From a virus (lineage: Duplodnaviria > Caudoviricetes), in IMG/VR virus record IMGVR_UViG_3300022173_000137, positions 449 through 64,448 of that record: a DNA stretch of 64,000 nt. One strand, written 5' to 3'. The position numbers and the translations under genes are program-made. The notes under the pieces were generated by a model. It saw only the letters and a list, made by a program, of their open reading frames with translations. It was not told the origin of the DNA and searched no databases. Positions 1 through 64,000 of the stretch are shown one piece after another (within the stretch, counting starts at the first letter, position 1; each line of letters begins with the position of its first letter).

Positions 1-75
1 AGCACGACGAACACGCTTCGGTTCCGAAACACGGAACAGCTTGTCGTAGGTCAGTCGCTCTTCGAGATATGACAC
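1..75 (-). CDS. 5' part of a gene running off the window (MSYLEERLTYDKLFRVSEPKRVRRA...), candidate virion/internal protein
   Basis: Read by hand. GTG at 75, open to the window edge, preceded by TAGCTAA-N3 and divergent from sbcC. Confidence 0.5.
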   Translation of the reverse strand, partial: MSYLEERLTYDKLFRVSEPKRVRRA

Positions 76-78
76 ACC

Positions 79-85
79 TTAGCTA
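79..85 (-). promoter_or_regulatory. TANNTAR-class motif (TAGCTAA), 3 nt before GTG 75
   Basis: One of about 14 similar heptamers 3-6 nt upstream of start codons. Confidence 0.5.
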
Positions 86-88
86 CAC

Positions 89-94
89 GTTCTT
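89..94 (+). promoter_or_regulatory. GTTCTT-N6-ATG motif upstream of sbcC
   Basis: GTTCTT-ctccgc-ATG(101). The same spacing recurs at 46246, 49977, 21974, 27633 and 61111. Confidence 0.6.
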
Positions 95-100
95 CTCCGC

Positions 101-2008
101 ATGGCTGACCTGATACTAAAACGCTTTGCGGCTCGCAACTGGATGACGATCAAAGAGACCGAGATTGCCTTCCCTCCTTCTGGGCTGGTCCTGCTCTCCG
201 GCGTGGTGGGCAGCGGCAAGACTGGATTGACCGAGGCGCTGTGCCGGATGCTCTTTGGCGCAGTGGGCCGATTCAACAACTTCGGCGAGTACAGCCTGGA
301 CGAGAAGGGCAACACCTACCTGAAGCTGGAGGTGGAGTTCCGTGGCAAGCCGCTCGTCATCGAGTCGGGCTTCTGCTGCCGTGAGATGTCCCTGACGGGG
401 GAGGCGCTGCGCTACAGCTACGACGGAGGTGCTCCGGTTGAACGCAGCCGCATCGCCGAGACACGCAGCGAGATTAACGGCATCCTTGGAATCAGCCGTG
501 AGCTGGCCGAGTCGCTCATTTGTGTTGACGGTGATCGGCTGAAGTTTAACCGGATGGGCCAGGGCGACCTCGTGGGTCTCGTCATGCAGGTGCTCAACCA
601 GCCTTCGTGGGACGCACACTACCGGAAGGCGCTGGAGAAGCTCAACGCCTTCAAGCGCGATGCGACCGCAGAGACAACTGCCTGCACGACTGCCAGGACT
701 GCGCTCAAGAGCGCGGAGGATGAACTGACCCAGGCCCAGGAAGATCTGCAAGCCGCCATCGACGAGCAGGCAGAGAAGGAGAAGAGCCGTGCCGACAGCC
801 TGGCGGAGTGCGTGAAGCAGATTGCAGCGATTGCCTTGTTCGACGAGGAACTCACCAAGCAGATGGAAGACCTGGAGCACCAGATTAAGCGCAAGGAGAA
901 GCAACTGGCCAAGGAGGAGCACGAGGTCGAGATCCGCCGCAACAACATGGACGATAACGTCACCACGCTGGTGACCCAGCGAGAGAAGCTGCTGGAGACC
1001 AAGACGCGGCTGGAAGGTGCCGTGGAGCGGGCGGAGGATGCCGTGAATGCACTGATGGGTGAACCGGAGTTCTGCCCGAAGTGCAACAAGCCCTGGGACA
1101 AGAAGCATAGTGCCGAGGAGATCGAGAAGGCTCGGAAGGCGCTGGAGGCTGCCGAGGCTGCCTACGAGAAACAGGCGACCATCGTGAAGGCGGCGGATGC
1201 AGACCTGGCGGCTGCTCGTGAGAAGGCCAGGGCGGCTGGCAAGGAGCTGCGCGAGTTCCGGGACAAGTTCAATGTGAAGCAACTGTCGGAAAGCTACGAG
1301 ACCGCAGAGACTCAGGTCACCTCCAACCAGCGCGAGTCGCACCGATGGGAAGTGCAGAAGACACGCTACGAGCAGTCGGTGGACGGCTCGGCAGTAGCGT
1401 CTGCGAAGTCGGTGGTCACCCTCAACACTACGCGGGTGACGGAAGCCGAGCAGGCGGTGAAGACGGCGGCTGAAGCCCTGGCCGAGACCCAGGAAGGATT
1501 GCGCATGATCGAGTATTGGACGAAGGCTTTCAGCCCGAACGGCATTCCCAACATGCTGCTCAACGAGACAGTCGGGCCGCTCAACGACGTGGCCCAGCGC
1601 GTGTCGCACCAGCTCGGTCGTGGCATGATGGAGGTCTGGTTCAGCACGACCAAGAAGCTGGTCAGCGGCGAGCAGAAGCCGCAGCTCAACGTGCAGGTGA
1701 AAAACCGCATGGGCAGCAACAAGGCCAACGGGTGCTCGAAGGGTGAGTCCACACTGACCAACCTCGTCATCCTGGAGAGCCTCTCGGAGCTGGGCCGTGT
1801 TTCATCCCGCGTGGGTCTGCGCATCTTCGACGAGCCGTTCACCAATGCGGATGAGATTGTGGCGCGGGCGCTCTACGCCTACCTCGCGGAACTGGCCAAG
1901 ACCTCGCTCATCTTCCTGGCCGACCACAACGCCGTGGCGAGCAGCTACGCCAACTACATTTTGGGGGTCACGAAGCAGGCCGGTGGAACAGTGTACGCGT
2001 GGCAGTAG
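101..2008 (+). CDS. sbcC: SbcC/Rad50-like (T4 gp46-like) SMC-family ATPase, nuclease subunit
   Basis: Walker A GVVGSGKT, long coiled coils around a CPKC zinc hook, signature CSKGE, Walker B IFDE, H-loop ADH. Confidence 0.9.
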   Translation: MADLILKRFAARNWMTIKETEIAFPPSGLVLLSGVVGSGKTGLTEALCRMLFGAVGRFNNFGEYSLDEKGNTYLKLEVEFRGKPLVIESGFCCREMSLTGEALRYSYDGGAPVERSRIAETRSEINGILGISRELAESLICVDGDRLKFNRMGQGDLVGLVMQVLNQPSWDAHYRKALEKLNAFKRDATAETTACTTARTALKSAEDELTQAQEDLQAAIDEQAEKEKSRADSLAECVKQIAAIALFDEELTKQMEDLEHQIKRKEKQLAKEEHEVEIRRNNMDDNVTTLVTQREKLLETKTRLEGAVERAEDAVNALMGEPEFCPKCNKPWDKKHSAEEIEKARKALEAAEAAYEKQATIVKAADADLAAAREKARAAGKELREFRDKFNVKQLSESYETAETQVTSNQRESHRWEVQKTRYEQSVDGSAVASAKSVVTLNTTRVTEAEQAVKTAAEALAETQEGLRMIEYWTKAFSPNGIPNMLLNETVGPLNDVAQRVSHQLGRGMMEVWFSTTKKLVSGEQKPQLNVQVKNRMGSNKANGCSKGESTLTNLVILESLSELGRVSSRVGLRIFDEPFTNADEIVARALYAYLAELAKTSLIFLADHNAVASSYANYILGVTKQAGGTVYAWQ

Positions 2009-2012
2009 TTAG
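2006..2012 (+). promoter_or_regulatory. TAGTTAG-N5-ATG motif (candidate late promoter)
   Basis: TAGTTAG-cgtgt-ATG(2018). It overlaps the sbcC stop codon. Confidence 0.45.
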
Positions 2013-2017
2013 CGTGT

Positions 2018-2371
2018 ATGATCGCTCACGTCACAGACGGCCAAGTTGTTGGTGAAACAGTTGCCACCCTGTTCAGCACGATCCAGCAAGGGCCGGTGTC
2101 CATGCTGGTGGTGTTCAAGAACAGCGGTGTCAACACGATGAACTACCGCCTCCAGGAGTTCAACGGCACCGCCTTCGTGGACATGGGCACCGCTGGCACC
2201 GACTACTACAACACGCTTTCTCCGAACGAGGTGAAGTCCTTCAAGGTGACCAGCTCTTACGCCCAGGTGCAACTGGTCGGCAACGCCAGCGGCGGCGCGT
2301 TCCTGGAATTCTCCGTCACCCGCTACACCAACCGCAGCTCAGGCGGCTCCATCCCGATCCTGAGCCTGTAA
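2018..2371 (+). CDS. Hypothetical beta-rich protein, probably virion structural
   Basis: 117 aa, G/S/T/V-rich, TAGTTAG upstream, abuts the next gene. Confidence 0.6.
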   Translation: MIAHVTDGQVVGETVATLFSTIQQGPVSMLVVFKNSGVNTMNYRLQEFNGTAFVDMGTAGTDYYNTLSPNEVKSFKVTSSYAQVQLVGNASGGAFLEFSVTRYTNRSSGGSIPILSL

Positions 2372-2703
2372 TGGCTGACGCGTTAAAAATCCTCGGTCAA
2401 GCCCGGCCCGCAGCCGGTGCGCTCGAAGTCCTCTACACGGTCCCGCTCGGCGCGCAGTGTACGGTCACGTCCCTCTTCGTCTGCAACACCAGCGGTGGAA
2501 GCACCGCCTTCACCGTCGAAGTGGCTCGTGGTGGTGCTGAATCCTCTCTCCTTCAAGCCATCCACTACGCTGACTCTCTCGCATCCAACAGCACGTTCCC
2601 CGTGGCCGCTCCCATCATGCTGTCCTCGACTGACCTGATTCGGGTGAAGTCCAGCGATGGCAACTGCTCCTTCACGGCGACCGGCCTGGAGATGACGGGC
2701 TAG
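2371..2703 (+). CDS. Small phage structural-type protein (LYTVP...VTSLFVCN family)
   Basis: 110 aa. The pattern resembles small beta-sandwich tail/virion proteins. TAATG stop/start overlap. Confidence 0.6.
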   Translation: MADALKILGQARPAAGALEVLYTVPLGAQCTVTSLFVCNTSGGSTAFTVEVARGGAESSLLQAIHYADSLASNSTFPVAAPIMLSSTDLIRVKSSDGNCSFTATGLEMTG

Positions 2704-3011
2704 ACCCTGCGTCCTAACAGGAAGCTGCGCGAGAGGCTGAACGCCTGGGTTCCAAATCCGAAGATGCTGATGTCCACCCGCGTGAGATGCGACCATTCGT
2801 CATTCACGTTGGCCGTGGGCGGCTGGGCCGAGTTGTCTAGCAGCGCGACGAACTGCGTCTGCGTGTAGGTCACCACGTCGCTGACCGAGTAAAAGGTGTC
2901 CTCCACCCAGTCTCCCCTGTTGCGCAACATCGTGCCGGTGGCCTGCACGAGCGTCCCGTTGGATGTATAAACGAAGTTGTCGGTCGCGGCGAACGTGAAC
3001 GGGACTGCCAT
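2700..3011 (-). CDS. Small protein with a carbohydrate-binding-module-like motif
   Basis: RGDW...Y.V.DVVTY....FVAL...W pattern, as in CBM5/12-like tail-associated domains. TATCTAG-N3 upstream. Confidence 0.55.
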   Translation of the reverse strand: MAVPFTFAATDNFVYTSNGTLVQATGTMLRNRGDWVEDTFYSVSDVVTYTQTQFVALLDNSAQPPTANVNDEWSHLTRVDISIFGFGTQAFSLSRSFLLGRRV

Positions 3012-3023
3012 AGCCTAGATACG

Positions 3024-3055
3024 AAAAGACCCGGCCCGTTGTGACAGGCCGGGTC
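3024..3055 (-). terminator. Intrinsic terminator
   Basis: Stem GACCCGGCC (3028-3036) / GGCCGGGTC (3047-3055) followed by TTTT on the minus strand, downstream of 3078..3410. Confidence 0.7.
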
Positions 3056-3077
3056 AGTGTGACCAATGACCGAGAGC

Positions 3078-3410
3078 TTACTTGGGTTCGGGCGTGCCAG
3101 CAGCGATGCCGACCGTGGTTGCCTCAGCGGGGCGCACGTCGATGTCGATGGTGGCCGTGACTTCACGGATTTCGGCTTCGCCTGGATCGAGATCCGCGTC
3201 AGCAGTGACGGAGACCTGAGCCGTGCCCAGAGGGCCGACCGTGGTTGCCACGGCACTCATGCCGTCCGCAGCCACTTCGAGGGAGATGATTGCCGTGTCC
3301 GAGGACGCCCACACGGGGACGCCATCAACCACTGCGGGATTGCCAGCAGCCGTCTTGAAGGAGACGGTCAGCGACACCTTTTGTTCGTCGGTAAGGATGA
3401 TTTGAGCCAT
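3078..3410 (-). CDS. Ig-like domain protein (virion decoration-type)
   Basis: 110 aa with V.W.SSD..I..L.V..DG.SA...G.A.V.V.A, typical of bacterial Ig-like folds. Confidence 0.6.
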   Translation of the reverse strand: MAQIILTDEQKVSLTVSFKTAAGNPAVVDGVPVWASSDTAIISLEVAADGMSAVATTVGPLGTAQVSVTADADLDPGEAEIREVTATIDIDVRPAEATTVGIAAGTPEPK

Positions 3411-3415
3411 ACGTT

Positions 3416-3550
3416 TTACTTGTTCGTTACCGGCCCGATGCGGATCATTGCTGTGACACCGGGCCTGGGTTTAGGACTACGGCTGATCCGCCCGAAGATG
3501 AACCCCAGGGAGAAAAGCACCGCAGCCAGCAGTACCCAGATCAGCCACAT
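3416..3550 (-). CDS. Small single-TM membrane protein (44 aa, not in ORF track)
   Basis: MWLIWVLLAAVLFSLGFIFGRISRSPKPRPGVTAMIRIGPVTNK; TAGTTAA-N3-ATG upstream. Confidence 0.6.
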   Translation of the reverse strand: MWLIWVLLAAVLFSLGFIFGRISRSPKPRPGVTAMIRIGPVTNK

Positions 3551-3553
3551 GCC

Positions 3554-3581
3554 TTAACTACAGTCCGTGCCGCATAGTTAG
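3554..3581. promoter_or_regulatory. Back-to-back TAGTTAA(-)/TAGTTAG(+) motifs in a divergent gap
   Basis: 3554-3560 on the minus strand and 3575-3581 on the plus strand, each 3 nt from an ATG (3550, 3585). Confidence 0.6.
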
Positions 3582-3584
3582 TGC

Positions 3585-3734
3585 ATGGCCTTACCAACCA
3601 GCACCGACGTGGGTCAGCCCGTCACCGACATCACCGATGAATCGCTCGTCGCGGCAGAAATTGTCCGCACCAGCACGAGCACCGGCCAGCATGTGACCTA
3701 CGTGCCTGCCAATGGCGGCGTGGACGACCGATGA
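3585..3734 (+). CDS. Small acidic protein (49 aa, not in ORF track)
   Basis: MALPTSTDVGQPVTDITDESLVAAEIVRTSTSTGQHVTYVPANGGVDDR; ATGA overlap with 3731. Confidence 0.55.
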   Translation: MALPTSTDVGQPVTDITDESLVAAEIVRTSTSTGQHVTYVPANGGVDDR

Positions 3735-4492
3735 TCGCCAAGCATCTCATTCTGGAGCAGGACGAGGGGCCGTCGCCTATCGAGTCCACGTCGGACAATG
3801 AGTCCAAGCTTTACCTGTTCGGGAAAGACCTTCCGGCCAACGGCTACCGGGTGACTTCGCGTGGGGTGGGAGTGTTCGATGCCTTGCGCAAACGGACGGT
3901 CAACCATCCCGTCTTGCGCACCCTGGGTGCCATGAACGAGAAGGAGGCCATCAACTCCCTCGTGCGAAACGGCTACGCGGTCGCCATCCAGTACATGCCT
4001 GGCGCGTTCAGTGGCCGGTATGGGGACGGGATCGTCATCGCCTCCAACGAGAAGGTAAGGCTCCCGGAGAATGTGGTCCGCAATTTCAGCGTGGAGGCCG
4101 TCACACCAGTCTTCTACTTCAACGGTGAGAAGACCAAGCGCCTCCCGTTCAAGGAATACATGGGGCAGGATCTCACTGCGGATGAGCAGCTCGTGTGGGA
4201 CTCAGTGGAGATGTCACTGGGCGAGATGCCTCCCAACGGGGTTGGCTACTCAGAGCAGCCTGGCGCGCAGTATCACGACCCAGATGCCGAGGCTCAGCCT
4301 GCGGACTATCAGGAGAGGGGTTCGCCTACTGTGCGGGGCAGTGAGTTCCCGGAGAACCAGCCCAAGCCGCCTCCGAAGAAGCCTGAGCCTGAGCCGGAAC
4401 CGAGCCGCCTTGTTTCAACACCCGCACGCAACGTGCGGTCCACGGAGAGGTATGAGTCCGCCGCCCAGGTCGTGCAGCGGCTGCTCGATTAG
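3731..4492 (+). CDS. Hypothetical protein, candidate internal head protein
   Basis: N-terminus MIAKHLILEQDE is nearly identical to that of 46898. Pro-rich C-terminal region. Confidence 0.7.
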   Translation: MIAKHLILEQDEGPSPIESTSDNESKLYLFGKDLPANGYRVTSRGVGVFDALRKRTVNHPVLRTLGAMNEKEAINSLVRNGYAVAIQYMPGAFSGRYGDGIVIASNEKVRLPENVVRNFSVEAVTPVFYFNGEKTKRLPFKEYMGQDLTADEQLVWDSVEMSLGEMPPNGVGYSEQPGAQYHDPDAEAQPADYQERGSPTVRGSEFPENQPKPPPKKPEPEPEPSRLVSTPARNVRSTERYESAAQVVQRLLD

Positions 4493-5412
4493 ACGTGCTG
4501 TTTGCGAAGACCTTTGAAGGTCGCAGACTCTGGCACGAGCATTGGATCACGCTCGTCAATCATATTGTTCCACACGACGGCCAGCTCCTCGTGGCTCCAG
4601 CGGCGATTGATCAAGCCGAGCACCACTTCCGCCATCTGATCCTGGAGCTTGATGCTCATGTCCTTGAACTCCATCGTGACGAACTCGATGTCCTCGCGAG
4701 TAAAAGTCGGAAGGCTCTCGTCGGTGTGGGCAAGCCTCACCCGGCGCATCACACTCGGCTCAATCCGTTCCCACATCTCGCAGTTCCACTTCGTCGCCGC
4801 TGCCAGCTTGATGACCTCGGTATCCCAGTTGTTCGCAGGCAGGCACCAGTAGGTCAGGGCCGCAGCAATCGCGACCAGGACGAAGAGCACCGCAATCTGC
4901 ACCGCGTTCAGGCTGTAGCCGAGAGCGAGGAACGTCACCAAGAGGGCGCTGACAATTACGCCACAGCCCCAGAGACGGCGAACCTTGTAGCCACAGAACA
5001 TGAACAGGCTGATTGCGACGGCCACCTGCCAGGCCCAGATTTGAAAGCTTCCGAAGAGTCCGAAGGCGTTGATCAGCATGGTCAACGCATAAGCTGCCGC
5101 CGCACCTAAAAAGGCATACATGAATGCGTATTTGCTCCTTCCATGAGTGGACGCCGCAGCCAGGGCAGGCAGGTAAACGAGCATCGAAACCAACATGACC
5201 GCCAGTGGCGCGGGTTCGGACCCGATGGGCTGTGCCCCAAATACCGCCAGGTCCGGCACAAGGTCATAGCCAACTGTTACTGCCACCAACAGCGTGGTGA
5301 ACATGACTCCGGCTCCGAACAGGGTGCGTCCCGACGCGGTAGCAACCAAGAAGAGGCCGGTCAGGGCCGGGAAGAACATTGCACATGCACCTAAAATCAA
5401 GAATGCGATCAT
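4489..5412 (-). CDS. Polytopic membrane protein with a C-terminal soluble domain
   Basis: Roughly 8-9 hydrophobic segments in the first ~190 aa; has its own sigma70-like promoter. Confidence 0.75.
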   Translation of the reverse strand: MIAFLILGACAMFFPALTGLFLVATASGRTLFGAGVMFTTLLVAVTVGYDLVPDLAVFGAQPIGSEPAPLAVMLVSMLVYLPALAAASTHGRSKYAFMYAFLGAAAAYALTMLINAFGLFGSFQIWAWQVAVAISLFMFCGYKVRRLWGCGVIVSALLVTFLALGYSLNAVQIAVLFVLVAIAAALTYWCLPANNWDTEVIKLAAATKWNCEMWERIEPSVMRRVRLAHTDESLPTFTREDIEFVTMEFKDMSIKLQDQMAEVVLGLINRRWSHEELAVVWNNMIDERDPMLVPESATFKGLRKQHV

Positions 5413-5417
5413 GTCCT

Positions 5418-5458
5418 ACTGTAACATCCACACGATGTCTGTCAATGGTATTGTTTAA
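5418..5458 (-). promoter_or_regulatory. Sigma70-like promoter (TTGACA-16-TG.TACAGT-N5-ATG) with an overlapping operator-like 18-mer
   Basis: Minus strand reads ttaaacaataccaTTGACAgacatcgtgtggatgtTACAGTaggacATG. The 18-mer GTCAAT-GGTATT-GTTTAA is at 5441-5458. Confidence 0.6.
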
Positions 5459-5507
5459 TGAGAAGCCTGCCAACGAGAGGCTGATGCCAGGCCGGTAATT
5501 AGGTGAA

Positions 5508-7730
5508 ATGGCAACAAGCCTAGATGAAGTACACGCTAGTTTCGCCCGGATCTACGACCAGGTGAACAGGTCCGCGCTCAAGCTGGACATGGTGGCCGAC
5601 CGTATTGACAGGATCTCGACTGTATCGTCCAAGTGGTCAGCCGCCTTCGGCATGAAGGAGGCTTCCGGCTTCTTTGACAAGATGCGGATGGGGCTGACTC
5701 AATCCAAGGAGACGTTGGAAGAGATTACCCAGCAGCTCGAAGGTGAGCACAGAGAAGCCTACGATGACCTGCTAAAAGCCGTCAGGTCAGGTGACGCGCT
5801 TGCTACTCGATCAGCAGGCTTGCGATTGAACGCAGTTCAGCACGAAGAGCGTTCGCACCAGGCCATCTACCGCGTCAAAGTGGCCTCCGAGAAGCTGGAC
5901 CTCAAAGCCGTGGCTGCCGCCACCGTCGCAGGGAGGCTCCTGAAGGACTCCTTTGAAACTTACTCCGACATCAACGCGGCGCTCATCGGTGCGGACAGCA
6001 ACCGGCTCGGTCTGGCCAAGAGCATTCTCCAGACGCAGCGTGAGACCGGCGTCGGGCTGAAGTCAGCAACCGAGGCAGCAACCGCTCTGGTCAATCGTGG
6101 CTATGACCTGGACAAGAACTTCCAGTCCACCACCAAGACCGTGGTGCAGATGAAGGAGGCGCTAGGCGTCTCTGTTGACTCCGCCGCTGAGCTGGCGGCA
6201 ATCACTGAGCGGCGGCTCGGCGCGTCGTTCCGTGGCGTCGCGGATGCAGTGGCGCGCACAGTCAAAGACACGGGCCTGGCGGCAGGTAAGGCCGTGGACC
6301 TCGCCACGCAGTTGGCCAAGTCCGCAGCCATCTTCCGCAAGGGCTTCACCGACGAGCTGCCGCGTGTGACAGAAGTCATCCTGCGGCTTGAAGGCGCGTT
6401 GCAGGAACTCGGCGGCGAGACTGGTCTGTTCAGCGGCTTCCTCACTCGGCTCACCACGTTGGAAGGCATGGCCAGCTCTGGCGTCCTCGGCGTGCAGTCG
6501 CCGGAGTTTATGAAGAGCGAGCAGGCGACCAAGCAGGTCATCGACAGCTTCGCTAATTACGCCAAGCAGACGGTCGGCGACTCTCGTGGCTGGGAGCGCG
6601 TGCTGCGCCTGGAAGCCCTGGCTCAGCAGTTCGGCACAACCGCGCAGCAGGCCGACCAGATGATGCAGGCATTGGAGCGCCGCGAGCAACAGCAGGAGCG
6701 GATGACCGACTTGGAGAAGATGTTCGAGGAGCAGATGCGCGAGAGCGGCAAGGGACTGTCGCAGTTGAAAGAGGGTCTGGGTGCCTTGATGAGAGAGTCG
6801 CTCGCACCGTTCGTCGTAATCTTCAATGGTCTCGTCGGAGTGCTAAACAAAGGCGTTCAGGCACTGAACAGCTACAAGGGCGTGGCAATGGCATTGACCG
6901 GCGTGATGGGCATCGGAATGGCCTACGTCACGATAAAGCTTACCGGGAGCATGTATCGTCTGGCCGCAGCAATGGCGCAGGCAGCCGTCACGTCAGCCCT
7001 GCTGGAGAAATCCGTCTCTGGAAAGGGTGGATCGATTGCCAACCTGGCGGGCCTGCTCAAGAGTCCGCTCGGTCCAAACTTCCTGGGTTCGTTCTCCGGC
7101 ATCTTGAAAGGTGGCCTGGCTCCCGTCGTGGCCAGGCTCGGCCTGATCGGTGCCGCTGCCGCTGCGGGTGCCACTGCTGGCTTCGCGATCCACAAGATGA
7201 TGGAACGAACCTTCGACAAGATCAACGAGTCGAAGGCGAAGCTGACCATCCGTGGCGAGGAAGGCATGGAGGGCGCGCTGCGCCGCCGCATCATCCGCGA
7301 GACCACCGAAGGCGTGCTGTCGCGTGAGAGCCTCAACGACATCCAGTCCAAGGCACGGAGCCACTTCAAGACGCAGGGTCTGGGTGGTGCCCGGCTCGAA
7401 GACGCCGTGACGAAGTTCCTGGAGAAAGGCGTGCAGGTCGCAGGCGAAGCGCGTTACATGTCCGAGATGAACCGCTCGGCCACCGGCTTCACCGAGCGCG
7501 AGAAGAAGCAGAACGACCAGAGCCTGCAAAGCCTGAAGGCCATCGAGCACGTCGCCACGGCGCAGAAGATTGCGACCGAGAAGATGGCGGAGGAGCAGCG
7601 CGAGGCACGCCGTCAGGGCCGCGACGTTGAGGGCGACATGAACCGTCAGATGATTCTGAACCGTGGCAAGTTCGGCTTCATGGACTACGTTAAATGGGCC
7701 TCCACGGGCCAGGGAACTCCTGCACAATGA
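5508..7730 (+). CDS. Tail tape measure protein
   Basis: 740 aa, Ala/Leu/Gly-rich helical protein with hydrophobic middle segments, directly upstream of a tube/baseplate-like gene. Confidence 0.75.
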   Translation: MATSLDEVHASFARIYDQVNRSALKLDMVADRIDRISTVSSKWSAAFGMKEASGFFDKMRMGLTQSKETLEEITQQLEGEHREAYDDLLKAVRSGDALATRSAGLRLNAVQHEERSHQAIYRVKVASEKLDLKAVAAATVAGRLLKDSFETYSDINAALIGADSNRLGLAKSILQTQRETGVGLKSATEAATALVNRGYDLDKNFQSTTKTVVQMKEALGVSVDSAAELAAITERRLGASFRGVADAVARTVKDTGLAAGKAVDLATQLAKSAAIFRKGFTDELPRVTEVILRLEGALQELGGETGLFSGFLTRLTTLEGMASSGVLGVQSPEFMKSEQATKQVIDSFANYAKQTVGDSRGWERVLRLEALAQQFGTTAQQADQMMQALERREQQQERMTDLEKMFEEQMRESGKGLSQLKEGLGALMRESLAPFVVIFNGLVGVLNKGVQALNSYKGVAMALTGVMGIGMAYVTIKLTGSMYRLAAAMAQAAVTSALLEKSVSGKGGSIANLAGLLKSPLGPNFLGSFSGILKGGLAPVVARLGLIGAAAAAGATAGFAIHKMMERTFDKINESKAKLTIRGEEGMEGALRRRIIRETTEGVLSRESLNDIQSKARSHFKTQGLGGARLEDAVTKFLEKGVQVAGEARYMSEMNRSATGFTEREKKQNDQSLQSLKAIEHVATAQKIATEKMAEEQREARRQGRDVEGDMNRQMILNRGKFGFMDYVKWASTGQGTPAQ

Positions 7731-8581
7731 GTGAACCACGCAAAGTCTCCAGCAACGGCCCGGACCAGTTCATCCGGCGCGAACGGACGTTCCCCTTCTG
7801 CGGTCGTCTCATTGCGCTCCCCACGAGCAGCGTGATGCGGCCCGCCGACAGCGACCTCAACCTGGACAACCAGGTCTCCATCGACTTCCCCGGAATGCCC
7901 GACAGCCTGGAGCTGGCCCGCTCGACGAACTACAACGTCCTGCCCAACTTCCTGCTGCCCGATGGCGTCCACCAGTACCGGCACACCGAGCCGCTCCAGA
8001 TCCCGTTCAGCTTCCGGCTCCACTACCTCGACCTGGAGTTCTGCCCGCAGGGCGCGCTCACCCTGGTGAAGATGGCGGCGCGTCTCCACTCCTTCGTGCT
8101 GCCCATCAAGGTCGGTACCGGCGAGGTCGAGATCAGCGCCCAGGTGGAACCAGAGGCAGCTCCCTCCGGCCACGAGGCGTCCCAGGAGCGGCAGGCCGCG
8201 ACGGCAGCGGGTTCGCTCGCGGTCGAGCAGACGGGCGGCGAGCAGGTGGTGGCACCTGTGACCTGCCGTCTCGAAATCTTCCTCTCCAGCAAGGACGGCA
8301 TCGGCGTCTGCTGCAACGGCTACGTGCGCGACGTGAACGTGAAGCTCAACGGTCCCTGGCTGCGCGGCCCCGGCAGCGGCTACAACCTGCCCACCTCCGG
8401 TGACTTCTCCTTCACCTTCATCCACCGGCCTGGACACGGGAACAGCTTCAACTTCAAGGCGAGCCAGCCCGGCTCCCAGCTCGGCACCCAGCCGCAGGCG
8501 TACGCGGGCGTCGTGAAGGCCGGTCTCTACAACACGCGCAGTCTCGTGAAGGTGGCCAGCTACCGGGGCTTCTCCCAATAA
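7727..8581 (+). CDS. Putative tail tube/baseplate-associated protein
   Basis: ATGA overlap with the tape measure gene (start 7727). The Y....PDG..QY..T....IPFSFRL pattern resembles contractile-tail tube-initiator proteins. Confidence 0.5.
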   Translation: MSEPRKVSSNGPDQFIRRERTFPFCGRLIALPTSSVMRPADSDLNLDNQVSIDFPGMPDSLELARSTNYNVLPNFLLPDGVHQYRHTEPLQIPFSFRLHYLDLEFCPQGALTLVKMAARLHSFVLPIKVGTGEVEISAQVEPEAAPSGHEASQERQAATAAGSLAVEQTGGEQVVAPVTCRLEIFLSSKDGIGVCCNGYVRDVNVKLNGPWLRGPGSGYNLPTSGDFSFTFIHRPGHGNSFNFKASQPGSQLGTQPQAYAGVVKAGLYNTRSLVKVASYRGFSQ

Positions 8582-8591
8582 GTCTTTTCCA

Positions 8592-8619
8592 TTGACGGTC
8601 ATCTGCTCGGTGTTACATT
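8592..8619 (+). promoter_or_regulatory. Sigma70-like leaderless promoter TTGACG-16-TG.TACATT-N6-ATG
   Basis: ATG at 8626. Shares the 14-mer TTGACGGTCATCTG with the site at 14784. Confidence 0.7.
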
Positions 8620-8625
8620 CCACGA

Positions 8626-8871
8626 ATGTTTACGCCATCCGAGATGCTGGTCGTTGAAGAGGTGTTTGATAACCTCAACACCATGCTGGCCAACAGCGGC
8701 TGCACTGACATTCAGGTTCCAAACACCCCGGAGCATCACGCATTCATTCGCGGCGTCTTGGACACGCACGAAGACCCGGACATTGAGATGCCGACTGAAC
8801 GCACCGCCCACCTGAACATGGAGGAGATTCTGAAGTACGTGCTGGCCCGGATAAAGCAGGCCAAGCCGTGA
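8626..8871 (+). CDS. Hypothetical protein
   Basis: 81 aa, first gene after a clear promoter, GTGA overlap with the next gene. Confidence 0.65.
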   Translation: MFTPSEMLVVEEVFDNLNTMLANSGCTDIQVPNTPEHHAFIRGVLDTHEDPDIEMPTERTAHLNMEEILKYVLARIKQAKP

Positions 8872-9056
8872 GCACGTCTCTCAAAATCTCCGGGCATCAG
8901 CGTCATGCCCTGCGCACCCTCGCTGACACCGAGACCGGCCCTACCCTGCACGTCCTGGATGCCCGCACGGTGAGTTCGCTCTTCCGCAGGCGGCTCATCA
9001 AGCACGGGCCGCATGGCACCCGCCTCCTGACCCGCAAAGGAAAAAGCTTCGTATGA
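8868..9056 (+). CDS. Small basic protein, possible winged-helix
   Basis: 62 aa, SLFRRRLI...LLTRKG, coupled by overlaps. Confidence 0.55.
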   Translation: MSTSLKISGHQRHALRTLADTETGPTLHVLDARTVSSLFRRRLIKHGPHGTRLLTRKGKSFV

Positions 9057-9370
9057 TCCTGAATCCCATCTACGCGATGCTGCACAACACTTCGACCGAC
9101 CGCTGGCATCCCATCATCTTCGCCGAGCGACCGTTCCCAGGACCGCAGAATCAGGAAATGGCCGTGCGTCACAAGTCTTCCGGCCATCACACGGTCGGAT
9201 ACGACACTCGCGAGGAAGCTCTGAAATGGATTGAGGACAACCGGGTCAAGACACCCGGCTCCAGGCTGTGCGTGGAGAAGGCGTTCGCCTGGGACGGCAA
9301 AGACGTTCCAGCTATGACCGTTCTGTTCGCGGAGCAGAACGATGAACTCGTTCCAGCCATCGTATTATGA
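9053..9370 (+). CDS. Hypothetical protein
   Basis: 105 aa, ATGA overlaps at both ends. Confidence 0.65.
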   Translation: MILNPIYAMLHNTSTDRWHPIIFAERPFPGPQNQEMAVRHKSSGHHTVGYDTREEALKWIEDNRVKTPGSRLCVEKAFAWDGKDVPAMTVLFAEQNDELVPAIVL

Positions 9371-9792
9371 GTGAAAAGATCAAACCCCTCAAAACGCCGA
9401 CCCTGGACCGGATGGTGGCCGTCAAGGAGCAGAGCCAGGCATGTGGCGAGTTCCTGGAATGGTTGATGACGGAGAAGAAGCTCACGCTCTGCACGAAGCA
9501 CGTCCACTGCGCTGAGTGCTACACGATGGGGCTGACCAAGGAAGAGTTTCGCACGAAGTACCGGGTGGAGCGCCAGATGACTCCCGGCCTGGCCGCGATG
9601 TTCGGCATCGCCTCGAAGAAGGAACTGTCCAAGGGCCGGTTCAACGCTCCCCAGTGCGGTGCGGGCGAAAGCTTCGTCATGGCCTCGGTGAACATTGAAG
9701 GTCTGCTCCTCCAGTTTTTCAAGATCAACCCGGACAAGGCGGAGATGGAGCAGCGCGCCATGCTCGACAATCTGCGACGCATCAATACATGA
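9367..9792 (+). CDS. Hypothetical protein
   Basis: 141 aa, ATGA overlaps, Cys/His patch. Confidence 0.65.
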   Translation: MSEKIKPLKTPTLDRMVAVKEQSQACGEFLEWLMTEKKLTLCTKHVHCAECYTMGLTKEEFRTKYRVERQMTPGLAAMFGIASKKELSKGRFNAPQCGAGESFVMASVNIEGLLLQFFKINPDKAEMEQRAMLDNLRRINT

Positions 9793-9950
9793 GCCTTGGC
9801 TACAAAAGCAAACCGGATGGCGGACAGGGCGGCAAGCGCGGCCATTCCAACATGACGCACTGGGAGCACACGGAAAAGATCAAGAGCCACTCGAAGCGGC
9901 AGCGGCGAGTGGCCTCGAAGCGCCTCATACGCGAAAGCACCAAAGAATGA
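9789..9950 (+). CDS. Small basic protein (53 aa, not in ORF track)
   Basis: MSLGYKSKPDGGQGGKRGHSNMTHWEHTEKIKSHSKRQRRVASKRLIRESTKE; ATGA overlaps on both sides. Confidence 0.6.
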   Translation: MSLGYKSKPDGGQGGKRGHSNMTHWEHTEKIKSHSKRQRRVASKRLIRESTKE

Positions 9951-10216
9951 AGATCCGCAACAGCATGTGCATCCTCACGGATGACAAGACGGAGCACGAC
10001 TTCCCTGAGCACGCCATCGAGATCCTCGGCGACCACGGCAAGGCGCTGTTCTCCGTCGTCCTGGATGATGACGGGTCGCTCCTCATCTCTGCTTCGACCT
10101 TCTGCAAGGTCAAGGGCGTCGTCCTGGAGGACAAGCTGCTGGTCGCAGGTGTGGCCTCGAACGTCATCCGCATCATCCGTCCGGTTTACACCAAGCAGCG
10201 GCGGAAGAAGAAATGA
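9947..10216 (+). CDS. Hypothetical protein
   Basis: Start placed at MKIRNSM (ATGA overlap) within track ORF 9695..10216. Confidence 0.55.
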   Translation: MKIRNSMCILTDDKTEHDFPEHAIEILGDHGKALFSVVLDDDGSLLISASTFCKVKGVVLEDKLLVAGVASNVIRIIRPVYTKQRRKKK

Positions 10217-10692
10217 TCGACACCGAGATCAGGTTCAAGAAGTCCGACCGGGATGAGCTGGACCGCTATTTCAAGTTGGTGATGGAAGTGGCGAAGAAGG
10301 CCGGTTTCTCCCGCGACAGCCTCTTCACCTCGCTGGAGCACTTCGTCCACGCCCACGGGAAGCGGTTTCACAGACGTGTCTCCCACGCATCCACTCCGAA
10401 CCGCCAGTGCTACAAAAACGCCACCTGGATGGCCATCACGAACCGCAATCTCATCTACTGCGAGGGCTACGCGCTGAACCTGATTCCAGTGCTGCACGCC
10501 TGGTGCATGGACGAGTCCGGCGCGGTCGTGGACCCCACCTGGGGCGTGGGCCGGGCTTACATGGGCGTGGCCTTCAAAACGTCCTTCGTCCAGCAGCAGA
10601 TGCAGGTCACCAAGACTTACGGCCTGCTGGAGTGGCCGGGCATGACCTACATCCTCAAGGCCAAGGAGAGCGACTGGAAGGCCGACGTATGA
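10213..10692 (+). CDS. Transglutaminase/papain-like cysteine enzyme
   Basis: QCYKNA...YCEGYA...VLHAW...VVDPTW gives a Cys-His-Asp triad arrangement. Confidence 0.7.
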   Translation: MIDTEIRFKKSDRDELDRYFKLVMEVAKKAGFSRDSLFTSLEHFVHAHGKRFHRRVSHASTPNRQCYKNATWMAITNRNLIYCEGYALNLIPVLHAWCMDESGAVVDPTWGVGRAYMGVAFKTSFVQQQMQVTKTYGLLEWPGMTYILKAKESDWKADV

Positions 10693-11003
10693 TCATCCAC
10701 TTCGTCCAGTTCGGGCACCTGGCCTGCATGTCCCTGCCGATGCCGCCCGCCAAGTGGGATGATGGTCACAAGTGGTCGTCAGACTGGGATGAGGTGACCT
10801 GCCCGAAGTGCCGCGAAGGGAAGGTGCCAATTGATACCTTCACCCTGGCCGTGGATGGGAAGTCCATCACCTGCAAACGCTGCAAGCGCACCAGCTACAG
10901 CGCCGAGGATGTGAAACGCCGGTACTGCGGGTTCTGTCACGTCCATCACGACGACCTCTGGCCACCCTGCCGGGCCTGGTGGATCACCTCGTTGCCTTCC
11001 TAA
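10689..11003 (+). CDS. Cys-rich zinc-binding protein
   Basis: Start MIIHFVQ (ATGA overlap); CPKC, CKRC and CGFC pairs. Confidence 0.6.
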   Translation: MIIHFVQFGHLACMSLPMPPAKWDDGHKWSSDWDEVTCPKCREGKVPIDTFTLAVDGKSITCKRCKRTSYSAEDVKRRYCGFCHVHHDDLWPPCRAWWITSLPS

Positions 11004-11035
11004 AGCTTCTCCAGGGCAGCACCGATAGGTAGGTT

Positions 11036-11347
11036 GTGACTGCTCGACAACTCATCGAAGACGCTGGTGGCGTCGTCCCCGCGTGCGCCTACTGTGACAA
11101 GGAGCACGGAGCCACGTATCCGCCCGGCACCAAGGTCACTCACGGCGCGTGCCGCAGGCACACCAAACAGTTGCTCATGGACCTCGACATGACAGAGGAA
11201 GAGGCAAACGCCAGGATCGCCCACATTGATGCCACGACCGGATTCAAGGTGGAAGGACGGCCTCCGATTGCAGGCCATCGCCCGTCGAGCATGGTCCACC
11301 ACGCGACTGGAGCCGTCCCCACCGACCAGGCAAAGCTCGGCTTCTAA
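11036..11347 (+). CDS. Small Zn-binding protein, candidate internal head protein
   Basis: MTARQLIEDA N-terminus; CAYC...HGAC..H; TAGGTAG-N3-GTG upstream. Confidence 0.6.
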   Translation: MTARQLIEDAGGVVPACAYCDKEHGATYPPGTKVTHGACRRHTKQLLMDLDMTEEEANARIAHIDATTGFKVEGRPPIAGHRPSSMVHHATGAVPTDQAKLGF

Positions 11348-11592
11348 GCCTTGATCGCGGCCAGGACTTTATCCCGCGCCTCAATCGTCTTGTAGTGCCA
11401 CGTCCCCGCGATGTTCAGCGGAGCGTATTTCTTCTGCGTCGGGTGCCTGGGCAGCTTGATCTCAATCACCGGCAGGGCTGTTGTCTCTCCTGATTCCGTG
11501 TCGATGACGATCTTGGCCCCCGCTCGGAGCTTCGCTCCGTGGGACTTCAGCTTCGCTTTGATCTTTTCGTAATCCGGTTTCACTTTTGGCAT
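11344..11592 (-). CDS. Small basic hypothetical protein
   Basis: 82 aa Lys-rich ORF convergent with 11036..11347. Confidence 0.55.
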   Translation of the reverse strand: MPKVKPDYEKIKAKLKSHGAKLRAGAKIVIDTESGETTALPVIEIKLPRHPTQKKYAPLNIAGTWHYKTIEARDKVLAAIKA

Positions 11593-11789
11593 AGGTCAGG
11601 TCTCTCGCGAGGAGTTCGTTGAATGTTTTCGGCGCTGGACATGCGCGCCACGACTTGCACTTCGTTCGTTTGAACGGAAAGCTGCGCAGGTTGTCGGCAC
11701 CTGCGGTCCCCAGACACTCCCACCACCAAATGTGCGGCATCTCCCAAGACTCCGTAGCCTTGTGGAGATTCGCACAGGTGTGGCAGGAA

Positions 11790-12947
11790 TTAGTTGGTGA
11801 TTTGTCCGACTGGGACATTCTGGAGGAACCCTTCAGAGGAGCCACTGAGGTCGATGCGGCCACCATCGAGAATCTGCTGCGCGTCCACGATGAGCGCGTA
11901 GTTGATGATCAGGATGGACTCCGGCTTGTCGTTCCAGAAGTCCAGCGGGTTCGGGTCGTCGTGAATCGGCTGGTCGATGGTCACACCTGCGGCGATCTCG
12001 ACCTGCTGCACGTTGACGTGGTTGATGGCCGCGCTGTAGCTCTGCACGTTCTGCTTCCCGGCCAGGCGGCTGGTGTGAACACCCTTCAGGCTGTTGGGCG
12101 CGCTCTTTTGCAGGTTGCGGAACGCGTCCGAACCTTTCGACGCACTGGCGATGGGTTCGCCCACCGAGCAACTGTAGATGGCGGCTGTCGGCCCGCCGAT
12201 ACCCTTGGACGTGCTCAGGGAGTCCATTGACACACTGCCATAGAGTTCCTCGTCGCCACCGCAGTAGTTGAACTTCGCACCACCTCCGCCGAAGCTGCGC
12301 ACGAATGACGTGGGCGGTTCGGGCCGGGCGTTCTTGGAGAGGAAGCAGGAGATGCCCAGGGCGAACACGCGGTTCTCGCCGATGATGGCGTTGGCCACGC
12401 CGCGCTCCTTCTGCTTGGTGAACACATACTGGCGGATGATGCCGTCCGCTGCGCGGAACCCGTCGATCCAGAGCGCGCCGTTTGGGGTGCCGGTCGAGCA
12501 GAGATAGTTCTGCTTCGGCCACTTGAAGTTGCACTCCGCGCAGAAGCGGTTCGGGCCAAACTCCTTTTTGTGCTTCGGACACTGCTCGACGTATTGCTCA
12601 AGCTGCGCGTCCTCGCAGGCCATGCCGGTGATGGCGTTGACGCCCTGGATGCTGATGACCATCGCGACATGCTGCGGGGTGCGGACCAGCGTGTCGTTGA
12701 AATCCAGCCAGAGGCCGGTGCCTTCATCGACGCCGACAAAGTAGCTGGCCTGGCTGCCTTTGCTGCGCAGCCAGCTCTTTGGGCACGCGGGATATTCGTC
12801 CACCAGGAAGCCGCCTCTTGGTGCGTAGGGTGGCAGCCCTGCGTTGTTGGACGTGCTGGCCGGTGGCGTGTTGACGCCACAGGACAGTGGACCTGAGCGC
12901 ATCTTGTAGGCGTTCGAGTTTCGTTGAGCGTGAAATGGAGAAGACAT
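11790..12947 (-). CDS. Uncharacterized protein with LWLDF/GVNAITG/WIDGF...RQYV motifs and a Zn-ribbon insert
   Basis: 385 aa. The motif order resembles, from memory, an uncharacterized bacterial/fungal family. CPKH...CAEC insert. Confidence 0.7.
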   Translation of the reverse strand: MSSPFHAQRNSNAYKMRSGPLSCGVNTPPASTSNNAGLPPYAPRGGFLVDEYPACPKSWLRSKGSQASYFVGVDEGTGLWLDFNDTLVRTPQHVAMVISIQGVNAITGMACEDAQLEQYVEQCPKHKKEFGPNRFCAECNFKWPKQNYLCSTGTPNGALWIDGFRAADGIIRQYVFTKQKERGVANAIIGENRVFALGISCFLSKNARPEPPTSFVRSFGGGGAKFNYCGGDEELYGSVSMDSLSTSKGIGGPTAAIYSCSVGEPIASASKGSDAFRNLQKSAPNSLKGVHTSRLAGKQNVQSYSAAINHVNVQQVEIAAGVTIDQPIHDDPNPLDFWNDKPESILIINYALIVDAQQILDGGRIDLSGSSEGFLQNVPVGQITN

Positions 12948-13001
12948 GGTGATTGAGAGTAGTTCGGCGCGGCTGGTGGTGAGCAGCCGCGCCGAGGTTG
13001 G

Positions 13002-13937
13002 TTAATACTTGCGATGACCAAACGGTGCATTCGGCTTGGCCGACGTGCGCGTGATCTTCAGGGAGGGCAGGGTGTCTGCCGTCTTGCGGGTGCGGAACTC
13101 CAGCGCCGCTTCAGGATACGCCTCCTTCAACTGCTTCATGTCGGCGGCGCGCTCCATGAGACGAATGACGGCCTCGCGGTCGCCCACGTTGATCTCGTTG
13201 CGTTCCACGATGACCCGGATGAACTGCCGTGCTTCGCGGCTGATGCTCGTCCAGTTCCGGTGGTTCTTCGTGCTGCGGCCACCACGCAGGGGCACATGCT
13301 CGTAGAGCGGGTCTTCCTCCAGCACGATGTCAGGCAGCACGCCGACCGGCACCAGAGTGACCAGTTCACCGTCCACCATGATGGCGTCTTGCGCTGGCAG
13401 CCCTTGCTCCAGGTCAGCCGCGTAACCGATGGTCTCGGTGACAGCCACCTTGCTGTCCTGGTTGAACGCGATCACAGGTTTGTCTCCAAACCGCTTCTTG
13501 AGCGCGAGGGTCACGGCGTCACTAGGCTGGTCCGGCAGATACATGGACAGCAGCACGGACAGGTTGGCGTCTTCGAGCCTCACCTTGAAGCCGAGTTCGC
13601 GCAGTTGCAGGGTGCGAGGATCAACGCCTGGGCGGTCCTCCGATTTCTTGCTGCCCTTGGCGAACTTGAAGGCCAGGCGCAGCTTGATGAGCGGCACAGT
13701 GTCGATGGTCTTTCCTTCAGTGGACGAAGGCATCGGCGGGTTGAACGCGTCGCGGAAGTCACCGAACTTGGTCACGTCGTCATCGTCCAGCATCTCCAGC
13801 CCGGTCGCAGGCTCATAGCCGAGATCGGTCAGGACTTTTAAGACGTGATCGGAGGTGGTGCCAAGTGCGTTGGCGATGTTCTGCACGCGGGATTCCCAGG
13901 AGTCGGCCTGGGCCGTTGAGGCGGTTGCTTCATTCAT
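13002..13937 (-). CDS. Uncharacterized conserved-type protein
   Basis: 311 aa, EEDPLY...LR...NW..IS.E.RQF...YP.A..F...LP.LK; co-oriented with 11790..12947. Confidence 0.7.
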   Translation of the reverse strand: MNEATASTAQADSWESRVQNIANALGTTSDHVLKVLTDLGYEPATGLEMLDDDDVTKFGDFRDAFNPPMPSSTEGKTIDTVPLIKLRLAFKFAKGSKKSEDRPGVDPRTLQLRELGFKVRLEDANLSVLLSMYLPDQPSDAVTLALKKRFGDKPVIAFNQDSKVAVTETIGYAADLEQGLPAQDAIMVDGELVTLVPVGVLPDIVLEEDPLYEHVPLRGGRSTKNHRNWTSISREARQFIRVIVERNEINVGDREAVIRLMERAADMKQLKEAYPEAALEFRTRKTADTLPSLKITRTSAKPNAPFGHRKY

Positions 13938-14034
13938 ACAGTCGGTCTTTCGTTTTCTCTCGACGATTCACGCTCGTCGGTGGCGTTGCTGGCATGACCA
14001 GCGTCAACACTAAAGAACCGGACTGAAATCGGAG

Positions 14035-14286
14035 TCAACCCTTTTTCTTCAGCGGCTCCTTTTTCACCTTCGCCCACTCCGCTCCGCAGAACGGACAGAA
14101 GGCGGCGCTGATGAACGGACCTGCTTTGGTGGTGCCATTTTTCTTCGTGTCCACCATCTCAGTGGCAACCGCAAAGCTCACCTCCAGGTCCAGCTCTGCG
14201 TCGTTCACGCCGTAGATGCGTTTCAATCGGAACGGCTTTCCAGCCTCCTTCAATTTTTCGTCGATCACCGTTAAACAATTACACAT
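14035..14286 (-). CDS. Small Zn-binding protein
   Basis: MCNC...FCPFCG. Confidence 0.6.
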   Translation of the reverse strand: MCNCLTVIDEKLKEAGKPFRLKRIYGVNDAELDLEVSFAVATEMVDTKKNGTTKAGPFISAAFCPFCGAEWAKVKKEPLKKKG

Positions 14287-14563
14287 TCATCGCCCTTCGT
14301 GCTTCGTCCCACGCCGCGTCTGTCGGCTCGGCGATGACGCCCCAGCGGTGGAACAGTTGGAGTTGAAAGTCTCTCGCGCCCCGGCACAGGTGCGTGTCCT
14401 TCTTGCCGTACTTCGCGCCCGTGCTGTGGCAGGTCTGATTGATGCCCTGGAGCGTCCGTCCAATCACGGCTTCCCGGACCTCCTCGCAGCCACCGTCTTT
14501 GAACGGGCAGGTGCCGCACTGCTTCGGCACCACGTCCATCTCGCTACAGTCGTTTAACTTCAT
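14279..14563 (-). CDS. Small Cys-rich protein (C..CPF...CH...LCRG)
   Basis: 94 aa, with a Cys pattern similar to 16114..16419. Confidence 0.6.
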   Translation of the reverse strand: MKLNDCSEMDVVPKQCGTCPFKDGGCEEVREAVIGRTLQGINQTCHSTGAKYGKKDTHLCRGARDFQLQLFHRWGVIAEPTDAAWDEARRAMNV

Positions 14564-14750
14564 CAGGGATCTGTGCTTTTAGTTTCGACCACTTGGCCTT
14601 CTCGGACGCGGCAAACAGCTCAGGCGTCATGTCCTTCTCGTGGCGGGCCACGTCGTTGGCATAATCCCAGACCCATACGATCTTGGTCCCGTCATCGCCC
14701 GTGGCCGTCATCCGTCCGTAGAGTTTGCAGAGTCGCTGTAATCCAGTCAT
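14544..14750 (-). CDS. Hypothetical protein
   Basis: 68 aa, downstream of the operator-like site at 14771. Confidence 0.55.
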   Translation of the reverse strand: MTGLQRLCKLYGRMTATGDDGTKIVWVWDYANDVARHEKDMTPELFAASEKAKWSKLKAQIPDEVKRL

Positions 14751-14770
14751 GCCATGTCCTTAATCCCTCA

Positions 14771-14811
14771 GTCAACAATATAGTTGACGGTCATCTGTCG
14801 AGTGCTACTTG
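14771..14811. promoter_or_regulatory. Operator-like GTCAAC-AATATA-GTTGAC with an overlapping TTGACG-16-TACTTG promoter
   Basis: Perfect 6-bp inverted repeat at 14771-14788; TTGACG at 14784. Confidence 0.6.
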
Positions 14812-14867
14812 TTTACTACCGCACACGTCGAGTAGCTAGAACTGAAGCCCATTCTGTTCTGTTGACC

Positions 14868-15041
14868 ATGCTACCAGCGCGCACGTCAAAAGTTGAAGGA
14901 TACCCTGTCACGGTGTCGCTCCTGCTTGTCCTCGCGGTCGCGCTGTGCATCGTCGAATGGAGAAGGAACTCAGCCATCAAGCCGCAGATGTCACCACCTG
15001 CACTGACGAACCCGCCAGTGATGATCAGGCCCGGTGTATGA
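14868..15041 (+). CDS. Small single-TM protein
   Basis: MLPARTSKVEGYPVTVSLLLVLAVALCIVEWRRN...; start chosen within track ORF 14784..15041. Confidence 0.4.
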   Translation: MLPARTSKVEGYPVTVSLLLVLAVALCIVEWRRNSAIKPQMSPPALTNPPVMIRPGV

Positions 15042-15078
15042 ACAATACAGTTGACACCCATATTTCGGCGTGTAAAGT
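15038..15078 (+). promoter_or_regulatory. Operator-like ATGAAC-AATACA-GTTGAC plus TTGACA-16-TAAAGT promoter
   Basis: Read directly, upstream of 15140. Confidence 0.55.
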
Positions 15079-15112
15079 AAAGTGCGTATAAAGTAAAGCG
15101 CGTAAAGTAACG
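15068..15112 (+). repeat. Three imperfect direct repeats GCGT-N0-2-TAAAGTAA
   Basis: TAAAGTAA starts at 15073, 15089 and 15103 in an AT-rich leader. Confidence 0.6.
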
Positions 15113-15139
15113 CACATAAACCCAAGTAAAAACCATCCC

Positions 15140-16117
15140 ATGAAGACAGCATTAAATGTAACATTCGGACTAATCATCGGACTCACCGCGTCGTGGCTCA
15201 TCGCCCGCGAAAACGGCATCAACTGGACTACAGCATTCATCTGCCTTGGCGGTGCCATCGCCATGTTTGTTCTGTGGGCCATCATCCGCTCATCGAAAGG
15301 CCGGAAGGCTGCAAGCAAGGTCATCGGGTGCGTGCTGGTCTCCAGCACGGCAGTGACGCCTGTGCTTCTCATTGCTGACGAGGGCGACACCTACGCGGGC
15401 TATACCGGCTCGTCGTGCTACTGCCTCGAACCTGGCGGTGGCGACGACCTCACTGCGGCGAGCGCGGGCGCACCCGAACCGGAAGTGCAGAACGCCGTGA
15501 TCCTGCACTTCGTCGTCGATGTCCCCAACGGCCCCATTCCGCTGGCCAACGACGCCACGCCGCGCATCGTGTCCGTGAGGCGCGCTGACCCCAGCAAGCT
15601 GGTAAGCTGGGCGGAGATTGCCTCGACCTTCGCTGGAGAAGGAATCGACCTCAACGCACAGAACACCACGCAATACGCGAAGAATGGACGGCGAGCAGAC
15701 CCATCCGAAGTGCCGTTCATTCTCAATCAGAGCATGACCGAGAAGTTCGTCTATCAACCGGATAAGGAACAATACAAGGTGATCGTCGAAACCACGTCCG
15801 AACTTGCCGGTGAGTTCACGGCTTGGAGCGCGGTCTCTCGCTTCTCCATCCCTGCAAACACGATGATTCAGTATCAGGATACGCCGGACGGCATCTCAGC
15901 GTTCTACCGTGTTCGCCTCGACACTCAACCGGCTGGCGAAGTGCAAGCCTCAGCAGGTGCCCTCGCCATTGGCTGTGGGCTTGGGCTGCTGGCTGGCGCT
16001 GCGTACGTCTGCGTGATGACCGTCCGAGCCTGTGCCAAAAACAAGAAGAAGTTCGAGGACATGAAGACGAACTCGGCTCCTTCACAGATTCAGTTCAACC
16101 TGGCCCCGGCCCATTGA
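15140..16117 (+). CDS. Membrane-anchored exported protein
   Basis: Three N-terminal hydrophobic segments, a soluble domain containing AFYRV, and a C-terminal TM. Codon use is more AT-rich than its neighbours. Confidence 0.7.
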   Translation: MKTALNVTFGLIIGLTASWLIARENGINWTTAFICLGGAIAMFVLWAIIRSSKGRKAASKVIGCVLVSSTAVTPVLLIADEGDTYAGYTGSSCYCLEPGGGDDLTAASAGAPEPEVQNAVILHFVVDVPNGPIPLANDATPRIVSVRRADPSKLVSWAEIASTFAGEGIDLNAQNTTQYAKNGRRADPSEVPFILNQSMTEKFVYQPDKEQYKVIVETTSELAGEFTAWSAVSRFSIPANTMIQYQDTPDGISAFYRVRLDTQPAGEVQASAGALAIGCGLGLLAGAAYVCVMTVRACAKNKKKFEDMKTNSAPSQIQFNLAPAH

Positions 16118-16419
16118 GCTTCCCTAAACAACACACCAAGCCATGCTCCGACTGCCCCTGGCGTCGAAAGGCAGTTCGGGGCTGGCTTGGACGTATGTCC
16201 AAAGAGGAGTGGATTGCAGCGACGCACGCTGAGTCAGTCATCGAGTGCCACACCAAGGACGGTCACCAGTGCGCTGGCGCTGCCACCTACCGGGCCAACG
16301 TCTCAAAGACCCCTCGCTACCCGGAGATCCTCATCCTGCCGAAAGACAAGACGGCAGTGTTCGCGATGCCGCAGGAGTTCCTCGACTACCACGAGGACTC
16401 AGCCACCACGGTGCCGTAG
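16114..16419 (+). CDS. Small Cys-rich protein (PC..CPWR...CH...CAG)
   Basis: TTG start overlapping the previous TGA, within track ORF 15823..16419. Confidence 0.55.
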   Translation: MSFPKQHTKPCSDCPWRRKAVRGWLGRMSKEEWIAATHAESVIECHTKDGHQCAGAATYRANVSKTPRYPEILILPKDKTAVFAMPQEFLDYHEDSATTVP

Positions 16420-16707
16420 CCCATCAGATTCGGAGTCCCAGGGCGGCAGCTCTCCTCTTCGCAGCTCCTTCCAGTAGTCATTCGTCTTGCGCCCCTCTGG
16501 CACGTTGTCCATGCGCTGCTGGAGGCTAAGGTCGAACTCCTCCGCTGCATCCATCACGTCCTGGAGCGTCCCCACGAACCCGTCATCCTCCAGCAGCGTG
16601 CAGAAGATCGTGTTGCCACGGCGCTCGACCACGTTCAGGAAATTGCACTTGGCCAGGCACCCTTCGAGCTGCTTCTGGGTGCCAGTAATCAGGAGGCGAT
16701 GAATCAT
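16399..16707 (-). CDS. Hypothetical protein
   Basis: 102 aa; minus-strand TTGACG-16-TACGGT-N6-ATG promoter upstream. Confidence 0.55.
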   Translation of the reverse strand: MIHRLLITGTQKQLEGCLAKCNFLNVVERRGNTIFCTLLEDDGFVGTLQDVMDAAEEFDLSLQQRMDNVPEGRKTNDYWKELRRGELPPWDSESDGLRHRGG

Positions 16708-16713
16708 TGCAGG

Positions 16714-16784
16714 ACCGTAAACAGTTCGCTAAGGTCGTCAACACTAATGTTGACAAAGCGACGGTCGTCAACTATATTGTTTAA
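16714..16784. promoter_or_regulatory. Divergent sigma70-like promoters with two operator-like 18-mers
   Basis: GTCAAC-ACTAAT-GTTGAC (16737-16754) and GTCAAC-TATATT-GTTTAA (16767-16784). Plus strand TTGACA-17-TATATT; minus strand TTGACG-16-TACGGT. Confidence 0.7.
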
Positions 16785-16786
16785 CG

Positions 16787-18241
16787 ATGAAGAGCACAAA
16801 CTGGTTTGAAGTGGATCGAAAAGGGCTGGCCAAGCTCCTGTCCCGGCGCGGCAAAGAATTCATTCTGTACGAGCTGGTCTCGAACAGTTGGGATGAGCCT
16901 GGCGTGACCCGCGTGGACGTGACCGTGAAGCAGGTTCACGCGAACGTGGTGGAGATTACCGTGGAGGACGACGCGCCGCTGGGCTTCAGCAGCCTGGCCA
17001 ACGCCTTCACCCTGTTCGCCGAGAGCGGCAAGAAGAGCAACGCCACGCAGCGTGGACGCTTCAACCTGGGTGAGAAGCTGGTGCTCGCGGCCAGTGAGCA
17101 CGTCTGCATCTCCACCACCAAGGGCACGCTCTACTTCGACTCGGAAGGCCGGAGGGCGAGCAAGAACAAGCGGGAGACCGGCAGCAAGATCAGTTGCTGG
17201 GTCAAGGTGACCGAGCAGGAGTATCGCGACATGCTGGCCAAGGCCAACCTGCTCCTCCAGCACGAGAACATCGTGACCATCATCAACGGTGAACCTCTGG
17301 CTCCGCGCATCGCCATTGGCGCGACGATGGCCACGCTTCAAACGGAGATCGCCGATGCCGATGGATTTCTGCGCCGGTCCAATCGAACGACCACCATCGA
17401 AGCCTACCGGGTGCGCGACGGTGAGACGGCCATGATTTACGAGCTGGGCGTGCCGGTGTCTCCAACTGGTGACAAATGGCACTACAACATCAAGCAGAAG
17501 GTGCCGCTGGCCCTGGACCGTGCCGACATCCCTGCGGCGTTCGTGAAGGCCGTCCGCGTGGCCGTCTTCAGCATCCTGCACGACAAGCTCACCCCGGAGG
17601 ACGCCAACGCCGAATGGATCGAGGTCGCGGCCAACGACCCGCACTGCGACCAGGCCGCGATGAAGACCTACATGGAGCTGCGCTTCGGCGGAAAGCGCGT
17701 GAGCTATGACGCGTCCGACCCAGAGGCCAACAAGATTGCCACCAGCCAAGGCTACACCGTGGTGACCGGCTCCATGATGGGCAAGACGGCCTGGGCCAAT
17801 GCCAGGGAGGCCGAGGCCATCAAGCCTGCGGGCAAGGTGACGCCCAGCGCGAGAGTCTGGAGCGGTGAGGACGACCCGAACGCCCCAGCCTTCACCGACT
17901 GGATTCCTGAGTCCAGGTGGACCGAAGGCATGAGAGACATCGAAGGCTTTGCCCGGACGATGGCGATGAAGGTTCTGAACAAGGACATCGAGGTGAAGTT
18001 CTGTTCCACGCACCACCACAAGGCTGCTGCATCCTACGGCCCGTCCTGCGGGCTGGTCTTCAACAAGCTCAAGCTGGGCAACGCCTGGTTCGAGCGCGGC
18101 ATCAACCAGCAGGTCGTCGCGCTGCTCATCCACGAATTCGGACATGAGTATTCTTCGGACCATCTCAGCGAGGAGTATTACGAAGCTCTTTGCACCATCG
18201 GTGCGAAGATGTTCGACCTCGGAAAGCGCCAAGTCCTATGA
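16787..18241 (+). CDS. GHKL (HSP90/MutL-like) ATPase fused to a C-terminal zincin-like domain
   Basis: ELVSNSWD, VEDD...GF, RGRFNLGEK and T..G boxes; LLIHEFGH (HExxH) near the C-terminus. Confidence 0.8.
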   Translation: MKSTNWFEVDRKGLAKLLSRRGKEFILYELVSNSWDEPGVTRVDVTVKQVHANVVEITVEDDAPLGFSSLANAFTLFAESGKKSNATQRGRFNLGEKLVLAASEHVCISTTKGTLYFDSEGRRASKNKRETGSKISCWVKVTEQEYRDMLAKANLLLQHENIVTIINGEPLAPRIAIGATMATLQTEIADADGFLRRSNRTTTIEAYRVRDGETAMIYELGVPVSPTGDKWHYNIKQKVPLALDRADIPAAFVKAVRVAVFSILHDKLTPEDANAEWIEVAANDPHCDQAAMKTYMELRFGGKRVSYDASDPEANKIATSQGYTVVTGSMMGKTAWANAREAEAIKPAGKVTPSARVWSGEDDPNAPAFTDWIPESRWTEGMRDIEGFARTMAMKVLNKDIEVKFCSTHHHKAAASYGPSCGLVFNKLKLGNAWFERGINQQVVALLIHEFGHEYSSDHLSEEYYEALCTIGAKMFDLGKRQVL

Positions 18242-19278
18242 CCTTCAGCCGCATCAGCGACTACTTTGTCTCCGAGCGCGAGCGTGTCCTGGAGAAGCTG
18301 CCGCGCATCCAGCCTCTGGTGGAACCCAAGCGCATTCAGACGCCTGCCGGTTACGACTCAGCTCACGGCATTGGCCCGGCCACCTACCTGATGAGCCAGC
18401 AGTATCGGCTGACCCGTCGAGAAGGTGGGCAGCCACTGGAGCTGGCCGGAGTCGCCATCGCCTACGAGATGGTGAGATACCAGATGCCTGTCTTCTACGT
18501 CTCCGAGGCGCTGGCCCGTGCTGCTGCCGCCACGAAGCTTCCTTCCGACTTCCTGATGAGCGAGATGCGCTGGCCGATGCTGGCGCTCGTGCTGGGCTTC
18601 CCAACGAAGTTCATGCGCGAATACGCCGACCTGGACAGCAGCTACGTCTGGTGTTCCAGCCTGGAAGCCAAGGGCTACCCGGCTCCCAACGGCATCGTCG
18701 GCCCCATCATCGAACCCGCCTTCGCCAAGGTGTCGCTGCAATACTACCAGCTCCATCAGGAGAGCGGTCAGCCAGAGATATTCGTCGGGTCGTTCCCAAT
18801 TCACGAGCAGGTCAATGACGTGGTGCGGCGCTACAGCTACACGGACCATACGGAGGCCAAGGACGTGGACGTGCTCAAGGAGCGCCTGCACATGGTCGCC
18901 AGTCTCGTCTTCAAGGTGCTGCTCATCCTGAGCGCCCGCGAAGGACTGATCAGGATGGGAGAGTGTGTACGGCCGCGCAGCGAGAAGAAGGGCAAGGTGC
19001 GTGAGGCGCTTTGGGCACCAAACTTCATCGGCGTCGGCTATCGGACGATGCGCCAGGGCGCGACCGGCGAAGGCACGTCCGTCTCAACGCACTGGCGTCG
19101 TGGCCACATGACCTGGCAGGTAACTGGCAGCCGGGAGGACTTTGTGCCTGTGTCCTCCCTGCCGCGTGACGAGGAGGGCGGCATCAGGTGGACCGAGGTA
19201 TCAGATGATACCAAGGACAAGTTCATGCGGTCGCACCGCCGCATCTGGATTGACCCCGTTCTGGTTGGAAGTTTATGA
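18238..19278 (+). CDS. Phage hypothetical protein with a C-terminal HWRRGH...WI.P..VG motif
   Basis: ATGA overlap start MTFSRIS; this motif recurs in phage proteins. Confidence 0.7.
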   Translation: MTFSRISDYFVSERERVLEKLPRIQPLVEPKRIQTPAGYDSAHGIGPATYLMSQQYRLTRREGGQPLELAGVAIAYEMVRYQMPVFYVSEALARAAAATKLPSDFLMSEMRWPMLALVLGFPTKFMREYADLDSSYVWCSSLEAKGYPAPNGIVGPIIEPAFAKVSLQYYQLHQESGQPEIFVGSFPIHEQVNDVVRRYSYTDHTEAKDVDVLKERLHMVASLVFKVLLILSAREGLIRMGECVRPRSEKKGKVREALWAPNFIGVGYRTMRQGATGEGTSVSTHWRRGHMTWQVTGSREDFVPVSSLPRDEEGGIRWTEVSDDTKDKFMRSHRRIWIDPVLVGSL

Positions 19279-19460
19279 GCAAGCCGGAGAACATCGTGGT
19301 CACCTTGACTGAGCTTGAAGCCCGGATGCTTCAGCAGGTGGTCGGAAATGGCTGGGCTGATGGAGACTTCGCCCAATGGATTGGTGACGAGCAGCAGACG
19401 CGGGCCTGCAAGCGGGCGATGAAGAAGCTGAACAAGGCCGTTGAGGAGCACCAAGCATGA
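19275..19460 (+). CDS. Hypothetical protein
   Basis: 61 aa, ATGA overlaps. Confidence 0.6.
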   Translation: MSKPENIVVTLTELEARMLQQVVGNGWADGDFAQWIGDEQQTRACKRAMKKLNKAVEEHQA

Positions 19461-19666
19461 GCCTGCGCATTGAGACCTACGAGCGGGACGACCGGGCCAA
19501 GACTGGCCGCTGGAAGTCCTACCGGCACCGTGACGGCACCAAGGCCGTGGCCGAGTTCAACACCATCGGTCGGGCCAGGCGCTTTGCGACACGGCACTGC
19601 CTGGGCAGCGTCTATGGCCGGGCGCAGATTGTGAACAATGAGACGGGAGAGGTAACTGAGCTATGA
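19457..19666 (+). CDS. Hypothetical protein
   Basis: 69 aa, ATGA overlaps. Confidence 0.6.
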   Translation: MSLRIETYERDDRAKTGRWKSYRHRDGTKAVAEFNTIGRARRFATRHCLGSVYGRAQIVNNETGEVTEL

Positions 19667-19875
19667 ACCTGATAAGATTCAAACACCCACGCAGCGGCGA
19701 GCTGGTCTGCATCGACGAAGCTGACCTTGGGTCCGGGCGAGACTTGATCGCGCTCTACGACGCCGATGGGACGAAACGGTCCCGTGCCCAAGCCTGGCTG
19801 GGCAACGGAAAGGCAAGTGACATCGGTCGGGAAGAGGCCAAGGCGGCGATCAAAGACCCGAAGCCTATGGGGTGA
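19663..19875 (+). CDS. Hypothetical protein
   Basis: 70 aa, ATGA overlap. Confidence 0.55.
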   Translation: MNLIRFKHPRSGELVCIDEADLGSGRDLIALYDADGTKRSRAQAWLGNGKASDIGREEAKAAIKDPKPMG

Positions 19876-19974
19876 ACACCCCATTGTCGGTGTCAGTCGG
19901 GAGGTCAGGATGGTAACTGTTGTTTAAGCCGTTAATCCCAGTACCTCCTTTCTAGGAGCCACCATCCTGTTACC

Positions 19975-20556
19975 ATGAAGACACCGCATCCCGACACCGA
20001 GACCCATTCGCAGCGCGAAGCCCGCTTGAAGCGCGAAGCTGCCGACACCGAAACTCCGTCACAGCGCGAAGCCCGCTTGAAGCGTGAGTCCAACGAAGCC
20101 GAAAACCTGCGTGAGCGCCGTGAGGCCATTGACCCCGACGAGAAGCGCCCCAAGGGTGAAAGCCTCTCCAGCATCCACGGAGAAGTTCTGGCGTTGCAGA
20201 AGGCGTTGCAGAAGGAAGCCGCTTCGCTCCCTGAAGTCTGCTGGAAGCACCTGCGCCACATCGAAAACCTGACCAGTGGAAACTCCGTGCGGCTGCGCTC
20301 CGCCATCGCCGCCGAGCTGCGTGAGTTCCGGTTCCAACTGGCCGACGCGAAGATCCCCAAGTCCCAGCCTCACCTGACCCGCCTGGACTCACTGATCAGC
20401 CCGGAGACACCCAAGGCCCGCCAGGACCGCCTGGACGCCGAGGCTTTGAACTATCCCGACGAAACGGCTGCACAGCGCAAGGAACGTGAAGCGAAGGCCG
20501 AGAAGATTGTGCGGCTGCACGACGACGAGGACGACAGGCAGGCGGAAGCCGTGTGA
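19975..20556 (+). CDS. Charged helical protein with ET.xQREARL-type repeats
   Basis: DTETHSQREARLKREAA / DTETPSQREARLKRES, plus ETPKARQDRL and ETAAQRKERE. Confidence 0.7.
   Translation: MKTPHPDTETHSQREARLKREAADTETPSQREARLKRESNEAENLRERREAIDPDEKRPKGESLSSIHGEVLALQKALQKEAASLPEVCWKHLRHIENLTSGNSVRLRSAIAAELREFRFQLADAKIPKSQPHLTRLDSLISPETPKARQDRLDAEALNYPDETAAQRKEREAKAEKIVRLHDDEDDRQAEAV
19993..20091 (+). repeat. Tandem 51-bp coding duplication
   Basis: Identical core CAGCGCGAAGCCCGCTTGAAGCG at 20011 and 20062. Confidence 0.85.
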
Positions 20557-20586
20557 TTTAGCCCGACAAGGGCATAACTAAGACAA

Positions 20587-20611
20587 CCCTGAGCTAAGTT
20601 CTAGCTCAGGG
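20587..20611. terminator. Hairpin between convergent genes
   Basis: CCCTGAGCTA-agttc-TAGCTCAGGG, 10-bp stem; no strong U-tract. Confidence 0.55.
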
Positions 20612-20617
20612 CCATTT

Positions 20618-21223
20618 CTACAGTTCAGGAGTCCACAAGGAGTCATCCTCAGTGACCTGGTAGCCCAGCGCCGCCACAGCCTTCAGACAGTCCTCCCACA
20701 TCTCCTTGGCCGCAGGCTTGCCGTTGCGCAGCACGTAGGACGGGTGCCAGGTGATGATGGCCGGAGTCTTCCCCAGCATCAGCGTCTGGCCACGGATCTG
20801 GGTGATTTTGCTCTCCACGTCGAAGAGCGCATCCAGGGCGGTCGCGCCCATCACAAGCAGGAGCTTGGGCTGGATGATTCCAATCTGCCGCTGGAGGAAA
20901 GGCAGGCACTCCTCAATCTCAAGCCGGTGCGGCTTGCGGTTTTCCGGTGGACGGCACTTGATGACGTTGGCGATGTACACCTCGCTCCGGCGAAAGCCCA
21001 TCTTGTTGATGTATTGCGTGAGGAGCTTCCCAGCCCGGCCAATGAACGGACGGCCCTCGTTGTCCTCCTGCTCGCCCGGAGCCTCGCCCACGAACATGAG
21101 CTGCGCGTTGGGATCGCCTTCGCCGAAGACCACGTTGGTGCGCGTCTCAGCCAGGGCGCAGCGGGCACAGACAGAGGACTCGCTGCGGATGCGCTCCAGG
21201 CGGGCTGCCTTCTCGTCGGTCAT
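20618..21223 (-). CDS. udg: Uracil-DNA glycosylase, family 4 (4Fe-4S)
   Basis: CARC, VGEAPGEQED, GRPFIGRAG, NVIKCRPPENR, EEC, TWHPSYVLR. Start MTDEK by ATGA overlap. Confidence 0.92.
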   Translation of the reverse strand: MTDEKAARLERIRSESSVCARCALAETRTNVVFGEGDPNAQLMFVGEAPGEQEDNEGRPFIGRAGKLLTQYINKMGFRRSEVYIANVIKCRPPENRKPHRLEIEECLPFLQRQIGIIQPKLLLVMGATALDALFDVESKITQIRGQTLMLGKTPAIITWHPSYVLRNGKPAAKEMWEDCLKAVAALGYQVTEDDSLWTPEL

Positions 21224-21411
21224 CGTTTGCTGGTGAATGTCTTGCTGATGAAGTTGTGGACTTTGCCGACCGGACGCCCGGTCTCGTTGATCTTCACCGT
21301 CCCGCAAGGGCAGGAGTAGTAGAGCTTGGCCCGGTCCCAGAGCAATGCTTTTGCTCCGCAGCAGGCGGTTGGATTCTTCAGGTCTTTTGGCTTCAGCTTG
21401 CTCTCGCTCAT
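21220..21411 (-). CDS. Small Zn-ribbon protein
   Basis: ACCG...CPCG. Confidence 0.55.
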   Translation of the reverse strand: MSESKLKPKDLKNPTACCGAKALLWDRAKLYYSCPCGTVKINETGRPVGKVHNFISKTFTSKR

Positions 21412-21701
21412 TTGGGTTTCTCCACTTTAGGGGTTGGTCTGCACGGACAGCTTTCGGCGTGAGCCAGCGCGCCACCACCGTCGCCTGTGAAGGTGATGAG
21501 GATGTAGTCGTGATTCTCGAACGCAAATTTCTGGGCGGTGGCCAGGGTGGAGCCGGTGGCATTCTCGATGGTGGTCCTCTCCGAAGCCAGCGTGCTCGGC
21601 TGCTGCGATGTGCAGCCCTCCTTGGCTCCAATGCAGACGACGAACAGCACGGCCAGGAACACCATCCGCCATGTGACCGACTGCCAGGTAATCGTCTTCA
21701 T
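21408..21701 (-). CDS. Putative lipoprotein/exported protein
   Basis: Basic N-terminus, hydrophobic stretch, then EGC-TSQ (possible lipobox). Confidence 0.55.
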   Translation of the reverse strand: MKTITWQSVTWRMVFLAVLFVVCIGAKEGCTSQQPSTLASERTTIENATGSTLATAQKFAFENHDYILITFTGDGGGALAHAESCPCRPTPKVEKPK

Positions 21702-21967
21702 CGCTTTTCAATTTCTCCCTGTTGCATCACCCAGGCCAGGCCCAGCACATAGCGGTCACTGACCATCTGGCCGTTGAGCAGCCGCTCCAGGGTCTCACCG
21801 CAGATCACGGAAAGCCGACCATTGTCCGCCAGGGACATGGAGGCAAACGCCTCGCGCCAGGTCATCAGGGTTTCCGGCGACTGACGTGCTATCCAGTCTT
21901 TCGCCGCGTAAGCTGCTGGATGGGGTTCACTGCCGATCAGCGTCCCAGGTGTTGGTGTATCGCTCAT
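21698..21967 (-). CDS. Hypothetical protein
   Basis: 89 aa; GTTCTT-N6-ATG upstream (21974-21979). Confidence 0.65.
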   Translation of the reverse strand: MSDTPTPGTLIGSEPHPAAYAAKDWIARQSPETLMTWREAFASMSLADNGRLSVICGETLERLLNGQMVSDRYVLGLAWVMQQGEIEKR

Positions 21968-21979
21968 GGGGTTAAGAAC

Positions 21980-22402
21980 TCAGGCAGACGTGGACATGGA
22001 CACGACATGCAGCCAGCAGGGCTGAGGCAGCTTGGCGATCTGGTGATGGTCGCCCTTGATCTCAAAGAAGTCGGGAATCTTGTCTGAAATCTTGCCGATG
22101 GTCTCCAGCCACTCCCGCGTCCGTTTGACCGCCGTGCCCTCGTCACTGTTGAACGCGGCGAAGTTCCAGTTTCGGATGTCCTTCGGATCATCCATCGCCG
22201 GGCCGTGGTAGTGGCGAAAGCGATACTTCATGTACCAGCGCGTGGGCGTGGCCAGCTTGCGGTAGAGCAGGACGGTGAGGTTGCCGCCCTTGCCGAGCAT
22301 GGAGTCCTTGGCCGGAATGGCGATGAAGCCCATGATCGAGAAGTAGTACCCCTCCACAAAGGCGAACCCAGGCGTCGCCTCCTTCTGTTCCTCTTCGTTC
22401 AT
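21980..22402 (-). CDS. Hypothetical protein
   Basis: 140 aa, operon-coupled. Confidence 0.65.
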   Translation of the reverse strand: MNEEEQKEATPGFAFVEGYYFSIMGFIAIPAKDSMLGKGGNLTVLLYRKLATPTRWYMKYRFRHYHGPAMDDPKDIRNWNFAAFNSDEGTAVKRTREWLETIGKISDKIPDFFEIKGDHHQIAKLPQPCWLHVVSMSTSA

Positions 22403-22611
22403 CGACCCGAAGCTGTCACAATCGGAATATAGTCGTCAACCTTTTTGTCCATCTCGGACGCCACGGCGATCCCCTGCATGTTGATCAACAGCCTGGTGGC
22501 AGTGTGGAAGAAGGCTTGAGAGTATCCAGCAGTCTCCAGCTTGGTCTTGATCTCCTGGAAGGCAGCCGGACTGAGTTCAAGGATGGCGTAGGTGGTCGTT
22601 TGTTCGTTCAC
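22399..22611 (-). CDS. Hypothetical protein
   Basis: 70 aa; GTTCTC-N6-GTG upstream. Confidence 0.6.
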   Translation of the reverse strand: MNEQTTTYAILELSPAAFQEIKTKLETAGYSQAFFHTATRLLINMQGIAVASEMDKKVDDYIPIVTASGR

Positions 22612-22623
22612 ACCCTGGAGAAC

Positions 22624-22854
22624 TCATTGAAGGTCGCGCAGGAAAGTTTGAATCGCCGCGTCGGGAGAAACACCTTGGCGGGCCGAGTGGTAGCCAGCCT
22701 TCCAGGCACGCCTGAAGACCTCGTTGTCGAACGCCGGGCAGTCCGCAATCGACTTGCGCAGCCGGTAGGCCCGCTGGCCGTCGTTGAGGAACTCCTGGAT
22801 GTCCGCCGTGCTGATGTTTTCAGTGAGCACGTTTACGATGGTTTCTGGGCGCAT
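22624..22854 (-). CDS. Hypothetical protein (MRPETIVNVLTEN...)
   Basis: Start moved to ATG 22854, downstream of a TTGATC-17-TATACT promoter. Confidence 0.55.
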   Translation of the reverse strand: MRPETIVNVLTENISTADIQEFLNDGQRAYRLRKSIADCPAFDNEVFRRAWKAGYHSARQGVSPDAAIQTFLRDLQ

Positions 22855-22860
22855 AGGTCG

Positions 22861-22878
22861 GTCAACAGTATAGTTTAC
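22861..22878. promoter_or_regulatory. Operator-like GTCAAC-AGTATA-GTTTAC, overlapping a minus-strand -10 (TATACT)
   Basis: Read directly. Confidence 0.55.
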
Positions 22879-22891
22879 AGTGCCTGCTTGA

Positions 22892-23470
22892 TCAAGGCTT
22901 GGACCACTCGTCCGTGAACTCCTTCTTGGTGTCACCGTTGTCCATCCAGTCGAGGAGGTCGTCCACGCGGACCTCGATCACCGACTTGCGCAGCTTTGGA
23001 CCGAGGCCGTCATTGAAGGCGGCGTCGTAGGCGTTGATGGCGCTCTGCTCGTCCTGGAAGCCACACATGACCTTGTGCTCGTCGAACGTGTCGCTGTCCT
23101 TCTTGCGCTGGTTCACCACGAACACGAGGTCGGACTCCGGGGTGTCGCCCATGTAAACGTCCAGCGGATCTTTGTCCTTGCTGTGGACGCCGACGAACTC
23201 GCCGTAGTGCGCGGGCATGGTCACGGACCACTCGTTGCCGTCCTTGTCCTGGCCGGAGCGCGTGGAGCCTTTGGGATTCTCGATGGCGATGGTCAGGCCG
23301 TTCCAGGTGAACTCGCCCTTGTCGTAGTCATCATTCTCCTTCTCCTCATCGGTCGGCGTTACGTCGGTATCCTCAATCGCCTGCTCGATGTCGGCTTCGA
23401 GATCGTCCAGGAGCAGGCCCATGACCTGGACCGGGTGGAGGCGTTGTTCAATAAGCTGGCGCGGTGTCAT
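22892..23470 (-). CDS. Inorganic pyrophosphatase-like (InPase) domain protein
   Basis: GLTIAIENPKGS.RSG.D..G..W...M..HYG...D.DPLDVY.G...VFVVNQ...FDEHKVM.GF; N-terminus MTPRQLIE. Confidence 0.8.
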   Translation of the reverse strand: MTPRQLIEQRLHPVQVMGLLLDDLEADIEQAIEDTDVTPTDEEKENDDYDKGEFTWNGLTIAIENPKGSTRSGQDKDGNEWSVTMPAHYGEFVGVHSKDKDPLDVYMGDTPESDLVFVVNQRKKDSDTFDEHKVMCGFQDEQSAINAYDAAFNDGLGPKLRKSVIEVRVDDLLDWMDNGDTKKEFTDEWSKP

Positions 23471-23485
23471 ACCGTTCTAGCTACC
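23471..23485. promoter_or_regulatory. 15-bp divergent gap containing GTTCTA-N6-ATG (+) and TAGCTAG-N6-ATG (-)
   Basis: CAT-accgttctagctacc-ATG. Confidence 0.6.
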
Positions 23486-23920
23486 ATGAAACCGACGAGT
23501 CAACGGGCGTACACGCAAGTTATGGCCAGCGGCCTGGTCACCGGCCTGCGCTGGAAGGTCTATCAGACGCTCCACTACGCCCCGGCGCTCACCGCCAACG
23601 AAGTCGCACAAAACCCTGTCTTCCGTGGCCACCAGCTCGACAGCATCCGCCCACGCTTCGCCGAGCTGGAGAGCCTGGGTGTCATCCGTTCCAGCGGCAG
23701 TCGCGAATGCTCGGTGACGAGGATGACTGCGCTGCTCTGGGAGACGACGGACTACGTGCCGACCAAGGCCGACGTGAAGCCAAAGACGCGCACCTTCTGG
23801 CTGGTGAAGGCTCCGGGGAAGATCGGAAAGGTGTTCGAGCACGAGGAGAATGCAGCCAAGGCAATGAAGGACGGAGCAGAGCTGATCGAGGTGCGGGAGG
23901 TGGTGCGGAAGACGAAGTGA
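23486..23920 (+). CDS. Winged-helix DNA-binding protein
   Basis: LTANEVA...SIRPRFAELESLGVI..SG.R.C..T wHTH pattern; start within track ORF 23075..23920. Confidence 0.7.
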   Translation: MKPTSQRAYTQVMASGLVTGLRWKVYQTLHYAPALTANEVAQNPVFRGHQLDSIRPRFAELESLGVIRSSGSRECSVTRMTALLWETTDYVPTKADVKPKTRTFWLVKAPGKIGKVFEHEENAAKAMKDGAELIEVREVVRKTK

Positions 23921-23934
23921 ACAATACTGTTGAC
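23917..23934. promoter_or_regulatory. Operator-like GTGAAC-AATACT-GTTGAC upstream of the helicase-repeat gene
   Basis: Read directly. Confidence 0.5.
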
Positions 23935-23985
23935 CGCCATGTTGGTATTATCGCAAACGAGACATAAAAGCAGTTCTCCTATGCC

Positions 23986-26802
23986 ATGACCGACTGTGTT
24001 GAGAAAACCAGCTTCAGGATTGAGACGGAGTATCGGACAGGCTGGAATAAGCTGGAGAACTTCGCACCTCGAAAGCCGGGAGGAGCCTACACGCTTCTTC
24101 AGTGGCAGGACGAAGCTCGCATCAAGCTTGAGCACGCACACTGGTGGCTGGTGGACGCACCGCCCGGCGCGGGCAAGTCATGCCTGATCTGCTGCCTGGC
24201 TGCCATCAGCCTCAATCTAAACCCAAAGCTGCGCGCCATCATCGCGGTTCCGCAGAACCTCATCGGAAGCAGTTTCGGGCCTAAGCGGCTTAACGTGCCG
24301 GGCGTTGGCGTTGTCGCCTGGGGAACGAATCACGACCTTTGCGGCAAGGGCACAAATAAAGCCGATGCCTTACTGAACTTCCTTCAGAAGCCGCGACGAA
24401 ACATGCTGGAGGACCGGGTGCTCGTCTGCACGCACTCCACCCTGGTTGCCGCGTTTAAGGCGTGCAGAGAGGCGTTCAAGGACGTAACGCTCGTGGTCGA
24501 TGAGGCTCACCACGTTGCCTACGGGGAGACCGCCGAAGAGCGTGAAGTGGTGAACGGAGTCGGCACGGTCATTCAATGGGCCATGAGCAGGCCGGACATC
24601 CAGATTGGCCTCACCACTGCGACGTTCTGGAGAGGCGACAGGTTTCCGATCATACCAAAGAAGCACCTCGACCGCTTCAAGAGATACAACCTGTCCCACC
24701 CAGACTATCTCGCGTGCTGCAAGCACCTGAGAAGCATCGGCTACGACTTCATCCTCTACCGCAGAACCTACTACGAGGCGCTGTGCGGACTGCTCGACAG
24801 ATACCACACCAGCAAGCTGATCATCTACATCCCGCCTGTTGGCAGCCACTGCTCACTGGGCAGCAAGGAAATCGACGTGACTGCGGTCATCAAGGCCATC
24901 GCTGGAACTGAAAAGCCGGTGGTGCGAGACCGCAGCAGGGCTGTCATGCGCGTCATGCGCGGCGATGTTGAACTCAGAGTAATCAATCTAGTTGACGAGG
25001 ATCTGCGAGACGAGAAGAAGAAAGCAATCGAGGAGGCACACAGTCACGTCAACAGCCAAACGCTGGACGTGGTGATCGCGCTGAATATGTTTCGCGAGGG
25101 CGGCAACTGGATGTGGGCTGACCGGGAGATTATCATCGGCCCGCGAAACTCACTGACGGACATGGTTCAAACGGTCGGCAGAGTCCTTCGCGACGCCAAA
25201 GGAAAGCCACACGCACAGATTCATCATGTGCTGCCAACTGGGCCTCTCACGTCTGATGACCGCACGAAACAAAATCTAAACGACTACGTAACCTCGCTGT
25301 TCGCGTCGATGATCATGGGGGATATGTTCAACCCGGTGCGGCTGAGCACGCCGGTCATCTCAGTTCCAGAGGGGGTTGCACTCACACCTGAGCGTACAAG
25401 CCCTGCACTACGACTATTTTCCGATGCTTACGAGGCACTCAGTTTTTGCCACAGCGTCTGGTGTGAGATGCGGCTAGACGACCGCAACGCACTTGGCACT
25501 GATGCACGGCCAGAGCTTGAGAAAGCTGTCACTGAAGTAATGCGACAACTTGGAAAGACTGAATTTAGAGACGAGATTGTAGCATACCTCTGGAAACTTC
25601 TGACGACACAGACGTTGCAGGCGTCTAGGCTGAACGTGACTGATATTGGTTTCAAGATGCTACATGATCATCCGTTCGGTTTCATGCTTGGTTACACCAG
25701 CGGAGTGTTTGGAATAGACCGATGGAGGCAGCTCAAGGAGGCACTGGTGTCTCGTGAATCATGGACAAAAGAGAAGGTGATTGCCAGCGCCAAGCCGTTC
25801 AAGAATATAAGTCGCTGGGCGGGCGCGCACCCGTGTGCTTACAACGCCGCTTTGGCCAACAATTGGCATGAGGAGGCGACAGCCCACATGACTAGAATGC
25901 TTCAGTCATGGACAAAAGAGAAGGTGATTGCCAGCGCCAAGCCGTTCAAAACCAAGAAGGAATGGAGGAAGCATTGTAGCAGCGCGTTCGATGCGGCCAG
26001 GCATAATGAATGGTATTTCGAGGCAACAGCACACATGCGCAATGTTGTTCATTACTGGACTAAAGAAGAAGTCGTTGCCTCTGCCAAAAGGCACAGCGTT
26101 CTCAGTCGCTGGATCGATGTAGATTTTGGAGCTTATAGGGCAGCAAGACGCCACAAGTGGTTGATAGAGGCGACAGCCCACATGACCCGGCTACGAGGTC
26201 AATGGACAAAAGAGAAGGTGATTGCCAGCGCCAAGCCGTTCAAAATCAGGAGATGCTGGGCTGCAAGGAATGGATCAGCCTATCAGGCAGCTAGACGAGA
26301 AGGGTGGTTGGAAGAGGCGACAGCCCACATGCGAAAGAGAAAGGAACAGTGGACGAAGGAGAGAGTGATTGCCAGCGCCAAGCTGTTCAAGTCCTTATCT
26401 ACATGGGAGCAGTCGTACCCAGGCGCTCGTAACGCATCAAGACGCCACGGATGGACTGAGGAGGCGACAGCCCACATGACTAGAATGCTTCAGTCATGGA
26501 CAAAAGAGAAGGTGATTGCCAGCGCCAAGCCGTTCAAAACCAAGAAGCCTTGGATCAAAAGATACTCAGGGGCGTGTCAGGCAGCTAGACGAGAAGGGTG
26601 GTTGGAAGAGGCGACAGCCCACATGGATAAAACAGAGAGATGGACAAAGGAGCGTGTGGTTGTCCGCGCCAAACATTTTAAGTCCATGTCACCTTGGATT
26701 AAAAAATACCCTGGAGCTTACGAAGCGGCAAAAAAGGCGGGGTGGCTGGCAGAGGCGACAGCCCACATGGAGAAACGCAAAAATAATGCGCAGCTACGTT
26801 GA
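23986..26802 (+). CDS. SF2 (DEAH, restriction-Res-like) helicase with a C-terminal array of seven ~49-aa repeats
   Basis: APPGAGKS (I), IIAVP (Ia), VCTH (Ib), VVDEAHH (II), TATFWRGD (III), NMFREG (V), QTVGRVLRD (VI). The 3' half is more AT-rich than the rest of the window. Confidence 0.85.
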   Translation: MTDCVEKTSFRIETEYRTGWNKLENFAPRKPGGAYTLLQWQDEARIKLEHAHWWLVDAPPGAGKSCLICCLAAISLNLNPKLRAIIAVPQNLIGSSFGPKRLNVPGVGVVAWGTNHDLCGKGTNKADALLNFLQKPRRNMLEDRVLVCTHSTLVAAFKACREAFKDVTLVVDEAHHVAYGETAEEREVVNGVGTVIQWAMSRPDIQIGLTTATFWRGDRFPIIPKKHLDRFKRYNLSHPDYLACCKHLRSIGYDFILYRRTYYEALCGLLDRYHTSKLIIYIPPVGSHCSLGSKEIDVTAVIKAIAGTEKPVVRDRSRAVMRVMRGDVELRVINLVDEDLRDEKKKAIEEAHSHVNSQTLDVVIALNMFREGGNWMWADREIIIGPRNSLTDMVQTVGRVLRDAKGKPHAQIHHVLPTGPLTSDDRTKQNLNDYVTSLFASMIMGDMFNPVRLSTPVISVPEGVALTPERTSPALRLFSDAYEALSFCHSVWCEMRLDDRNALGTDARPELEKAVTEVMRQLGKTEFRDEIVAYLWKLLTTQTLQASRLNVTDIGFKMLHDHPFGFMLGYTSGVFGIDRWRQLKEALVSRESWTKEKVIASAKPFKNISRWAGAHPCAYNAALANNWHEEATAHMTRMLQSWTKEKVIASAKPFKTKKEWRKHCSSAFDAARHNEWYFEATAHMRNVVHYWTKEEVVASAKRHSVLSRWIDVDFGAYRAARRHKWLIEATAHMTRLRGQWTKEKVIASAKPFKIRRCWAARNGSAYQAARREGWLEEATAHMRKRKEQWTKERVIASAKLFKSLSTWEQSYPGARNASRRHGWTEEATAHMTRMLQSWTKEKVIASAKPFKTKKPWIKRYSGACQAARREGWLEEATAHMDKTERWTKERVVVRAKHFKSMSPWIKKYPGAYEAAKKAGWLAEATAHMEKRKNNAQLR
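25759..26769 (+). repeat. Seven tandem coding repeats, 147-bp period (last spacing 144)
   Basis: Trp codons at 25762, 25909, 26056, 26203, 26350, 26497 and 26641. GAGGCGACAGCCCACATG is identical in 6 of 7 units. Confidence 0.95.
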
Positions 26803-27415
26803 CACCAAGAAGTCGAAGGCCCGCTACAAGACGGTGGTGATGCCGTGCTGGAACCGTTTGCAGGCACTTTCAATTCCTGCGGACAGGCAGTACTGGACGC
26901 TGTGCGCCGAGAACTACGACGAGGACTTCAACCTGCTCGACTCCTGCGAGCTTCATCAGATGCTCTCGCTGGGCCTCCTGAAGTCTGCCGACCAGTTCCA
27001 CGGTGTTGACCGCAACGAGACGATAATCGCAGGCAACCGCAGGGCCGTCCCGGAGGCACACTGGCACTGCGAGGATCTGTATCAGGCGATGGTGAACGCG
27101 AGCGTGGCTGGCAACTTCCGGCCCGCCGTCGTCAACTACGACTCGCTCGATATGCCAGAGTCAGCCTGCGCCTACCTGCCCAGGTTGATGTCTCTCCTAT
27201 CCGACCACAGCTCGGTGGTTCTCGTCGCGAACATCATCCTGAAGACTCGCTACCATAAGTCGTCCATCAGGGAGATCGGGGATCGGCTGAGCAAGAGCCG
27301 TCACTTTCAGCAGGTGTTCGACAACGGCTGGCAGTTCGACGAGAAGGCTTACCAGTATTCAGGGACGGGCAAGCGCGGCACCTGGATGGGGTCACTGGTC
27401 TTCCACCGGCCTTGA
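26786..27415 (+). CDS. Class I SAM-dependent methyltransferase-like protein
   Basis: Start MRSYVDT overlaps the end of the helicase gene. FHGVDRN (acidic residue after a strand) and AVVNYD (motif IV-like); no clear GxG motif I. Confidence 0.5.
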   Translation: MRSYVDTKKSKARYKTVVMPCWNRLQALSIPADRQYWTLCAENYDEDFNLLDSCELHQMLSLGLLKSADQFHGVDRNETIIAGNRRAVPEAHWHCEDLYQAMVNASVAGNFRPAVVNYDSLDMPESACAYLPRLMSLLSDHSSVVLVANIILKTRYHKSSIREIGDRLSKSRHFQQVFDNGWQFDEKAYQYSGTGKRGTWMGSLVFHRP

Positions 27416-27416
27416 A

Positions 27417-27626
27417 TCACTCCACCACGACCGTCGAGACATCCGGCATGAGCGACCTGGCCAGGCTCACCATGCCATCACGGCAGCGCAGGACCGTCCA
27501 GAGCGTGCCGGTCACGTCCACGACGGTAGAGCCAGCCTGGACGCGCTCGCGAGGTGCCTTGCCGTTGGCGTAGGCCATCCCGTGCTTGTCGCGCCAGGAT
27601 TCCACTACGTCAGTTACGGTCAGCAT
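27417..27626 (-). CDS. Small hypothetical protein
   Basis: 69 aa; GTTCTT-N6-ATG upstream. Confidence 0.55.
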   Translation of the reverse strand: MLTVTDVVESWRDKHGMAYANGKAPRERVQAGSTVVDVTGTLWTVLRCRDGMVSLARSLMPDVSTVVVE

Positions 27627-27643
27627 AAAAGGAAGAACTCGTT

Positions 27644-27678
27644 AAAACAAAACCCGCCCCAGTTGCCTGGAGCGGGTT
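27644..27678 (-). terminator. Intrinsic terminator of the major capsid gene
   Basis: AACCCGC...GCGGGTT stem followed by TTGTTTT on the minus strand. Confidence 0.75.
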
Positions 27679-27703
27679 CGTGCGAAGGGTCAGAGCGAAA
27701 CGC

Positions 27704-29167
27704 TTAGCCGATGGTCTGGCCGAACGCCGTGGGGCTGTTCTGGACCAGGCCGCGACTGAACATTTTGGAATTGATCATTTTGCGGGCGAACGAACTCGCG
27801 AAACCCCTCTGGTGGAGGAAGTCAGGCAGAATGATGTCGGGGGTTGTGTATAATTTTTGATATTCCGCCAGGACGTAGCCCGTGGTCAGGAACTCATCGC
27901 CCTTGTGACCGACCAACCACTCGTTGACCGGGTAGTGCGGATCAGCAAACACCTTCTTGTTGCCGAGGTCACCGATGTAGGTGATGCCCTGCATGTTAGT
28001 GCGATTATTCTTCGAGACGAACTGCGGCAGCGTGGCCACCACGGTCGCGGCTTGCAGGCCCAGGAGGAGCCAGTTGCCAGAGACCATGTTCGTCGCACCA
28101 AAGATGAAGTTCGAGGCAGTCTCGAACGCGTCGATGATGGAGAACTTGTGCGTCTGGTAGTTCACGGAGGTAGGAGCAATCGCATCCCAGACCACGAAGC
28201 CAGCGTCCGCCTTGGCGCGCAGATCGAAGATCACCTGGCGGTGCTTCTGATACTGGAGCGCATTGGTGAGCGCATTGAGCAGAACGCTTTCGGCCTTGAT
28301 GTTGTACATCGCCTGGAGGTTCTGATCCGCTTCCTCAGACCACACGGTCTTGAGCTTGATGACCTTCGCCGTCACCGGAGTGGACGAGAGGCGCATTTCG
28401 TAGTCCTGGATGGCCAGGTTGCCTTCAGAGTTGAAGACATACGACAGGGAGACCGCCGCAGCCGTCTGCGAGGCCACCGTGATGCGTCCGACGTTCGTGC
28501 CGGAGTAGATGATGGTGCCGACCACCGCATTGGTGGACGCGTTGAGCACGTTGCCGTTGCCGTCATCGACGACGGAGATGGAGCCGTAGGTGCCGGACAG
28601 GGTGCCAGCGCGAATCGGAGTCCACTCCAGGGTGACGATGCCGCCGCCATCAGAGGTCGCGGATTCGTCCTGGATGAGTTCATCCGAGTCATCGTCACGG
28701 TCCACAGCGCCCTGCAATGCGCGCCACATCGGCGAACCGGCAGGAGTGCGGCCTTTACGACGACCAGTCACGATGTCCATGTACACGATCTGGCTCACCG
28801 GGCCAGCCATCGGTTGGAGAGCGACGAGCTGATCAATCACGTCGTTCTCGCTCATGTTCGCGATGACGGGGAAGATCCACTTGTCGAACGTACCCAGGCT
28901 GCTGGTGCGCGTCACTTCGTCGAGACGACCGAAGCGGGCGCGGCAGTTTTCGAGCATGATCGCGGCAATGGGGCGCTTGTGTTCGGGCATGTGCTCCACG
29001 AACTCCTTCCAGCCGCGAGCTTCCCAGAGACCCTTGGCGTGGCTGTCAGGCAGCCCGACCGGAGTCTCAGCGAGGCGATGGCCCCACTCGTAGATTTCGG
29101 TGAAACGGTTGATGTGTCCGCCCTCCGATGCGATCATCGGGCGTCCATTTTCATGTAGGATTACCAT
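27704..29167 (-). CDS. Major capsid protein (T4 gp23-like, HK97 fold)
   Basis: 487 aa; A.MLEN, FPVI, VALQPMAGPVSQI.Y, V.AK..KLK..WSEEA.QNL.AMY; follows the protease and ends at a strong terminator. Confidence 0.9.
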   Translation of the reverse strand: MVILHENGRPMIASEGGHINRFTEIYEWGHRLAETPVGLPDSHAKGLWEARGWKEFVEHMPEHKRPIAAIMLENCRARFGRLDEVTRTSSLGTFDKWIFPVIANMSENDVIDQLVALQPMAGPVSQIVYMDIVTGRRKGRTPAGSPMWRALQGAVDRDDDSDELIQDESATSDGGGIVTLEWTPIRAGTLSGTYGSISVVDDGNGNVLNASTNAVVGTIIYSGTNVGRITVASQTAAAVSLSYVFNSEGNLAIQDYEMRLSSTPVTAKVIKLKTVWSEEADQNLQAMYNIKAESVLLNALTNALQYQKHRQVIFDLRAKADAGFVVWDAIAPTSVNYQTHKFSIIDAFETASNFIFGATNMVSGNWLLLGLQAATVVATLPQFVSKNNRTNMQGITYIGDLGNKKVFADPHYPVNEWLVGHKGDEFLTTGYVLAEYQKLYTTPDIILPDFLHQRGFASSFARKMINSKMFSRGLVQNSPTAFGQTIG

Positions 29168-29215
29168 AGGTTTATGTGTTCGTTATTTCGTTGAAGTGTT
29201 GGGGGTGGACGCCAA

Positions 29216-30796
29216 TTACTTGGTGGCGGGGGTGCTCCAACGGCGCACCATATTGATGGATTCGTTGACGTTGCTCGCACCGCCAAAGGAGGTGCTTTCA
29301 ACAATGGTTCCCTGCTTCTTCGCTTCGGGCTTCTTGCCTTCCTCGACCTTGGCTTCGACCTTCGCCTCTTTGGACTCGGTGACAGCCTTGACGGGCGCGG
29401 CGGGCTTCTTGCCTTCCTCGACCTTGGGTTCGGGCTTGAGTGCTTCCTTTGAGCCTTCGAGCTTCTCGCGGATGGCGACGATGTGGCGGAGGCGGGTGGC
29501 TTCCTTGAGCATCTTGGCGATTTCAGGTGCCTGGGCCTTCTCAGCGAACTCCAGGACGATGATGCGACGGCCCATCTCGGTGAGATCGGCATGGTAGCGT
29601 GCGGCCATGATGTCCAGGGCTTCGCAGGCAGTGTCGAAATGCTTGTCGGTCTTCTTGAGCTTGACCTCGCGGGATTCCGCCAGGTGCTTCCAGCCCTTGC
29701 CGCGCTTGGTCAGCTCCTCGACGAGCTTGCCGTTTTCGGCATTGAGCTTCATCGACTCGCCGAGCTTGGCCTTGTAGGCGACGCCGGTCTTGCCGACCGC
29801 AGCGATGACCTTCATCAGCTTCACGTTGTCTTCCGTGAGCTTGGTGGCGCGCTTGGCCGGTGCAGTGACGGATTCGTTCCACTGCTGGGCGATGGAATCG
29901 ACCTCGTTGTGGAGCTTCTGGCCTTCCCAGGAACGCTTGGCGTCCTCAGAGATGTAAACGGCGATGTCCTGGTGGATGCTTTCCATCAGGCCCATGCCTT
30001 CGGAAAACCGCGTCGGGTCGAGCTTGGTGTGATTCAAGCCGCGCAGCGCCGCGATTCGGTTGCGGATGTCTTTGATGTCGTATGGCATAACTTTTTGTTC
30101 TGTGATGGATTGAACTTCGGTGACCGCCGCTGGCTTGGCGGGTTGGGGAGGAGTGATTGTCTGGGCGGACTCAACCACGACCTTCTGGTCGCGGATGGTA
30201 GTGGCCTCGGCGGTGACGACGGTGCGGTCGGGAGTCAGTTCCGCCGTTTCAAAGCTGGGCTTGATGACGACATCGAAGGACTCGCAGACGTAATCTTCCT
30301 GCACCACGTCGATGCCCTGGGCGTCCTTGACGAGCGAGCCGTAGCCACGGCTGGAGACGAGCGGGTTGTAACCGGCCTCAATCAGCGCACCCAGCTTTGC
30401 GCCTTCAGGCGTGCTGAGCAGGGTGATTTCGCCGAAGACCTCATAGACCTTCTTGCCGGTGGCATCGACGCTCTCCTGCATTCTTGCGCCGGTAACGAGG
30501 TGGGAGATGGGGGAGAGAAGAGTGACAATGCCGTCCTTGGGGTGTTCGAGGAGGCCGAACGCTGCGTTTTTCTTGATGGAATCGACCAGCAGCGAGCCAG
30601 GGGCGAGATTCTTTTCCCAGATGGACCGGCTGTACGTCCGGCCATTGCCATTGACGCAATCGCACACGGAGAAGCGTCCAGGGATTTTCGTGCAGACCAC
30701 TCCGTTGGGTCGGCTCTCTGTGACAAATGACTTGGTGCGGTCAACGATGAAGGGGAAGGCTCCCGTTGCTCCCTCGATAAGAAGTTGTTTGGCCAT
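29216..30796 (-). CDS. Prohead protease (T4 gp21-like) fused to a C-terminal coiled-coil scaffold-like region
   Basis: NGNGRTYS, GLLEHP, ISH, LLSTPEG, VSSRGYGS, FDVV..PS in the first ~190 aa, then a Lys/Glu/Ala coil. Confidence 0.88.
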   Translation of the reverse strand: MAKQLLIEGATGAFPFIVDRTKSFVTESRPNGVVCTKIPGRFSVCDCVNGNGRTYSRSIWEKNLAPGSLLVDSIKKNAAFGLLEHPKDGIVTLLSPISHLVTGARMQESVDATGKKVYEVFGEITLLSTPEGAKLGALIEAGYNPLVSSRGYGSLVKDAQGIDVVQEDYVCESFDVVIKPSFETAELTPDRTVVTAEATTIRDQKVVVESAQTITPPQPAKPAAVTEVQSITEQKVMPYDIKDIRNRIAALRGLNHTKLDPTRFSEGMGLMESIHQDIAVYISEDAKRSWEGQKLHNEVDSIAQQWNESVTAPAKRATKLTEDNVKLMKVIAAVGKTGVAYKAKLGESMKLNAENGKLVEELTKRGKGWKHLAESREVKLKKTDKHFDTACEALDIMAARYHADLTEMGRRIIVLEFAEKAQAPEIAKMLKEATRLRHIVAIREKLEGSKEALKPEPKVEEGKKPAAPVKAVTESKEAKVEAKVEEGKKPEAKKQGTIVESTSFGGASNVNESINMVRRWSTPATK

Positions 30797-30809
30797 AAGT
30801 TACGTGAGT

Positions 30810-31130
30810 ATGCGTGTCAACGTATGTAGAAACGCGGGCTACTCCCTGGAACTTGGCAAACACAACACGAACCCGAAGAAACGATTGAAGTTCAAATGGA
30901 CAAGGGTACCCAAGTTGGGTACAAGCATTGACGTGAAAGATGTCAGTGCAGCAACGGTAAGAGCCAAACTGGGTCTGTCGGTCGGTAGCTTCGCCAAGCT
31001 GCTTGGGGTGAGCCATCGAACCGTGGAGAAGTGGGACAAGGGAACCAAGCCGAACACGGCTGCGCAGATCCTCCTCAGAATCGCCCAGCATCACCCGGAG
31101 ATCGTCCAGGACGCAGTGATGGAATCCTAG
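30810..31130 (+). CDS. XRE-family HTH protein (HigA/MqsA antitoxin-like)
   Basis: VRAKLGLSVGSFAKLLGVSHRTVEKWDKG.KP..AAQILLRI...HPE; start uncertain. Confidence 0.7.
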   Translation: MRVNVCRNAGYSLELGKHNTNPKKRLKFKWTRVPKLGTSIDVKDVSAATVRAKLGLSVGSFAKLLGVSHRTVEKWDKGTKPNTAAQILLRIAQHHPEIVQDAVMES

Positions 31131-31384
31131 TTGTCCAGGTTGGGGGAATACTTCGACTTCTTCATCACAGGCTCGGCGTAGTTCTCGATGATGAAGTTCG
31201 CGCTGTAGAAGTTCCAGGTCCGGTCCAGCGCCTTCTCCACCGCCTCCATCTCAGCCCCGCGCTCCCTGAACCATGCGCGGGCGTCATCCGGCTCCAGCTC
31301 TTCAGTATGGCCGTTGGGCAGGGTCAGCGTGAAGTATTCGCCCCACGGTTCACGGCCAATCTTGACGAGAAGGGGCTGGCTCAT
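31127..31384 (-). CDS. Hypothetical protein in the head-gene cluster
   Basis: 85 aa, ATGA overlap with the upstream gene. Confidence 0.65.
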   Translation of the reverse strand: MSQPLLVKIGREPWGEYFTLTLPNGHTEELEPDDARAWFRERGAEMEAVEKALDRTWNFYSANFIIENYAEPVMKKSKYSPNLDN

Positions 31385-32085
31385 CGGTTGAACCTGCGGA
31401 ACGTGTTCATGATCTTCTTCACGTCACCGTCCTTGTGCGCTGGCATCTCCGAGCCTGCCTTCAAACCGCCCAGGCCATCACCGCCTGCATCCTCGTAAAG
31501 CGAGGGTGGGCGCACGCCCATCATGGCGTTGGCCTCTTCCGTTGACACTGTTCGCGGCGCAGCAGGTCCGAGGTCCGGCACCTCCGGCGTTGTGGACCGG
31601 CCCAGGATGGCGTCCACGGCGTCACCGCCTTCCGGCTCCTGCTGCGGCGCGGCCATGTCGGCCTGGGTGGTGGTGAACTTGGTCTCCTTGAAGTTGGGGA
31701 TCTTGGAGGCGTCCAGCGGAATGAGCGCCTTGGGCGTCACGTCCGGGGCCACGAGGGCCACGCTGGGCGGCAGGCCGTGCTCGTCCGCCTGCTCGTAAGG
31801 ATTGGCCGCGTCGTCCTTCTCCTCGCGCATGACCGGCTCCTTGTCGATTTCGTTGGCGGTGACCGGCTCGCCCTCCTCCTTCTCGTCGGGGAAGATGTTG
31901 CGGTCGTCATCGCTCTCGTCGCGCTCACCAATCATGCCCAGCGCCTGGGCCACGGTGCTGCCCTGATGACGGCGCTTCTTGAGGCGCTCGTTGCGGGCGG
32001 TATGGCGCGAGGACGGCACGGTGGCCACCACCGGCACCACGCTCTCGTTTGTCGTGCCCATAGCCCTGGAAAGTATAGATTTCAT
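31381..32085 (-). CDS. Acidic, Pro-rich low-complexity protein, candidate head core/internal protein
   Basis: 234 aa; TAGTTAG-N6-ATG upstream; lies upstream of the protease and MCP genes. Confidence 0.65.
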   Translation of the reverse strand: MKSILSRAMGTTNESVVPVVATVPSSRHTARNERLKKRRHQGSTVAQALGMIGERDESDDDRNIFPDEKEEGEPVTANEIDKEPVMREEKDDAANPYEQADEHGLPPSVALVAPDVTPKALIPLDASKIPNFKETKFTTTQADMAAPQQEPEGGDAVDAILGRSTTPEVPDLGPAAPRTVSTEEANAMMGVRPPSLYEDAGGDGLGGLKAGSEMPAHKDGDVKKIMNTFRRFNR

Positions 32086-32098
32086 TCTGGTCTAACTA

Positions 32099-35000
32099 TC
32101 ACGCGGCCCGCAGGAGCGCATCCCAGTCCGGCGAGCTGCCCTTAATCTTCCGCATGTTCAAGTAGTTCAACCCTACTTCCGCGTCACCGGCAAATGGAAC
32201 GATCATCCAGGACGTGTCGTAGTCTGGTCCAAAGAACGCCTTGAAGACGCCCGCGAAGTCGTTGAGCACGGTCATCACGATTTCGTGAACCTTCGGCAGC
32301 TCGGCTTGCACCGCATCGATCATCAGCGAGTCGTGAACGGTGGAGACCAGGAGTGACTCCAGCCCTTCCTGGCGCATGAGGTCTTCGATGACGATGAGGG
32401 CCAGGAGCATCATGTCCGAGGCCGTCGATTGAATCAGGTGGTTGTAACCGGCGCGCAGGCACTTTGAGATGGCCTCCTCGTCTCCGCCGAAGACCTCCTG
32501 GAAGATGCGGACGCGTCCGAAGATGGAGAGCGCCACGCCGTTGTCCAAGATGAACTGCTTGTAACGCTGGATGTGTCGGCGCAGGGACGGGTACGCATCG
32601 AAGAAGGCGTTGATGATGTCTTCGCACTCTTCGAGGGACTTGTAGATGCCGTTGTTCGCGAGCGTGGTCTGAAGGCCGAAGGCACCGCCGCCGTAGCCTG
32701 TGAGGAAGTTGGTGGTCTTGCCGACCTGGCGCTGCTCTTCCAGAGCCTTGGCCTCCACTTCGCGGCCTCTCTTTTGCAGGCTCTCCATGTGATCCTTGGA
32801 GAAGTGCTCGTAGGGCACACCGAAAATGAGGCTCGTGGTCTGCGAATGCAGATCGATGTCATTCAGATAGGCATTTACCATTGACGAGTCTCCGCAGGCC
32901 GCAGCCAGCAGGCGCAGCTCGATCTGCGACAAGTCCGCCGAGTAAATGCAGCCGCGTTTGCCGAAGCGCGAGACGTAGATGGACTTCACCTCGCCTTTAC
33001 GCGGCAACTGCTGGAGGTTCGGGTTGGAGGAGCTGAGACGACCGCCGCGTGTTCCAGTCAGGTTGAAGTTCGCGTGGACGCAGCCGTCTGGCCGCAGATG
33101 CTGGTTAGGCCCGCCGTAAATGAGGCGCTCCGGGCCTTCACCGTCGTTTGTCAGAGTCGCCAGCGGCCTGATGAACGCCGTCCACAGCTTGTAGAGCTTG
33201 CGATATTTCTGGAGCGGGCGGACCTGTGGATGATCCACGGACATGCCGTTGAGCGTGAACTTGTCCACCGCCGCGAAGGTCAGGAGCTGCTCGCGGGTGA
33301 TGTTGTGCTCCTTCCAGTCGGCCTTCGTCTCGCCAAAGAGAATGCGGCCCTTCTTGGTCAGGCGTGTAACGGGCAGGTTGAGGCCAGCGTCCGCGTCGAA
33401 GAGGATCGTCTTTAACTGGGTCTTGTCCTCCAGGTCCAGTTCCCACTTCTGGTCAGTGTTCGCCTGCTCTTCACACCAGGCTCCGATGCGCGGGTCACTG
33501 GCCTTGAACTCATTGATCTGGGCCGTGATCTTGTCGGGGTAGTCCAGGAAGAGGTGCTTGAGCGCCTTCTGGTCCACGTAGAGGCCACGGCCCATCAGCT
33601 TGGTCAGCACGCGGGAGGACGGCACCATGATGCTGCGGTAAACCCAGTCACGGCGCGGAGGATGGAACGTGTGGAACGTGCCCAGGTGTCCGGGGCGTGC
33701 AATTGGGAAGGCATACTCCTTGGCCGTATCGAGCTTCTTCTGAATCGCCGTGCTCGCCTCCCAGACGACCTCCACGTCGCCCATGACGTACGGTTTGAGG
33801 TGCGTGTCCCACACTTTGCGGTCGCACGCGGCGTAATGCCCACCCTTGCCTGCCGCTGGGTCGAGCTTCTCGGAGTCCAGCTCGATGAGCATGACCATTT
33901 CCTCCTCGTATCCCGCCAGACCAGGGGCGTAGTCGTAGGCAATGGCCTCCAAGCCGAGGGAGCCACGCTGCTGCTTGAACGTGTAGGCCATGTGCTGCGT
34001 ATCGGCCCACATGGAGTCGGCGAGCCAGTCGAGGACGGCACCGGGCACGACGCCGCTCGTGTAGAGCATGTCGAAGGAGAGGTTGTGGCCGATGGTCCGG
34101 GACTGGTAGAGCGCGTCGAGCACCATCGGGGAGAGCCGGTTGATGTACCGGCGCACGCCGCTGGTCTTGAAGTCCCAGGGGAACCCGATGGAACGCGGCT
34201 TCCCGTCGTGCATCCAGCGCATCATCATAAAGACGATGGCCGCGTCATCGGACTGCGGGCGCAGGCCGGTGGTTTCCGTGTCGTAGGCCAGGATGCGCTG
34301 CGGCTCCTTCATTATCTCGCGCATCGCCGCCTCGATCTCGTCCGGGTCTTCCGTGATGCGATACCAGGGCCGGATGTAGGTGGGCGCGACGATGCCCTCA
34401 CGGGCAGCCTTCAGCGCGTTGGCCAGTTGCAGCACCCACGCCTTGATGATGTCCGGGTTCTGCGTGCCGTAGATCATGCGCGGCACCTGGAGCGGGATCA
34501 TCGGCATCCGTACACCCACGGGCGGCGCACCAAAGAGCGGATGGCCCACGATGTCCGGCATCGTCTCGACCGGGTGCTTTCGAGGCCACACAAACGCCTG
34601 GTTGGTGAGCCAGTCATCCGGCCAGCCGCGCCAGTTGAGCAGGCGACCGCCCCACTCCTGCGCGTTGCTCTTGTGGGAGAGCGCGCCCAGCGCCGTGGTG
34701 CCAATCGGCATGACGAGCTTGGGCGGGAAACGGCGCAGATCATCGACCAGATGGTTGCGGCACCAGTTGCCCTTGGACTTGTAGTTGGTGACCAGATCGC
34801 CCGCGCAGCGCGTGAGCGGCACCCAGCGGATGTCCTTCAGGGTGATCCCGGTCACCGACTCCAGCTCGCGGATGGTGTTGCGCAGGGTGTTCATCGCGCC
34901 GCCCACCAGCATGTCGTTCATCTGGTCCGCCTTCTGAGTAACGGAGTCAACGATAATGGTTACCAAGGGCGCGTTGCTGCCCCTGGGGCCGAAGAAAGGG

Positions 35001-35293
35001 TTGTCGTTTCCCTCGTGAAGCTGGCATTTCCCGCAGAACGGATTGGCCAGTCCAGGCACCAGCGCCTTGCCCGTGTCGGGATTGGCCGGGTCATAAATGA
35101 CGCGCCGCTCGAACTTGCCAGGTTTTATCTCCACCTTCTGAATCCCATCCCGGTGCGCCACGGCATCGCGGTAATACTTCTGAATGGTCTTCACCTTGGA
35201 CATCGCCATCGGCTTGTCTCCAGGCTGGGCGTCCGGCAGGTAAAACTTAATCGGGGATGGCCTGGATGCGGGCGTCTCGGTCTGCGTTGTCAT
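32099..35293 (-). CDS. polA: DNA polymerase family A with an N-terminal UDG-like Fe-S domain and a 3'-5' exonuclease
   Basis: CGKC...RC..C N-terminal domain; YDTETTGL exo I; LSSSNPNLQQLP, ADLSQIELR (A), R..GKTTNF..GYG (B), NHLIQSTASD, VHDS (C). Confidence 0.95.
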   Translation of the reverse strand: MTTQTETPASRPSPIKFYLPDAQPGDKPMAMSKVKTIQKYYRDAVAHRDGIQKVEIKPGKFERRVIYDPANPDTGKALVPGLANPFCGKCQLHEGNDNPFFGPRGSNAPLVTIIVDSVTQKADQMNDMLVGGAMNTLRNTIRELESVTGITLKDIRWVPLTRCAGDLVTNYKSKGNWCRNHLVDDLRRFPPKLVMPIGTTALGALSHKSNAQEWGGRLLNWRGWPDDWLTNQAFVWPRKHPVETMPDIVGHPLFGAPPVGVRMPMIPLQVPRMIYGTQNPDIIKAWVLQLANALKAAREGIVAPTYIRPWYRITEDPDEIEAAMREIMKEPQRILAYDTETTGLRPQSDDAAIVFMMMRWMHDGKPRSIGFPWDFKTSGVRRYINRLSPMVLDALYQSRTIGHNLSFDMLYTSGVVPGAVLDWLADSMWADTQHMAYTFKQQRGSLGLEAIAYDYAPGLAGYEEEMVMLIELDSEKLDPAAGKGGHYAACDRKVWDTHLKPYVMGDVEVVWEASTAIQKKLDTAKEYAFPIARPGHLGTFHTFHPPRRDWVYRSIMVPSSRVLTKLMGRGLYVDQKALKHLFLDYPDKITAQINEFKASDPRIGAWCEEQANTDQKWELDLEDKTQLKTILFDADAGLNLPVTRLTKKGRILFGETKADWKEHNITREQLLTFAAVDKFTLNGMSVDHPQVRPLQKYRKLYKLWTAFIRPLATLTNDGEGPERLIYGGPNQHLRPDGCVHANFNLTGTRGGRLSSSNPNLQQLPRKGEVKSIYVSRFGKRGCIYSADLSQIELRLLAAACGDSSMVNAYLNDIDLHSQTTSLIFGVPYEHFSKDHMESLQKRGREVEAKALEEQRQVGKTTNFLTGYGGGAFGLQTTLANNGIYKSLEECEDIINAFFDAYPSLRRHIQRYKQFILDNGVALSIFGRVRIFQEVFGGDEEAISKCLRAGYNHLIQSTASDMMLLALIVIEDLMRQEGLESLLVSTVHDSLMIDAVQAELPKVHEIVMTVLNDFAGVFKAFFGPDYDTSWMIVPFAGDAEVGLNYLNMRKIKGSSPDWDALLRAA

Positions 35294-35320
35294 GCTCCTC
35301 AAGAACTGTTCTCAAGAGCG
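35294..35320. promoter_or_regulatory. Back-to-back GTTCT(T/C)-N7-ATG motifs in a 27-bp divergent gap
   Basis: CAT-gctcctc-AAGAAC-t-GTTCTC-aagagcg-ATG. Confidence 0.7.
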
Positions 35321-36427
35321 ATGATTCTGGCCGATCAAAAACCCGTGGCGAAGAAGACGCCCATGCTCTGCTTTGGCATCGACCAAAACCTCAGCACGGT
35401 CACCTGCCGCAACTGCCTCCACAAAATGGAGTGCTTTAATGCGATGGGCAGGCGGGTCCGGCAGCGGTCCTTGGGCGCGGCGGAGTTCGCCTTTGTCCCT
35501 GAACAGTTCAAGGTGCCAAAGGACAAGCCGACCCTGAACTACGCACGGCACATCTATGGCCACTGCTACAGCACGGTGTATGGCCGGTTCCCTGACAGCG
35601 GCGACACAATTGGGTCCAACTTTGAGGCCATCGAAGCGCAGCGCGCCAAGGTCGGATGCTCGCTGAAGATTTACATCATCGCCTGCATGTTGGCGCACCG
35701 GGACAACCAGAAGCGGCTGATCGACTTCGACCAGCGCGACGTGGAGGTGGTGTTCCGCGCCAGCGGCCTGGCCAGCCCGCACCTGCTTAACGATGTGCTG
35801 CTCCTCAAGAAGCTGTGCCTGCGCGAATACGGGACATTTGACGTGGTGTCCGTCACGGCGATGACCGACATCGAGTGCGCGCACGACGACCTGGCACGGC
35901 GGCTCCTTGCCAGCGAGATGCTGGCGGGAGAGTTCATCATCCAGTGGAAACAGACGCACAAGGGCGAGCCTTGGGCCGCGCTGTTCGACGCCCACGAGGC
36001 TGACCTCGACGTGGACTGGCTGGCCATTGAGGAGTGCTACACCAAACGGATCAGGCCCGTGACAACCAAGAAGGTCATGCGCGATGACGGCCAGATCGTG
36101 GAGGTGAAGATTGCAGGCCAAGAATTGAAGGTGCCGGAGAAGATCCGCAAGGTGCGCTACGCGGTGAACCAGCGCACTGGAATCCTGAAGCGGCGCAACA
36201 TGCTGGCCCTTGGTGCATTCACGACCCGCGAGCACGTCATGTCCATCGCCATTCGCCGCGTGCTGTCCAAATGGCACCTGGAGCCGGACGATTTTGAGAT
36301 CAATTACGAGGCCGAGAAGGGCAGGCCGCTGATGATTTGGTATTGGTTAGGCATCGCCATCCAGCACGTCCACATGATTTGGGCACTGGAAGGCAAACCT
36401 TCACAGTTCTCTGACTTCACAATCTGA
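35321..36427 (+). CDS. Uncharacterized protein coupled to the replicative helicase
   Basis: Start MILADQK within track ORF 33554..36427; N-terminal CFG...CRNC...C cluster; TGATG overlap with the helicase gene. Confidence 0.7.
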   Translation: MILADQKPVAKKTPMLCFGIDQNLSTVTCRNCLHKMECFNAMGRRVRQRSLGAAEFAFVPEQFKVPKDKPTLNYARHIYGHCYSTVYGRFPDSGDTIGSNFEAIEAQRAKVGCSLKIYIIACMLAHRDNQKRLIDFDQRDVEVVFRASGLASPHLLNDVLLLKKLCLREYGTFDVVSVTAMTDIECAHDDLARRLLASEMLAGEFIIQWKQTHKGEPWAALFDAHEADLDVDWLAIEECYTKRIRPVTTKKVMRDDGQIVEVKIAGQELKVPEKIRKVRYAVNQRTGILKRRNMLALGAFTTREHVMSIAIRRVLSKWHLEPDDFEINYEAEKGRPLMIWYWLGIAIQHVHMIWALEGKPSQFSDFTI

Positions 36428-37890
36428 TGCAACGCGAGACATACAATTTCAGCGAGGAGTTCAGCAACTCAGTCCTGGCCTGCCTGATCCGTCACCCGGA
36501 CCACTATGTTGAGAAGGGCTATGCCAGCATCATCAAGCCGTCCTACTTCAACTCGATGGACCAGATCGAGACCACCATCGCCATTGAAGACTACTACCAG
36601 AAGTACGGCCATTTCCCGAAGTTTGACAGCCTCGCACAGTTCCTCTTCGACCGCTTCCGCAAGAAGAATCCAGACCGCGCCAACGCCCTGTTCGACTTCG
36701 TTGGCATCCTCTCGGAAATTGACACGCGTGACGTGGAGTTCGTGGTGGAGCAGACCGTCGCCTTCGCGAAGGAGCGGGCCGTCTATGCCGCGCTGAAGGA
36801 AGTGGTGGTCGCCCAACAGGAGGGCAAGGAGGTCAACGTCATCAGCCTTTTCGAGAAGGCATTGAGCGTCGGCACAAGCCAGGACGCGTTCGGGCTGATC
36901 CACCATCTGGATGTCGATGCGGTGGTCGAGCACCTGACCAGCGTGAAGTTTGGCGTCAGGACCGGATGGAAACCGCTCGATGAGGTCTGGCCTATGGGCT
37001 GGGGAGCGGGCTGGCTCATCGCCATTCTCGCGCCGCCCAAGCGGTTCAAGACGGCGACCTGCCTGAACCTCGCGCTGAACATGATCGGGCCGACCATCAA
37101 AGGCGACGTGATCTACTTCGCTGCTGAAATCGACGAGTATCTGGCGATGGGCCGCAACCTCTGCAACATGTCGGGGCTGACCTTTGAAGACATGCGCAAG
37201 GACAAGGAAAACTTCAAGCAGCAGGCTGCGGTTAAAATGCAGATGTTTGCTGGTGGAACCCTCGTCTATCGCGGGTTTCCGTCGAAGTCAGCCACCGTGC
37301 AGGACATGGAGCTGTCGGCGCGCTCCATCGTGGCCCACCTCGGCCTGAAGAACCTTCGGGCCATTATCATTGACCAGGCTGAGACCACAAAGCCTGCGAC
37401 CACCAAGGACACGCCGGAGCACCGCCGTCAGTCTGACATCTACACTGACGCCAGGGCGATGGGACGCCGGATGAAGTGCGCTGTCATCGTGGCCGACCGC
37501 TGCAACAAGGAGACGGTGGACAAGGCCACGCCGAGCATGACGAGCTTCCAGGGCGCGTTTGAAAAGGCGGGCATCGTGGACATCGGCATCGGCCTGTGCG
37601 CGACGGAGAAGGAGCACATGGAGAACAAGCTGCGCATGTTTGTGTTCCTGAACCGGCATGGTGCAGAAGGCCACCATTTCCGCTGTGATGTTCGTCCTGA
37701 AGTCATGCAGGTGGAAGTGGTCGAGCGCATTCCGTGGGAAGCCACGGAAGACACGGACGAGAAGAAGGGCTGGAAACGGAGCAGCGGCTTGAAGAAGGCT
37801 CCGAAATCCGACCGAAACCCCACGAACGAAGTCCTGGAGGACATGCGGTCAAAGACGACCGACAGCGATCCGCGCAGTGCTACAGCCTGA
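36427..37890 (+). CDS. dnaB: Replicative helicase (DnaB / T4 gp41-like)
   Basis: N-terminal helical domain; V.TGWKPLD, Walker A variant LAPPKRFKT, YF..E, IIIDQ, then the NRHG arginine region. Confidence 0.85.
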   Translation: MQRETYNFSEEFSNSVLACLIRHPDHYVEKGYASIIKPSYFNSMDQIETTIAIEDYYQKYGHFPKFDSLAQFLFDRFRKKNPDRANALFDFVGILSEIDTRDVEFVVEQTVAFAKERAVYAALKEVVVAQQEGKEVNVISLFEKALSVGTSQDAFGLIHHLDVDAVVEHLTSVKFGVRTGWKPLDEVWPMGWGAGWLIAILAPPKRFKTATCLNLALNMIGPTIKGDVIYFAAEIDEYLAMGRNLCNMSGLTFEDMRKDKENFKQQAAVKMQMFAGGTLVYRGFPSKSATVQDMELSARSIVAHLGLKNLRAIIIDQAETTKPATTKDTPEHRRQSDIYTDARAMGRRMKCAVIVADRCNKETVDKATPSMTSFQGAFEKAGIVDIGIGLCATEKEHMENKLRMFVFLNRHGAEGHHFRCDVRPEVMQVEVVERIPWEATEDTDEKKGWKRSSGLKKAPKSDRNPTNEVLEDMRSKTTDSDPRSATA

Positions 37891-38680
37891 GCGACGTGAT
37901 TTCCCCGTCGAACTTGGAGAATGCCTTGGCGTAGAAGCCGTAGAAGCGGGTGCCCAGCACGCCGACCAGCTCCGTGGCTGCATCAATGGACCGAGCCACC
38001 TCGCTGATGGTGACGTATTCGACCTTGGTGTGCCACTTCCAGTAGCCCGCCGACAGGTTGAGGATGGAGAAGGTGAACCGCTTGCGCAGGACAGCAGGGT
38101 CGGAGAAAGGGTGCGACTGCCACTGGGTCATGCCGTGTGCGTCGAGCACGGGCTTGGCCAGGGAGATGAACTCGCCACCGTCATCGAAGAGCTTGGTGCC
38201 GCCCATTGTGTAGGAGACGAAGCCGTAGCCGTGCGCGTCGAAGTTGAGCAGGTAGCCAATGTTCCAGAAGAAGTCCTCGTCGGCCCGCGTGGAGCCAATT
38301 CCGCCGCGCTCCTCACCCGCGAAGAAGGCGACCTTGGCCACGTCCGTCCGTTTGAGCAGCTCCAGCACGATGAAGACGCCGGACTTGTCATCACCGCCCA
38401 GGCCCGTCTGCTTGCCCTCGGCGTCCAGCGCGATGAGGTTGCCATCCCGCTCCACAATCTGCACGCCCTCCTCGGCCTGGTGAACGGTGTCGATGTGGGC
38501 AGAGAGGCAGGGATACCACGCGGCCTTGCCTTTGATGGCGAAGACATTGCAGTGGTCATCAATCCAGGCGTGGAGGCCCAGCTCGATGGAGAGGTAATTG
38601 AGCAGGAATGCGGCAAGGCGTTCCTCCCGGCCTGAGTAGCTCGGAATGGCGAGGATCTTCTTCAACAGCTCTAAGTTCAT
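37880..38680 (-). CDS. M20/M28/M42-family zinc peptidase
   Basis: SAHIDTV, GLGGDDKSG, GEERGGIGS, NFD, WHT..E; start MNLELLKK within track ORF 37880..39436. Confidence 0.85.
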   Translation of the reverse strand: MNLELLKKILAIPSYSGREERLAAFLLNYLSIELGLHAWIDDHCNVFAIKGKAAWYPCLSAHIDTVHQAEEGVQIVERDGNLIALDAEGKQTGLGGDDKSGVFIVLELLKRTDVAKVAFFAGEERGGIGSTRADEDFFWNIGYLLNFDAHGYGFVSYTMGGTKLFDDGGEFISLAKPVLDAHGMTQWQSHPFSDPAVLRKRFTFSILNLSAGYWKWHTKVEYVTISEVARSIDAATELVGVLGTRFYGFYAKAFSKFDGEITSLRL

Positions 38681-38710
38681 GCAGGCAATCTTCCACACGA
38701 CACTATGGTC

Positions 38711-38728
38711 GTCAACAGTATTGTTTAA
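38711..38728. promoter_or_regulatory. Operator-like GTCAAC-AGTATT-GTTTAA with a minus-strand TTGACG -35
   Basis: Read directly, in the divergent gap between the peptidase and the glycan cluster. Confidence 0.55.
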
Positions 38729-38789
38729 CTTGGAATGCAGATGGACGGCGGGGCAGGACTGAGATCGAGTGCGGTTCTTGTAGTCATCT

Positions 38790-38921
38790 ATGCCAAAAAA
38801 GGCGAAAAGTCCGGTGCGCAAGAAGCGCAAGGTCAAGCCCAGAGAGGTTGACCGCACTCCATTGGACGCGTTGTGCGAGAAGTGCGGACGGCGATACTGC
38901 GACCACGAATCAAAATACTGA
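38790..38921 (+). CDS. Small basic Zn-finger peptide (43 aa, not in ORF track)
   Basis: MPKKAKSPVRKKRKVKPREVDRTPLDALCEKCGRRYCDHESKY. Confidence 0.45.
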   Translation: MPKKAKSPVRKKRKVKPREVDRTPLDALCEKCGRRYCDHESKY

Positions 38922-38923
38922 CT

Positions 38924-39517
38924 ATGAGCTACTCCCAAAACAACGAAGAGGCGATCATCACGGACTTCTTCAACGGAAAGACAGGCCGCTTCCTCGACAT
39001 CGGCGCATACGACGGCAAGGCGTTCAGCAACACGATGCGCCTGGCCGAACTGGGCTGGGGTGGCGTCTGCGTTGAACCTTCGCCCAACCCGCTCATTGGA
39101 CTGCTCAAGCACCACGCCGAACGTCCTAACATCGACATCGTGAACGTCGCCCTGGGCGAGACGGCGGGCTTCATGGATTTCCATGACAGTGGTGGCGATG
39201 CCATCTCCACGCTGGACATGGCGCACCGGCAAAAGTGGGAGGCAGGCTGGAAGGCCAAGTTCACGAAGTTCAAAATCTTTACGGTCACCGTGCCGATGCT
39301 GCTCGACGAAGTTGGCCCGGACTTCGAGTTCATCAACTTGGACGTGGAGAGCCTGAACATCCAGCTCTTCCGGGCGCTGCCGCTGGAGATCATGTCCAAG
39401 GTGCGGCTCATCTGCGTCGAGCATGACGGCCATCACGCGGAGATGGAGTCGATTGCGGGCCGCTGTGGCTACAAGCAGATCGCGTTCAACGGCGAGAACA
39501 TCATCCTGGGTCGATGA
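38924..39517 (+). CDS. FkbM-family methyltransferase
   Basis: MSYSQNNEE...FLDIGAYDG..FSNT...GVCVEPSP...FINLDVE...ICVE. Confidence 0.9.
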   Translation: MSYSQNNEEAIITDFFNGKTGRFLDIGAYDGKAFSNTMRLAELGWGGVCVEPSPNPLIGLLKHHAERPNIDIVNVALGETAGFMDFHDSGGDAISTLDMAHRQKWEAGWKAKFTKFKIFTVTVPMLLDEVGPDFEFINLDVESLNIQLFRALPLEIMSKVRLICVEHDGHHAEMESIAGRCGYKQIAFNGENIILGR

Positions 39518-40209
39518 AGATCATCAGCTTCAGTGTGTGGGGAAACGACCCGACGTTCCTAGACGGGGCCGTTGCTAACGCTCACCTGACTGATGTGATC
39601 TATCCAGGCTGGGTGTGCCGCATCTACTGCCGGGATGACGTGCCGCATCACTACCGCGAGAAGTTCGAGGCGCTGGACGCACAGGTCGTCGTCATGCAGG
39701 AGACTCGTGGCGCTTGGGAGGGTCTCTTCTGGCGCTTCTTTCCCATCTTCGACCCGCAGGTCACACACACCATCGTGCGCGACTGTGACAGCCGAATCAA
39801 CGTGCGCGAGAAGAAGGCGGTCGCGGAATGGCTGCTCTCGACCAAGGAACTGCACGCCATGCGGGATCACATCGAGCATACCACGGTGCCCATCATGGGC
39901 GGCATGTGGGGCTGCCGTTACTGGCCCGTGATGGAAGACCTCATCCGAACCTGGACGGCCTTCGGCGCGAAGGGTGACGACCAGGCGTTCCTCCAGCAGA
40001 AGGTCTGGCCCCGGATGCGCGAGCAGGCAATGGTTCACGACCAGTGGCCGGAAGGTACGGACGTTGACATCTCGGAGAAAGACCCGCTCTACAAGGTCTT
40101 CAAGTACCGGCCCACGGAGTTCCACGGTGACCACCTGCTTCTGCCATTCCCACCGGACGCCATCATGGACCCGAAGTTCGGCGCACATGTAGGAGACCGG
40201 GTGCTCTGA
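39514..40209 (+). CDS. Glycosyltransferase-like protein (GT-A, DxD-type)
   Basis: KIISFSVWG...WRFFP...IVRDCDSR...IMGGMWG...DQAFL...VWP. Confidence 0.7.
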   Translation: MKIISFSVWGNDPTFLDGAVANAHLTDVIYPGWVCRIYCRDDVPHHYREKFEALDAQVVVMQETRGAWEGLFWRFFPIFDPQVTHTIVRDCDSRINVREKKAVAEWLLSTKELHAMRDHIEHTTVPIMGGMWGCRYWPVMEDLIRTWTAFGAKGDDQAFLQQKVWPRMREQAMVHDQWPEGTDVDISEKDPLYKVFKYRPTEFHGDHLLLPFPPDAIMDPKFGAHVGDRVL

Positions 40210-40784
40210 TGTACACGTTCCGTTTTGATGACATCAGCCGGAACACGGACAAGGACCGCCTCTGGGCAATGGTCGATGTCCTGCGCAGCAAGGTCTCCAG
40301 TTGCTCGATCATCTTCGCCGTCTCCATCGCGGGTCACGAAATGGCTGACGCGCCCGGCCTAGAGGTCGAGCGGGTCTTCCCGTCCATGTTCCACGTAGAG
40401 AGCGACCATCGGGTCTTCTACAAGCCGGACTGGATTGGCCTGCCGGACATCAGCGTGCTCAAGCTGGCGGACAAGATTGCGGCCCACGGAATGATCCACG
40501 TTGACCACCGGCTGCTGAGCCGGAAGACGCAGGAGCTGAGCATCCTGACCTCCTGCTCCGTGCTCAAGACAAGCCTCTTCGTGCCGCCCTTCCACAAGTG
40601 GAATGCCAAGACGGAGCGGATCTGCACCGAGCACGGCATCACCATCATGCGCGCCCACGGCTGGAGGCACCTGAAGTTCCACAACGTCTCGCGCCAACAT
40701 ACGCACTACTATGTCCACACCCACGACCTCGCGCTCGACGCGTTTGCCGCCCGTATCGGAAAAGTTCTACTCAACCCTCATTGA
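40209..40784 (+). CDS. Polysaccharide deacetylase-like (NodB/DUF2334-type) protein
   Basis: FRFDD, IAAHG..H, FVPPFH.WN. Confidence 0.7.
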   Translation: MYTFRFDDISRNTDKDRLWAMVDVLRSKVSSCSIIFAVSIAGHEMADAPGLEVERVFPSMFHVESDHRVFYKPDWIGLPDISVLKLADKIAAHGMIHVDHRLLSRKTQELSILTSCSVLKTSLFVPPFHKWNAKTERICTEHGITIMRAHGWRHLKFHNVSRQHTHYYVHTHDLALDAFAARIGKVLLNPH

Positions 40785-41349
40785 GAAGCACGGCATCGAC
40801 GATGCCACCGACTTCAGTGAGGACGGGCACAAGATCCGGTTTGACGTGATCTACGACCTGCTGCGTCCGCCCTTTGACCGGCTGCTGGACTACGGCTGCA
40901 ACGTGGGTGACTTCTACGACTACGTGGTGGGGCGAGGCTACACTGGACACTATACCGGCGTTGACGCCCACGAGCCTTTCGTTGAGCGTCTCATCAAGAA
41001 GAACAAGGTCAATGAGAATGTCCAAGGACTCTGCGCGAACATCCTGGATGCGACGCTGGTGACCAACGGCCAGTGGTATGACTACGTGGTGGCGTGCGGC
41101 GTCATGTGCCACGCTGACCAGCAGTTTCAGCACGCGGAGATGCTGGAGCGCCTCTGGAGCATTTCAGGCCGTGGCCTCATCGTGAACTTCCTCAGCGAGT
41201 TCAGCCCGGTGAAGGCGCGCAAGTCGATGCTCTGCCGCTACCACCCGTCCTACGCCATCATCTTGGCCGAGCGGTTCAAGTGCCATGACTTCAAACTGAT
41301 TCAGGGCTATCACGCCAAGAACGACTTCACGCTCGCGCTCTACAAGTGA
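40711..41349 (+). CDS. Class I SAM-dependent methyltransferase (start uncertain)
   Basis: LLDYGCNVGD, YTGVD, YDYVVACG, GLIVNFLS. Confidence 0.85.
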   Translation: MSTPTTSRSTRLPPVSEKFYSTLIEKHGIDDATDFSEDGHKIRFDVIYDLLRPPFDRLLDYGCNVGDFYDYVVGRGYTGHYTGVDAHEPFVERLIKKNKVNENVQGLCANILDATLVTNGQWYDYVVACGVMCHADQQFQHAEMLERLWSISGRGLIVNFLSEFSPVKARKSMLCRYHPSYAIILAERFKCHDFKLIQGYHAKNDFTLALYK

Positions 41350-41897
41350 TCGTCGCCATCCACCAGCCCAACTTCTGCCCGTGGCTTCCCTTCTTCAAGA
41401 AGGTCGAGGCCGCTGACCTGTTCGTCATCCTCACTCACTGCCAATACACCCGCGACTGCTACCAGCAGCGGTTCAACATGGCCGGGAAGTGGTACAGCAT
41501 GGGCGTGAACCACAAGTTCGGAGAGGCCATCCGCGAGAAGCGTTACGTCAACCACCAGGAGGACTGGGCGAAGATCCGGCGCAGGGTGAACAAGCCGGTG
41601 GCGGACGACCTGACGCCGTACATCCGGGAGAGCCTGGTCGATACCAATGTCTCCATCATCATCCACATGATGGGCCTGCTGGGCATCAGGACGCCGGTCG
41701 TCCTGGATTATCCAACAGCATTGACGGGGACCGAGCGATTGGTTGATATATGCCGTCACTTCAAAGCCACCCGCTACCTGGCCGGACGCAGCGGTGCTGG
41801 TTATATGGACGCCTCGCAGTTCGTGACGGCAGGCATCGCGGTGGATTACCAGCAAGTCTCGCCTGAAGATTCCAAGCACGTATTCGAGATCCTATGA
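41346..41897 (+). CDS. wbqC: WbqC-like protein
   Basis: VAIHQPNFCPWLPFFKK...DLFVIL...QY...YQQR...YLAGRSG..YMD. Confidence 0.88.
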   Translation: MIVAIHQPNFCPWLPFFKKVEAADLFVILTHCQYTRDCYQQRFNMAGKWYSMGVNHKFGEAIREKRYVNHQEDWAKIRRRVNKPVADDLTPYIRESLVDTNVSIIIHMMGLLGIRTPVVLDYPTALTGTERLVDICRHFKATRYLAGRSGAGYMDASQFVTAGIAVDYQQVSPEDSKHVFEIL

Positions 41898-42670
41898 ACC
41901 ACCCGTTCGACACCGTGGTGCTGAGCACCAACCTCAACCCGAAGTATTGTGAGTTCTGGCCCATCGTTGCCCAGGCGTGGCACAAGCTCTTCGGTGTGAC
42001 CGTCCACCTGGCCGTGGTGGGCGAAGCGTGCCCACTGGCCACCTTCGACTACACGCACATCCATTTCTTCAAGCCGGTGGACGGCGTGCCGATAGCGAAC
42101 CAGGCCAAGGTCGCCCGCTACTACGTGGCGTCCATGCTCCCCGATTCGCTGGTGGTGATGACCAATGACATCGACCTCCTGCCTCTCAACCAGCACCACA
42201 TCCTCGGCATGATGGCCAACCGAAAAGAGGGAGCACTGATGACCTTCGGCTCGGAATTCTACACCGACGCGGAGGACGGGAAGTGCATGGCGGGCTACCT
42301 CACGGCGGAGAGCAGCGTGTTCCGCAAGCTCTTCAACGTCGGGCCTCACAATGGCTGGGCCGAGTTTGTGCAGTCCTTCATTGGCATCCGCAGGTTCGAC
42401 TCGAAGGAGAACATCCTGAACAACATTCACCATGAGCACCCCGACACCTTCTCGGACGAGTCGCTCCTACGCTACCTGCTGTTCGGAGACACGGTGCCGC
42501 TGGACGAGCGCCCGCTGGTCCACTTTCCAGACCGGATGCTTGACCGCGCCAACTGGCAGCTCGACCCGGTGAAGTTGAAGGCCGACTACTACGTGGACTG
42601 TCACTTGCCGCGACCGCTGGCTGCCAACCACGCTCGCATTGAACCACTGCTGCAACACCTGGGACTTTGA
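41894..42670 (+). CDS. Glycosyltransferase-like protein
   Basis: Y..FWPIVA.AW...KVARYY...TNDIDLLPL (DxD), SDE. Confidence 0.65.
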   Translation: MNHPFDTVVLSTNLNPKYCEFWPIVAQAWHKLFGVTVHLAVVGEACPLATFDYTHIHFFKPVDGVPIANQAKVARYYVASMLPDSLVVMTNDIDLLPLNQHHILGMMANRKEGALMTFGSEFYTDAEDGKCMAGYLTAESSVFRKLFNVGPHNGWAEFVQSFIGIRRFDSKENILNNIHHEHPDTFSDESLLRYLLFGDTVPLDERPLVHFPDRMLDRANWQLDPVKLKADYYVDCHLPRPLAANHARIEPLLQHLGL

Positions 42671-42673
42671 TTT

Positions 42674-43198
42674 ATGCCTGACGCCTTCTTCAACTTTGAA
42701 CCGTTTTACCGCTACGTCGGCAGCTTCAAAGACTTCTCCGCGTTCGTCGAGGTCGGCGTGTTCCAGGGCGCGAGCTGTTCGTTCCTGGCCAAGCTGCTTC
42801 AGGAGCGCGGCACGCCGTTTAGTCTCTACGCCGTGGACCTGTGGGATGAGGTCAACAACAAGACGGACTACGACCGGCAGGTGGGGAAGGACGTTCTGGA
42901 CGCGTTCCTCGCCCGTCTGGTTGCGGATGGGACGAAGGAGAGCGTGACCATCGTGAAGGAGGAGAGCGCCGTGGCTGCGTCACGCTTCTCAAACCGCTCG
43001 CTGGACTTCGTGTTCATCGACGCCAACCACACCTACGAGCACGTCGTCGCGGACATCAAAGCCTGGAAGCCGAAGATCAAACCGGGTGGGATGCTGGCCG
43101 GTCACGACTACGGCGAACCCTGCGGCGTGAAGCAGGCCGTGGACGAACTCATCTACCCTCTCAGCACGACGGGCACCTGCTGGTATTGCTTCCCATGA
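42674..43198 (+). CDS. Class I SAM-dependent methyltransferase (Methyltransf_24-like)
   Basis: FVEVGVFQGAS, DFVFIDANHTYE.V..DI..W..KIKPGG.LAGHDY. Confidence 0.9.
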   Translation: MPDAFFNFEPFYRYVGSFKDFSAFVEVGVFQGASCSFLAKLLQERGTPFSLYAVDLWDEVNNKTDYDRQVGKDVLDAFLARLVADGTKESVTIVKEESAVAASRFSNRSLDFVFIDANHTYEHVVADIKAWKPKIKPGGMLAGHDYGEPCGVKQAVDELIYPLSTTGTCWYCFP

Positions 43199-44079
43199 CT
43201 GATCCATTCGACAGCGTAGATTTCGAGCCGCTCTACTACGACATCAACGCGGCCATGCGCTTCCTGCGCGAGCTGCCCAACCATCACTGTGTCCCCGCGC
43301 CAATCGACTTCCATCTCTACTGGAAGACGGTGCGCCCGTTTGGCCGCAAGCAGATTCTCCCCATCAAGTCGTTCCTGGCCACGCAGCCTGCTGAGTTCAA
43401 GCTGAACCTCTGGAGCAACACGGACCTGACGAGCAATGAGTTTCTGCGGCCCTGGCTGGACCGGATCACCTTCCGGCTTTACAACCCTGCCGCCGAAGGT
43501 CGGAACACGGTGCTGGAGGGCCGCTCACAACTCTTCCATGACGACGAGGCCGTCTTCAGCGGCGGTGACCTGTTCCGGGCGCTCATCCTGCACAATTACG
43601 GCGGCTGCTACGTGGACATGGACTCTGTGTTCCTGCGCTCCTTTGAACCGCTCTTCGGGAAGGAGTTCATGTATAAATGGAGCTTCCAGAAGGACATGAT
43701 CTCCAGCGCCGTGATGTATCTGCACCGGCACGGCACAGTCGCCCGCGAGCTGCTCAACGGCATCCTGGAGCTGACGGCGGGCGGCACGCACTGGGGCTGC
43801 CACAACAACATGCGGGCGTATGCCAAGCACCCGTTCCGCATCTTCCCAGCCGCCTTCTTCAATCCAGAGTGGCAAATACAGTTGACGGAGGCCGAGAAGG
43901 CACAGACGCCGGACTTCGGCGAGCCGTTCAAGGTCAACGCCTGGACGAACAGCATGTTTGAAGGCTCCTTCGTCTGGCACTGGCACAACCGCTGGGACGA
44001 GCCAATTGAACCCGGCTGCAAGTATGAGAAGCTCGAAATGGCCACCGATAGGAAACTCAAGGAAATGGGACTGCTATGA
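43195..44079 (+). CDS. GT32/OCH1-like glycosyltransferase (DxD)
   Basis: DLFRALILHNYGGCYVDMD. Confidence 0.85.
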   Translation: MTDPFDSVDFEPLYYDINAAMRFLRELPNHHCVPAPIDFHLYWKTVRPFGRKQILPIKSFLATQPAEFKLNLWSNTDLTSNEFLRPWLDRITFRLYNPAAEGRNTVLEGRSQLFHDDEAVFSGGDLFRALILHNYGGCYVDMDSVFLRSFEPLFGKEFMYKWSFQKDMISSAVMYLHRHGTVARELLNGILELTAGGTHWGCHNNMRAYAKHPFRIFPAAFFNPEWQIQLTEAEKAQTPDFGEPFKVNAWTNSMFEGSFVWHWHNRWDEPIEPGCKYEKLEMATDRKLKEMGLL

Positions 44080-44678
44080 GACTCGTCGCAATAAACAAGG
44101 AGCACACGCTGGACGTGGACCGGCTGCGAAACGGCTACGTGCTCGACGTGGGCTGCCGCTTCTTCGACTTCACCCAGGAGATCGTGAATGGCGGCAACTG
44201 CGTCGTCGCCATCGACCCCAGCCGTGAGGTTGTGGAGCCGAACATCAAAGGCGTGATCTTCGAGCAGTGCGCCCTGGTCGGCACTCCAACTCCGGGCGGG
44301 CTGATGTTCTGCGACAACGCCGACGCTGCGCACCTGGTCCATGACCACCGTGGTGAGACGTGTGGTGTGCCTCAATACAAGGTGCCATGCAGCACCGTCA
44401 CGGACCTGTTGACGAAGTATTGTCTCAGCCGGTTCGAGGCCGTGAAGCTGGACTGTGAGGGCGCGGAGTTCGAGATCCTGCGACACTGGCCAGGCCCAGT
44501 GGCCGATCAGGTCACTGTCGCCTTCCATGACTTCGTGAACCCGACCTGGTGCGCCACTCAGTATCCAAAGATTCTGGAGCACATGAGCCAGTGGTACGAA
44601 ATCGTCCAGCATCTGAGCTACGTGCGCCACGGCCACCCCGTCCCCTGCTTCTGGGACACACTCTTCGTGCTGAAATGA
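44076..44678 (+). CDS. FkbM-family methyltransferase
   Basis: VLDVGC...VVAIDP...VKLDCEGAEFEIL...Q.TV.FH. Confidence 0.85.
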   Translation: MRLVAINKEHTLDVDRLRNGYVLDVGCRFFDFTQEIVNGGNCVVAIDPSREVVEPNIKGVIFEQCALVGTPTPGGLMFCDNADAAHLVHDHRGETCGVPQYKVPCSTVTDLLTKYCLSRFEAVKLDCEGAEFEILRHWPGPVADQVTVAFHDFVNPTWCATQYPKILEHMSQWYEIVQHLSYVRHGHPVPCFWDTLFVLK

Positions 44679-45550
44679 GGTGGCTCATCATCCAGTCGGA
44701 CGGCCAGCACAAGGGCCAGGACACCTGGGCACCCAACTGGTTCCTGCGTGAGTGCTACGGCATTCAGGACGCATTGCTCCGCAACGGCCACCAGGCTGAG
44801 GTGTGGGGGCTGCGCCATCCCAACTACGCCGTCACACCGGACTTCAACTCCTACGATTACATCCTCATCGCGGAGAACTACGAGTTCGACTGGATACCGG
44901 ATCTCTCTGGCACGAAGCCGGTCAAGATTCAGTGGATCATCGATCTCCATTACCAGAATGCCGGTCCCTACCTGAGAATCTGCGAACGGCTCAAGCCACA
45001 GATTGTGCTGCACGCCACGAAGAAGCTCATGGCTGGTTTCGAGATTCAGTATCCGGCCAAGCACATCTACTTCCCCAACGCGATAGACGACCGCTACTTC
45101 AACCCGGCGCGGCACACGGACGAGGTAAAGTCCCGTCGCATCATCTTCGTTGGCGGTCGTGGCACCCGTGAAGAGATCCTGCTCAAGATGGAGCGGGAGG
45201 CCGGGCTGGAGTGCTACTACGGCGTCACTGGTTACGAATACATCAAGCTGCTGGCAATGGCTGACATCCAGTTCAACAAGGCGCTCGACTGCGATGTCAA
45301 CTACCGGAACTTCGAGACCATCGCGATGGGCACCTGCCTGCTGACTGACTACAGCAAGGAGCTGGAAGCCCTGGGGTTTTATCACGGCGAAAACTGTCTC
45401 ACCTACATGGACCCAAGGCAGGCGGTCGGCTTCGCCCGTGACGCCCTCAACGAGCCAGAGTATCGGCAGAGCATCGCCCAACGCGGCCAAGCCCTTTCCC
45501 TCCTGCACACCTACACCGCCCGCATCGCCACGCTACTTAAACAGCTATGA
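44675..45550 (+). CDS. GT-B glycosyltransferase (CgeB-like C-terminal domain)
   Basis: FPNAID, FVGG, I.FNK...D.NYRNFE..AMG..LLTD, HTY..R. Start MRWLII by ATGA overlap. Confidence 0.85.
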   Translation: MRWLIIQSDGQHKGQDTWAPNWFLRECYGIQDALLRNGHQAEVWGLRHPNYAVTPDFNSYDYILIAENYEFDWIPDLSGTKPVKIQWIIDLHYQNAGPYLRICERLKPQIVLHATKKLMAGFEIQYPAKHIYFPNAIDDRYFNPARHTDEVKSRRIIFVGGRGTREEILLKMEREAGLECYYGVTGYEYIKLLAMADIQFNKALDCDVNYRNFETIAMGTCLLTDYSKELEALGFYHGENCLTYMDPRQAVGFARDALNEPEYRQSIAQRGQALSLLHTYTARIATLLKQL

Positions 45551-46245
45551 AAAAACATTGTGTGATCAACTTCGCCACCAATGCCTGGTATCCTCGCGGC
45601 CAGCAGCGCCTCGTCCAGTCTCTGAAGGAACACGGCTTCGACGGCGACGTGCTCACGTTCGACAACGAGGCGGCGATGGGCTGTCCGACGCACCAGCAGG
45701 CTCCGTACGCCTTCAAGCCCTACGCGCTGAAGTATGCTTACGAGAAGGGCTACGAGCGTGTGCTCTGGGCCGACGCCTCCGTGTGGGCCATCAAGCCGGT
45801 CAACGCCGTGTTCAAATATCTGGAGGAGCACTCCCACATGCTCTTCGTCAACGCCAACGCTGGCATCTTCACGAGCGACGCCTGCATCAACGCAATGGGC
45901 GTCGGGCGCGAGGAGTCCTTCAACATCGTCATGCTGATGGGCATCTGCATGGGATTCAACATGACCTCGCCGGTCTGCCAGTCCTTCCTCGAAGACTGGT
46001 TCAAGCACGCCAACGATGGCGTCACGTTCCCTGGCAAGTGGACCAACGACGATGGCAGCGTGTCCAGCGACCCACGCGTGAAGGGCCATCGTCACGACCA
46101 GTCGGTGGCCAGCATCCTCGCGCACCGCCGCAACATGGAGCTGATCGTCGCGCACTACACATTCATGGAGTATCTCGCCAACCCGTGGCCCAACCACGAG
46201 ATGCCGAAAGTTGAAAGTGTTTGCCTGGCCGCGCAGGGGATGTGA
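45547..46245 (+). CDS. Glycosyltransferase-like protein
   Basis: YAFKPY.L...VLWADAS...HRHDQS..SIL. Confidence 0.7.
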   Translation: MKKHCVINFATNAWYPRGQQRLVQSLKEHGFDGDVLTFDNEAAMGCPTHQQAPYAFKPYALKYAYEKGYERVLWADASVWAIKPVNAVFKYLEEHSHMLFVNANAGIFTSDACINAMGVGREESFNIVMLMGICMGFNMTSPVCQSFLEDWFKHANDGVTFPGKWTNDDGSVSSDPRVKGHRHDQSVASILAHRRNMELIVAHYTFMEYLANPWPNHEMPKVESVCLAAQGM

Positions 46246-46257
46246 GTTCTTCTGAGC

Positions 46258-46956
46258 GTGGACAGCCATCAGCTCATCAACCAGACCAGCGGGGACACAG
46301 AATACTACACGCCGGAGTTCATCACGGACGGCAGCCGCCTGGTGATGGGCCGCATCGACCTGGACCCGGCCACCAGCAAGACGGCCAACCACTTCGTCAA
46401 GGCCGAGCACATCTTCACCGCTGCGGATGACGGGCTGACCCAGGACTGGTTCGGCTGCGTCTGGATGAACCACCCGTTCCACCAGGGCTGGAAGGCGTGC
46501 GGCCCGGACTGCCAGCGCACCAGTTGCCTGAAGATCGACAAGAAGACCGGCAAGGCCCGTGGCCACATCTACCACGACATCGCCAGCAACTCCGACTGGA
46601 TCAGGAAGTACATCGACGAATACAAGGTAGGCCGGGTGGAGCAGGCGTGCTGCATCACTTATGCCTGCACGTCAGAGGCTTGGTTCAGGCCGCTCATGCG
46701 CCATCCGCAGTGCTTCCTGTCGCCGCGCACCAACTACTACCTCCCGGACGGCACACTGAAGGCCGGAGTCACCAAGGGGTCGGTCGTGACCTACCTGGGT
46801 GACAACCTCGACGCCTTCGCAGACGTGTTCTCTAAGTATGGCGAGGTCAAAGTGGCCTACCGCCGCCCGGCCAGCGTGGCGAAGCTAGTTAGTACGCATG
46901 AATGCAAAACGGCTGATTCTCGAACAAGACGAACTGGTGGCAGACCTGTCGCTTGA
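46258..46956 (+). CDS. dam: Phage DNA N6-adenine methyltransferase (Dam_phage type)
   Basis: EYYTP..I...IDLDPATS...DGL..DW...VWMNHPF (NPPF variant); GTTCTT-N6-GTG upstream. Confidence 0.8.
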   Translation: MDSHQLINQTSGDTEYYTPEFITDGSRLVMGRIDLDPATSKTANHFVKAEHIFTAADDGLTQDWFGCVWMNHPFHQGWKACGPDCQRTSCLKIDKKTGKARGHIYHDIASNSDWIRKYIDEYKVGRVEQACCITYACTSEAWFRPLMRHPQCFLSPRTNYYLPDGTLKAGVTKGSVVTYLGDNLDAFADVFSKYGEVKVAYRRPASVAKLVSTHECKTADSRTRRTGGRPVA

Positions 46957-47155
46957 GTTCGTGGAGAACGAGGTCGGTCGCCACGACTGGTCCAACAACT
47001 GGCCAAAGTTCAAACAAAAACACCAGACTGAGGACGCGCTGAAGGTCGTCATTCAAACGTGGCTGCAAGGAATCGGAGCGCAGTGCGACCCGTCCTTGTT
47101 GGTCATTCATATTGACGGCCTCTGTGCGAACCAGACTGGAAAGAAATGGAGATAG
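46898..47155 (+). CDS. Small protein, candidate internal head protein
   Basis: MNAKRLILEQDE; TAGTTAG-N5-ATG lies inside the 3' end of dam. Confidence 0.65.
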   Translation: MNAKRLILEQDELVADLSLEFVENEVGRHDWSNNWPKFKQKHQTEDALKVVIQTWLQGIGAQCDPSLLVIHIDGLCANQTGKKWR

Positions 47156-47159
47156 TAAA

Positions 47160-47657
47160 ATGAAAATGAAGTTCAGTCTTAGTCCCCTGCAAAGCCTCCT
47201 CGCCCTGGCAGCCCTCATCGTCGGGCTGACCTGCCTCAACACCGGCTGCATGACCACCAAGGCTCCCGATGGCACGACCGTCGTGGACACCAACCGGGTG
47301 GAAAAGCTGGCAGCCGTCCTCAAGACCACCGTGAGTGATGTCGTCATCCTCGCTGCGGAAGACCGCAAGCAGGAGACGCGCAACCACATCATCCTCGCTC
47401 GAAACGTCATCAACGGCCTGATCGCCACGGGTGACACCACGCCCAGCTCCCTCCAGGACGCCCTGGGTCCACAGCTCAGAAACGCGAAGCCTGAAGTGAA
47501 GGTCGCGATCAGCACCGCCCTCGGTCTGTTCGAGATTTACTACGGCGACTACGTGAAGGGAAAGATTGGTGGGAACATCTACGCCGCCAAGTTCCTGACC
47601 GCCGCTGTGGAAGGAATTGACCGTGGACTCTCGATGGCCCCTCCGGTAAACCAGTAG
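47160..47657 (+). CDS. Lipoprotein
   Basis: MKMK + hydrophobic core + LNTGC lipobox. Confidence 0.75.
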   Translation: MKMKFSLSPLQSLLALAALIVGLTCLNTGCMTTKAPDGTTVVDTNRVEKLAAVLKTTVSDVVILAAEDRKQETRNHIILARNVINGLIATGDTTPSSLQDALGPQLRNAKPEVKVAISTALGLFEIYYGDYVKGKIGGNIYAAKFLTAAVEGIDRGLSMAPPVNQ

Positions 47658-47659
47658 CA

Positions 47660-48307
47660 ATGGCCGCGTCACCCTGCCAAGTTCTCGACGGTTTAGCCGC
47701 TGCCCAAGTCGAAGTGCGGCGGCGGCTAAACCGCAAGTTCAACGCCCTGCTCCGGCTCTCCCAGCTCCTGGAGCAGCTCGGTGACACGACCATCCTTTTC
47801 CCCAACCTGTCGCAGTTGATTCCGGTGGTGAACATCGACTTCAACACGTACGAGAGCCTGCGCCAGAACTGCCAGTTTCTGAACCTTCCGCCCGCTGAGG
47901 GCAATGCAGCGACCGCCGTCCAGGCGCTGAGACGGCGCGTCACGGACGCCTACGCTGTCCTGCTGCGCCAGCTTTCCAACTCCCCCAATTTCCGCCTCGG
48001 CAAGCTTCAGGAGTTTATGAACAAGGCCCAGGGCGACATGAACATGGACTTCGCCATTGCGGGCGACTACCTGCGCTGCGCCCAGACCGCGTGCAACACG
48101 GTCGGTGCCGTGGGGTCCACCTTGCAGGACATCGCCGATGCTGACATCCAGAAAGAGGCTGCCGACTTCACCTCCAAGTTCGTGACCAACAGCGGCAAGG
48201 TTCTGTCGGCTGGCGCGCAGTTCAAGTACGACCAGACCGCTGAAACCATCAAGCACCTGAAGGAGCTTTCTGTGGACGTGAGCGCCGACGTGTCGCTCGC
48301 CACCTAG
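47660..48307 (+). CDS. Hypothetical helical protein
   Basis: 215 aa, operon-coupled. Confidence 0.7.
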   Translation: MAASPCQVLDGLAAAQVEVRRRLNRKFNALLRLSQLLEQLGDTTILFPNLSQLIPVVNIDFNTYESLRQNCQFLNLPPAEGNAATAVQALRRRVTDAYAVLLRQLSNSPNFRLGKLQEFMNKAQGDMNMDFAIAGDYLRCAQTACNTVGAVGSTLQDIADADIQKEAADFTSKFVTNSGKVLSAGAQFKYDQTAETIKHLKELSVDVSADVSLAT

Positions 48308-48314
48308 TTAAGCT

Positions 48315-48746
48315 ATGGACAATGCCGACCAGGTTGTGACTGCGCTGCTCGAAGACGATGGTGACATCAAGCGCGAGCTGATGGAGAAGCCCTCCATCGA
48401 AGACAAGTTCTCGCGGGCCTACATCACGGCTGCACTGTGGTCCACCAACGATGAAGAGGGGGAACCGCTGGACGCCAAGTACGGCATATCGGACCTCGCG
48501 CCCGCAACACTGGTCGGAATGCTGGGCGACTGCGCTGACTTTCAGGCCAAACACCACGAGCTGCTCGACCAGGCTGGCGACGAAGAACAGAATGGCCACG
48601 ACTACTGGCTCTCCAGAAATGGCCACGGAGCCGGGTTCTTTGATAGAGGCTATCCTGATGAGGTCGGCGAAGTGCTTCAGGATCTCGCTCGCAAAGAGGG
48701 CGAGGTGAACCTCTACGTCGGCGATGACGGTAAAATCTACTCCTGA
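48315..48746 (+). CDS. Phage protein with a GHDYWLSRNGHGAGFFDR motif
   Basis: This motif recurs in phage/MGE proteins. N-terminus NADQVVTALLED; TAGTTAA-N3-ATG upstream. Confidence 0.75.
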   Translation: MDNADQVVTALLEDDGDIKRELMEKPSIEDKFSRAYITAALWSTNDEEGEPLDAKYGISDLAPATLVGMLGDCADFQAKHHELLDQAGDEEQNGHDYWLSRNGHGAGFFDRGYPDEVGEVLQDLARKEGEVNLYVGDDGKIYS

Positions 48747-48751
48747 CTTTT

Positions 48752-48934
48752 ATGGGTATGGACAACGAAGACGGAAAACATGTGGTGGTGGTGGACGGCA
48801 AGCGCGCCAGCAAGGCTTACGAGAACAAGAACGAAGCCGATGCTGAAGCGGAACGCCAGCGCAAGCGCCTCACCGAGACGCAGGGCAGTCCTGCGCCGCG
48901 TACGGTGGCCGTGAAACAGACCATCAACGGCTAA
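48752..48934 (+). CDS. Small hypothetical protein
   Basis: 60 aa, TAATG overlap with the next gene. Confidence 0.6.
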   Translation: MGMDNEDGKHVVVVDGKRASKAYENKNEADAEAERQRKRLTETQGSPAPRTVAVKQTING

Positions 48935-49590
48935 TGGCTGCGAAGCCAGCCGCCCCCGCAGTTCAAGCCAAGGCCGAAGCTCCAGCTCCGGTCAAGCGCA
49001 AGCCTTTTGCCAAGCCGGTGTTGATGGAGAACCCGGACCCGATCAGCTCCGCGCTCATGCGCGAGATCGTCAACCCCAGCTCGGATGACCCGTTGCCGAC
49101 AAGCAGCGTGCTGGACACGTTCGACAAGGTGGTCAAGGGCATCGTCAACGGCGAGGAGATGACCTCCTGCAAGGACAACATCATCCGGCTCATCTCCAAC
49201 CCGCAGGAGAAGGCCCAGGTCGTCCTGGGGATGCTGCTCAACGCCGACATCGAGCGCCTGGGCATGTTCGTGCGGATGCGTGAGCAGACCGAGCAGATGC
49301 TCAACCGGGCGATGGGCCGCAGTGACCTGACCTGTGCCGAGGCGCTCGCGTTCAACCGGATGGCCTGCATTGAAATCAGCACCATCCGTGCAGCCCTCGA
49401 AGCAGAGCAGCCAGTCGTGGACACCACCACGCTCACGGAGAAGATCGACTCCGGCAAGCAGCAGGTCGAACGGAAGATTGAGCGCACCTTGCAGCGCACC
49501 TCTCCGCAGGGCCGTGAGATCATTCGTCGCCGCATCTACGCGATGCAGAAGGAGACCGTCATTGATGTGCCCCGATCAGCCGACAAGTGA
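48934..49590 (+). CDS. Helical protein, possible small terminase or head protein
   Basis: 218 aa with coiled-coil character, ~1.1 kb upstream of terL. The function is inferred from position only. Confidence 0.55.
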   Translation: MAAKPAAPAVQAKAEAPAPVKRKPFAKPVLMENPDPISSALMREIVNPSSDDPLPTSSVLDTFDKVVKGIVNGEEMTSCKDNIIRLISNPQEKAQVVLGMLLNADIERLGMFVRMREQTEQMLNRAMGRSDLTCAEALAFNRMACIEISTIRAALEAEQPVVDTTTLTEKIDSGKQQVERKIERTLQRTSPQGREIIRRRIYAMQKETVIDVPRSADK

Positions 49591-49972
49591 CACGACCACT
49601 TTCCGGGTCACCAGCCATCCGCGTGGACGCTCGATAGGCCGCGCCATCCTCATCGTCACCTGTGGCTTTTCTCACAACAACACGGCTGAGACGATGCACA
49701 TCTCTCAGGACGGTGGTGCAGTCCTCGTCTCTGATGGCAGATACAACCGCACTGACGATCCACGCGTCACGATGGAACTGCTGGAGACGCTCTCCAACTA
49801 CTACAACACGCCGACCTGCACGAGTGATGACGCGCCTGTGTTCCGGCACATCAATGGCAACCTGGGCTACCTCTACCGTCCACCTGTCATCTGCCGTCAC
49901 ATCAAACGTCTCAAGCGCCGGATCATTCATCAGCCGTGCTGGCGTCGCAACCGCTGGAAGTCACTGACCTGA
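49565..49972 (+). CDS. Hypothetical protein
   Basis: 3' part of track ORF 49334..49972; start uncertain. Confidence 0.35.
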   Translation: MCPDQPTSDTTTFRVTSHPRGRSIGRAILIVTCGFSHNNTAETMHISQDGGAVLVSDGRYNRTDDPRVTMELLETLSNYYNTPTCTSDDAPVFRHINGNLGYLYRPPVICRHIKRLKRRIIHQPCWRRNRWKSLT

Positions 49973-49988
49973 TTTTGTTCTTAGCGGC

Positions 49989-50441
49989 GTGCGTCGCCGC
50001 AATCGTCATAAGAGAAAGAAGGCTCCTCTCGCCAGGAACAAGGAGGAGAAGTGCGTCACCAAGTTTTGCCGCAACAGGAAAGCCCTCAAGAGCGACGGCT
50101 ATTTCCTGGAGCACTGCTGGAAGTGCCGGTCCCGCCAGGCGAAGACCAAGAACCCCGTCAGCTACGTCCTCAACATGCTTCGGCACAGCGCCAAGAAGCG
50201 AAAACTTCCGTTTACTCTCACAATCGAGTCCTTCGCAGAGTTCTGTAAGGAAACTGGATACCTCGAAAAGCGAGGGAACAAGCCAGGCAGCATGACCATC
50301 GACCGGCGAGACTGGAACGAGGGTTATCACATCTGGAACATGCAAGTAATGACACATGCGGACAACAGCGCGCAGGGCGTGGACAACACACGCCGGGACG
50401 AACGCGGCTGCGTGACGCTGGGTGAGAATGAACCGTTCTGA
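49989..50441 (+). CDS. HNH-like endonuclease
   Basis: C..C Zn pairs, AKKR.LPF.L, TIDRRD..EGY...N.Q..T..DN..G; GTTCTT-N6-GTG upstream. Confidence 0.7.
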   Translation: MRRRNRHKRKKAPLARNKEEKCVTKFCRNRKALKSDGYFLEHCWKCRSRQAKTKNPVSYVLNMLRHSAKKRKLPFTLTIESFAEFCKETGYLEKRGNKPGSMTIDRRDWNEGYHIWNMQVMTHADNSAQGVDNTRRDERGCVTLGENEPF

Positions 50442-50463
50442 GAGTCAGTTCCCAGTGCCGCCG

Positions 50464-50697
50464 ATGACGCTGTTGGTCCTGCGCTTTCTTTACGTGAAAC
50501 CAGGAGCGTCTCCGGCTGACATTGGGGATCTGCTCGACCTTTATCCGCGTCAGGCGGCGGGCTACATGCGACGACGAATGCTTAAAACGAAACTCATCAA
50601 GCTGAGATACCGATGGACGGGGCCGCGCAAAATGAGCATGGCCTACTATCTGTCGGCCATCGGCTTTGACGCGCTCGCCGCCAACGCCCACGTATGA
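50464..50697 (+). CDS. Small winged-helix protein
   Basis: PGASPADIGDLL...YYLSAIG; ATGA overlap with terL; start uncertain. Confidence 0.5.
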   Translation: MTLLVLRFLYVKPGASPADIGDLLDLYPRQAAGYMRRRMLKTKLIKLRYRWTGPRKMSMAYYLSAIGFDALAANAHV

Positions 50698-52727
50698 GTC
50701 GCAGGACGCGGAAAATCGACAAGGTGGTCGAGGAGGGTCTCCTTGGAGAACCCATCGATCCGCTCATCGCCAGCCTTGGCCCGGAGGACCGTGCGCTCTA
50801 CGAGGAACTCATCACGGAGCTGCGGCTGAGCGGCACCGTGCCGGACATCTGGAAGCACGACTACACCAAGCCGCCGCCCACCATCGAAGAGTTCATGGAG
50901 GACGACTTCTATCTGGGCAAGGTGCTGCGCCGGTCAGAGGAGAGTGAAGGTCTCTTCCCTGCATGGAAGACGGTGATGATGGCGGATTTCGACATCGACT
51001 CGAAGATCCACAACACGGTCATCACCGGGTCGCTGGGCATCGGCAAGACGTTCGTGGCCGTGCTCATCCTGCTCTACCGGATGACGGTCGTGACGTATCT
51101 GCGCAACCCGCAGAACTTCTTCGGCCTCTCCCGTGGCTCGAAGATCATCTACAACACGCTCTCGGTCACCAAGCGCGCCGTCACGGAAACGGCCTTCGGC
51201 GACGCCATGAACTTCATGGCGCAGTCGCCCTACTTCATCAACGAGTGCGGGTTCAACCCGGATTCGCTCTACTCCGGTGGCCGCATCGAGATCAAGAAGG
51301 TGCTGCCCGACAACCGTCGTTGCGCAATACACTTGACGGCAGGTTCAAAGGGTCAACACGTCCTGGGACGTAACGTCATCGGCGTCGTGCTGGACGAAGG
51401 CAACTTCCGTCTGGAGAAAGACCCGGACATCCGCGCCTACGAGCTGTACGACCAGATTCGTGGCCGTATCAAAAACCGTTTCCAGAAGGTCACCGGGTTC
51501 CTGCCCGCCATCTCCATCCTAGCGTCATCAGCGGCGGACGAGACCAGCTTCACCGAGCGCGTCATCGGTGACATCAACAAGGTCAACGATCCGTCCACGC
51601 AGAAGATTTACCGCTTCGCCGTTTACGAGATCAAGAAGCACGCCATCAAGTTTTCTGACAAGTGGTTCAAGGTCGCCTACGGCCTGAAGAACATTGAGCC
51701 TTACATCCTGGAAGGCTTCTACACGCCCAAGGGCGAACCCATCGGCGAGGGCCACGAGCTGCCGCCCAACGGCGCGAGCACGGAGCTGGTGCCCAGTGAC
51801 TATTACGACGACTACCGGCGCAATACCCGCAACGGCCTCATGTCGCAGTCGGGCATCAGTGTCGGCGGCAGCTTCAGGTTCCTGGCCAGCACCGTGGACC
51901 TGGAGCACTGCGTTGAGCTGTCGGCGGGCCTGGTCAACCCGGCCAAGACCGAGCTGATCCCGATGTCAGCGGAGGACGACAAGAACATCTGGGATTACCT
52001 CACACACAAGACCTTCCTCACCCGCGTGGCTTCACGCTACCAGCCGCTGCGCCACCCCAACGCCATGCGCTACGTCCACCTGGACTTGGCGACCCAGACG
52101 ATGGCGGGCCTGGGCATCTGCCACCTGGTCGGCCACCAGTTGGTCGAGGGCATCATCAAGGACGGCCAGCCGTTCAACGAATACCGGCTGGTGGTCGAAT
52201 ACGACTTCCTCCTCACCATCATCGCGGGCGAGACCAAGCCCATCAACCTGGAGAAGATCCAGCGGTTCATCTTCTGGCTGCGCGACTGGTGCGGCTATCG
52301 GTTCGGCATCGTGACGGCGGACCAATACCAGTCGGACATGCCGCTGCAAATGCTGGAGGCTGGCGGCTTCAAGGTGGGCAAGCTCTCCGTGGACCGGGAC
52401 AAGACCGTGTATAACGCGTTCCGCACGGCGGTGCAGGAATGGCGCGTCCGCATCTACCGCCAGAACCAGCTCTGGCGCGAGCTGGAGAACCTCCTGGAGA
52501 TGAACAAGAAGTTCGACCATCCGCCCACCGGCTCCAAGGACACGAGCGACGGCGCGGCAGGCGCGCTCTTCAACGCACTCAACAGCGATGAGAAGCTGAC
52601 CATCATGTCGCACGACGTTCCGGCCATCCACAAGGGACAGGTCGTGGAAACCGGCGACGACCGCCCGCCAATGGAGATTGTCGTCCCGGACAAGACCCTC
52701 ACGCGCACCATGACCTTCAAAGGCTGA
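50694..52727 (+). CDS. terL: Terminase large subunit
   Basis: Walker A ITGSLGIGKT, Walker B VVLDE, coupling motif ASS; RNase H-like VHLDLA, DQYQS, DH...KD.SD. Confidence 0.92.
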   Translation: MSRRTRKIDKVVEEGLLGEPIDPLIASLGPEDRALYEELITELRLSGTVPDIWKHDYTKPPPTIEEFMEDDFYLGKVLRRSEESEGLFPAWKTVMMADFDIDSKIHNTVITGSLGIGKTFVAVLILLYRMTVVTYLRNPQNFFGLSRGSKIIYNTLSVTKRAVTETAFGDAMNFMAQSPYFINECGFNPDSLYSGGRIEIKKVLPDNRRCAIHLTAGSKGQHVLGRNVIGVVLDEGNFRLEKDPDIRAYELYDQIRGRIKNRFQKVTGFLPAISILASSAADETSFTERVIGDINKVNDPSTQKIYRFAVYEIKKHAIKFSDKWFKVAYGLKNIEPYILEGFYTPKGEPIGEGHELPPNGASTELVPSDYYDDYRRNTRNGLMSQSGISVGGSFRFLASTVDLEHCVELSAGLVNPAKTELIPMSAEDDKNIWDYLTHKTFLTRVASRYQPLRHPNAMRYVHLDLATQTMAGLGICHLVGHQLVEGIIKDGQPFNEYRLVVEYDFLLTIIAGETKPINLEKIQRFIFWLRDWCGYRFGIVTADQYQSDMPLQMLEAGGFKVGKLSVDRDKTVYNAFRTAVQEWRVRIYRQNQLWRELENLLEMNKKFDHPPTGSKDTSDGAAGALFNALNSDEKLTIMSHDVPAIHKGQVVETGDDRPPMEIVVPDKTLTRTMTFKG

Positions 52728-52746
52728 CGATGGTGGTATTTAGGAC

Positions 52747-53067
52747 ATGGCTGGCCAGCGCATAGAGCTAACGAACTACAGTATGTTCGCAGAGACCCCT
52801 ATTTATGAGGTCGGCGGAGAGATCGTGCTTGGGCTGATGCGTGACGTGGTGGTGCCGGACAACAGCGACGTTCTCTACAACGTGCCGCCCGGTGGAACGC
52901 ACCGGCTGGACCTGATTTCCAACGAGCATTACGGCACGCCGCACCTCTGGTGGGTGATTGCCCGCGTGAACAATTTGATTGACCCGCTTGTTGGCGTTGT
53001 CTCTGGCGCAATCATCCGGGTGCCGACCCGCGCCCGGCTCGCCAGCGAGGGAATCTTGAACGTCTGA
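52747..53067 (+). CDS. LysM-like baseplate wedge / tail X-type protein
   Basis: RLDLIS..HYG...LWWVIA.VN...DP...IRVPT. Confidence 0.8.
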   Translation: MAGQRIELTNYSMFAETPIYEVGGEIVLGLMRDVVVPDNSDVLYNVPPGGTHRLDLISNEHYGTPHLWWVIARVNNLIDPLVGVVSGAIIRVPTRARLASEGILNV

Positions 53068-53070
53068 TCT

Positions 53071-53556
53071 ATGGCCTACGTGACCGAAAGCAAGCTGGCA
53101 AACATCGCCGACATTGGCGTGAACCTGCCCGCGACCGAACTCAAGCAGGGCGACTGGCTCGTCATTGCCACGGTGAAGATCGTGGCTCCCATGCGCCTGA
53201 CCTTCAAGTTCCTCAACCTCCAGATCATCAGTGCGACGGCAGACACGGACGACGTGGTGGGTGCGAACAAGGTCTTCGGCAACCTGGGCCTGGCCTACGT
53301 GGTCCTGCGCCGCGACTACACGGGCGGCAACCCCGGCGCTGCCGGTGGCCTGGACGCGGTGATCTCCAACGGCATCGGCGTCACCTCGCGCAGCGGCTCG
53401 CAGGTCAGGTTCGACACCGCAGGCTTCTACTCCTTCATCGTGGCCAACAACATGCAGGCGTCCACCGACGAGAGCGTCATCATCCCGGCCAGCACGTCCA
53501 TTGACTTCCGTCTCTCGGTCACCGGACACGCCCGCATCGAATACGACTCTCGCTAG
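53071..53556 (+). CDS. Putative tail/baseplate structural protein
   Basis: 161 aa, beta-rich; similar in outline to the next gene (LP.TEL..G...L..L.L.I). Confidence 0.6.
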   Translation: MAYVTESKLANIADIGVNLPATELKQGDWLVIATVKIVAPMRLTFKFLNLQIISATADTDDVVGANKVFGNLGLAYVVLRRDYTGGNPGAAGGLDAVISNGIGVTSRSGSQVRFDTAGFYSFIVANNMQASTDESVIIPASTSIDFRLSVTGHARIEYDSR

Positions 53557-53558
53557 AA

Positions 53559-53990
53559 ATGGCCTACATCACCCCAACACGGCTCGACCAGGTGGTCAGC
53601 CTGCCGTTCAGTCTCGCCGAGACGGAGCTGCGGCGTGGCAAGACCGTCATCGTGTGGACTCACGTCCTGGAGCGGGGCCAGCGGCTGGAGATGCGCTGCA
53701 TAAACATGCACATCAACCGCATTCTCAGCCCCGGAGTTACGCCGGAACGTGCGAACTCGTCTTTGGGTCTGTGCTCCTGCGGCCTCTACTTCGGCCCGAT
53801 GCTGACCAGCTCCGGCGCGATGATCATCAGCAGCGAGTCCGGTGTGGCCAACCAGTCGGTGACCGCGTTCAACGGGTTCAGCAAGCGCGTGTTCATCACT
53901 CCGGGCACCTACAAGATCATCCTCGCCAACAACTCGACCAACGTGGACCTGAGCATCGTGGTGTCCGGCGCGGCTAAACTGCACTTCTAA
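53559..53990 (+). CDS. Putative tail/baseplate structural protein
   Basis: 143 aa; MAY(V/I)T start and F.TPG.Y..I.ANN shared with 53071. Confidence 0.6.
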   Translation: MAYITPTRLDQVVSLPFSLAETELRRGKTVIVWTHVLERGQRLEMRCINMHINRILSPGVTPERANSSLGLCSCGLYFGPMLTSSGAMIISSESGVANQSVTAFNGFSKRVFITPGTYKIILANNSTNVDLSIVVSGAAKLHF

Positions 53991-56900
53991 TGGCTGAGAA
54001 TCTCGAATCTGCTTTGGTGATCGTCCTGCGTGAGACGATCCCGTGGGAGTCTGCCCTGGACGCACCGGCCAGCGGCACGCTCACCCAGGTCGATCCGGCT
54101 GCGCCCATCAACCCGCTGGACTACCAGTTCCGCGACCGCCAGCTCGCCCACCGCGATCTCATCACCGCCGCCGCCATCATCGAGGTCTCGATGGAGGTGT
54201 CCGATGTCTGGAACTACCAGACCACGCGACCACGCCTGCAAGGCCCGGCTGTCACGGCGCTGCCCTTTGCCGACAGTGAGTTCCTCTTTGAAGGCACGCA
54301 CCCGACCGTGACGAGCCAGGTGCGCCACGTCGGCCAGACCAGCGTGCCCTACGCGGCCTTCCACGCGGCGGACAAGGATCTCTACGCCCGCGACCTCATC
54401 ATCTACGAGGTGCTGGCCCGTGCCTCCCAGGAAATCTTCAGCTCGTCGCCACCCATCACCCCGATCACCACGCAGGGCACGATCCCCTCCACGGCCATCT
54501 GGAGCCTGGCGGAAGGCACGCACGCCCAGCGCGACATCAACGCAGCGCATCCGCTCAACCGCGACCTCTTCAAGCTGCCCGACCAGAACCTGGCCGACCG
54601 CGACAACCAGCTCGCCGGTTACGCGGCCCGCGTGGTGGCGGCGCTGCGCAATCCGTTCGTGGCGGCAGAGCGGCTCTACGTGCGCCTGCGCGGCCTGGAG
54701 GAGCGTGAGCCGGAGGTGTACGTCTTCCAGCGCAACGACTGGATCTCTGGTGACCTTTACCAGCAGGCCGAGGAGGTCTTCTACCTCGACCAGTTCTACC
54801 GGGCGCTCTTCGACAGCTTTGAGCCGCCGTCCAATGCGCTGTACTGGCTGCCGCTGGGGAGCACACCCTCGCGCCGCGAGTATCTGATGGAGCCGACCCT
54901 GGCCCGGCGCAACCGCCTCGTCTATGACGTGGAGGCACAGACGCTCCAGTGGTCCCGCGAGTCCACCGACCTGCTGCACATCCCACAGCTCTTCGCCTTC
55001 TCCATCCCCAGCATCGTGGACGGCCAGACGCTCGACACGCTTGCCCAGGTGCCTGACGAGAAGGACGTGATGTTCTGGCGGCTCAAGGCCGGTCAGATTG
55101 TTCCGGTCGGCTTTGAACAGGTGGATGTGACGGCTGTCACGTTCACGGCCAATGACACGGTGGAGGGTGGCTACACCCAGCGCGAAGCCGCGTCGCTCAC
55201 CGTGCCCGACACGCTGAACATTCAGTTTCCCGGTGCAGCTGTACAGAATGGCAACTACCGGGTCAGCGTCCTGGTCGAGCCGTCGCCCGTGGTCGAGATC
55301 ATCGGCGCGCAGAACATCTCCGGCACGAGCGGCACCCTGGCGGGCGCGACCTTCCAGACCAACGTCTCCAGCGGCAACATCCAGACCGGCGTCCTTTACA
55401 TCGTCAGTGGCGGCGGTGGTACGACCTACAACGGCGTCTTCTACCGACCTGGCGACACCTTCACCGGCCTGTCGGGCGTCACCGACCACTCGCCGCTGGA
55501 TGACTCGCAGGTCCGTCAGTTGAGCCTGGCCTTCCGCCTCGCGCTCCCACGAGGCACCTGGTCCATGCGGATGGACTACGCCAACCTCGCGGCCAGCGTC
55601 ACGGGCTTCGGCGTCAAGATGCTCTACTCGCCTCAAGGTCGCTCGGCCATCTCCATCCTGGAGGATACGGTGCCGCTCCCCTACATGGACGAGAATGGCG
55701 ACCCGCTGCCGCTGGGCACACTCGTCACCAGCCAGGAGTTTGGCTTCGACATTGCGGACGGCAACGAGTTCACGCTGCCCATCACCTGGACCACCGACGA
55801 GGGCCAGTTGCACATCCGTCAGTTGACCTTCACGCGCACGGACCAGACCGAAGCCTACTACGACATGTCCGGCACGCTGGGCATCGGCAGGGGTGTCGGC
55901 AGCTTCTCCGCAGGAGCGAACCTGAGCGTCACTGGCCAGGCGTTCATGCCGGACGTGATGACGTTCGACTTCACGAACACCGGCAGCATCGCCGTCCCCA
56001 TCAGCTTTGCGCTGGCGCTCACCAACGACACGACGATTCCGCTGCAAGTGAAGCAGCTCCAGATTCAGACCATCGGCACCTACACGCCGACGCCTGCGTC
56101 CGAGAGCTTCCAAGGGTTCCGCCAAGAGATGGTGGACCGGGTGGAGCGCATCTGTCAGCAGAGCTTCAACCGTGCAGTCGAAGCCTACGGCACGCGCATC
56201 CCGGAGTTTCGCAGCACCGGCAGCGTCTGGAGCCAGTATTCGACCGAGGAGTGGATGGCGTTCATCGAGACCAAGCAGCCGCGCCTGCGCGAGATCGACA
56301 CCATCGCGGGCGGCAACCTCATCCCGCGCCGCCAGTATGAGGTGACGGTCGGGCCGGTGACCTACAACTCGGTGTCCTACGACGTGGGCGACAAGTTCAC
56401 AGGCGTCGAAGGCCAGACCACCTACACAGGCGATGGCACCATCGGCCAAGTAGGCTGCTTCATGCGCGCTGGTCCGGGCCACGTCGGCAAGCCTGCGCTC
56501 ATTCCTTTGGGCCTGGAGTTCGACTTCGTGGGCGGCACGGTGAACGCAGTAGAAGGTCCGACCCGTTGCAGCCCCAACGTCGTGGCGCTGATGCCCTGGA
56601 TGCTCGACGTGGGCGTCTATGTCGCGGGTCCAGAGCTGTGGATGCCTGACCAGTTGATTGCAGTGCCCAAGGTCGAGATCGAGGAGCTTCTCTCGCCAGA
56701 CGTGCGCGTGATCGTGACCGACAGCGGCTCGATGGCGGTGAATCTCCTGTCCGGCTCCCAGTTCCTTTACGTGAACGAGGACGCCTCGGCCAGCGCCGTA
56801 GGTCTCTTCAGCGGCTCAATGATCCTTGGCATTGTCGATTCTGGCACGATGCCAGATTCCGGCACGATGTCGGCCTCCATCTTCGACGGCACTTATTTCA

Positions 56901-57127
56901 GCGTCATCGCTCATGCAGGCACCATGTCGATGACAGGAACGCTGACGACCTCGCTCTTCGACGGCACTTATTTCAGCGCCATTGTCAGCAGCGGCACGTT
57001 TACCGACACCGGAACCCTGGTCACCAGCGTGTACGACGGCACTTATGTCCTCACCGCCATTTCCGCTGGCACTTACTCAGAAACGGGAACGCACTCAGTC
57101 GGGTTCTTCAGTGGGACACTCAGCTAG
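53990..57127 (+). CDS. Large tail/baseplate protein with C-terminal 25-aa repeats
   Basis: 1045 aa, Thr/Gly/Ser-rich, within the tail operon. Confidence 0.7.
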   Translation: MAENLESALVIVLRETIPWESALDAPASGTLTQVDPAAPINPLDYQFRDRQLAHRDLITAAAIIEVSMEVSDVWNYQTTRPRLQGPAVTALPFADSEFLFEGTHPTVTSQVRHVGQTSVPYAAFHAADKDLYARDLIIYEVLARASQEIFSSSPPITPITTQGTIPSTAIWSLAEGTHAQRDINAAHPLNRDLFKLPDQNLADRDNQLAGYAARVVAALRNPFVAAERLYVRLRGLEEREPEVYVFQRNDWISGDLYQQAEEVFYLDQFYRALFDSFEPPSNALYWLPLGSTPSRREYLMEPTLARRNRLVYDVEAQTLQWSRESTDLLHIPQLFAFSIPSIVDGQTLDTLAQVPDEKDVMFWRLKAGQIVPVGFEQVDVTAVTFTANDTVEGGYTQREAASLTVPDTLNIQFPGAAVQNGNYRVSVLVEPSPVVEIIGAQNISGTSGTLAGATFQTNVSSGNIQTGVLYIVSGGGGTTYNGVFYRPGDTFTGLSGVTDHSPLDDSQVRQLSLAFRLALPRGTWSMRMDYANLAASVTGFGVKMLYSPQGRSAISILEDTVPLPYMDENGDPLPLGTLVTSQEFGFDIADGNEFTLPITWTTDEGQLHIRQLTFTRTDQTEAYYDMSGTLGIGRGVGSFSAGANLSVTGQAFMPDVMTFDFTNTGSIAVPISFALALTNDTTIPLQVKQLQIQTIGTYTPTPASESFQGFRQEMVDRVERICQQSFNRAVEAYGTRIPEFRSTGSVWSQYSTEEWMAFIETKQPRLREIDTIAGGNLIPRRQYEVTVGPVTYNSVSYDVGDKFTGVEGQTTYTGDGTIGQVGCFMRAGPGHVGKPALIPLGLEFDFVGGTVNAVEGPTRCSPNVVALMPWMLDVGVYVAGPELWMPDQLIAVPKVEIEELLSPDVRVIVTDSGSMAVNLLSGSQFLYVNEDASASAVGLFSGSMILGIVDSGTMPDSGTMSASIFDGTYFSVIAHAGTMSMTGTLTTSLFDGTYFSAIVSSGTFTDTGTLVTSVYDGTYVLTAISAGTYSETGTHSVGFFSGTLS
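56860..57124 (+). repeat. 25-aa (75-bp) coding repeats S.FDGTY.S....GT...TGT
   Basis: (F/Y)DGTY codons start at 56882, 56957 and 57032. Confidence 0.8.
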
Positions 57128-57135
57128 TTAAGACG

Positions 57136-58377
57136 ATGAACGCAACCGGCCACACTCACACTCACGCCAGCGGACGGGCACGCTGGCTGATCGTTGACTC
57201 CAAGACGAAGAAGATCGTCCGCCAGTCAGACTGGAACAACAACATCATCCTCAACAACGGGATGGACGCCGTGGCAGCGCGTGCCTGGTGTACCAACTTC
57301 GAGTATGCCACAGTCGGTACCGGCGCGGTGCCAACCTACCGGACCAACGGCACGGTCACGGCCACCCAGTCTGGTTCCATCGTCACGTTGTCCACGACCG
57401 ACACGACCTTCTCCGCTGGTGACGTGGCGAACATGCTGAAGTGGACGGGCGGCAACAGCGATGAGCGCCGCATCGTCTCCACCCTGAACGGCACCCAGGT
57501 CACGGTCACACCTGCAACGCCCGACGCGAACAGTGGTGCGGCATCCACGTTCCACGTCTTCCATACTAACCAGACAGGTCTGACCGTGGAGGTGAAGCGC
57601 AGCAACACCTACCTGGTCAGCGCCCCGAACTGCCAGTCGGTCTTGAGCGGCAACTTGCTGCGTCATCGCCGCACCTACGACTTCACTTCGGAAGCTTCAC
57701 CCATCACCTATCGTGAAATCGGATTCTCGTGGGCGTCCAGTGGTGCCAACACGCACTTCTCGCGCATTGTCCTGGCCAGTCCGCCCGCGCTCATCGCAGG
57801 CCAGCAGTTGCGCGTGGTGTACGACCTCAATCTCTACATCTCTCCGGCCATTCCAAACGCTGTGTCCTCCAACGTCTCTGGCTGGCCCGTCGCACCTGCG
57901 GTAAACCAGAACGGCACGCAGCAGTTCCAACGGATTGGACTGTCTGGAGTCACCGCCTTAAATGGTGTGACAGGTGATTTTGACATCGCCCGTCAGGTCA
58001 GTGAGCCAAGCAACTCCCACACCACATCCGAGCGGTTCTGGATCAGCACCAGCAGTGCGGCAGTGACTGCTATAGGAATAGCTCCGGTTGATCGCAATCT
58101 GGCGTCGGCTGGACTTCAAACCAACGCGGCTGCCCCGGACACCTACGTCAGCCTCAACTTCTACCGCGACAAGTTCGGCATTTTCACGGTCGGCCAGGCC
58201 AACTCCACGCAGATCCGCTCCATCGGCGTTGGCAGCAACAGCAACGGCGCGTTCTCGGAATATCAGAACTACGGCTACGTGTTCGTGTGGGACTCGGCTC
58301 AGACCAAGGACAGCGAGCACACCCTGACCTTCCGCCTCCGCCAGACCTGGAGCCGCAACTTGGTCGCCTTCCCGTAA
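57136..58377 (+). CDS. Tail fibre/baseplate-type protein, paralogue 1
   Basis: NIILNNGMD, EVKRSNTY, RRTYDF, EIGFSWA, FSRIV, GQQLRVVYDL. Confidence 0.75.
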   Translation: MNATGHTHTHASGRARWLIVDSKTKKIVRQSDWNNNIILNNGMDAVAARAWCTNFEYATVGTGAVPTYRTNGTVTATQSGSIVTLSTTDTTFSAGDVANMLKWTGGNSDERRIVSTLNGTQVTVTPATPDANSGAASTFHVFHTNQTGLTVEVKRSNTYLVSAPNCQSVLSGNLLRHRRTYDFTSEASPITYREIGFSWASSGANTHFSRIVLASPPALIAGQQLRVVYDLNLYISPAIPNAVSSNVSGWPVAPAVNQNGTQQFQRIGLSGVTALNGVTGDFDIARQVSEPSNSHTTSERFWISTSSAAVTAIGIAPVDRNLASAGLQTNAAAPDTYVSLNFYRDKFGIFTVGQANSTQIRSIGVGSNSNGAFSEYQNYGYVFVWDSAQTKDSEHTLTFRLRQTWSRNLVAFP

Positions 58378-58380
58378 GCT

Positions 58381-59556
58381 ATGAACATCCATCAAAAAGC
58401 GTCCGGCAAGATGTACTGGGCCATCTGCGATGGGGTGACCGGGAAACCTGTGTCGGAGTCCGGCTGGGTCAAAAACCTGATCCTCAACAACGGACTCGAC
58501 CAGGTGGCGACCCGGAGCTGGTGCAACTGCTTCACGTATTGTGTGGCAGGAGGTGGCACTACGGCCAGCAGCATCAGCAGCGGGGCCATCACGGCCACCC
58601 AGGTCGGGGCCAACGTATCGGCGAGCGGGGCCATCTTCACCAGTGCGATGGTGGGCGACATGATCGCCTGGGACGGTGGAGAAGAGCGGCGCATCCTTAC
58701 GTTCGTCGATGACCAGCACGTCACGGTCACGCCAAGCACGCCCAACGCGTCCACGGACACGTTCACCATCTGGAACACGTCGCGCAACAATCTCGACGCC
58801 GAGGTCCAGCGGTCCAACAGCTATCAGACCGGCGCACCCAACTGCGAGTCCAGCCGCACCGGCTCCATCTTGCATCACCGCCGAACCTACGACTTCCCGG
58901 TCGAAGTTGGCAACGTCACCTACGGCGAGATTGGCTTCTCCTGGGCTGCCAGTGGGCTGAGCACCATCTTCTCGCGCATCGTTCCGCCTGCCATCCCTGT
59001 CCTGGCCGGGCAGTTCCTGCGCATCGTTTACGAGCTGGCGCTCACGCTATCGCCCACGCTGCCAAGTCACATTGACCCTGCGGTTGGCGGCTGGCCGGTG
59101 CTGCCTGCTACCGCCAAGGATGGTGACGAGATGCTGCAATACTGCGGCATGTCCTCCATCGCCTCCACGGGAGCCACTACGACCTTTGATACGGGACTCA
59201 TCACCAACGAGCCTTCGTCCTCCGGGTCTGACTGTCTGGTGTTCCTCTCCACGTCGAGCGCAGCCTTGAGCACCTTCCCTGGCGAGGTTGACCGCTCGGC
59301 AGGTGGGCAGGCCGCTGTCAACACGTCGCCGCTGCCTTACACGTCGCTGAGCTTCGTGCAGGACAAGGAATGCACCTTCAGCGTGGGCCAGGCAAACAGC
59401 AACGGGCTGCGCTCCTTGGGCACCAGTGTTGGAACGCTCGGCAACGAATATAAGAAAATCGGCTGGTGCGTGCTCTTCGATGAAGCACAGACCAAGCTCA
59501 ACACCCATCTTCTGACCTTCACCATCCGCTACTCGTGGGGTCGCACTCTCGCATGA
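58381..59556 (+). CDS. Tail fibre/baseplate-type protein, paralogue 2
   Basis: NLILNNGLD, EVQRSNSY, RRTYDF, EIGFSWA, FSRIV, GQFLRIVYEL. Confidence 0.75.
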   Translation: MNIHQKASGKMYWAICDGVTGKPVSESGWVKNLILNNGLDQVATRSWCNCFTYCVAGGGTTASSISSGAITATQVGANVSASGAIFTSAMVGDMIAWDGGEERRILTFVDDQHVTVTPSTPNASTDTFTIWNTSRNNLDAEVQRSNSYQTGAPNCESSRTGSILHHRRTYDFPVEVGNVTYGEIGFSWAASGLSTIFSRIVPPAIPVLAGQFLRIVYELALTLSPTLPSHIDPAVGGWPVLPATAKDGDEMLQYCGMSSIASTGATTTFDTGLITNEPSSSGSDCLVFLSTSSAALSTFPGEVDRSAGGQAAVNTSPLPYTSLSFVQDKECTFSVGQANSNGLRSLGTSVGTLGNEYKKIGWCVLFDEAQTKLNTHLLTFTIRYSWGRTLA

Positions 59557-60758
59557 CAATGGAGGCTTCAAACACGAGGGCCAGGGGCCGGATGCGCTGG
59601 CTCGTGGTGGACGCAAAGTCCGGTGAAATCGTCCGCCAGACAGACTGGTTCAACAACATCATCCTCAACAACGGCATGGACGAGGTTGCCGCCCGATTCT
59701 GGGGAGACCTGATGGTCTATGGCAGTGTCGGCACTGGCACCACGGCCACCAAGCTGGACTCTGGCGTCATCACGGCGACCCAAGTCGGGTCCACAGTGTC
59801 GGCATCCGCTCCCATCTTTGTCACAGGCGGCGCTCCGTCTGGCGATGTGGGCAACATGATCAAGTGGGACACAGGTGACGAACGGCGCATCACGGCGTTC
59901 ATTGACTCGCAGAACGTCACGGTCACACCTGCTTCACCGAACGCGAACAGCGGGGCCGCAGGCGAGTTCACGATCTTCCGCACCAACCAGACGGGCCTGT
60001 TTGGCGAGGTGAAGCGCACCAACAACTACTTCACAGGACTGCCCAATACAGGGGCGAGCCGTTCAGGGAATGTGGTACGGTTCCGGCGAACCTTTGATCA
60101 CACCGCAGAGGTCTCGAACGTCCAGTACACCGAGGGTGGCGTTTCTTGGGCCAGCAGTGGAGCCAACACACATTTTGCCCGTGTGGTCTTTCCGATCCCA
60201 GTGACTGTTCTCGCAGGCCAGCTCATCCGCGTCGTCTATGAACTGCTCCTGACGCTGACCCCGGCCACGCCCGTCGCACTGCCTTCGACCGTGGTCGGCT
60301 TTGTTGGCGGGAGTGGGAGTGAATCCCGGCAGATGGTCGGACTTGCCACTATTACGCCTACGGGCACCACGGCGAACGCAGGCATCGACAATTCCCAGTG
60401 CAGCGTGGAACCCTCGGTCGGCAGCAGCAACCAGTCGGTGGCGTGGCTGGCCTCGTCCAGCGCCGCCCTGTCGGCCTTCGCGGCTACCCCGACTGACCGT
60501 TCGGGCAGCGCCATCTTCAGCGGTCAACTGACCCTGGTCGGCTACACGGCACTCAGCTTCTTCCGGGACAAGACCATCACGATTGGCACCTCGCAGGGAA
60601 ACAGCACGCAGATCCGCAGCATTGGAATCGGATCGACGAGCAACGGCCAGTACGCCTTCCCCTCTTACGTGCTCCTGCTGGACAGCAATCAGACGAAGAC
60701 GAGCGCCCAGACTTTGGTGCTCACCTTCCGCTTTACCTGGGGTCGCGACCTGCTCTAA
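59553..60758 (+). CDS. Tail fibre/baseplate-type protein, paralogue 3
   Basis: NIILNNGMD, EVKRTNNY, RRTFDH, EGGVSWA, FARVV, GQLIRVVYEL; ATGA overlap start. Confidence 0.75.
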   Translation: MTMEASNTRARGRMRWLVVDAKSGEIVRQTDWFNNIILNNGMDEVAARFWGDLMVYGSVGTGTTATKLDSGVITATQVGSTVSASAPIFVTGGAPSGDVGNMIKWDTGDERRITAFIDSQNVTVTPASPNANSGAAGEFTIFRTNQTGLFGEVKRTNNYFTGLPNTGASRSGNVVRFRRTFDHTAEVSNVQYTEGGVSWASSGANTHFARVVFPIPVTVLAGQLIRVVYELLLTLTPATPVALPSTVVGFVGGSGSESRQMVGLATITPTGTTANAGIDNSQCSVEPSVGSSNQSVAWLASSSAALSAFAATPTDRSGSAIFSGQLTLVGYTALSFFRDKTITIGTSQGNSTQIRSIGIGSTSNGQYAFPSYVLLLDSNQTKTSAQTLVLTFRFTWGRDLL

Positions 60759-60759
60759 G

Positions 60760-61104
60760 TCACCAGTAGAGGAACTGGTGGACGGCACCGGGGTGGCCCC
60801 CGGTCAACTTCTCCTGCGCAAACTTCTGGCCGATGGTCAGGATGGCGTCTCCGTTCTTCCCGGTCAGCTTGGCCAACTGCACGTAGTAGCCTGTCTTCAC
60901 GTCCGTCGCCGTGGCCAGTGTGTAGTCCGCGCCGTCGAGCTTGGAGGTCATCACCCCGTCCGCCTTCACCTCCACGGCCATGAGCACCGAGGAGCAGGTC
61001 TGGTAGAGGCCGACGACCAGCTTCTCAGTGATGACTTCGTGATTGCGCAGGGCGGACTCGATTGCTGCCTGGTGCGTTACGGACAGGAACGGATAGCTTT
61101 TCAT
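60760..61104 (-). CDS. Hypothetical protein
   Basis: 114 aa; GTTCTT-ctgagc-ATG upstream, the same 12-mer as before dam. Confidence 0.65.
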   Translation of the reverse strand: MKSYPFLSVTHQAAIESALRNHEVITEKLVVGLYQTCSSVLMAVEVKADGVMTSKLDGADYTLATATDVKTGYYVQLAKLTGKNGDAILTIGQKFAQEKLTGGHPGAVHQFLYW

Positions 61105-61238
61105 GCTCAGAAGAACCGGCTGCGCGGAATAGAAGCGACTCCCCTTCGGAACAAAGTGAGAAGGGATTGTTGCGGCACTTGGAACATTGGTCCAGGTGCC
61201 GGTGGAAATCTGCGGTCGCGTTGTTGTCTGCCACGGGC

Positions 61239-61685
61239 CTAAGAACTGGCAAAGCTACCGACTGAGAAGAGTTTTTCGACCTCATCCCGGTTGGCGTGCG
61301 CCGGGCACAGCCGATACTGCGCGTGGTTCACCACACTGACCACGGTGTTGGTCCACTCGCCGCAGACTTCGCACTTCTGCTTTGTATGGTCGTCGTTGAC
61401 CGCCCGCATCCCTGTGTCGAGCAGGTAAGCCTTGTAGCAGTCCTGGGCCTCTTGCGGCGTCTCGTGGGCGTGGTCGTGGAACTTGTGCTTGAAGCCCAGC
61501 AGGCGTTCGCGCTCCAGGGTCTGGTGGATGGGCAGGAGCGGCGCTGGGTCTGCGCCTTCATCCAACCAGGTCGGCCAGCCGCCGCAGTAGCCCACGGGAT
61601 AAATCTGTCCGTCGTTCATGCAGGTGTAGTGCCACTTGCCGTCGTTCGGACCACCCCTCAACTGTCTGGAATCGTAGTAGTTCAT
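61239..61685 (-). CDS. Cys/His-rich hypothetical protein
   Basis: 148 aa; YCGG, H.H, CEVCG, LCPAH. Confidence 0.65.
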   Translation of the reverse strand: MNYYDSRQLRGGPNDGKWHYTCMNDGQIYPVGYCGGWPTWLDEGADPAPLLPIHQTLERERLLGFKHKFHDHAHETPQEAQDCYKAYLLDTGMRAVNDDHTKQKCEVCGEWTNTVVSVVNHAQYRLCPAHANRDEVEKLFSVGSFASS

Positions 61686-61688
61686 GTC

Positions 61689-62576
61689 TTAAATAGGCTG
61701 ACTGGCTTCGTTCATTTGGGACTGGTATTCGAGGAACCGATGGAAGCTGACCGGCGTCATCGGCAGCTCGTTAATCTTCGCCTTGGCCAGCAGTTCGGCC
61801 TGGGCCAGCTCCACGTAGTAGGCATCGTTGTCGAACCCTACGAAGAAGGGAACGCCTGCGCGTAACGCAGCGAAGGCTGAGTTCCCGATGCCCAGGAACG
61901 GATCGAGCATCGTGGTTGGGTTCCCGCCGTGCAGCTTGATGCAGTTGTCCACCAGCTCGACCGGGAACGTGGCGGGATGAGGGCGCTGCTTGTTGCGGCT
62001 CTGAATCGTCTTGTAGGGGATGAACCACACGTTGCCACGGCACCGCTTGTCGTTCCCCTCCGTATGACCCCACCGTTTGATGTTCGACTTGTCCTGGTAG
62101 GGAACGCCCAGCGCCAGCCGGTCGATGGGCACGTCACCATCCTTGGTGAAGTGGAAGACAAACTCGTGGCAGTCGTTGAGGAACCGCTTCGAGTTGATCG
62201 GCTTGAAGTGGCCGACCGAGAGCTGTTCACCATTATGCTTGACGGTGATCGACTTGACCCAGTGAATGGTGTTCTGAAGCTTGAACTGCTGGTGGACGCG
62301 GGTCACCACCTGGAAGGCACGCATGGGAGCGGTCGGCGCGGAGCCGACGTTCAGGAAGAAGGAGCCGCCTGGCTTGAGCACACGATGCACGGCGCTGCTC
62401 CACTCCTCCGTCCAGCGGAGATAGTCCGAGAGCGTGCGGTTGTCGTCGTAGCTGTTGTAGTCGATGCCGATGTTGTAGGGCGGCGACGTGACCACGAGAT
62501 CGACGGACTCTTCAGGCAGGTCGGCCATGCCTGCCACGCAGTCCCTGGGAACACAGCAGAATTTCGGTGACATCAT
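61689..62576 (-). CDS. Site-specific DNA methyltransferase (N4-cytosine/N6-adenine, beta class)
   Basis: DLVVTSPPYN (motif IV) precedes HPATFP...MLDPFLGIG (motif I). Start by ATGA overlap with rusA. Confidence 0.92.
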   Translation of the reverse strand: MMSPKFCCVPRDCVAGMADLPEESVDLVVTSPPYNIGIDYNSYDDNRTLSDYLRWTEEWSSAVHRVLKPGGSFFLNVGSAPTAPMRAFQVVTRVHQQFKLQNTIHWVKSITVKHNGEQLSVGHFKPINSKRFLNDCHEFVFHFTKDGDVPIDRLALGVPYQDKSNIKRWGHTEGNDKRCRGNVWFIPYKTIQSRNKQRPHPATFPVELVDNCIKLHGGNPTTMLDPFLGIGNSAFAALRAGVPFFVGFDNDAYYVELAQAELLAKAKINELPMTPVSFHRFLEYQSQMNEASQPI

Positions 62577-63133
62577 GTATGAAATAGAACCCAAACCTCG
62601 GTGCGCTCTTCGCCCGGCCAGCACCAGGTCTTCAGGCAGTCGCCCCAGTAGATGGATGAGTCGTCGTCAAAAAGGCCGTCAATGCTTTTGATGAAATTGT
62701 CGAAGTCAGGCTTTTGCCGATGGCGGGTGCCGACAGTGGCCAACTGCTTTTTCTTTGACCACGAAGCAGCCATCGGGAGAAATACTGAGATGTGGATCTG
62801 TGCCGGTGGAACAGGAGGCAGTTCGCCTGCGGCTAGTTTCATCCGGTCGCAGAACTCGCGGTATCGAAGCACGGCGGGGCGCTTCCTCCAGGCATCGCTC
62901 TGCGTCATGCGCGGCTTGGCCACCGGCTTGCCGGGGACGATGAAACGCATCTCCAGGGTGCCCTCCGGGAACTTATTAGGCCAGCAATGCGGTGGCAGGG
63001 CAGGCTCTGGCTCTGGTGGCACAGGCGGTGGTAGTGGCACTGGATCGACCGGCGAACGCCGGACGTGCGGCACCTTCCCCAGCAGCGCATCCCGGTTGGG
63101 GTGCTGCTCAACCTGTTCTTTTGTCCATCGCAT
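62573..63133 (-). CDS. rusA: RusA-like Holliday junction resolvase
   Basis: PVAKPRMT, HRQKPDFDNFIKS.D....DDS.I. Confidence 0.85.
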   Translation of the reverse strand: MRWTKEQVEQHPNRDALLGKVPHVRRSPVDPVPLPPPVPPEPEPALPPHCWPNKFPEGTLEMRFIVPGKPVAKPRMTQSDAWRKRPAVLRYREFCDRMKLAAGELPPVPPAQIHISVFLPMAASWSKKKQLATVGTRHRQKPDFDNFIKSIDGLFDDDSSIYWGDCLKTWCWPGEERTEVWVLFHT

Positions 63134-63167
63134 TAGTTAGATAGCTGACACTGAGAACGCTTTTTAT

Positions 63168-64000
63168 ATGCCCGACGACACGAACCCGCCTCTAAGCCTT
63201 GATCCCAAGGCCATCAGTGTGCTTCAGCGTTACAAGCTGGTGGATGCCAACGGCAAGCCCGCGCTCATCAACCTGCACATGGACAGGAACGGCAACGCGC
63301 CCAGCCACAGCCGTCCTGACCCGCATCACAAGCCCATCGGCCTGACCCCGCGCATGAACCCCAAAGTGCTCATGCGCTTCGTGGAGGCGGACAAGCTGCC
63401 CAACCGGGCCTGGCTCGACTGGATGCTCAACCAGGCCGCTGGCGGTGGCACGGCCAAGGAGCGTTCCGCAGCGCACTTCGAGAATCTCAAGGCGCGCAAG
63501 ATCGATGGCTGGCGGCGGCATGGCTTCGTGGACCCCAAGACGGGCAAGACGCTGGTCGAGCCGATGGACGCGAAGGCGGCGGAGCGCCTGTGGAAGACCA
63601 AGCAGGCCGGTTACTGGGAAGAGTTTGAGATCGCGGACGAAGACCTGACGGCCAACTTCGCCGGAGCCTACGGGTTCAAGCGCGAGTGGCCGGGTGCGAA
63701 CTCGATCTATGAGAAGGTCACGGAGGCGGTCTCCAAGTTCCAGGCCGCGTTGCCGCAGATCAAGGAATACAACCGTCTCAACGACGCAGAATACAAGGTC
63801 TCCACGGACCCTTCGACCTACACTGGATACGAGGGTCTCAACAAGGTGCTGGCCAGCGTCAACCACTACTTCTCCGCGCAGGAGGCTTACGACGACGTGG
63901 AGTATGACCTCATCCGTGATGACGACGTGATCACGGTGCTGTGCCCGCTGACCTACCGCGCTGCGGTCGAGTACGGCTGGGACGAATGGGAGTGGGCTTC
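63168..64000 (+). CDS. Hypothetical protein, truncated by the window end
   Basis: Read by hand: MPDDTNPPLSL... open to 64000. It ends with V..PLTY.AA..YGW..W, reminiscent of a motif common in large-phage proteins. Confidence 0.7.
   Translation, partial: MPDDTNPPLSLDPKAISVLQRYKLVDANGKPALINLHMDRNGNAPSHSRPDPHHKPIGLTPRMNPKVLMRFVEADKLPNRAWLDWMLNQAAGGGTAKERSAAHFENLKARKIDGWRRHGFVDPKTGKTLVEPMDAKAAERLWKTKQAGYWEEFEIADEDLTANFAGAYGFKREWPGANSIYEKVTEAVSKFQAALPQIKEYNRLNDAEYKVSTDPSTYTGYEGLNKVLASVNHYFSAQEAYDDVEYDLIRDDDVITVLCPLTYRAAVEYGWDEWEWA

Follow-up and report, generated by a model that had tools for sequence, protein, structure and literature searches.

A viral SF2 helicase fused to a basic repeat array and followed by a methyltransferase-fold gene

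Introduction

Phage homing nucleases are known to carry small reader domains in tandem, and we know of no study of the role of such domains on helicases. TALE units, another kind of tandem reader, are 33–35 aa long and near-identical, carry two hypervariable residues and build a rigid continuous superhelix. For the HA and INT_rpt domains, to our knowledge, no function has been experimentally defined. In phages, beads-on-a-string DNA-binding arrays recombine within homing-endonuclease genes (Barth et al. 2023, PMC10448857), and in the CapR, DUF723 and DUF4379 zinc fingers of T5orf172 HEGs intragenic repeat recombination alters the number of units (PMC10448857).

The locus analysed in this work lies in a 64,000-nucleotide stretch of viral DNA (the window). 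Similarly to the HEG zinc-finger arrays, it has tandem, putatively independently folding modules joined by linkers on a phage DNA enzyme, modules exchanged between genes and degenerate nucleotide repeats, and orthologous helicases have DUF4379 fingers at the C-terminal position that the array takes here. In contrast to those arrays, its unit is all-helical, cysteine-free and unrelated in sequence, the carrier is a helicase and not a nuclease, and DNA binding is putative. The unit is shared with GIY-YIG phage proteins, whose PHROG 20046 units give 23–33% array identity in tblastn (examples are QIG67925.1 of Rhizobium phage RHph_Y60, several genes of Vibrio phage PVA23, and Burkholderia phage BcepSauron). 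In those proteins, however, the units flank a nuclease, usually with several copies per genome, whereas here they follow a helicase and occur in a single array in the 64-kb record, which has no GIY-YIG gene. Helicases with HA domains (PF03457) or INT_rpt (PF14882) arrays also combine an SF2 motor with C-terminal tandem helical domains of ~50–60 aa, but the present unit matches neither family profile. Finally, Type I, III and ISP enzymes (LlaGI/LlaBIII, 5ffj/4xqk) likewise couple an SF2 motor genetically to a methyltransferase-fold protein, and LlaGI/LlaBIII match the present helicase weakly over motif VI (E 0.012); unlike in these enzymes, neither a nuclease domain nor a catalytic motif of DNA methyltransferases was found here, and the locus likewise showed no target-recognition domain, S subunit or match at the level of family.

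Results

The features of the locus are collected in Table 1. A complete DEAH SF2 motif set, which an earlier note on this DNA had claimed, can be read in the helicase (Walker A APPGAGKS, DEAHH, TATF and QTVGRVLR), and these motifs are invariant in 15 homologues. With motifs I, II and III and an arginine-finger motif VI, which SF2 helicases have in two RecA-like domains, the core belongs to SF2. It matches phrog_16 with an E value of 8.5e-12, and the Pfam families DEAD, ResIII and Helicase_C score slightly under their curated cut-offs in the 938-aa protein and over them in its homologues. The core alignment contains 49 invariant columns and stops at residues 572–592 in 29 of the 34 homologues. 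No characterised close relative of the core was found by PDB sequence or phage protein searches: the former returned motif-level SF2 matches only (LlaGI/LlaBIII, then XPB/Brr2), and the latter just two distant records. A DNA-level search of GenBank phages with the gene region gave no match, nor did a scan of viral contigs with a single protein; the alignment-based scan of viral contigs gave 13 loci, with the full core in L002, L003 and L014 only. PADLOC and NCBIfam yielded generic helicase-motif matches and no real PADLOC match, the weak generic matches over motif VI being to LlaGI, LlaBIII, PbeA and the dnd restriction helicase. Neither the helicase nor its partner contains a nuclease family according to Pfam, PHROGs, NCBIfam and PADLOC, although helicase residues 420–592, which have no assigned fold, might in principle hide a cryptic nuclease. 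GC content is 0.53 over 25–27 kb compared with 0.56–0.67 elsewhere in the window. The GC3 of the helicase gene falls from ~0.75 to ~0.55 from codon ~450 to the gene end, other genes averaging 0.81, and the lower GC previously ascribed to this gene is found over its 3' 1.5 kb.

Table 1. Coordinates of the features at the helicase locus (positions in the window)
Feature	Position	Strand	Basis or remark
Conserved 144-aa ORF, directly upstream of helicase	23486..23920	+	L015 match
Operator-like palindrome GTGAAC-N6-GTTGAC before helicase gene	23917..23934	.	one mismatch to window motif
SF2 (DEAH) helicase gene	23986-26802	+	938 aa ORF
SF2 (DEAH) helicase core, residues 1-592	23986..25761	+	motifs, phrog_16, 34 homologues
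Seven-unit array, basic, predicted three-helix, 49 aa (once 48 aa)	25762..26799	+	phrog_20046, AF2
91-nt exact block, unit 1/2 junction	25869..25959	+	= 26457-26547, unit 5/6 junction
49-nt exact block, unit 4 tail	26283..26331	+	= 26577-26625, unit 6 tail
209-aa gene, predicted class-I SAM-methyltransferase fold	26786..27415	+	13 homologues, AF2, Foldseek, VIA
Terminator-like hairpin	27650..27679	-	between convergent methyltransferase-fold and major capsid genes
Major capsid gene	27704-29167	-	convergent with methyltransferase-fold gene

The units of the array, whose number and order are as assembled in a metagenome contig and so subject to assembly error, start at nt 25762, 25909, 26056, 26203, 26350, 26497 and 26641, with five spacings of 147 nt followed by one of 144. 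They are mutually 47–65% identical, with ~25 variable positions, and across all seven 17 of the 49 columns are invariant and 32 variable. The two copies of the 91-nt exact block are offset by four units and those of the 49-nt block by two; a head block of 42–44 nt is identical in units 1, 2, 4 and 6, and GAGGCGACAGCCCACATG is found in six of the seven units. The earlier note had reported seven units at a 147-nt period, exact repeats at multiples of this period, a block shared by the same four units and this sequence in six of them, and had described the units as mosaics; our analysis agrees on every one of these points, and the mosaicism fits intragenic recombination or gene conversion. The pattern shows units that duplicate in place, with gene conversion homogenising their heads and tails. 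Between units pN/pS is 0.31–0.63, reaching 0.63 in the variable middle, where synonymous sites are saturated (pS 0.77). As these ratios are below 1, they give no indication that selection diversifies the units. In the 64-kb record we found no further copy of the unit, no GIY-YIG gene and no iteron-like DNA array that the protein array could read.

The AF2 model of the array has a pLDDT of 91.2 and a pTM of 0.40, with values above 90 for the units and of 71–87 for the linker blocks, and places helices at residues 3–10, 16–22, 24–32 and 36–39 of the unit. The array is predicted to consist of independent three-helix beads on flexible ~10-residue linkers, a Class V 'beads-on-a-string' arrangement. 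Its pI is 10.4 and its net charge +40, single units contributing +3 to +8. In the family of the unit, position 6 changes together with position 39 (C/C versus V/A), in agreement with how the helices pack in the model. Comparison of the model with solved structures gave no Foldseek match at E<=0.001, and the best score of a VIA-wide search was Z 3.5, with Sda, FF domains and YqeY at Z 2–3, the noise level. The array shares with TALE repeats tandem helical units, a conserved scaffold with variable positions and recombination-prone DNA; its units, however, are 49 aa long and predicted to be separate beads. A TALE-like array had been suggested for this locus, but the 47–65% identity, the ~25 variable positions, the bead model with its pTM of 0.40 and the pN/pS below 1 all speak against it.

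The array matches PHROG 20046 in three stretches (E 3e-43). A profile of the unit found 5,019 cluster representatives at E<=1e-3, of which a cut-off of E<=1e-30 leaves 545, and the arrays reach 17 units. Among the top 150 matches, 53 are pure arrays and 85 have another segment, which is GIY-YIG in 53 of these 85 proteins, a helicase in ~6, HNH in one and an REase domain in one. The earlier note had mentioned similar repeats on GIY-YIG nucleases, and these counts bear it out. In a second census of 92 unit proteins, GIY-YIG accounts for about a quarter and SF2 helicases for about a fifth, and the partners also include Vsr-like, DUF723, NUMOD1 and I-HmuI-NUMOD. Cultured phages of Vibrio, Burkholderia and Rhizobium also have the unit, mostly in multiple copies and annotated as hypothetical protein or GIY-YIG nuclease. 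About 18 helicases from another SF2 clade bear the WTKE...AHM unit as well, through an independent fusion. Pfam gave no match to the unit at E<=10, INT_rpt and HA included, and hhalign of the unit against INT_rpt gave a probability of 1.4%. By the latter comparison the WTKE unit and INT_rpt are unrelated; HA was compared with Pfam only. PF26058.1 appears in the precomputed annotations of eight array proteins, one of them a pure array; this accession has no entry in the Pfam release searched and no literature match.

What occupies this position in the relatives of the helicase? The 29 homologues that share the end point of the core differ beyond it: 21 carry extensions of 197–552 aa with differing repeat families, among them INT_rpt, HA, DUF4379 zinc fingers and unnamed ones (HA in P0019; INT_rpt in P0006, P0009 and P0012; true orthologues). 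In L016 and L018 the array is a separate gene. Unit number, which was to be compared among relatives, varies within the clade (7, 6, 5 and 1), and the arrays of clade members lack colinear orthology between units. Our comparison shows that between lineages the whole array has been exchanged for repeat families unrelated to it or has become a gene of its own.

Homologues confirm that the 209-aa partner begins at the ATG at 26786, which gives an overlap of 17 nt with the helicase stop. The overlapping methyltransferase-like ORF noticed earlier is a gene, and at the level of fold its likeness to methyltransferases holds in AF2, Foldseek and VIA. The AF2 model (pLDDT 88, pTM 0.87) is predicted to have the seven-stranded class-I SAM-methyltransferase fold. 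Among the Foldseek PDB matches listed, all are methyltransferases or methyltransferase-fold proteins, and VIA places next to it RlmI-like, Trm5b, RsmD and RlmCD (Z 12.7–13.4, rmsd 3.2–3.5 Å, 163–173 residues). Overall, the proteins closest to it in structure include methyltransferases for RNA, for proteins and for small molecules, whose scores differ by less than one Z unit, and therefore the fold does not fix the substrate. Pfam, PHROG, NCBIfam and PADLOC assign it to no family, and a phage protein search gave no match. The glycine-rich motif I (GxGxG) is absent, the loop after strand 1 reading L-C-A/G/S/N followed by a variable insert, and SAM binding is consequently not assured. A GV(D/E) at residue 75 is kept in 13 of 13 sequences, D119 never varies and D97 hardly does; the acidic residue 75 may be the ribose contact at the end of strand 2, and D97 and D119 the SAM-contact positions after strands 3 and 4. 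Motif IV reads N-x-D-S...M-P and not (D/N/S)PP(Y/F), there are no C5-type motifs, and the protein is a bare catalytic fold that lacks a target-recognition domain, with no S-like gene nearby. The linkage of helicase and partner, a point raised earlier for homologues, is present in every full-core relative examined: the partner lies downstream of the helicase in seven of seven (L015, L002, L003, L014, L016, L018 and L027), directly 3' of it in five, with array or small genes in between in the other two, L016 and L018.

Upstream, the 144-aa ORF has a counterpart in the matching place of the syntenic relative L015, with 61% identity over 144 aa; the ORF of the window has no Pfam match and looks winged-helix-like by eye. 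Exact matches to the motif GTCAAC-N6-GTTKAM number 7 (0 expected) and fall on 5 window sites, two of which are palindromes matched on both strands. No Rfam family was found in the window, and at 36427-37890 the phage, large and uncultured, has a DnaB-like replicative helicase of its own. The location of the module next to capsid and replication genes is constant among phages with helicases of no more than 32–49% identity, and this constancy in diverged phages suggests a core function rather than an accessory island.

Discussion

We propose, with a probability of about 0.6, that an accessory phage SF2 motor, a basic bead array and the methyltransferase-fold partner form a core module beside the capsid genes, and not a defence island. 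In this proposal a conserved motor of ~590 residues is fused to seven small, strongly basic modules, each probably of three helices, which would be one kind of the interchangeable small 'reader' domains that phages put on DNA-acting enzymes, chiefly GIY-YIG homing-type nucleases. The repeat module most likely binds nucleic acid, probably DNA, to judge by its association with DNA enzymes and its charge. Through many weak contacts the array would hold the motor on its substrate or guide it there, and the partner may act on the same substrate as the helicase. Because a methyltransferase-shaped gene always follows, the helicase resembles a targeted DNA motor more than it does a restriction system or TALE-like reader.

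A bolder version, which we regard as unlikely, unites motor, array and partner in a single machine that would share the logic of the Type I/III enzymes but have no nuclease, and in which the beads would bring the helicase and its dedicated methyltransferase to chosen phage or host sequences and be re-aimed by unit shuffling or array swap.

SF2 DEAH motors can also act on RNA. The motor might accordingly remodel phage transcripts, tRNA or rRNA, with beads that bind RNA and a partner that is an RNA methyltransferase. The best structural neighbours of the partner (RlmI-like, Trm5b, RsmD and RlmCD, Z 12.7–13.4) point in this direction, the solved-structure profile search touches Brr2 as well as XPB, and highly basic beads would take RNA as readily as DNA. 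However, the other carriers of the unit are nearly all DNA enzymes (GIY-YIG, Vsr-like, HNH, REase and NUMOD-bearing), and the tie among the fold neighbours of the partner extends to protein and small-molecule methyltransferases; we think an RNA-directed pair rather improbable.

The earlier note had read the locus as restriction-like, with a reshufflable array used against host DNA or competing phages. Such a nuclease-bearing or DNA-degrading system would have its target set by the array, and the methyltransferase would protect self DNA. The tight linkage of helicase and methyltransferase-fold gene, a unit typical of site-directed nucleases, the mosaic blocks left by recombination within the array and the weak generic matches over motif VI are all in keeping with it. 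This role is nevertheless unsupported, because searches of helicase and partner revealed neither a nuclease domain or motif nor a DNA-methyltransferase motif (the motif IV or C5-type motifs), and no specificity subunit was found. The partner, moreover, has no target-recognition domain or family match and is closest in structure to methyltransferases that act on RNA, proteins or small molecules, PADLOC gives no real match, unit pN/pS is 0.31–0.63, and the module is a syntenic core element at a fixed site beside capsid and replication genes, with helicases 32–49% identical; we consider restriction very doubtful.

FF domains are protein-binding three-helix modules, and a protein-interaction or scaffold tail, for example one recruiting the motor to a replication or packaging complex while its variability is neutral turnover, would agree with the missing array fold match to a known DNA-binding domain (Foldseek, VIA), with the FF domains that recur among weak VIA rows (Z 2.1–2.9) and with the lack of a positive-selection signal between units, but it is made very unlikely by the net charge of +40 and pI of 10.4, by the consistent presence of the unit on DNA-finding enzymes, alongside NUMOD1, I-HmuI-NUMOD and DUF723/CapR-type fingers, and by the zinc fingers (DUF4379) and HA domains held in the same slot of orthologous helicases.

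What would a targeted DNA motor with exchangeable beads mean for these phages? The unit is abundant (thousands of protein clusters, cultured phages included), yet it is without function, solved structure or family in the Pfam release searched. If it binds without sequence preference, the array would be an ordinary processivity tether; if its DNA recognition is readable, it would offer a new scaffold for modular DNA binding; and if the one-machine reading is true, it would be a natural modular addressing of a DNA motor, not described before. One orthologous motor holds at least five unrelated repeat families in one slot, fused or detached, and such exchangeable arrays next to a constant methyltransferase-fold neighbour make a testable case that phages may use such modules to direct a helicase, and possibly also a modifying enzyme, to DNA.

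Results

The helicase protein of 938 residues carries a full set of SF2 motifs (APPGAGKS, DEAHH, TATF and QTVGRVLR), and from residue 593 onwards it consists of seven units, spaced by 147 nt five times and then by 144 nt, their count and order being those of an assembled metagenome contig. Seventeen of the 49 unit columns are invariant (W1, T2, K3, E4, V6, A10, K11, W19, A26, A29, W35 and E38-M43), GAGGCGACAGCCCACATG is present in six of the seven units, and a head block of 42-44 nt is common to units 1, 2, 4 and 6. Every exact block claimed in the earlier note was found.

Positions of the helicase module, its repeat units and neighbouring features in the window
Feature	Position	Strand	Remark
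SF2 helicase gene	23986-26802	+	
Starts of units 1 to 7	25762, 25909, 26056, 26203, 26350, 26497, 26641	+	
Exact 91-nt block	25869-25959 and 26457-26547		four-unit offset
Exact 49-nt block	26283-26331 and 26577-26625		two-unit offset
ATG of the 209-aa partner gene	26786		17-nt overlap with the helicase stop
T4-type major capsid protein	27704-29167	minus	
Prohead protease	29216-30796	minus	
Family-A DNA polymerase	32099-35302	minus	
DnaB-like replicative helicase	36427-37890		
SbcC-like protein			
UDG-family protein			
InPase-domain protein			
GTCAAC-N6-GTTKAM, exact sites	14771-14788, 16737-16754, 16767-16784, 22861-22878, 38711-38728		
GTCAAC-N6-GTTKAM, one mismatch	23917-23934		directly upstream of the helicase gene
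GTTCTC, read in the sequence	within 23969-23985		7 nt upstream of the helicase ATG
AT-rich short tandem repeat GCGTATAAAGTAAAGC	15068-15120		2.3 copies; inside intergenic gap 14563-15140
GHKL-type ATPase gene, then 362-aa gene	16787-19278		ATPase: weak HATPase_c match

Pairwise comparison of the units gave a pS of 0.46 and a pN/pS of 0.31 for the heads (codons 1-14), 0.77 and 0.63 for the middles (codons 15-34), and 0.30 and 0.44 for the tails (codons 35-43). The middles are old and saturated at synonymous sites, and the heads and tails have been homogenised, as expected from gene conversion or unequal exchange through the conserved ends; there was no sign of diversifying selection among the seven units (pN/pS 0.31-0.63). 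The earlier proposal that the units are mosaics made by intragenic recombination is borne out by unit 6, a plain mosaic with the head of unit 2 and the tail of unit 4, and by the junction of units 1 and 2, which is copied at that of units 5 and 6. The units of the window array resemble one another (49-77%) more than they resemble those of related arrays (37-63%), and no colinear orthology joins the window array to the others, so arrays expand and become homogenised within a lineage.

The GC content drops to 0.53 over 25-27 kb of the window. Third-position GC falls from about 0.75 to about 0.55 between codon ~450 and the helicase stop (0.46-0.68 across 25330-26802), while fifteen other genes average 0.81; this fall suggests that the 3' 1.5 kb of the gene derives from a lower-GC source. 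Because this drop begins about 140 codons ahead of the first repeat, the entire C-terminal third of the helicase may be foreign and of lower-GC origin.

The helicase core is shared by 34 homologues, and in 29 of them the alignment ends at query residues 572-592; beyond this point the protein extends by 197-552 residues in 21 of the 29 and by at most 53 residues in seven. These extensions are tandem repeats of differing families: INT_rpt in the homologues P0006, P0009, P0012 and P0017, HA domains in P0019, DUF4379 zinc fingers together with INT_rpt in P0021, an unnamed unit of about 55 aa in P0004 and at locus L002 (the latter also with HA-like units), and another unnamed unit of about 62 aa at locus L014. 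Profile comparison found the window unit to be unrelated to INT_rpt (probability 1.4%). In the closest relative (P0003, at locus L015), which is 49% identical and fully syntenic, INT_rpt-like units occur together with just one terminal unit of the window family; P0093 (37% identical) joins five window-family units to one INT_rpt-like unit. At locus L018 (37.5% identical) six window-family units lie in a separate 333-aa gene that starts within an INT_rpt-like unit and has an ATGA overlap with the helicase gene (L018:4340-4580); a fused gene that split recently, a frameshift or an error in sequencing could each account for this boundary. The unit number that the earlier note had asked to compare among relatives thus varies within the clade (one, five and six, with seven in the window), and the order is not colinear. 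Another SF2 clade, more compact, includes about 18 helicases with 3-11 window-family units each, so the fusion of unit and helicase arose more than once.

The five-unit helicase P0093 was found letter for letter on the L027 and L028 contigs, from runs SRR13838932 and SRR13838930, which hints weakly that arrays of this kind can stay stable from one sample to the next. At locus L016, too, the array, here of DUF4379, is encoded by a gene of its own; Hint/intein-splicing domains occur there in genes that flank the helicase module (L016:1722-2483 and 7543-8142), in one case within an RNA ligase, and this neighbourhood is rich in selfish elements.

The overlap of the helicase gene with a methyltransferase-like ORF was confirmed, and alignment of homologues shows the ATG to be the true start of the 209-aa gene. 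A longer TTG-started ORF from 26516 was rejected, as it is the repeats translated out of frame. The partner has 13 homologues and no named family among those searched. The AlphaFold2 model built on the alignment of these homologues (pLDDT 88, pTM 0.87) bears out, as regards the fold, the label methyltransferase-like given in the earlier note: the Foldseek PDB matches listed are all methyltransferases or methyltransferase-fold proteins, VIA-align gave Z 12.7-13.4 to RlmI-like, Trm5b, RsmD and RlmCD enzymes over 153-173 residues, and the ESM Atlas holds large virus-only clusters of this shape. The expected acidic residues following strands 2, 3 and 4 (D/E75, D97 and D119) are conserved, L-C-(A/G/S/N) stands in place of the glycine-rich loop that would follow strand 1, and in the homologue alignment motif IV does not match the type of DNA amino-methyltransferases. 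That helicase and partner form a pair directed at RNA is an unlikely reading.

The linkage of the two genes, as proposed earlier, extends to homologues: a partner homologue lies downstream of the helicase at seven loci, directly after it in five (L015, L002, L003, L014 and L027), while in L016 and L018 the array or small genes come in between. It is absent from ten loci whose helicase matches only residues 51-450, and on one JGI contig a partner homologue is followed by a 650-aa gene and INT_rpt proteins. The linkage is strong.

An AlphaFold2 model of residues 593-938, from an alignment of 30 arrays, had a mean pLDDT of 91.2 and a pTM of 0.40. Each unit is predicted to form three helices (positions 3-10, 16-22 and 24-32) plus a short one (36-39), and in the stretches of about 10 residues between units the confidence falls to 71-87. 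As local confidence is high and global confidence low, the model describes beads that fold independently and are joined by flexible linkers rather than packed into a solenoid. Structure searches with the array and with a single bead returned no resembling solved structure. Among 300 sampled family units (proteins P0036-P0185), positions 6 and 39 co-vary, Cys39 occurring in 66% of units with Cys at position 6 vs 11% of the others, which fits a predicted contact of the first and last helices; H42-M43 is conserved at 95-98%. Most family proteins have cysteines at both positions, and this type could hold a disulfide or a metal, which the window type cannot: with V6 and A39, the window array needs neither cysteine nor metal. 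The array has a pI of 10.4 and a net charge of +40, with +3 to +8 per unit. Variation among the seven units falls at positions 12, 15-18, 20-25, 27-28, 31-34 and 36-37, which are also the least conserved family-wide and are placed on helices 2 and 3. Neither the divergence of the units nor the predicted bead architecture supports the TALE-like array that had been suggested, and we consider it improbable that the array is a tail for protein interactions.

No family for the unit was found in the Pfam version searched (even at E<=10), NCBIfam or PADLOC; in PHROGs it falls in phrog_20046 ("unknown function", E 3e-43). Searching 1.84 billion cluster representatives with a profile built from the seven units gave 5,019 matching proteins at E<=1e-3, of which 545 reached E<=1e-30. 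The best 150 of the 5,019 carry arrays of 4-17 units; 53 are pure arrays, and among the 85 with another segment of at least 70 residues, 53 combine the array with a GIY-YIG domain inside or next to it, roughly six are SF2 helicases, and HNH and REase domains occur once each. The link of similar repeats to GIY-YIG nucleases, made in the earlier note, is therefore right. In a second census, which covered 92 array proteins (515-1,642 residues), about one quarter had GIY-YIG and about one fifth SF2 helicase domains, some carriers were JGI-named very-short-patch-repair endonuclease, and the unit co-occurred with DUF723, NUMOD1 and I-HmuI-NUMOD-like modules. Precomputed annotation placed PF26058.1 on eight of the 92 (P0203, P0205, P0209, P0220, P0228, P0239, P0262 and P0271), one of them a pure array; this entry was neither in the Pfam version searched nor found in a literature search, and the unit may already be catalogued in the newest Pfam. 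Cultured phages also carry the unit, in up to eight places per genome in 247-kb Vibrio phages, in 6-9 places in Rhizobium phages, and in the Burkholderia phages BcepSauron and BcepSaruman, the proteins being annotated as hypothetical or "GIY-YIG nuclease domain-containing protein".

The window is nearly the entire 64,448-nt IMG/VR record, for which CheckV gives a completeness of about 28%, and its gene set places the helicase gene in a large uncultured tailed phage that already owns a replicative helicase. In the window, L015 and L018 the helicase/partner pair is convergent with the capsid gene at its end, and a conserved 144-aa ORF (61% identical) precedes the pair in the window and L015. The pseudo-palindrome GTCAAC-N6-GTTKAM gave seven exact matches at five sites vs none in 100 shuffles; all sites lie at gene heads, and it looks like a common operator or promoter element. 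At the position that corresponds to the 362-aa gene, precomputed annotation flags an L015 gene as AcrVA2-like.

Discussion

The helicase-array feature is real and had been well described in the earlier note. Our analysis establishes that the motor is conserved, that its slot is filled by interchangeable arrays of beads, that a methyltransferase-fold gene is its constant neighbour, that the array recombines within the gene, and that the unit is associated with DNA enzymes. The restriction-like system first proposed for it is improbable, since Pfam, PHROGs, NCBIfam and PADLOC revealed no nuclease family, a DNA-methyltransferase motif and a specificity subunit are absent, and the module resembles a set of core genes in its behaviour.

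Two known kinds are matched here, SF2 helicases that carry small tandem domains at the C terminus and phage enzymes that bear bead-like reader arrays. To our knowledge, neither the exchange of one array for a non-homologous one on an orthologous motor nor an obligate methyltransferase-fold partner of such a helicase has been described. We propose, with a probability of about 0.6, that the beads bind nucleic acid, most likely DNA, that the array would tether or direct the motor, and that the partner would act on the motor's substrate. The nearest precedent is found in phage homing-endonuclease genes, in which zinc-finger beads are repeated, the repeats recombine and exchange, and specificity emerges from the set (PMC10448857). 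We think that the same bead logic holds here for a helicase.
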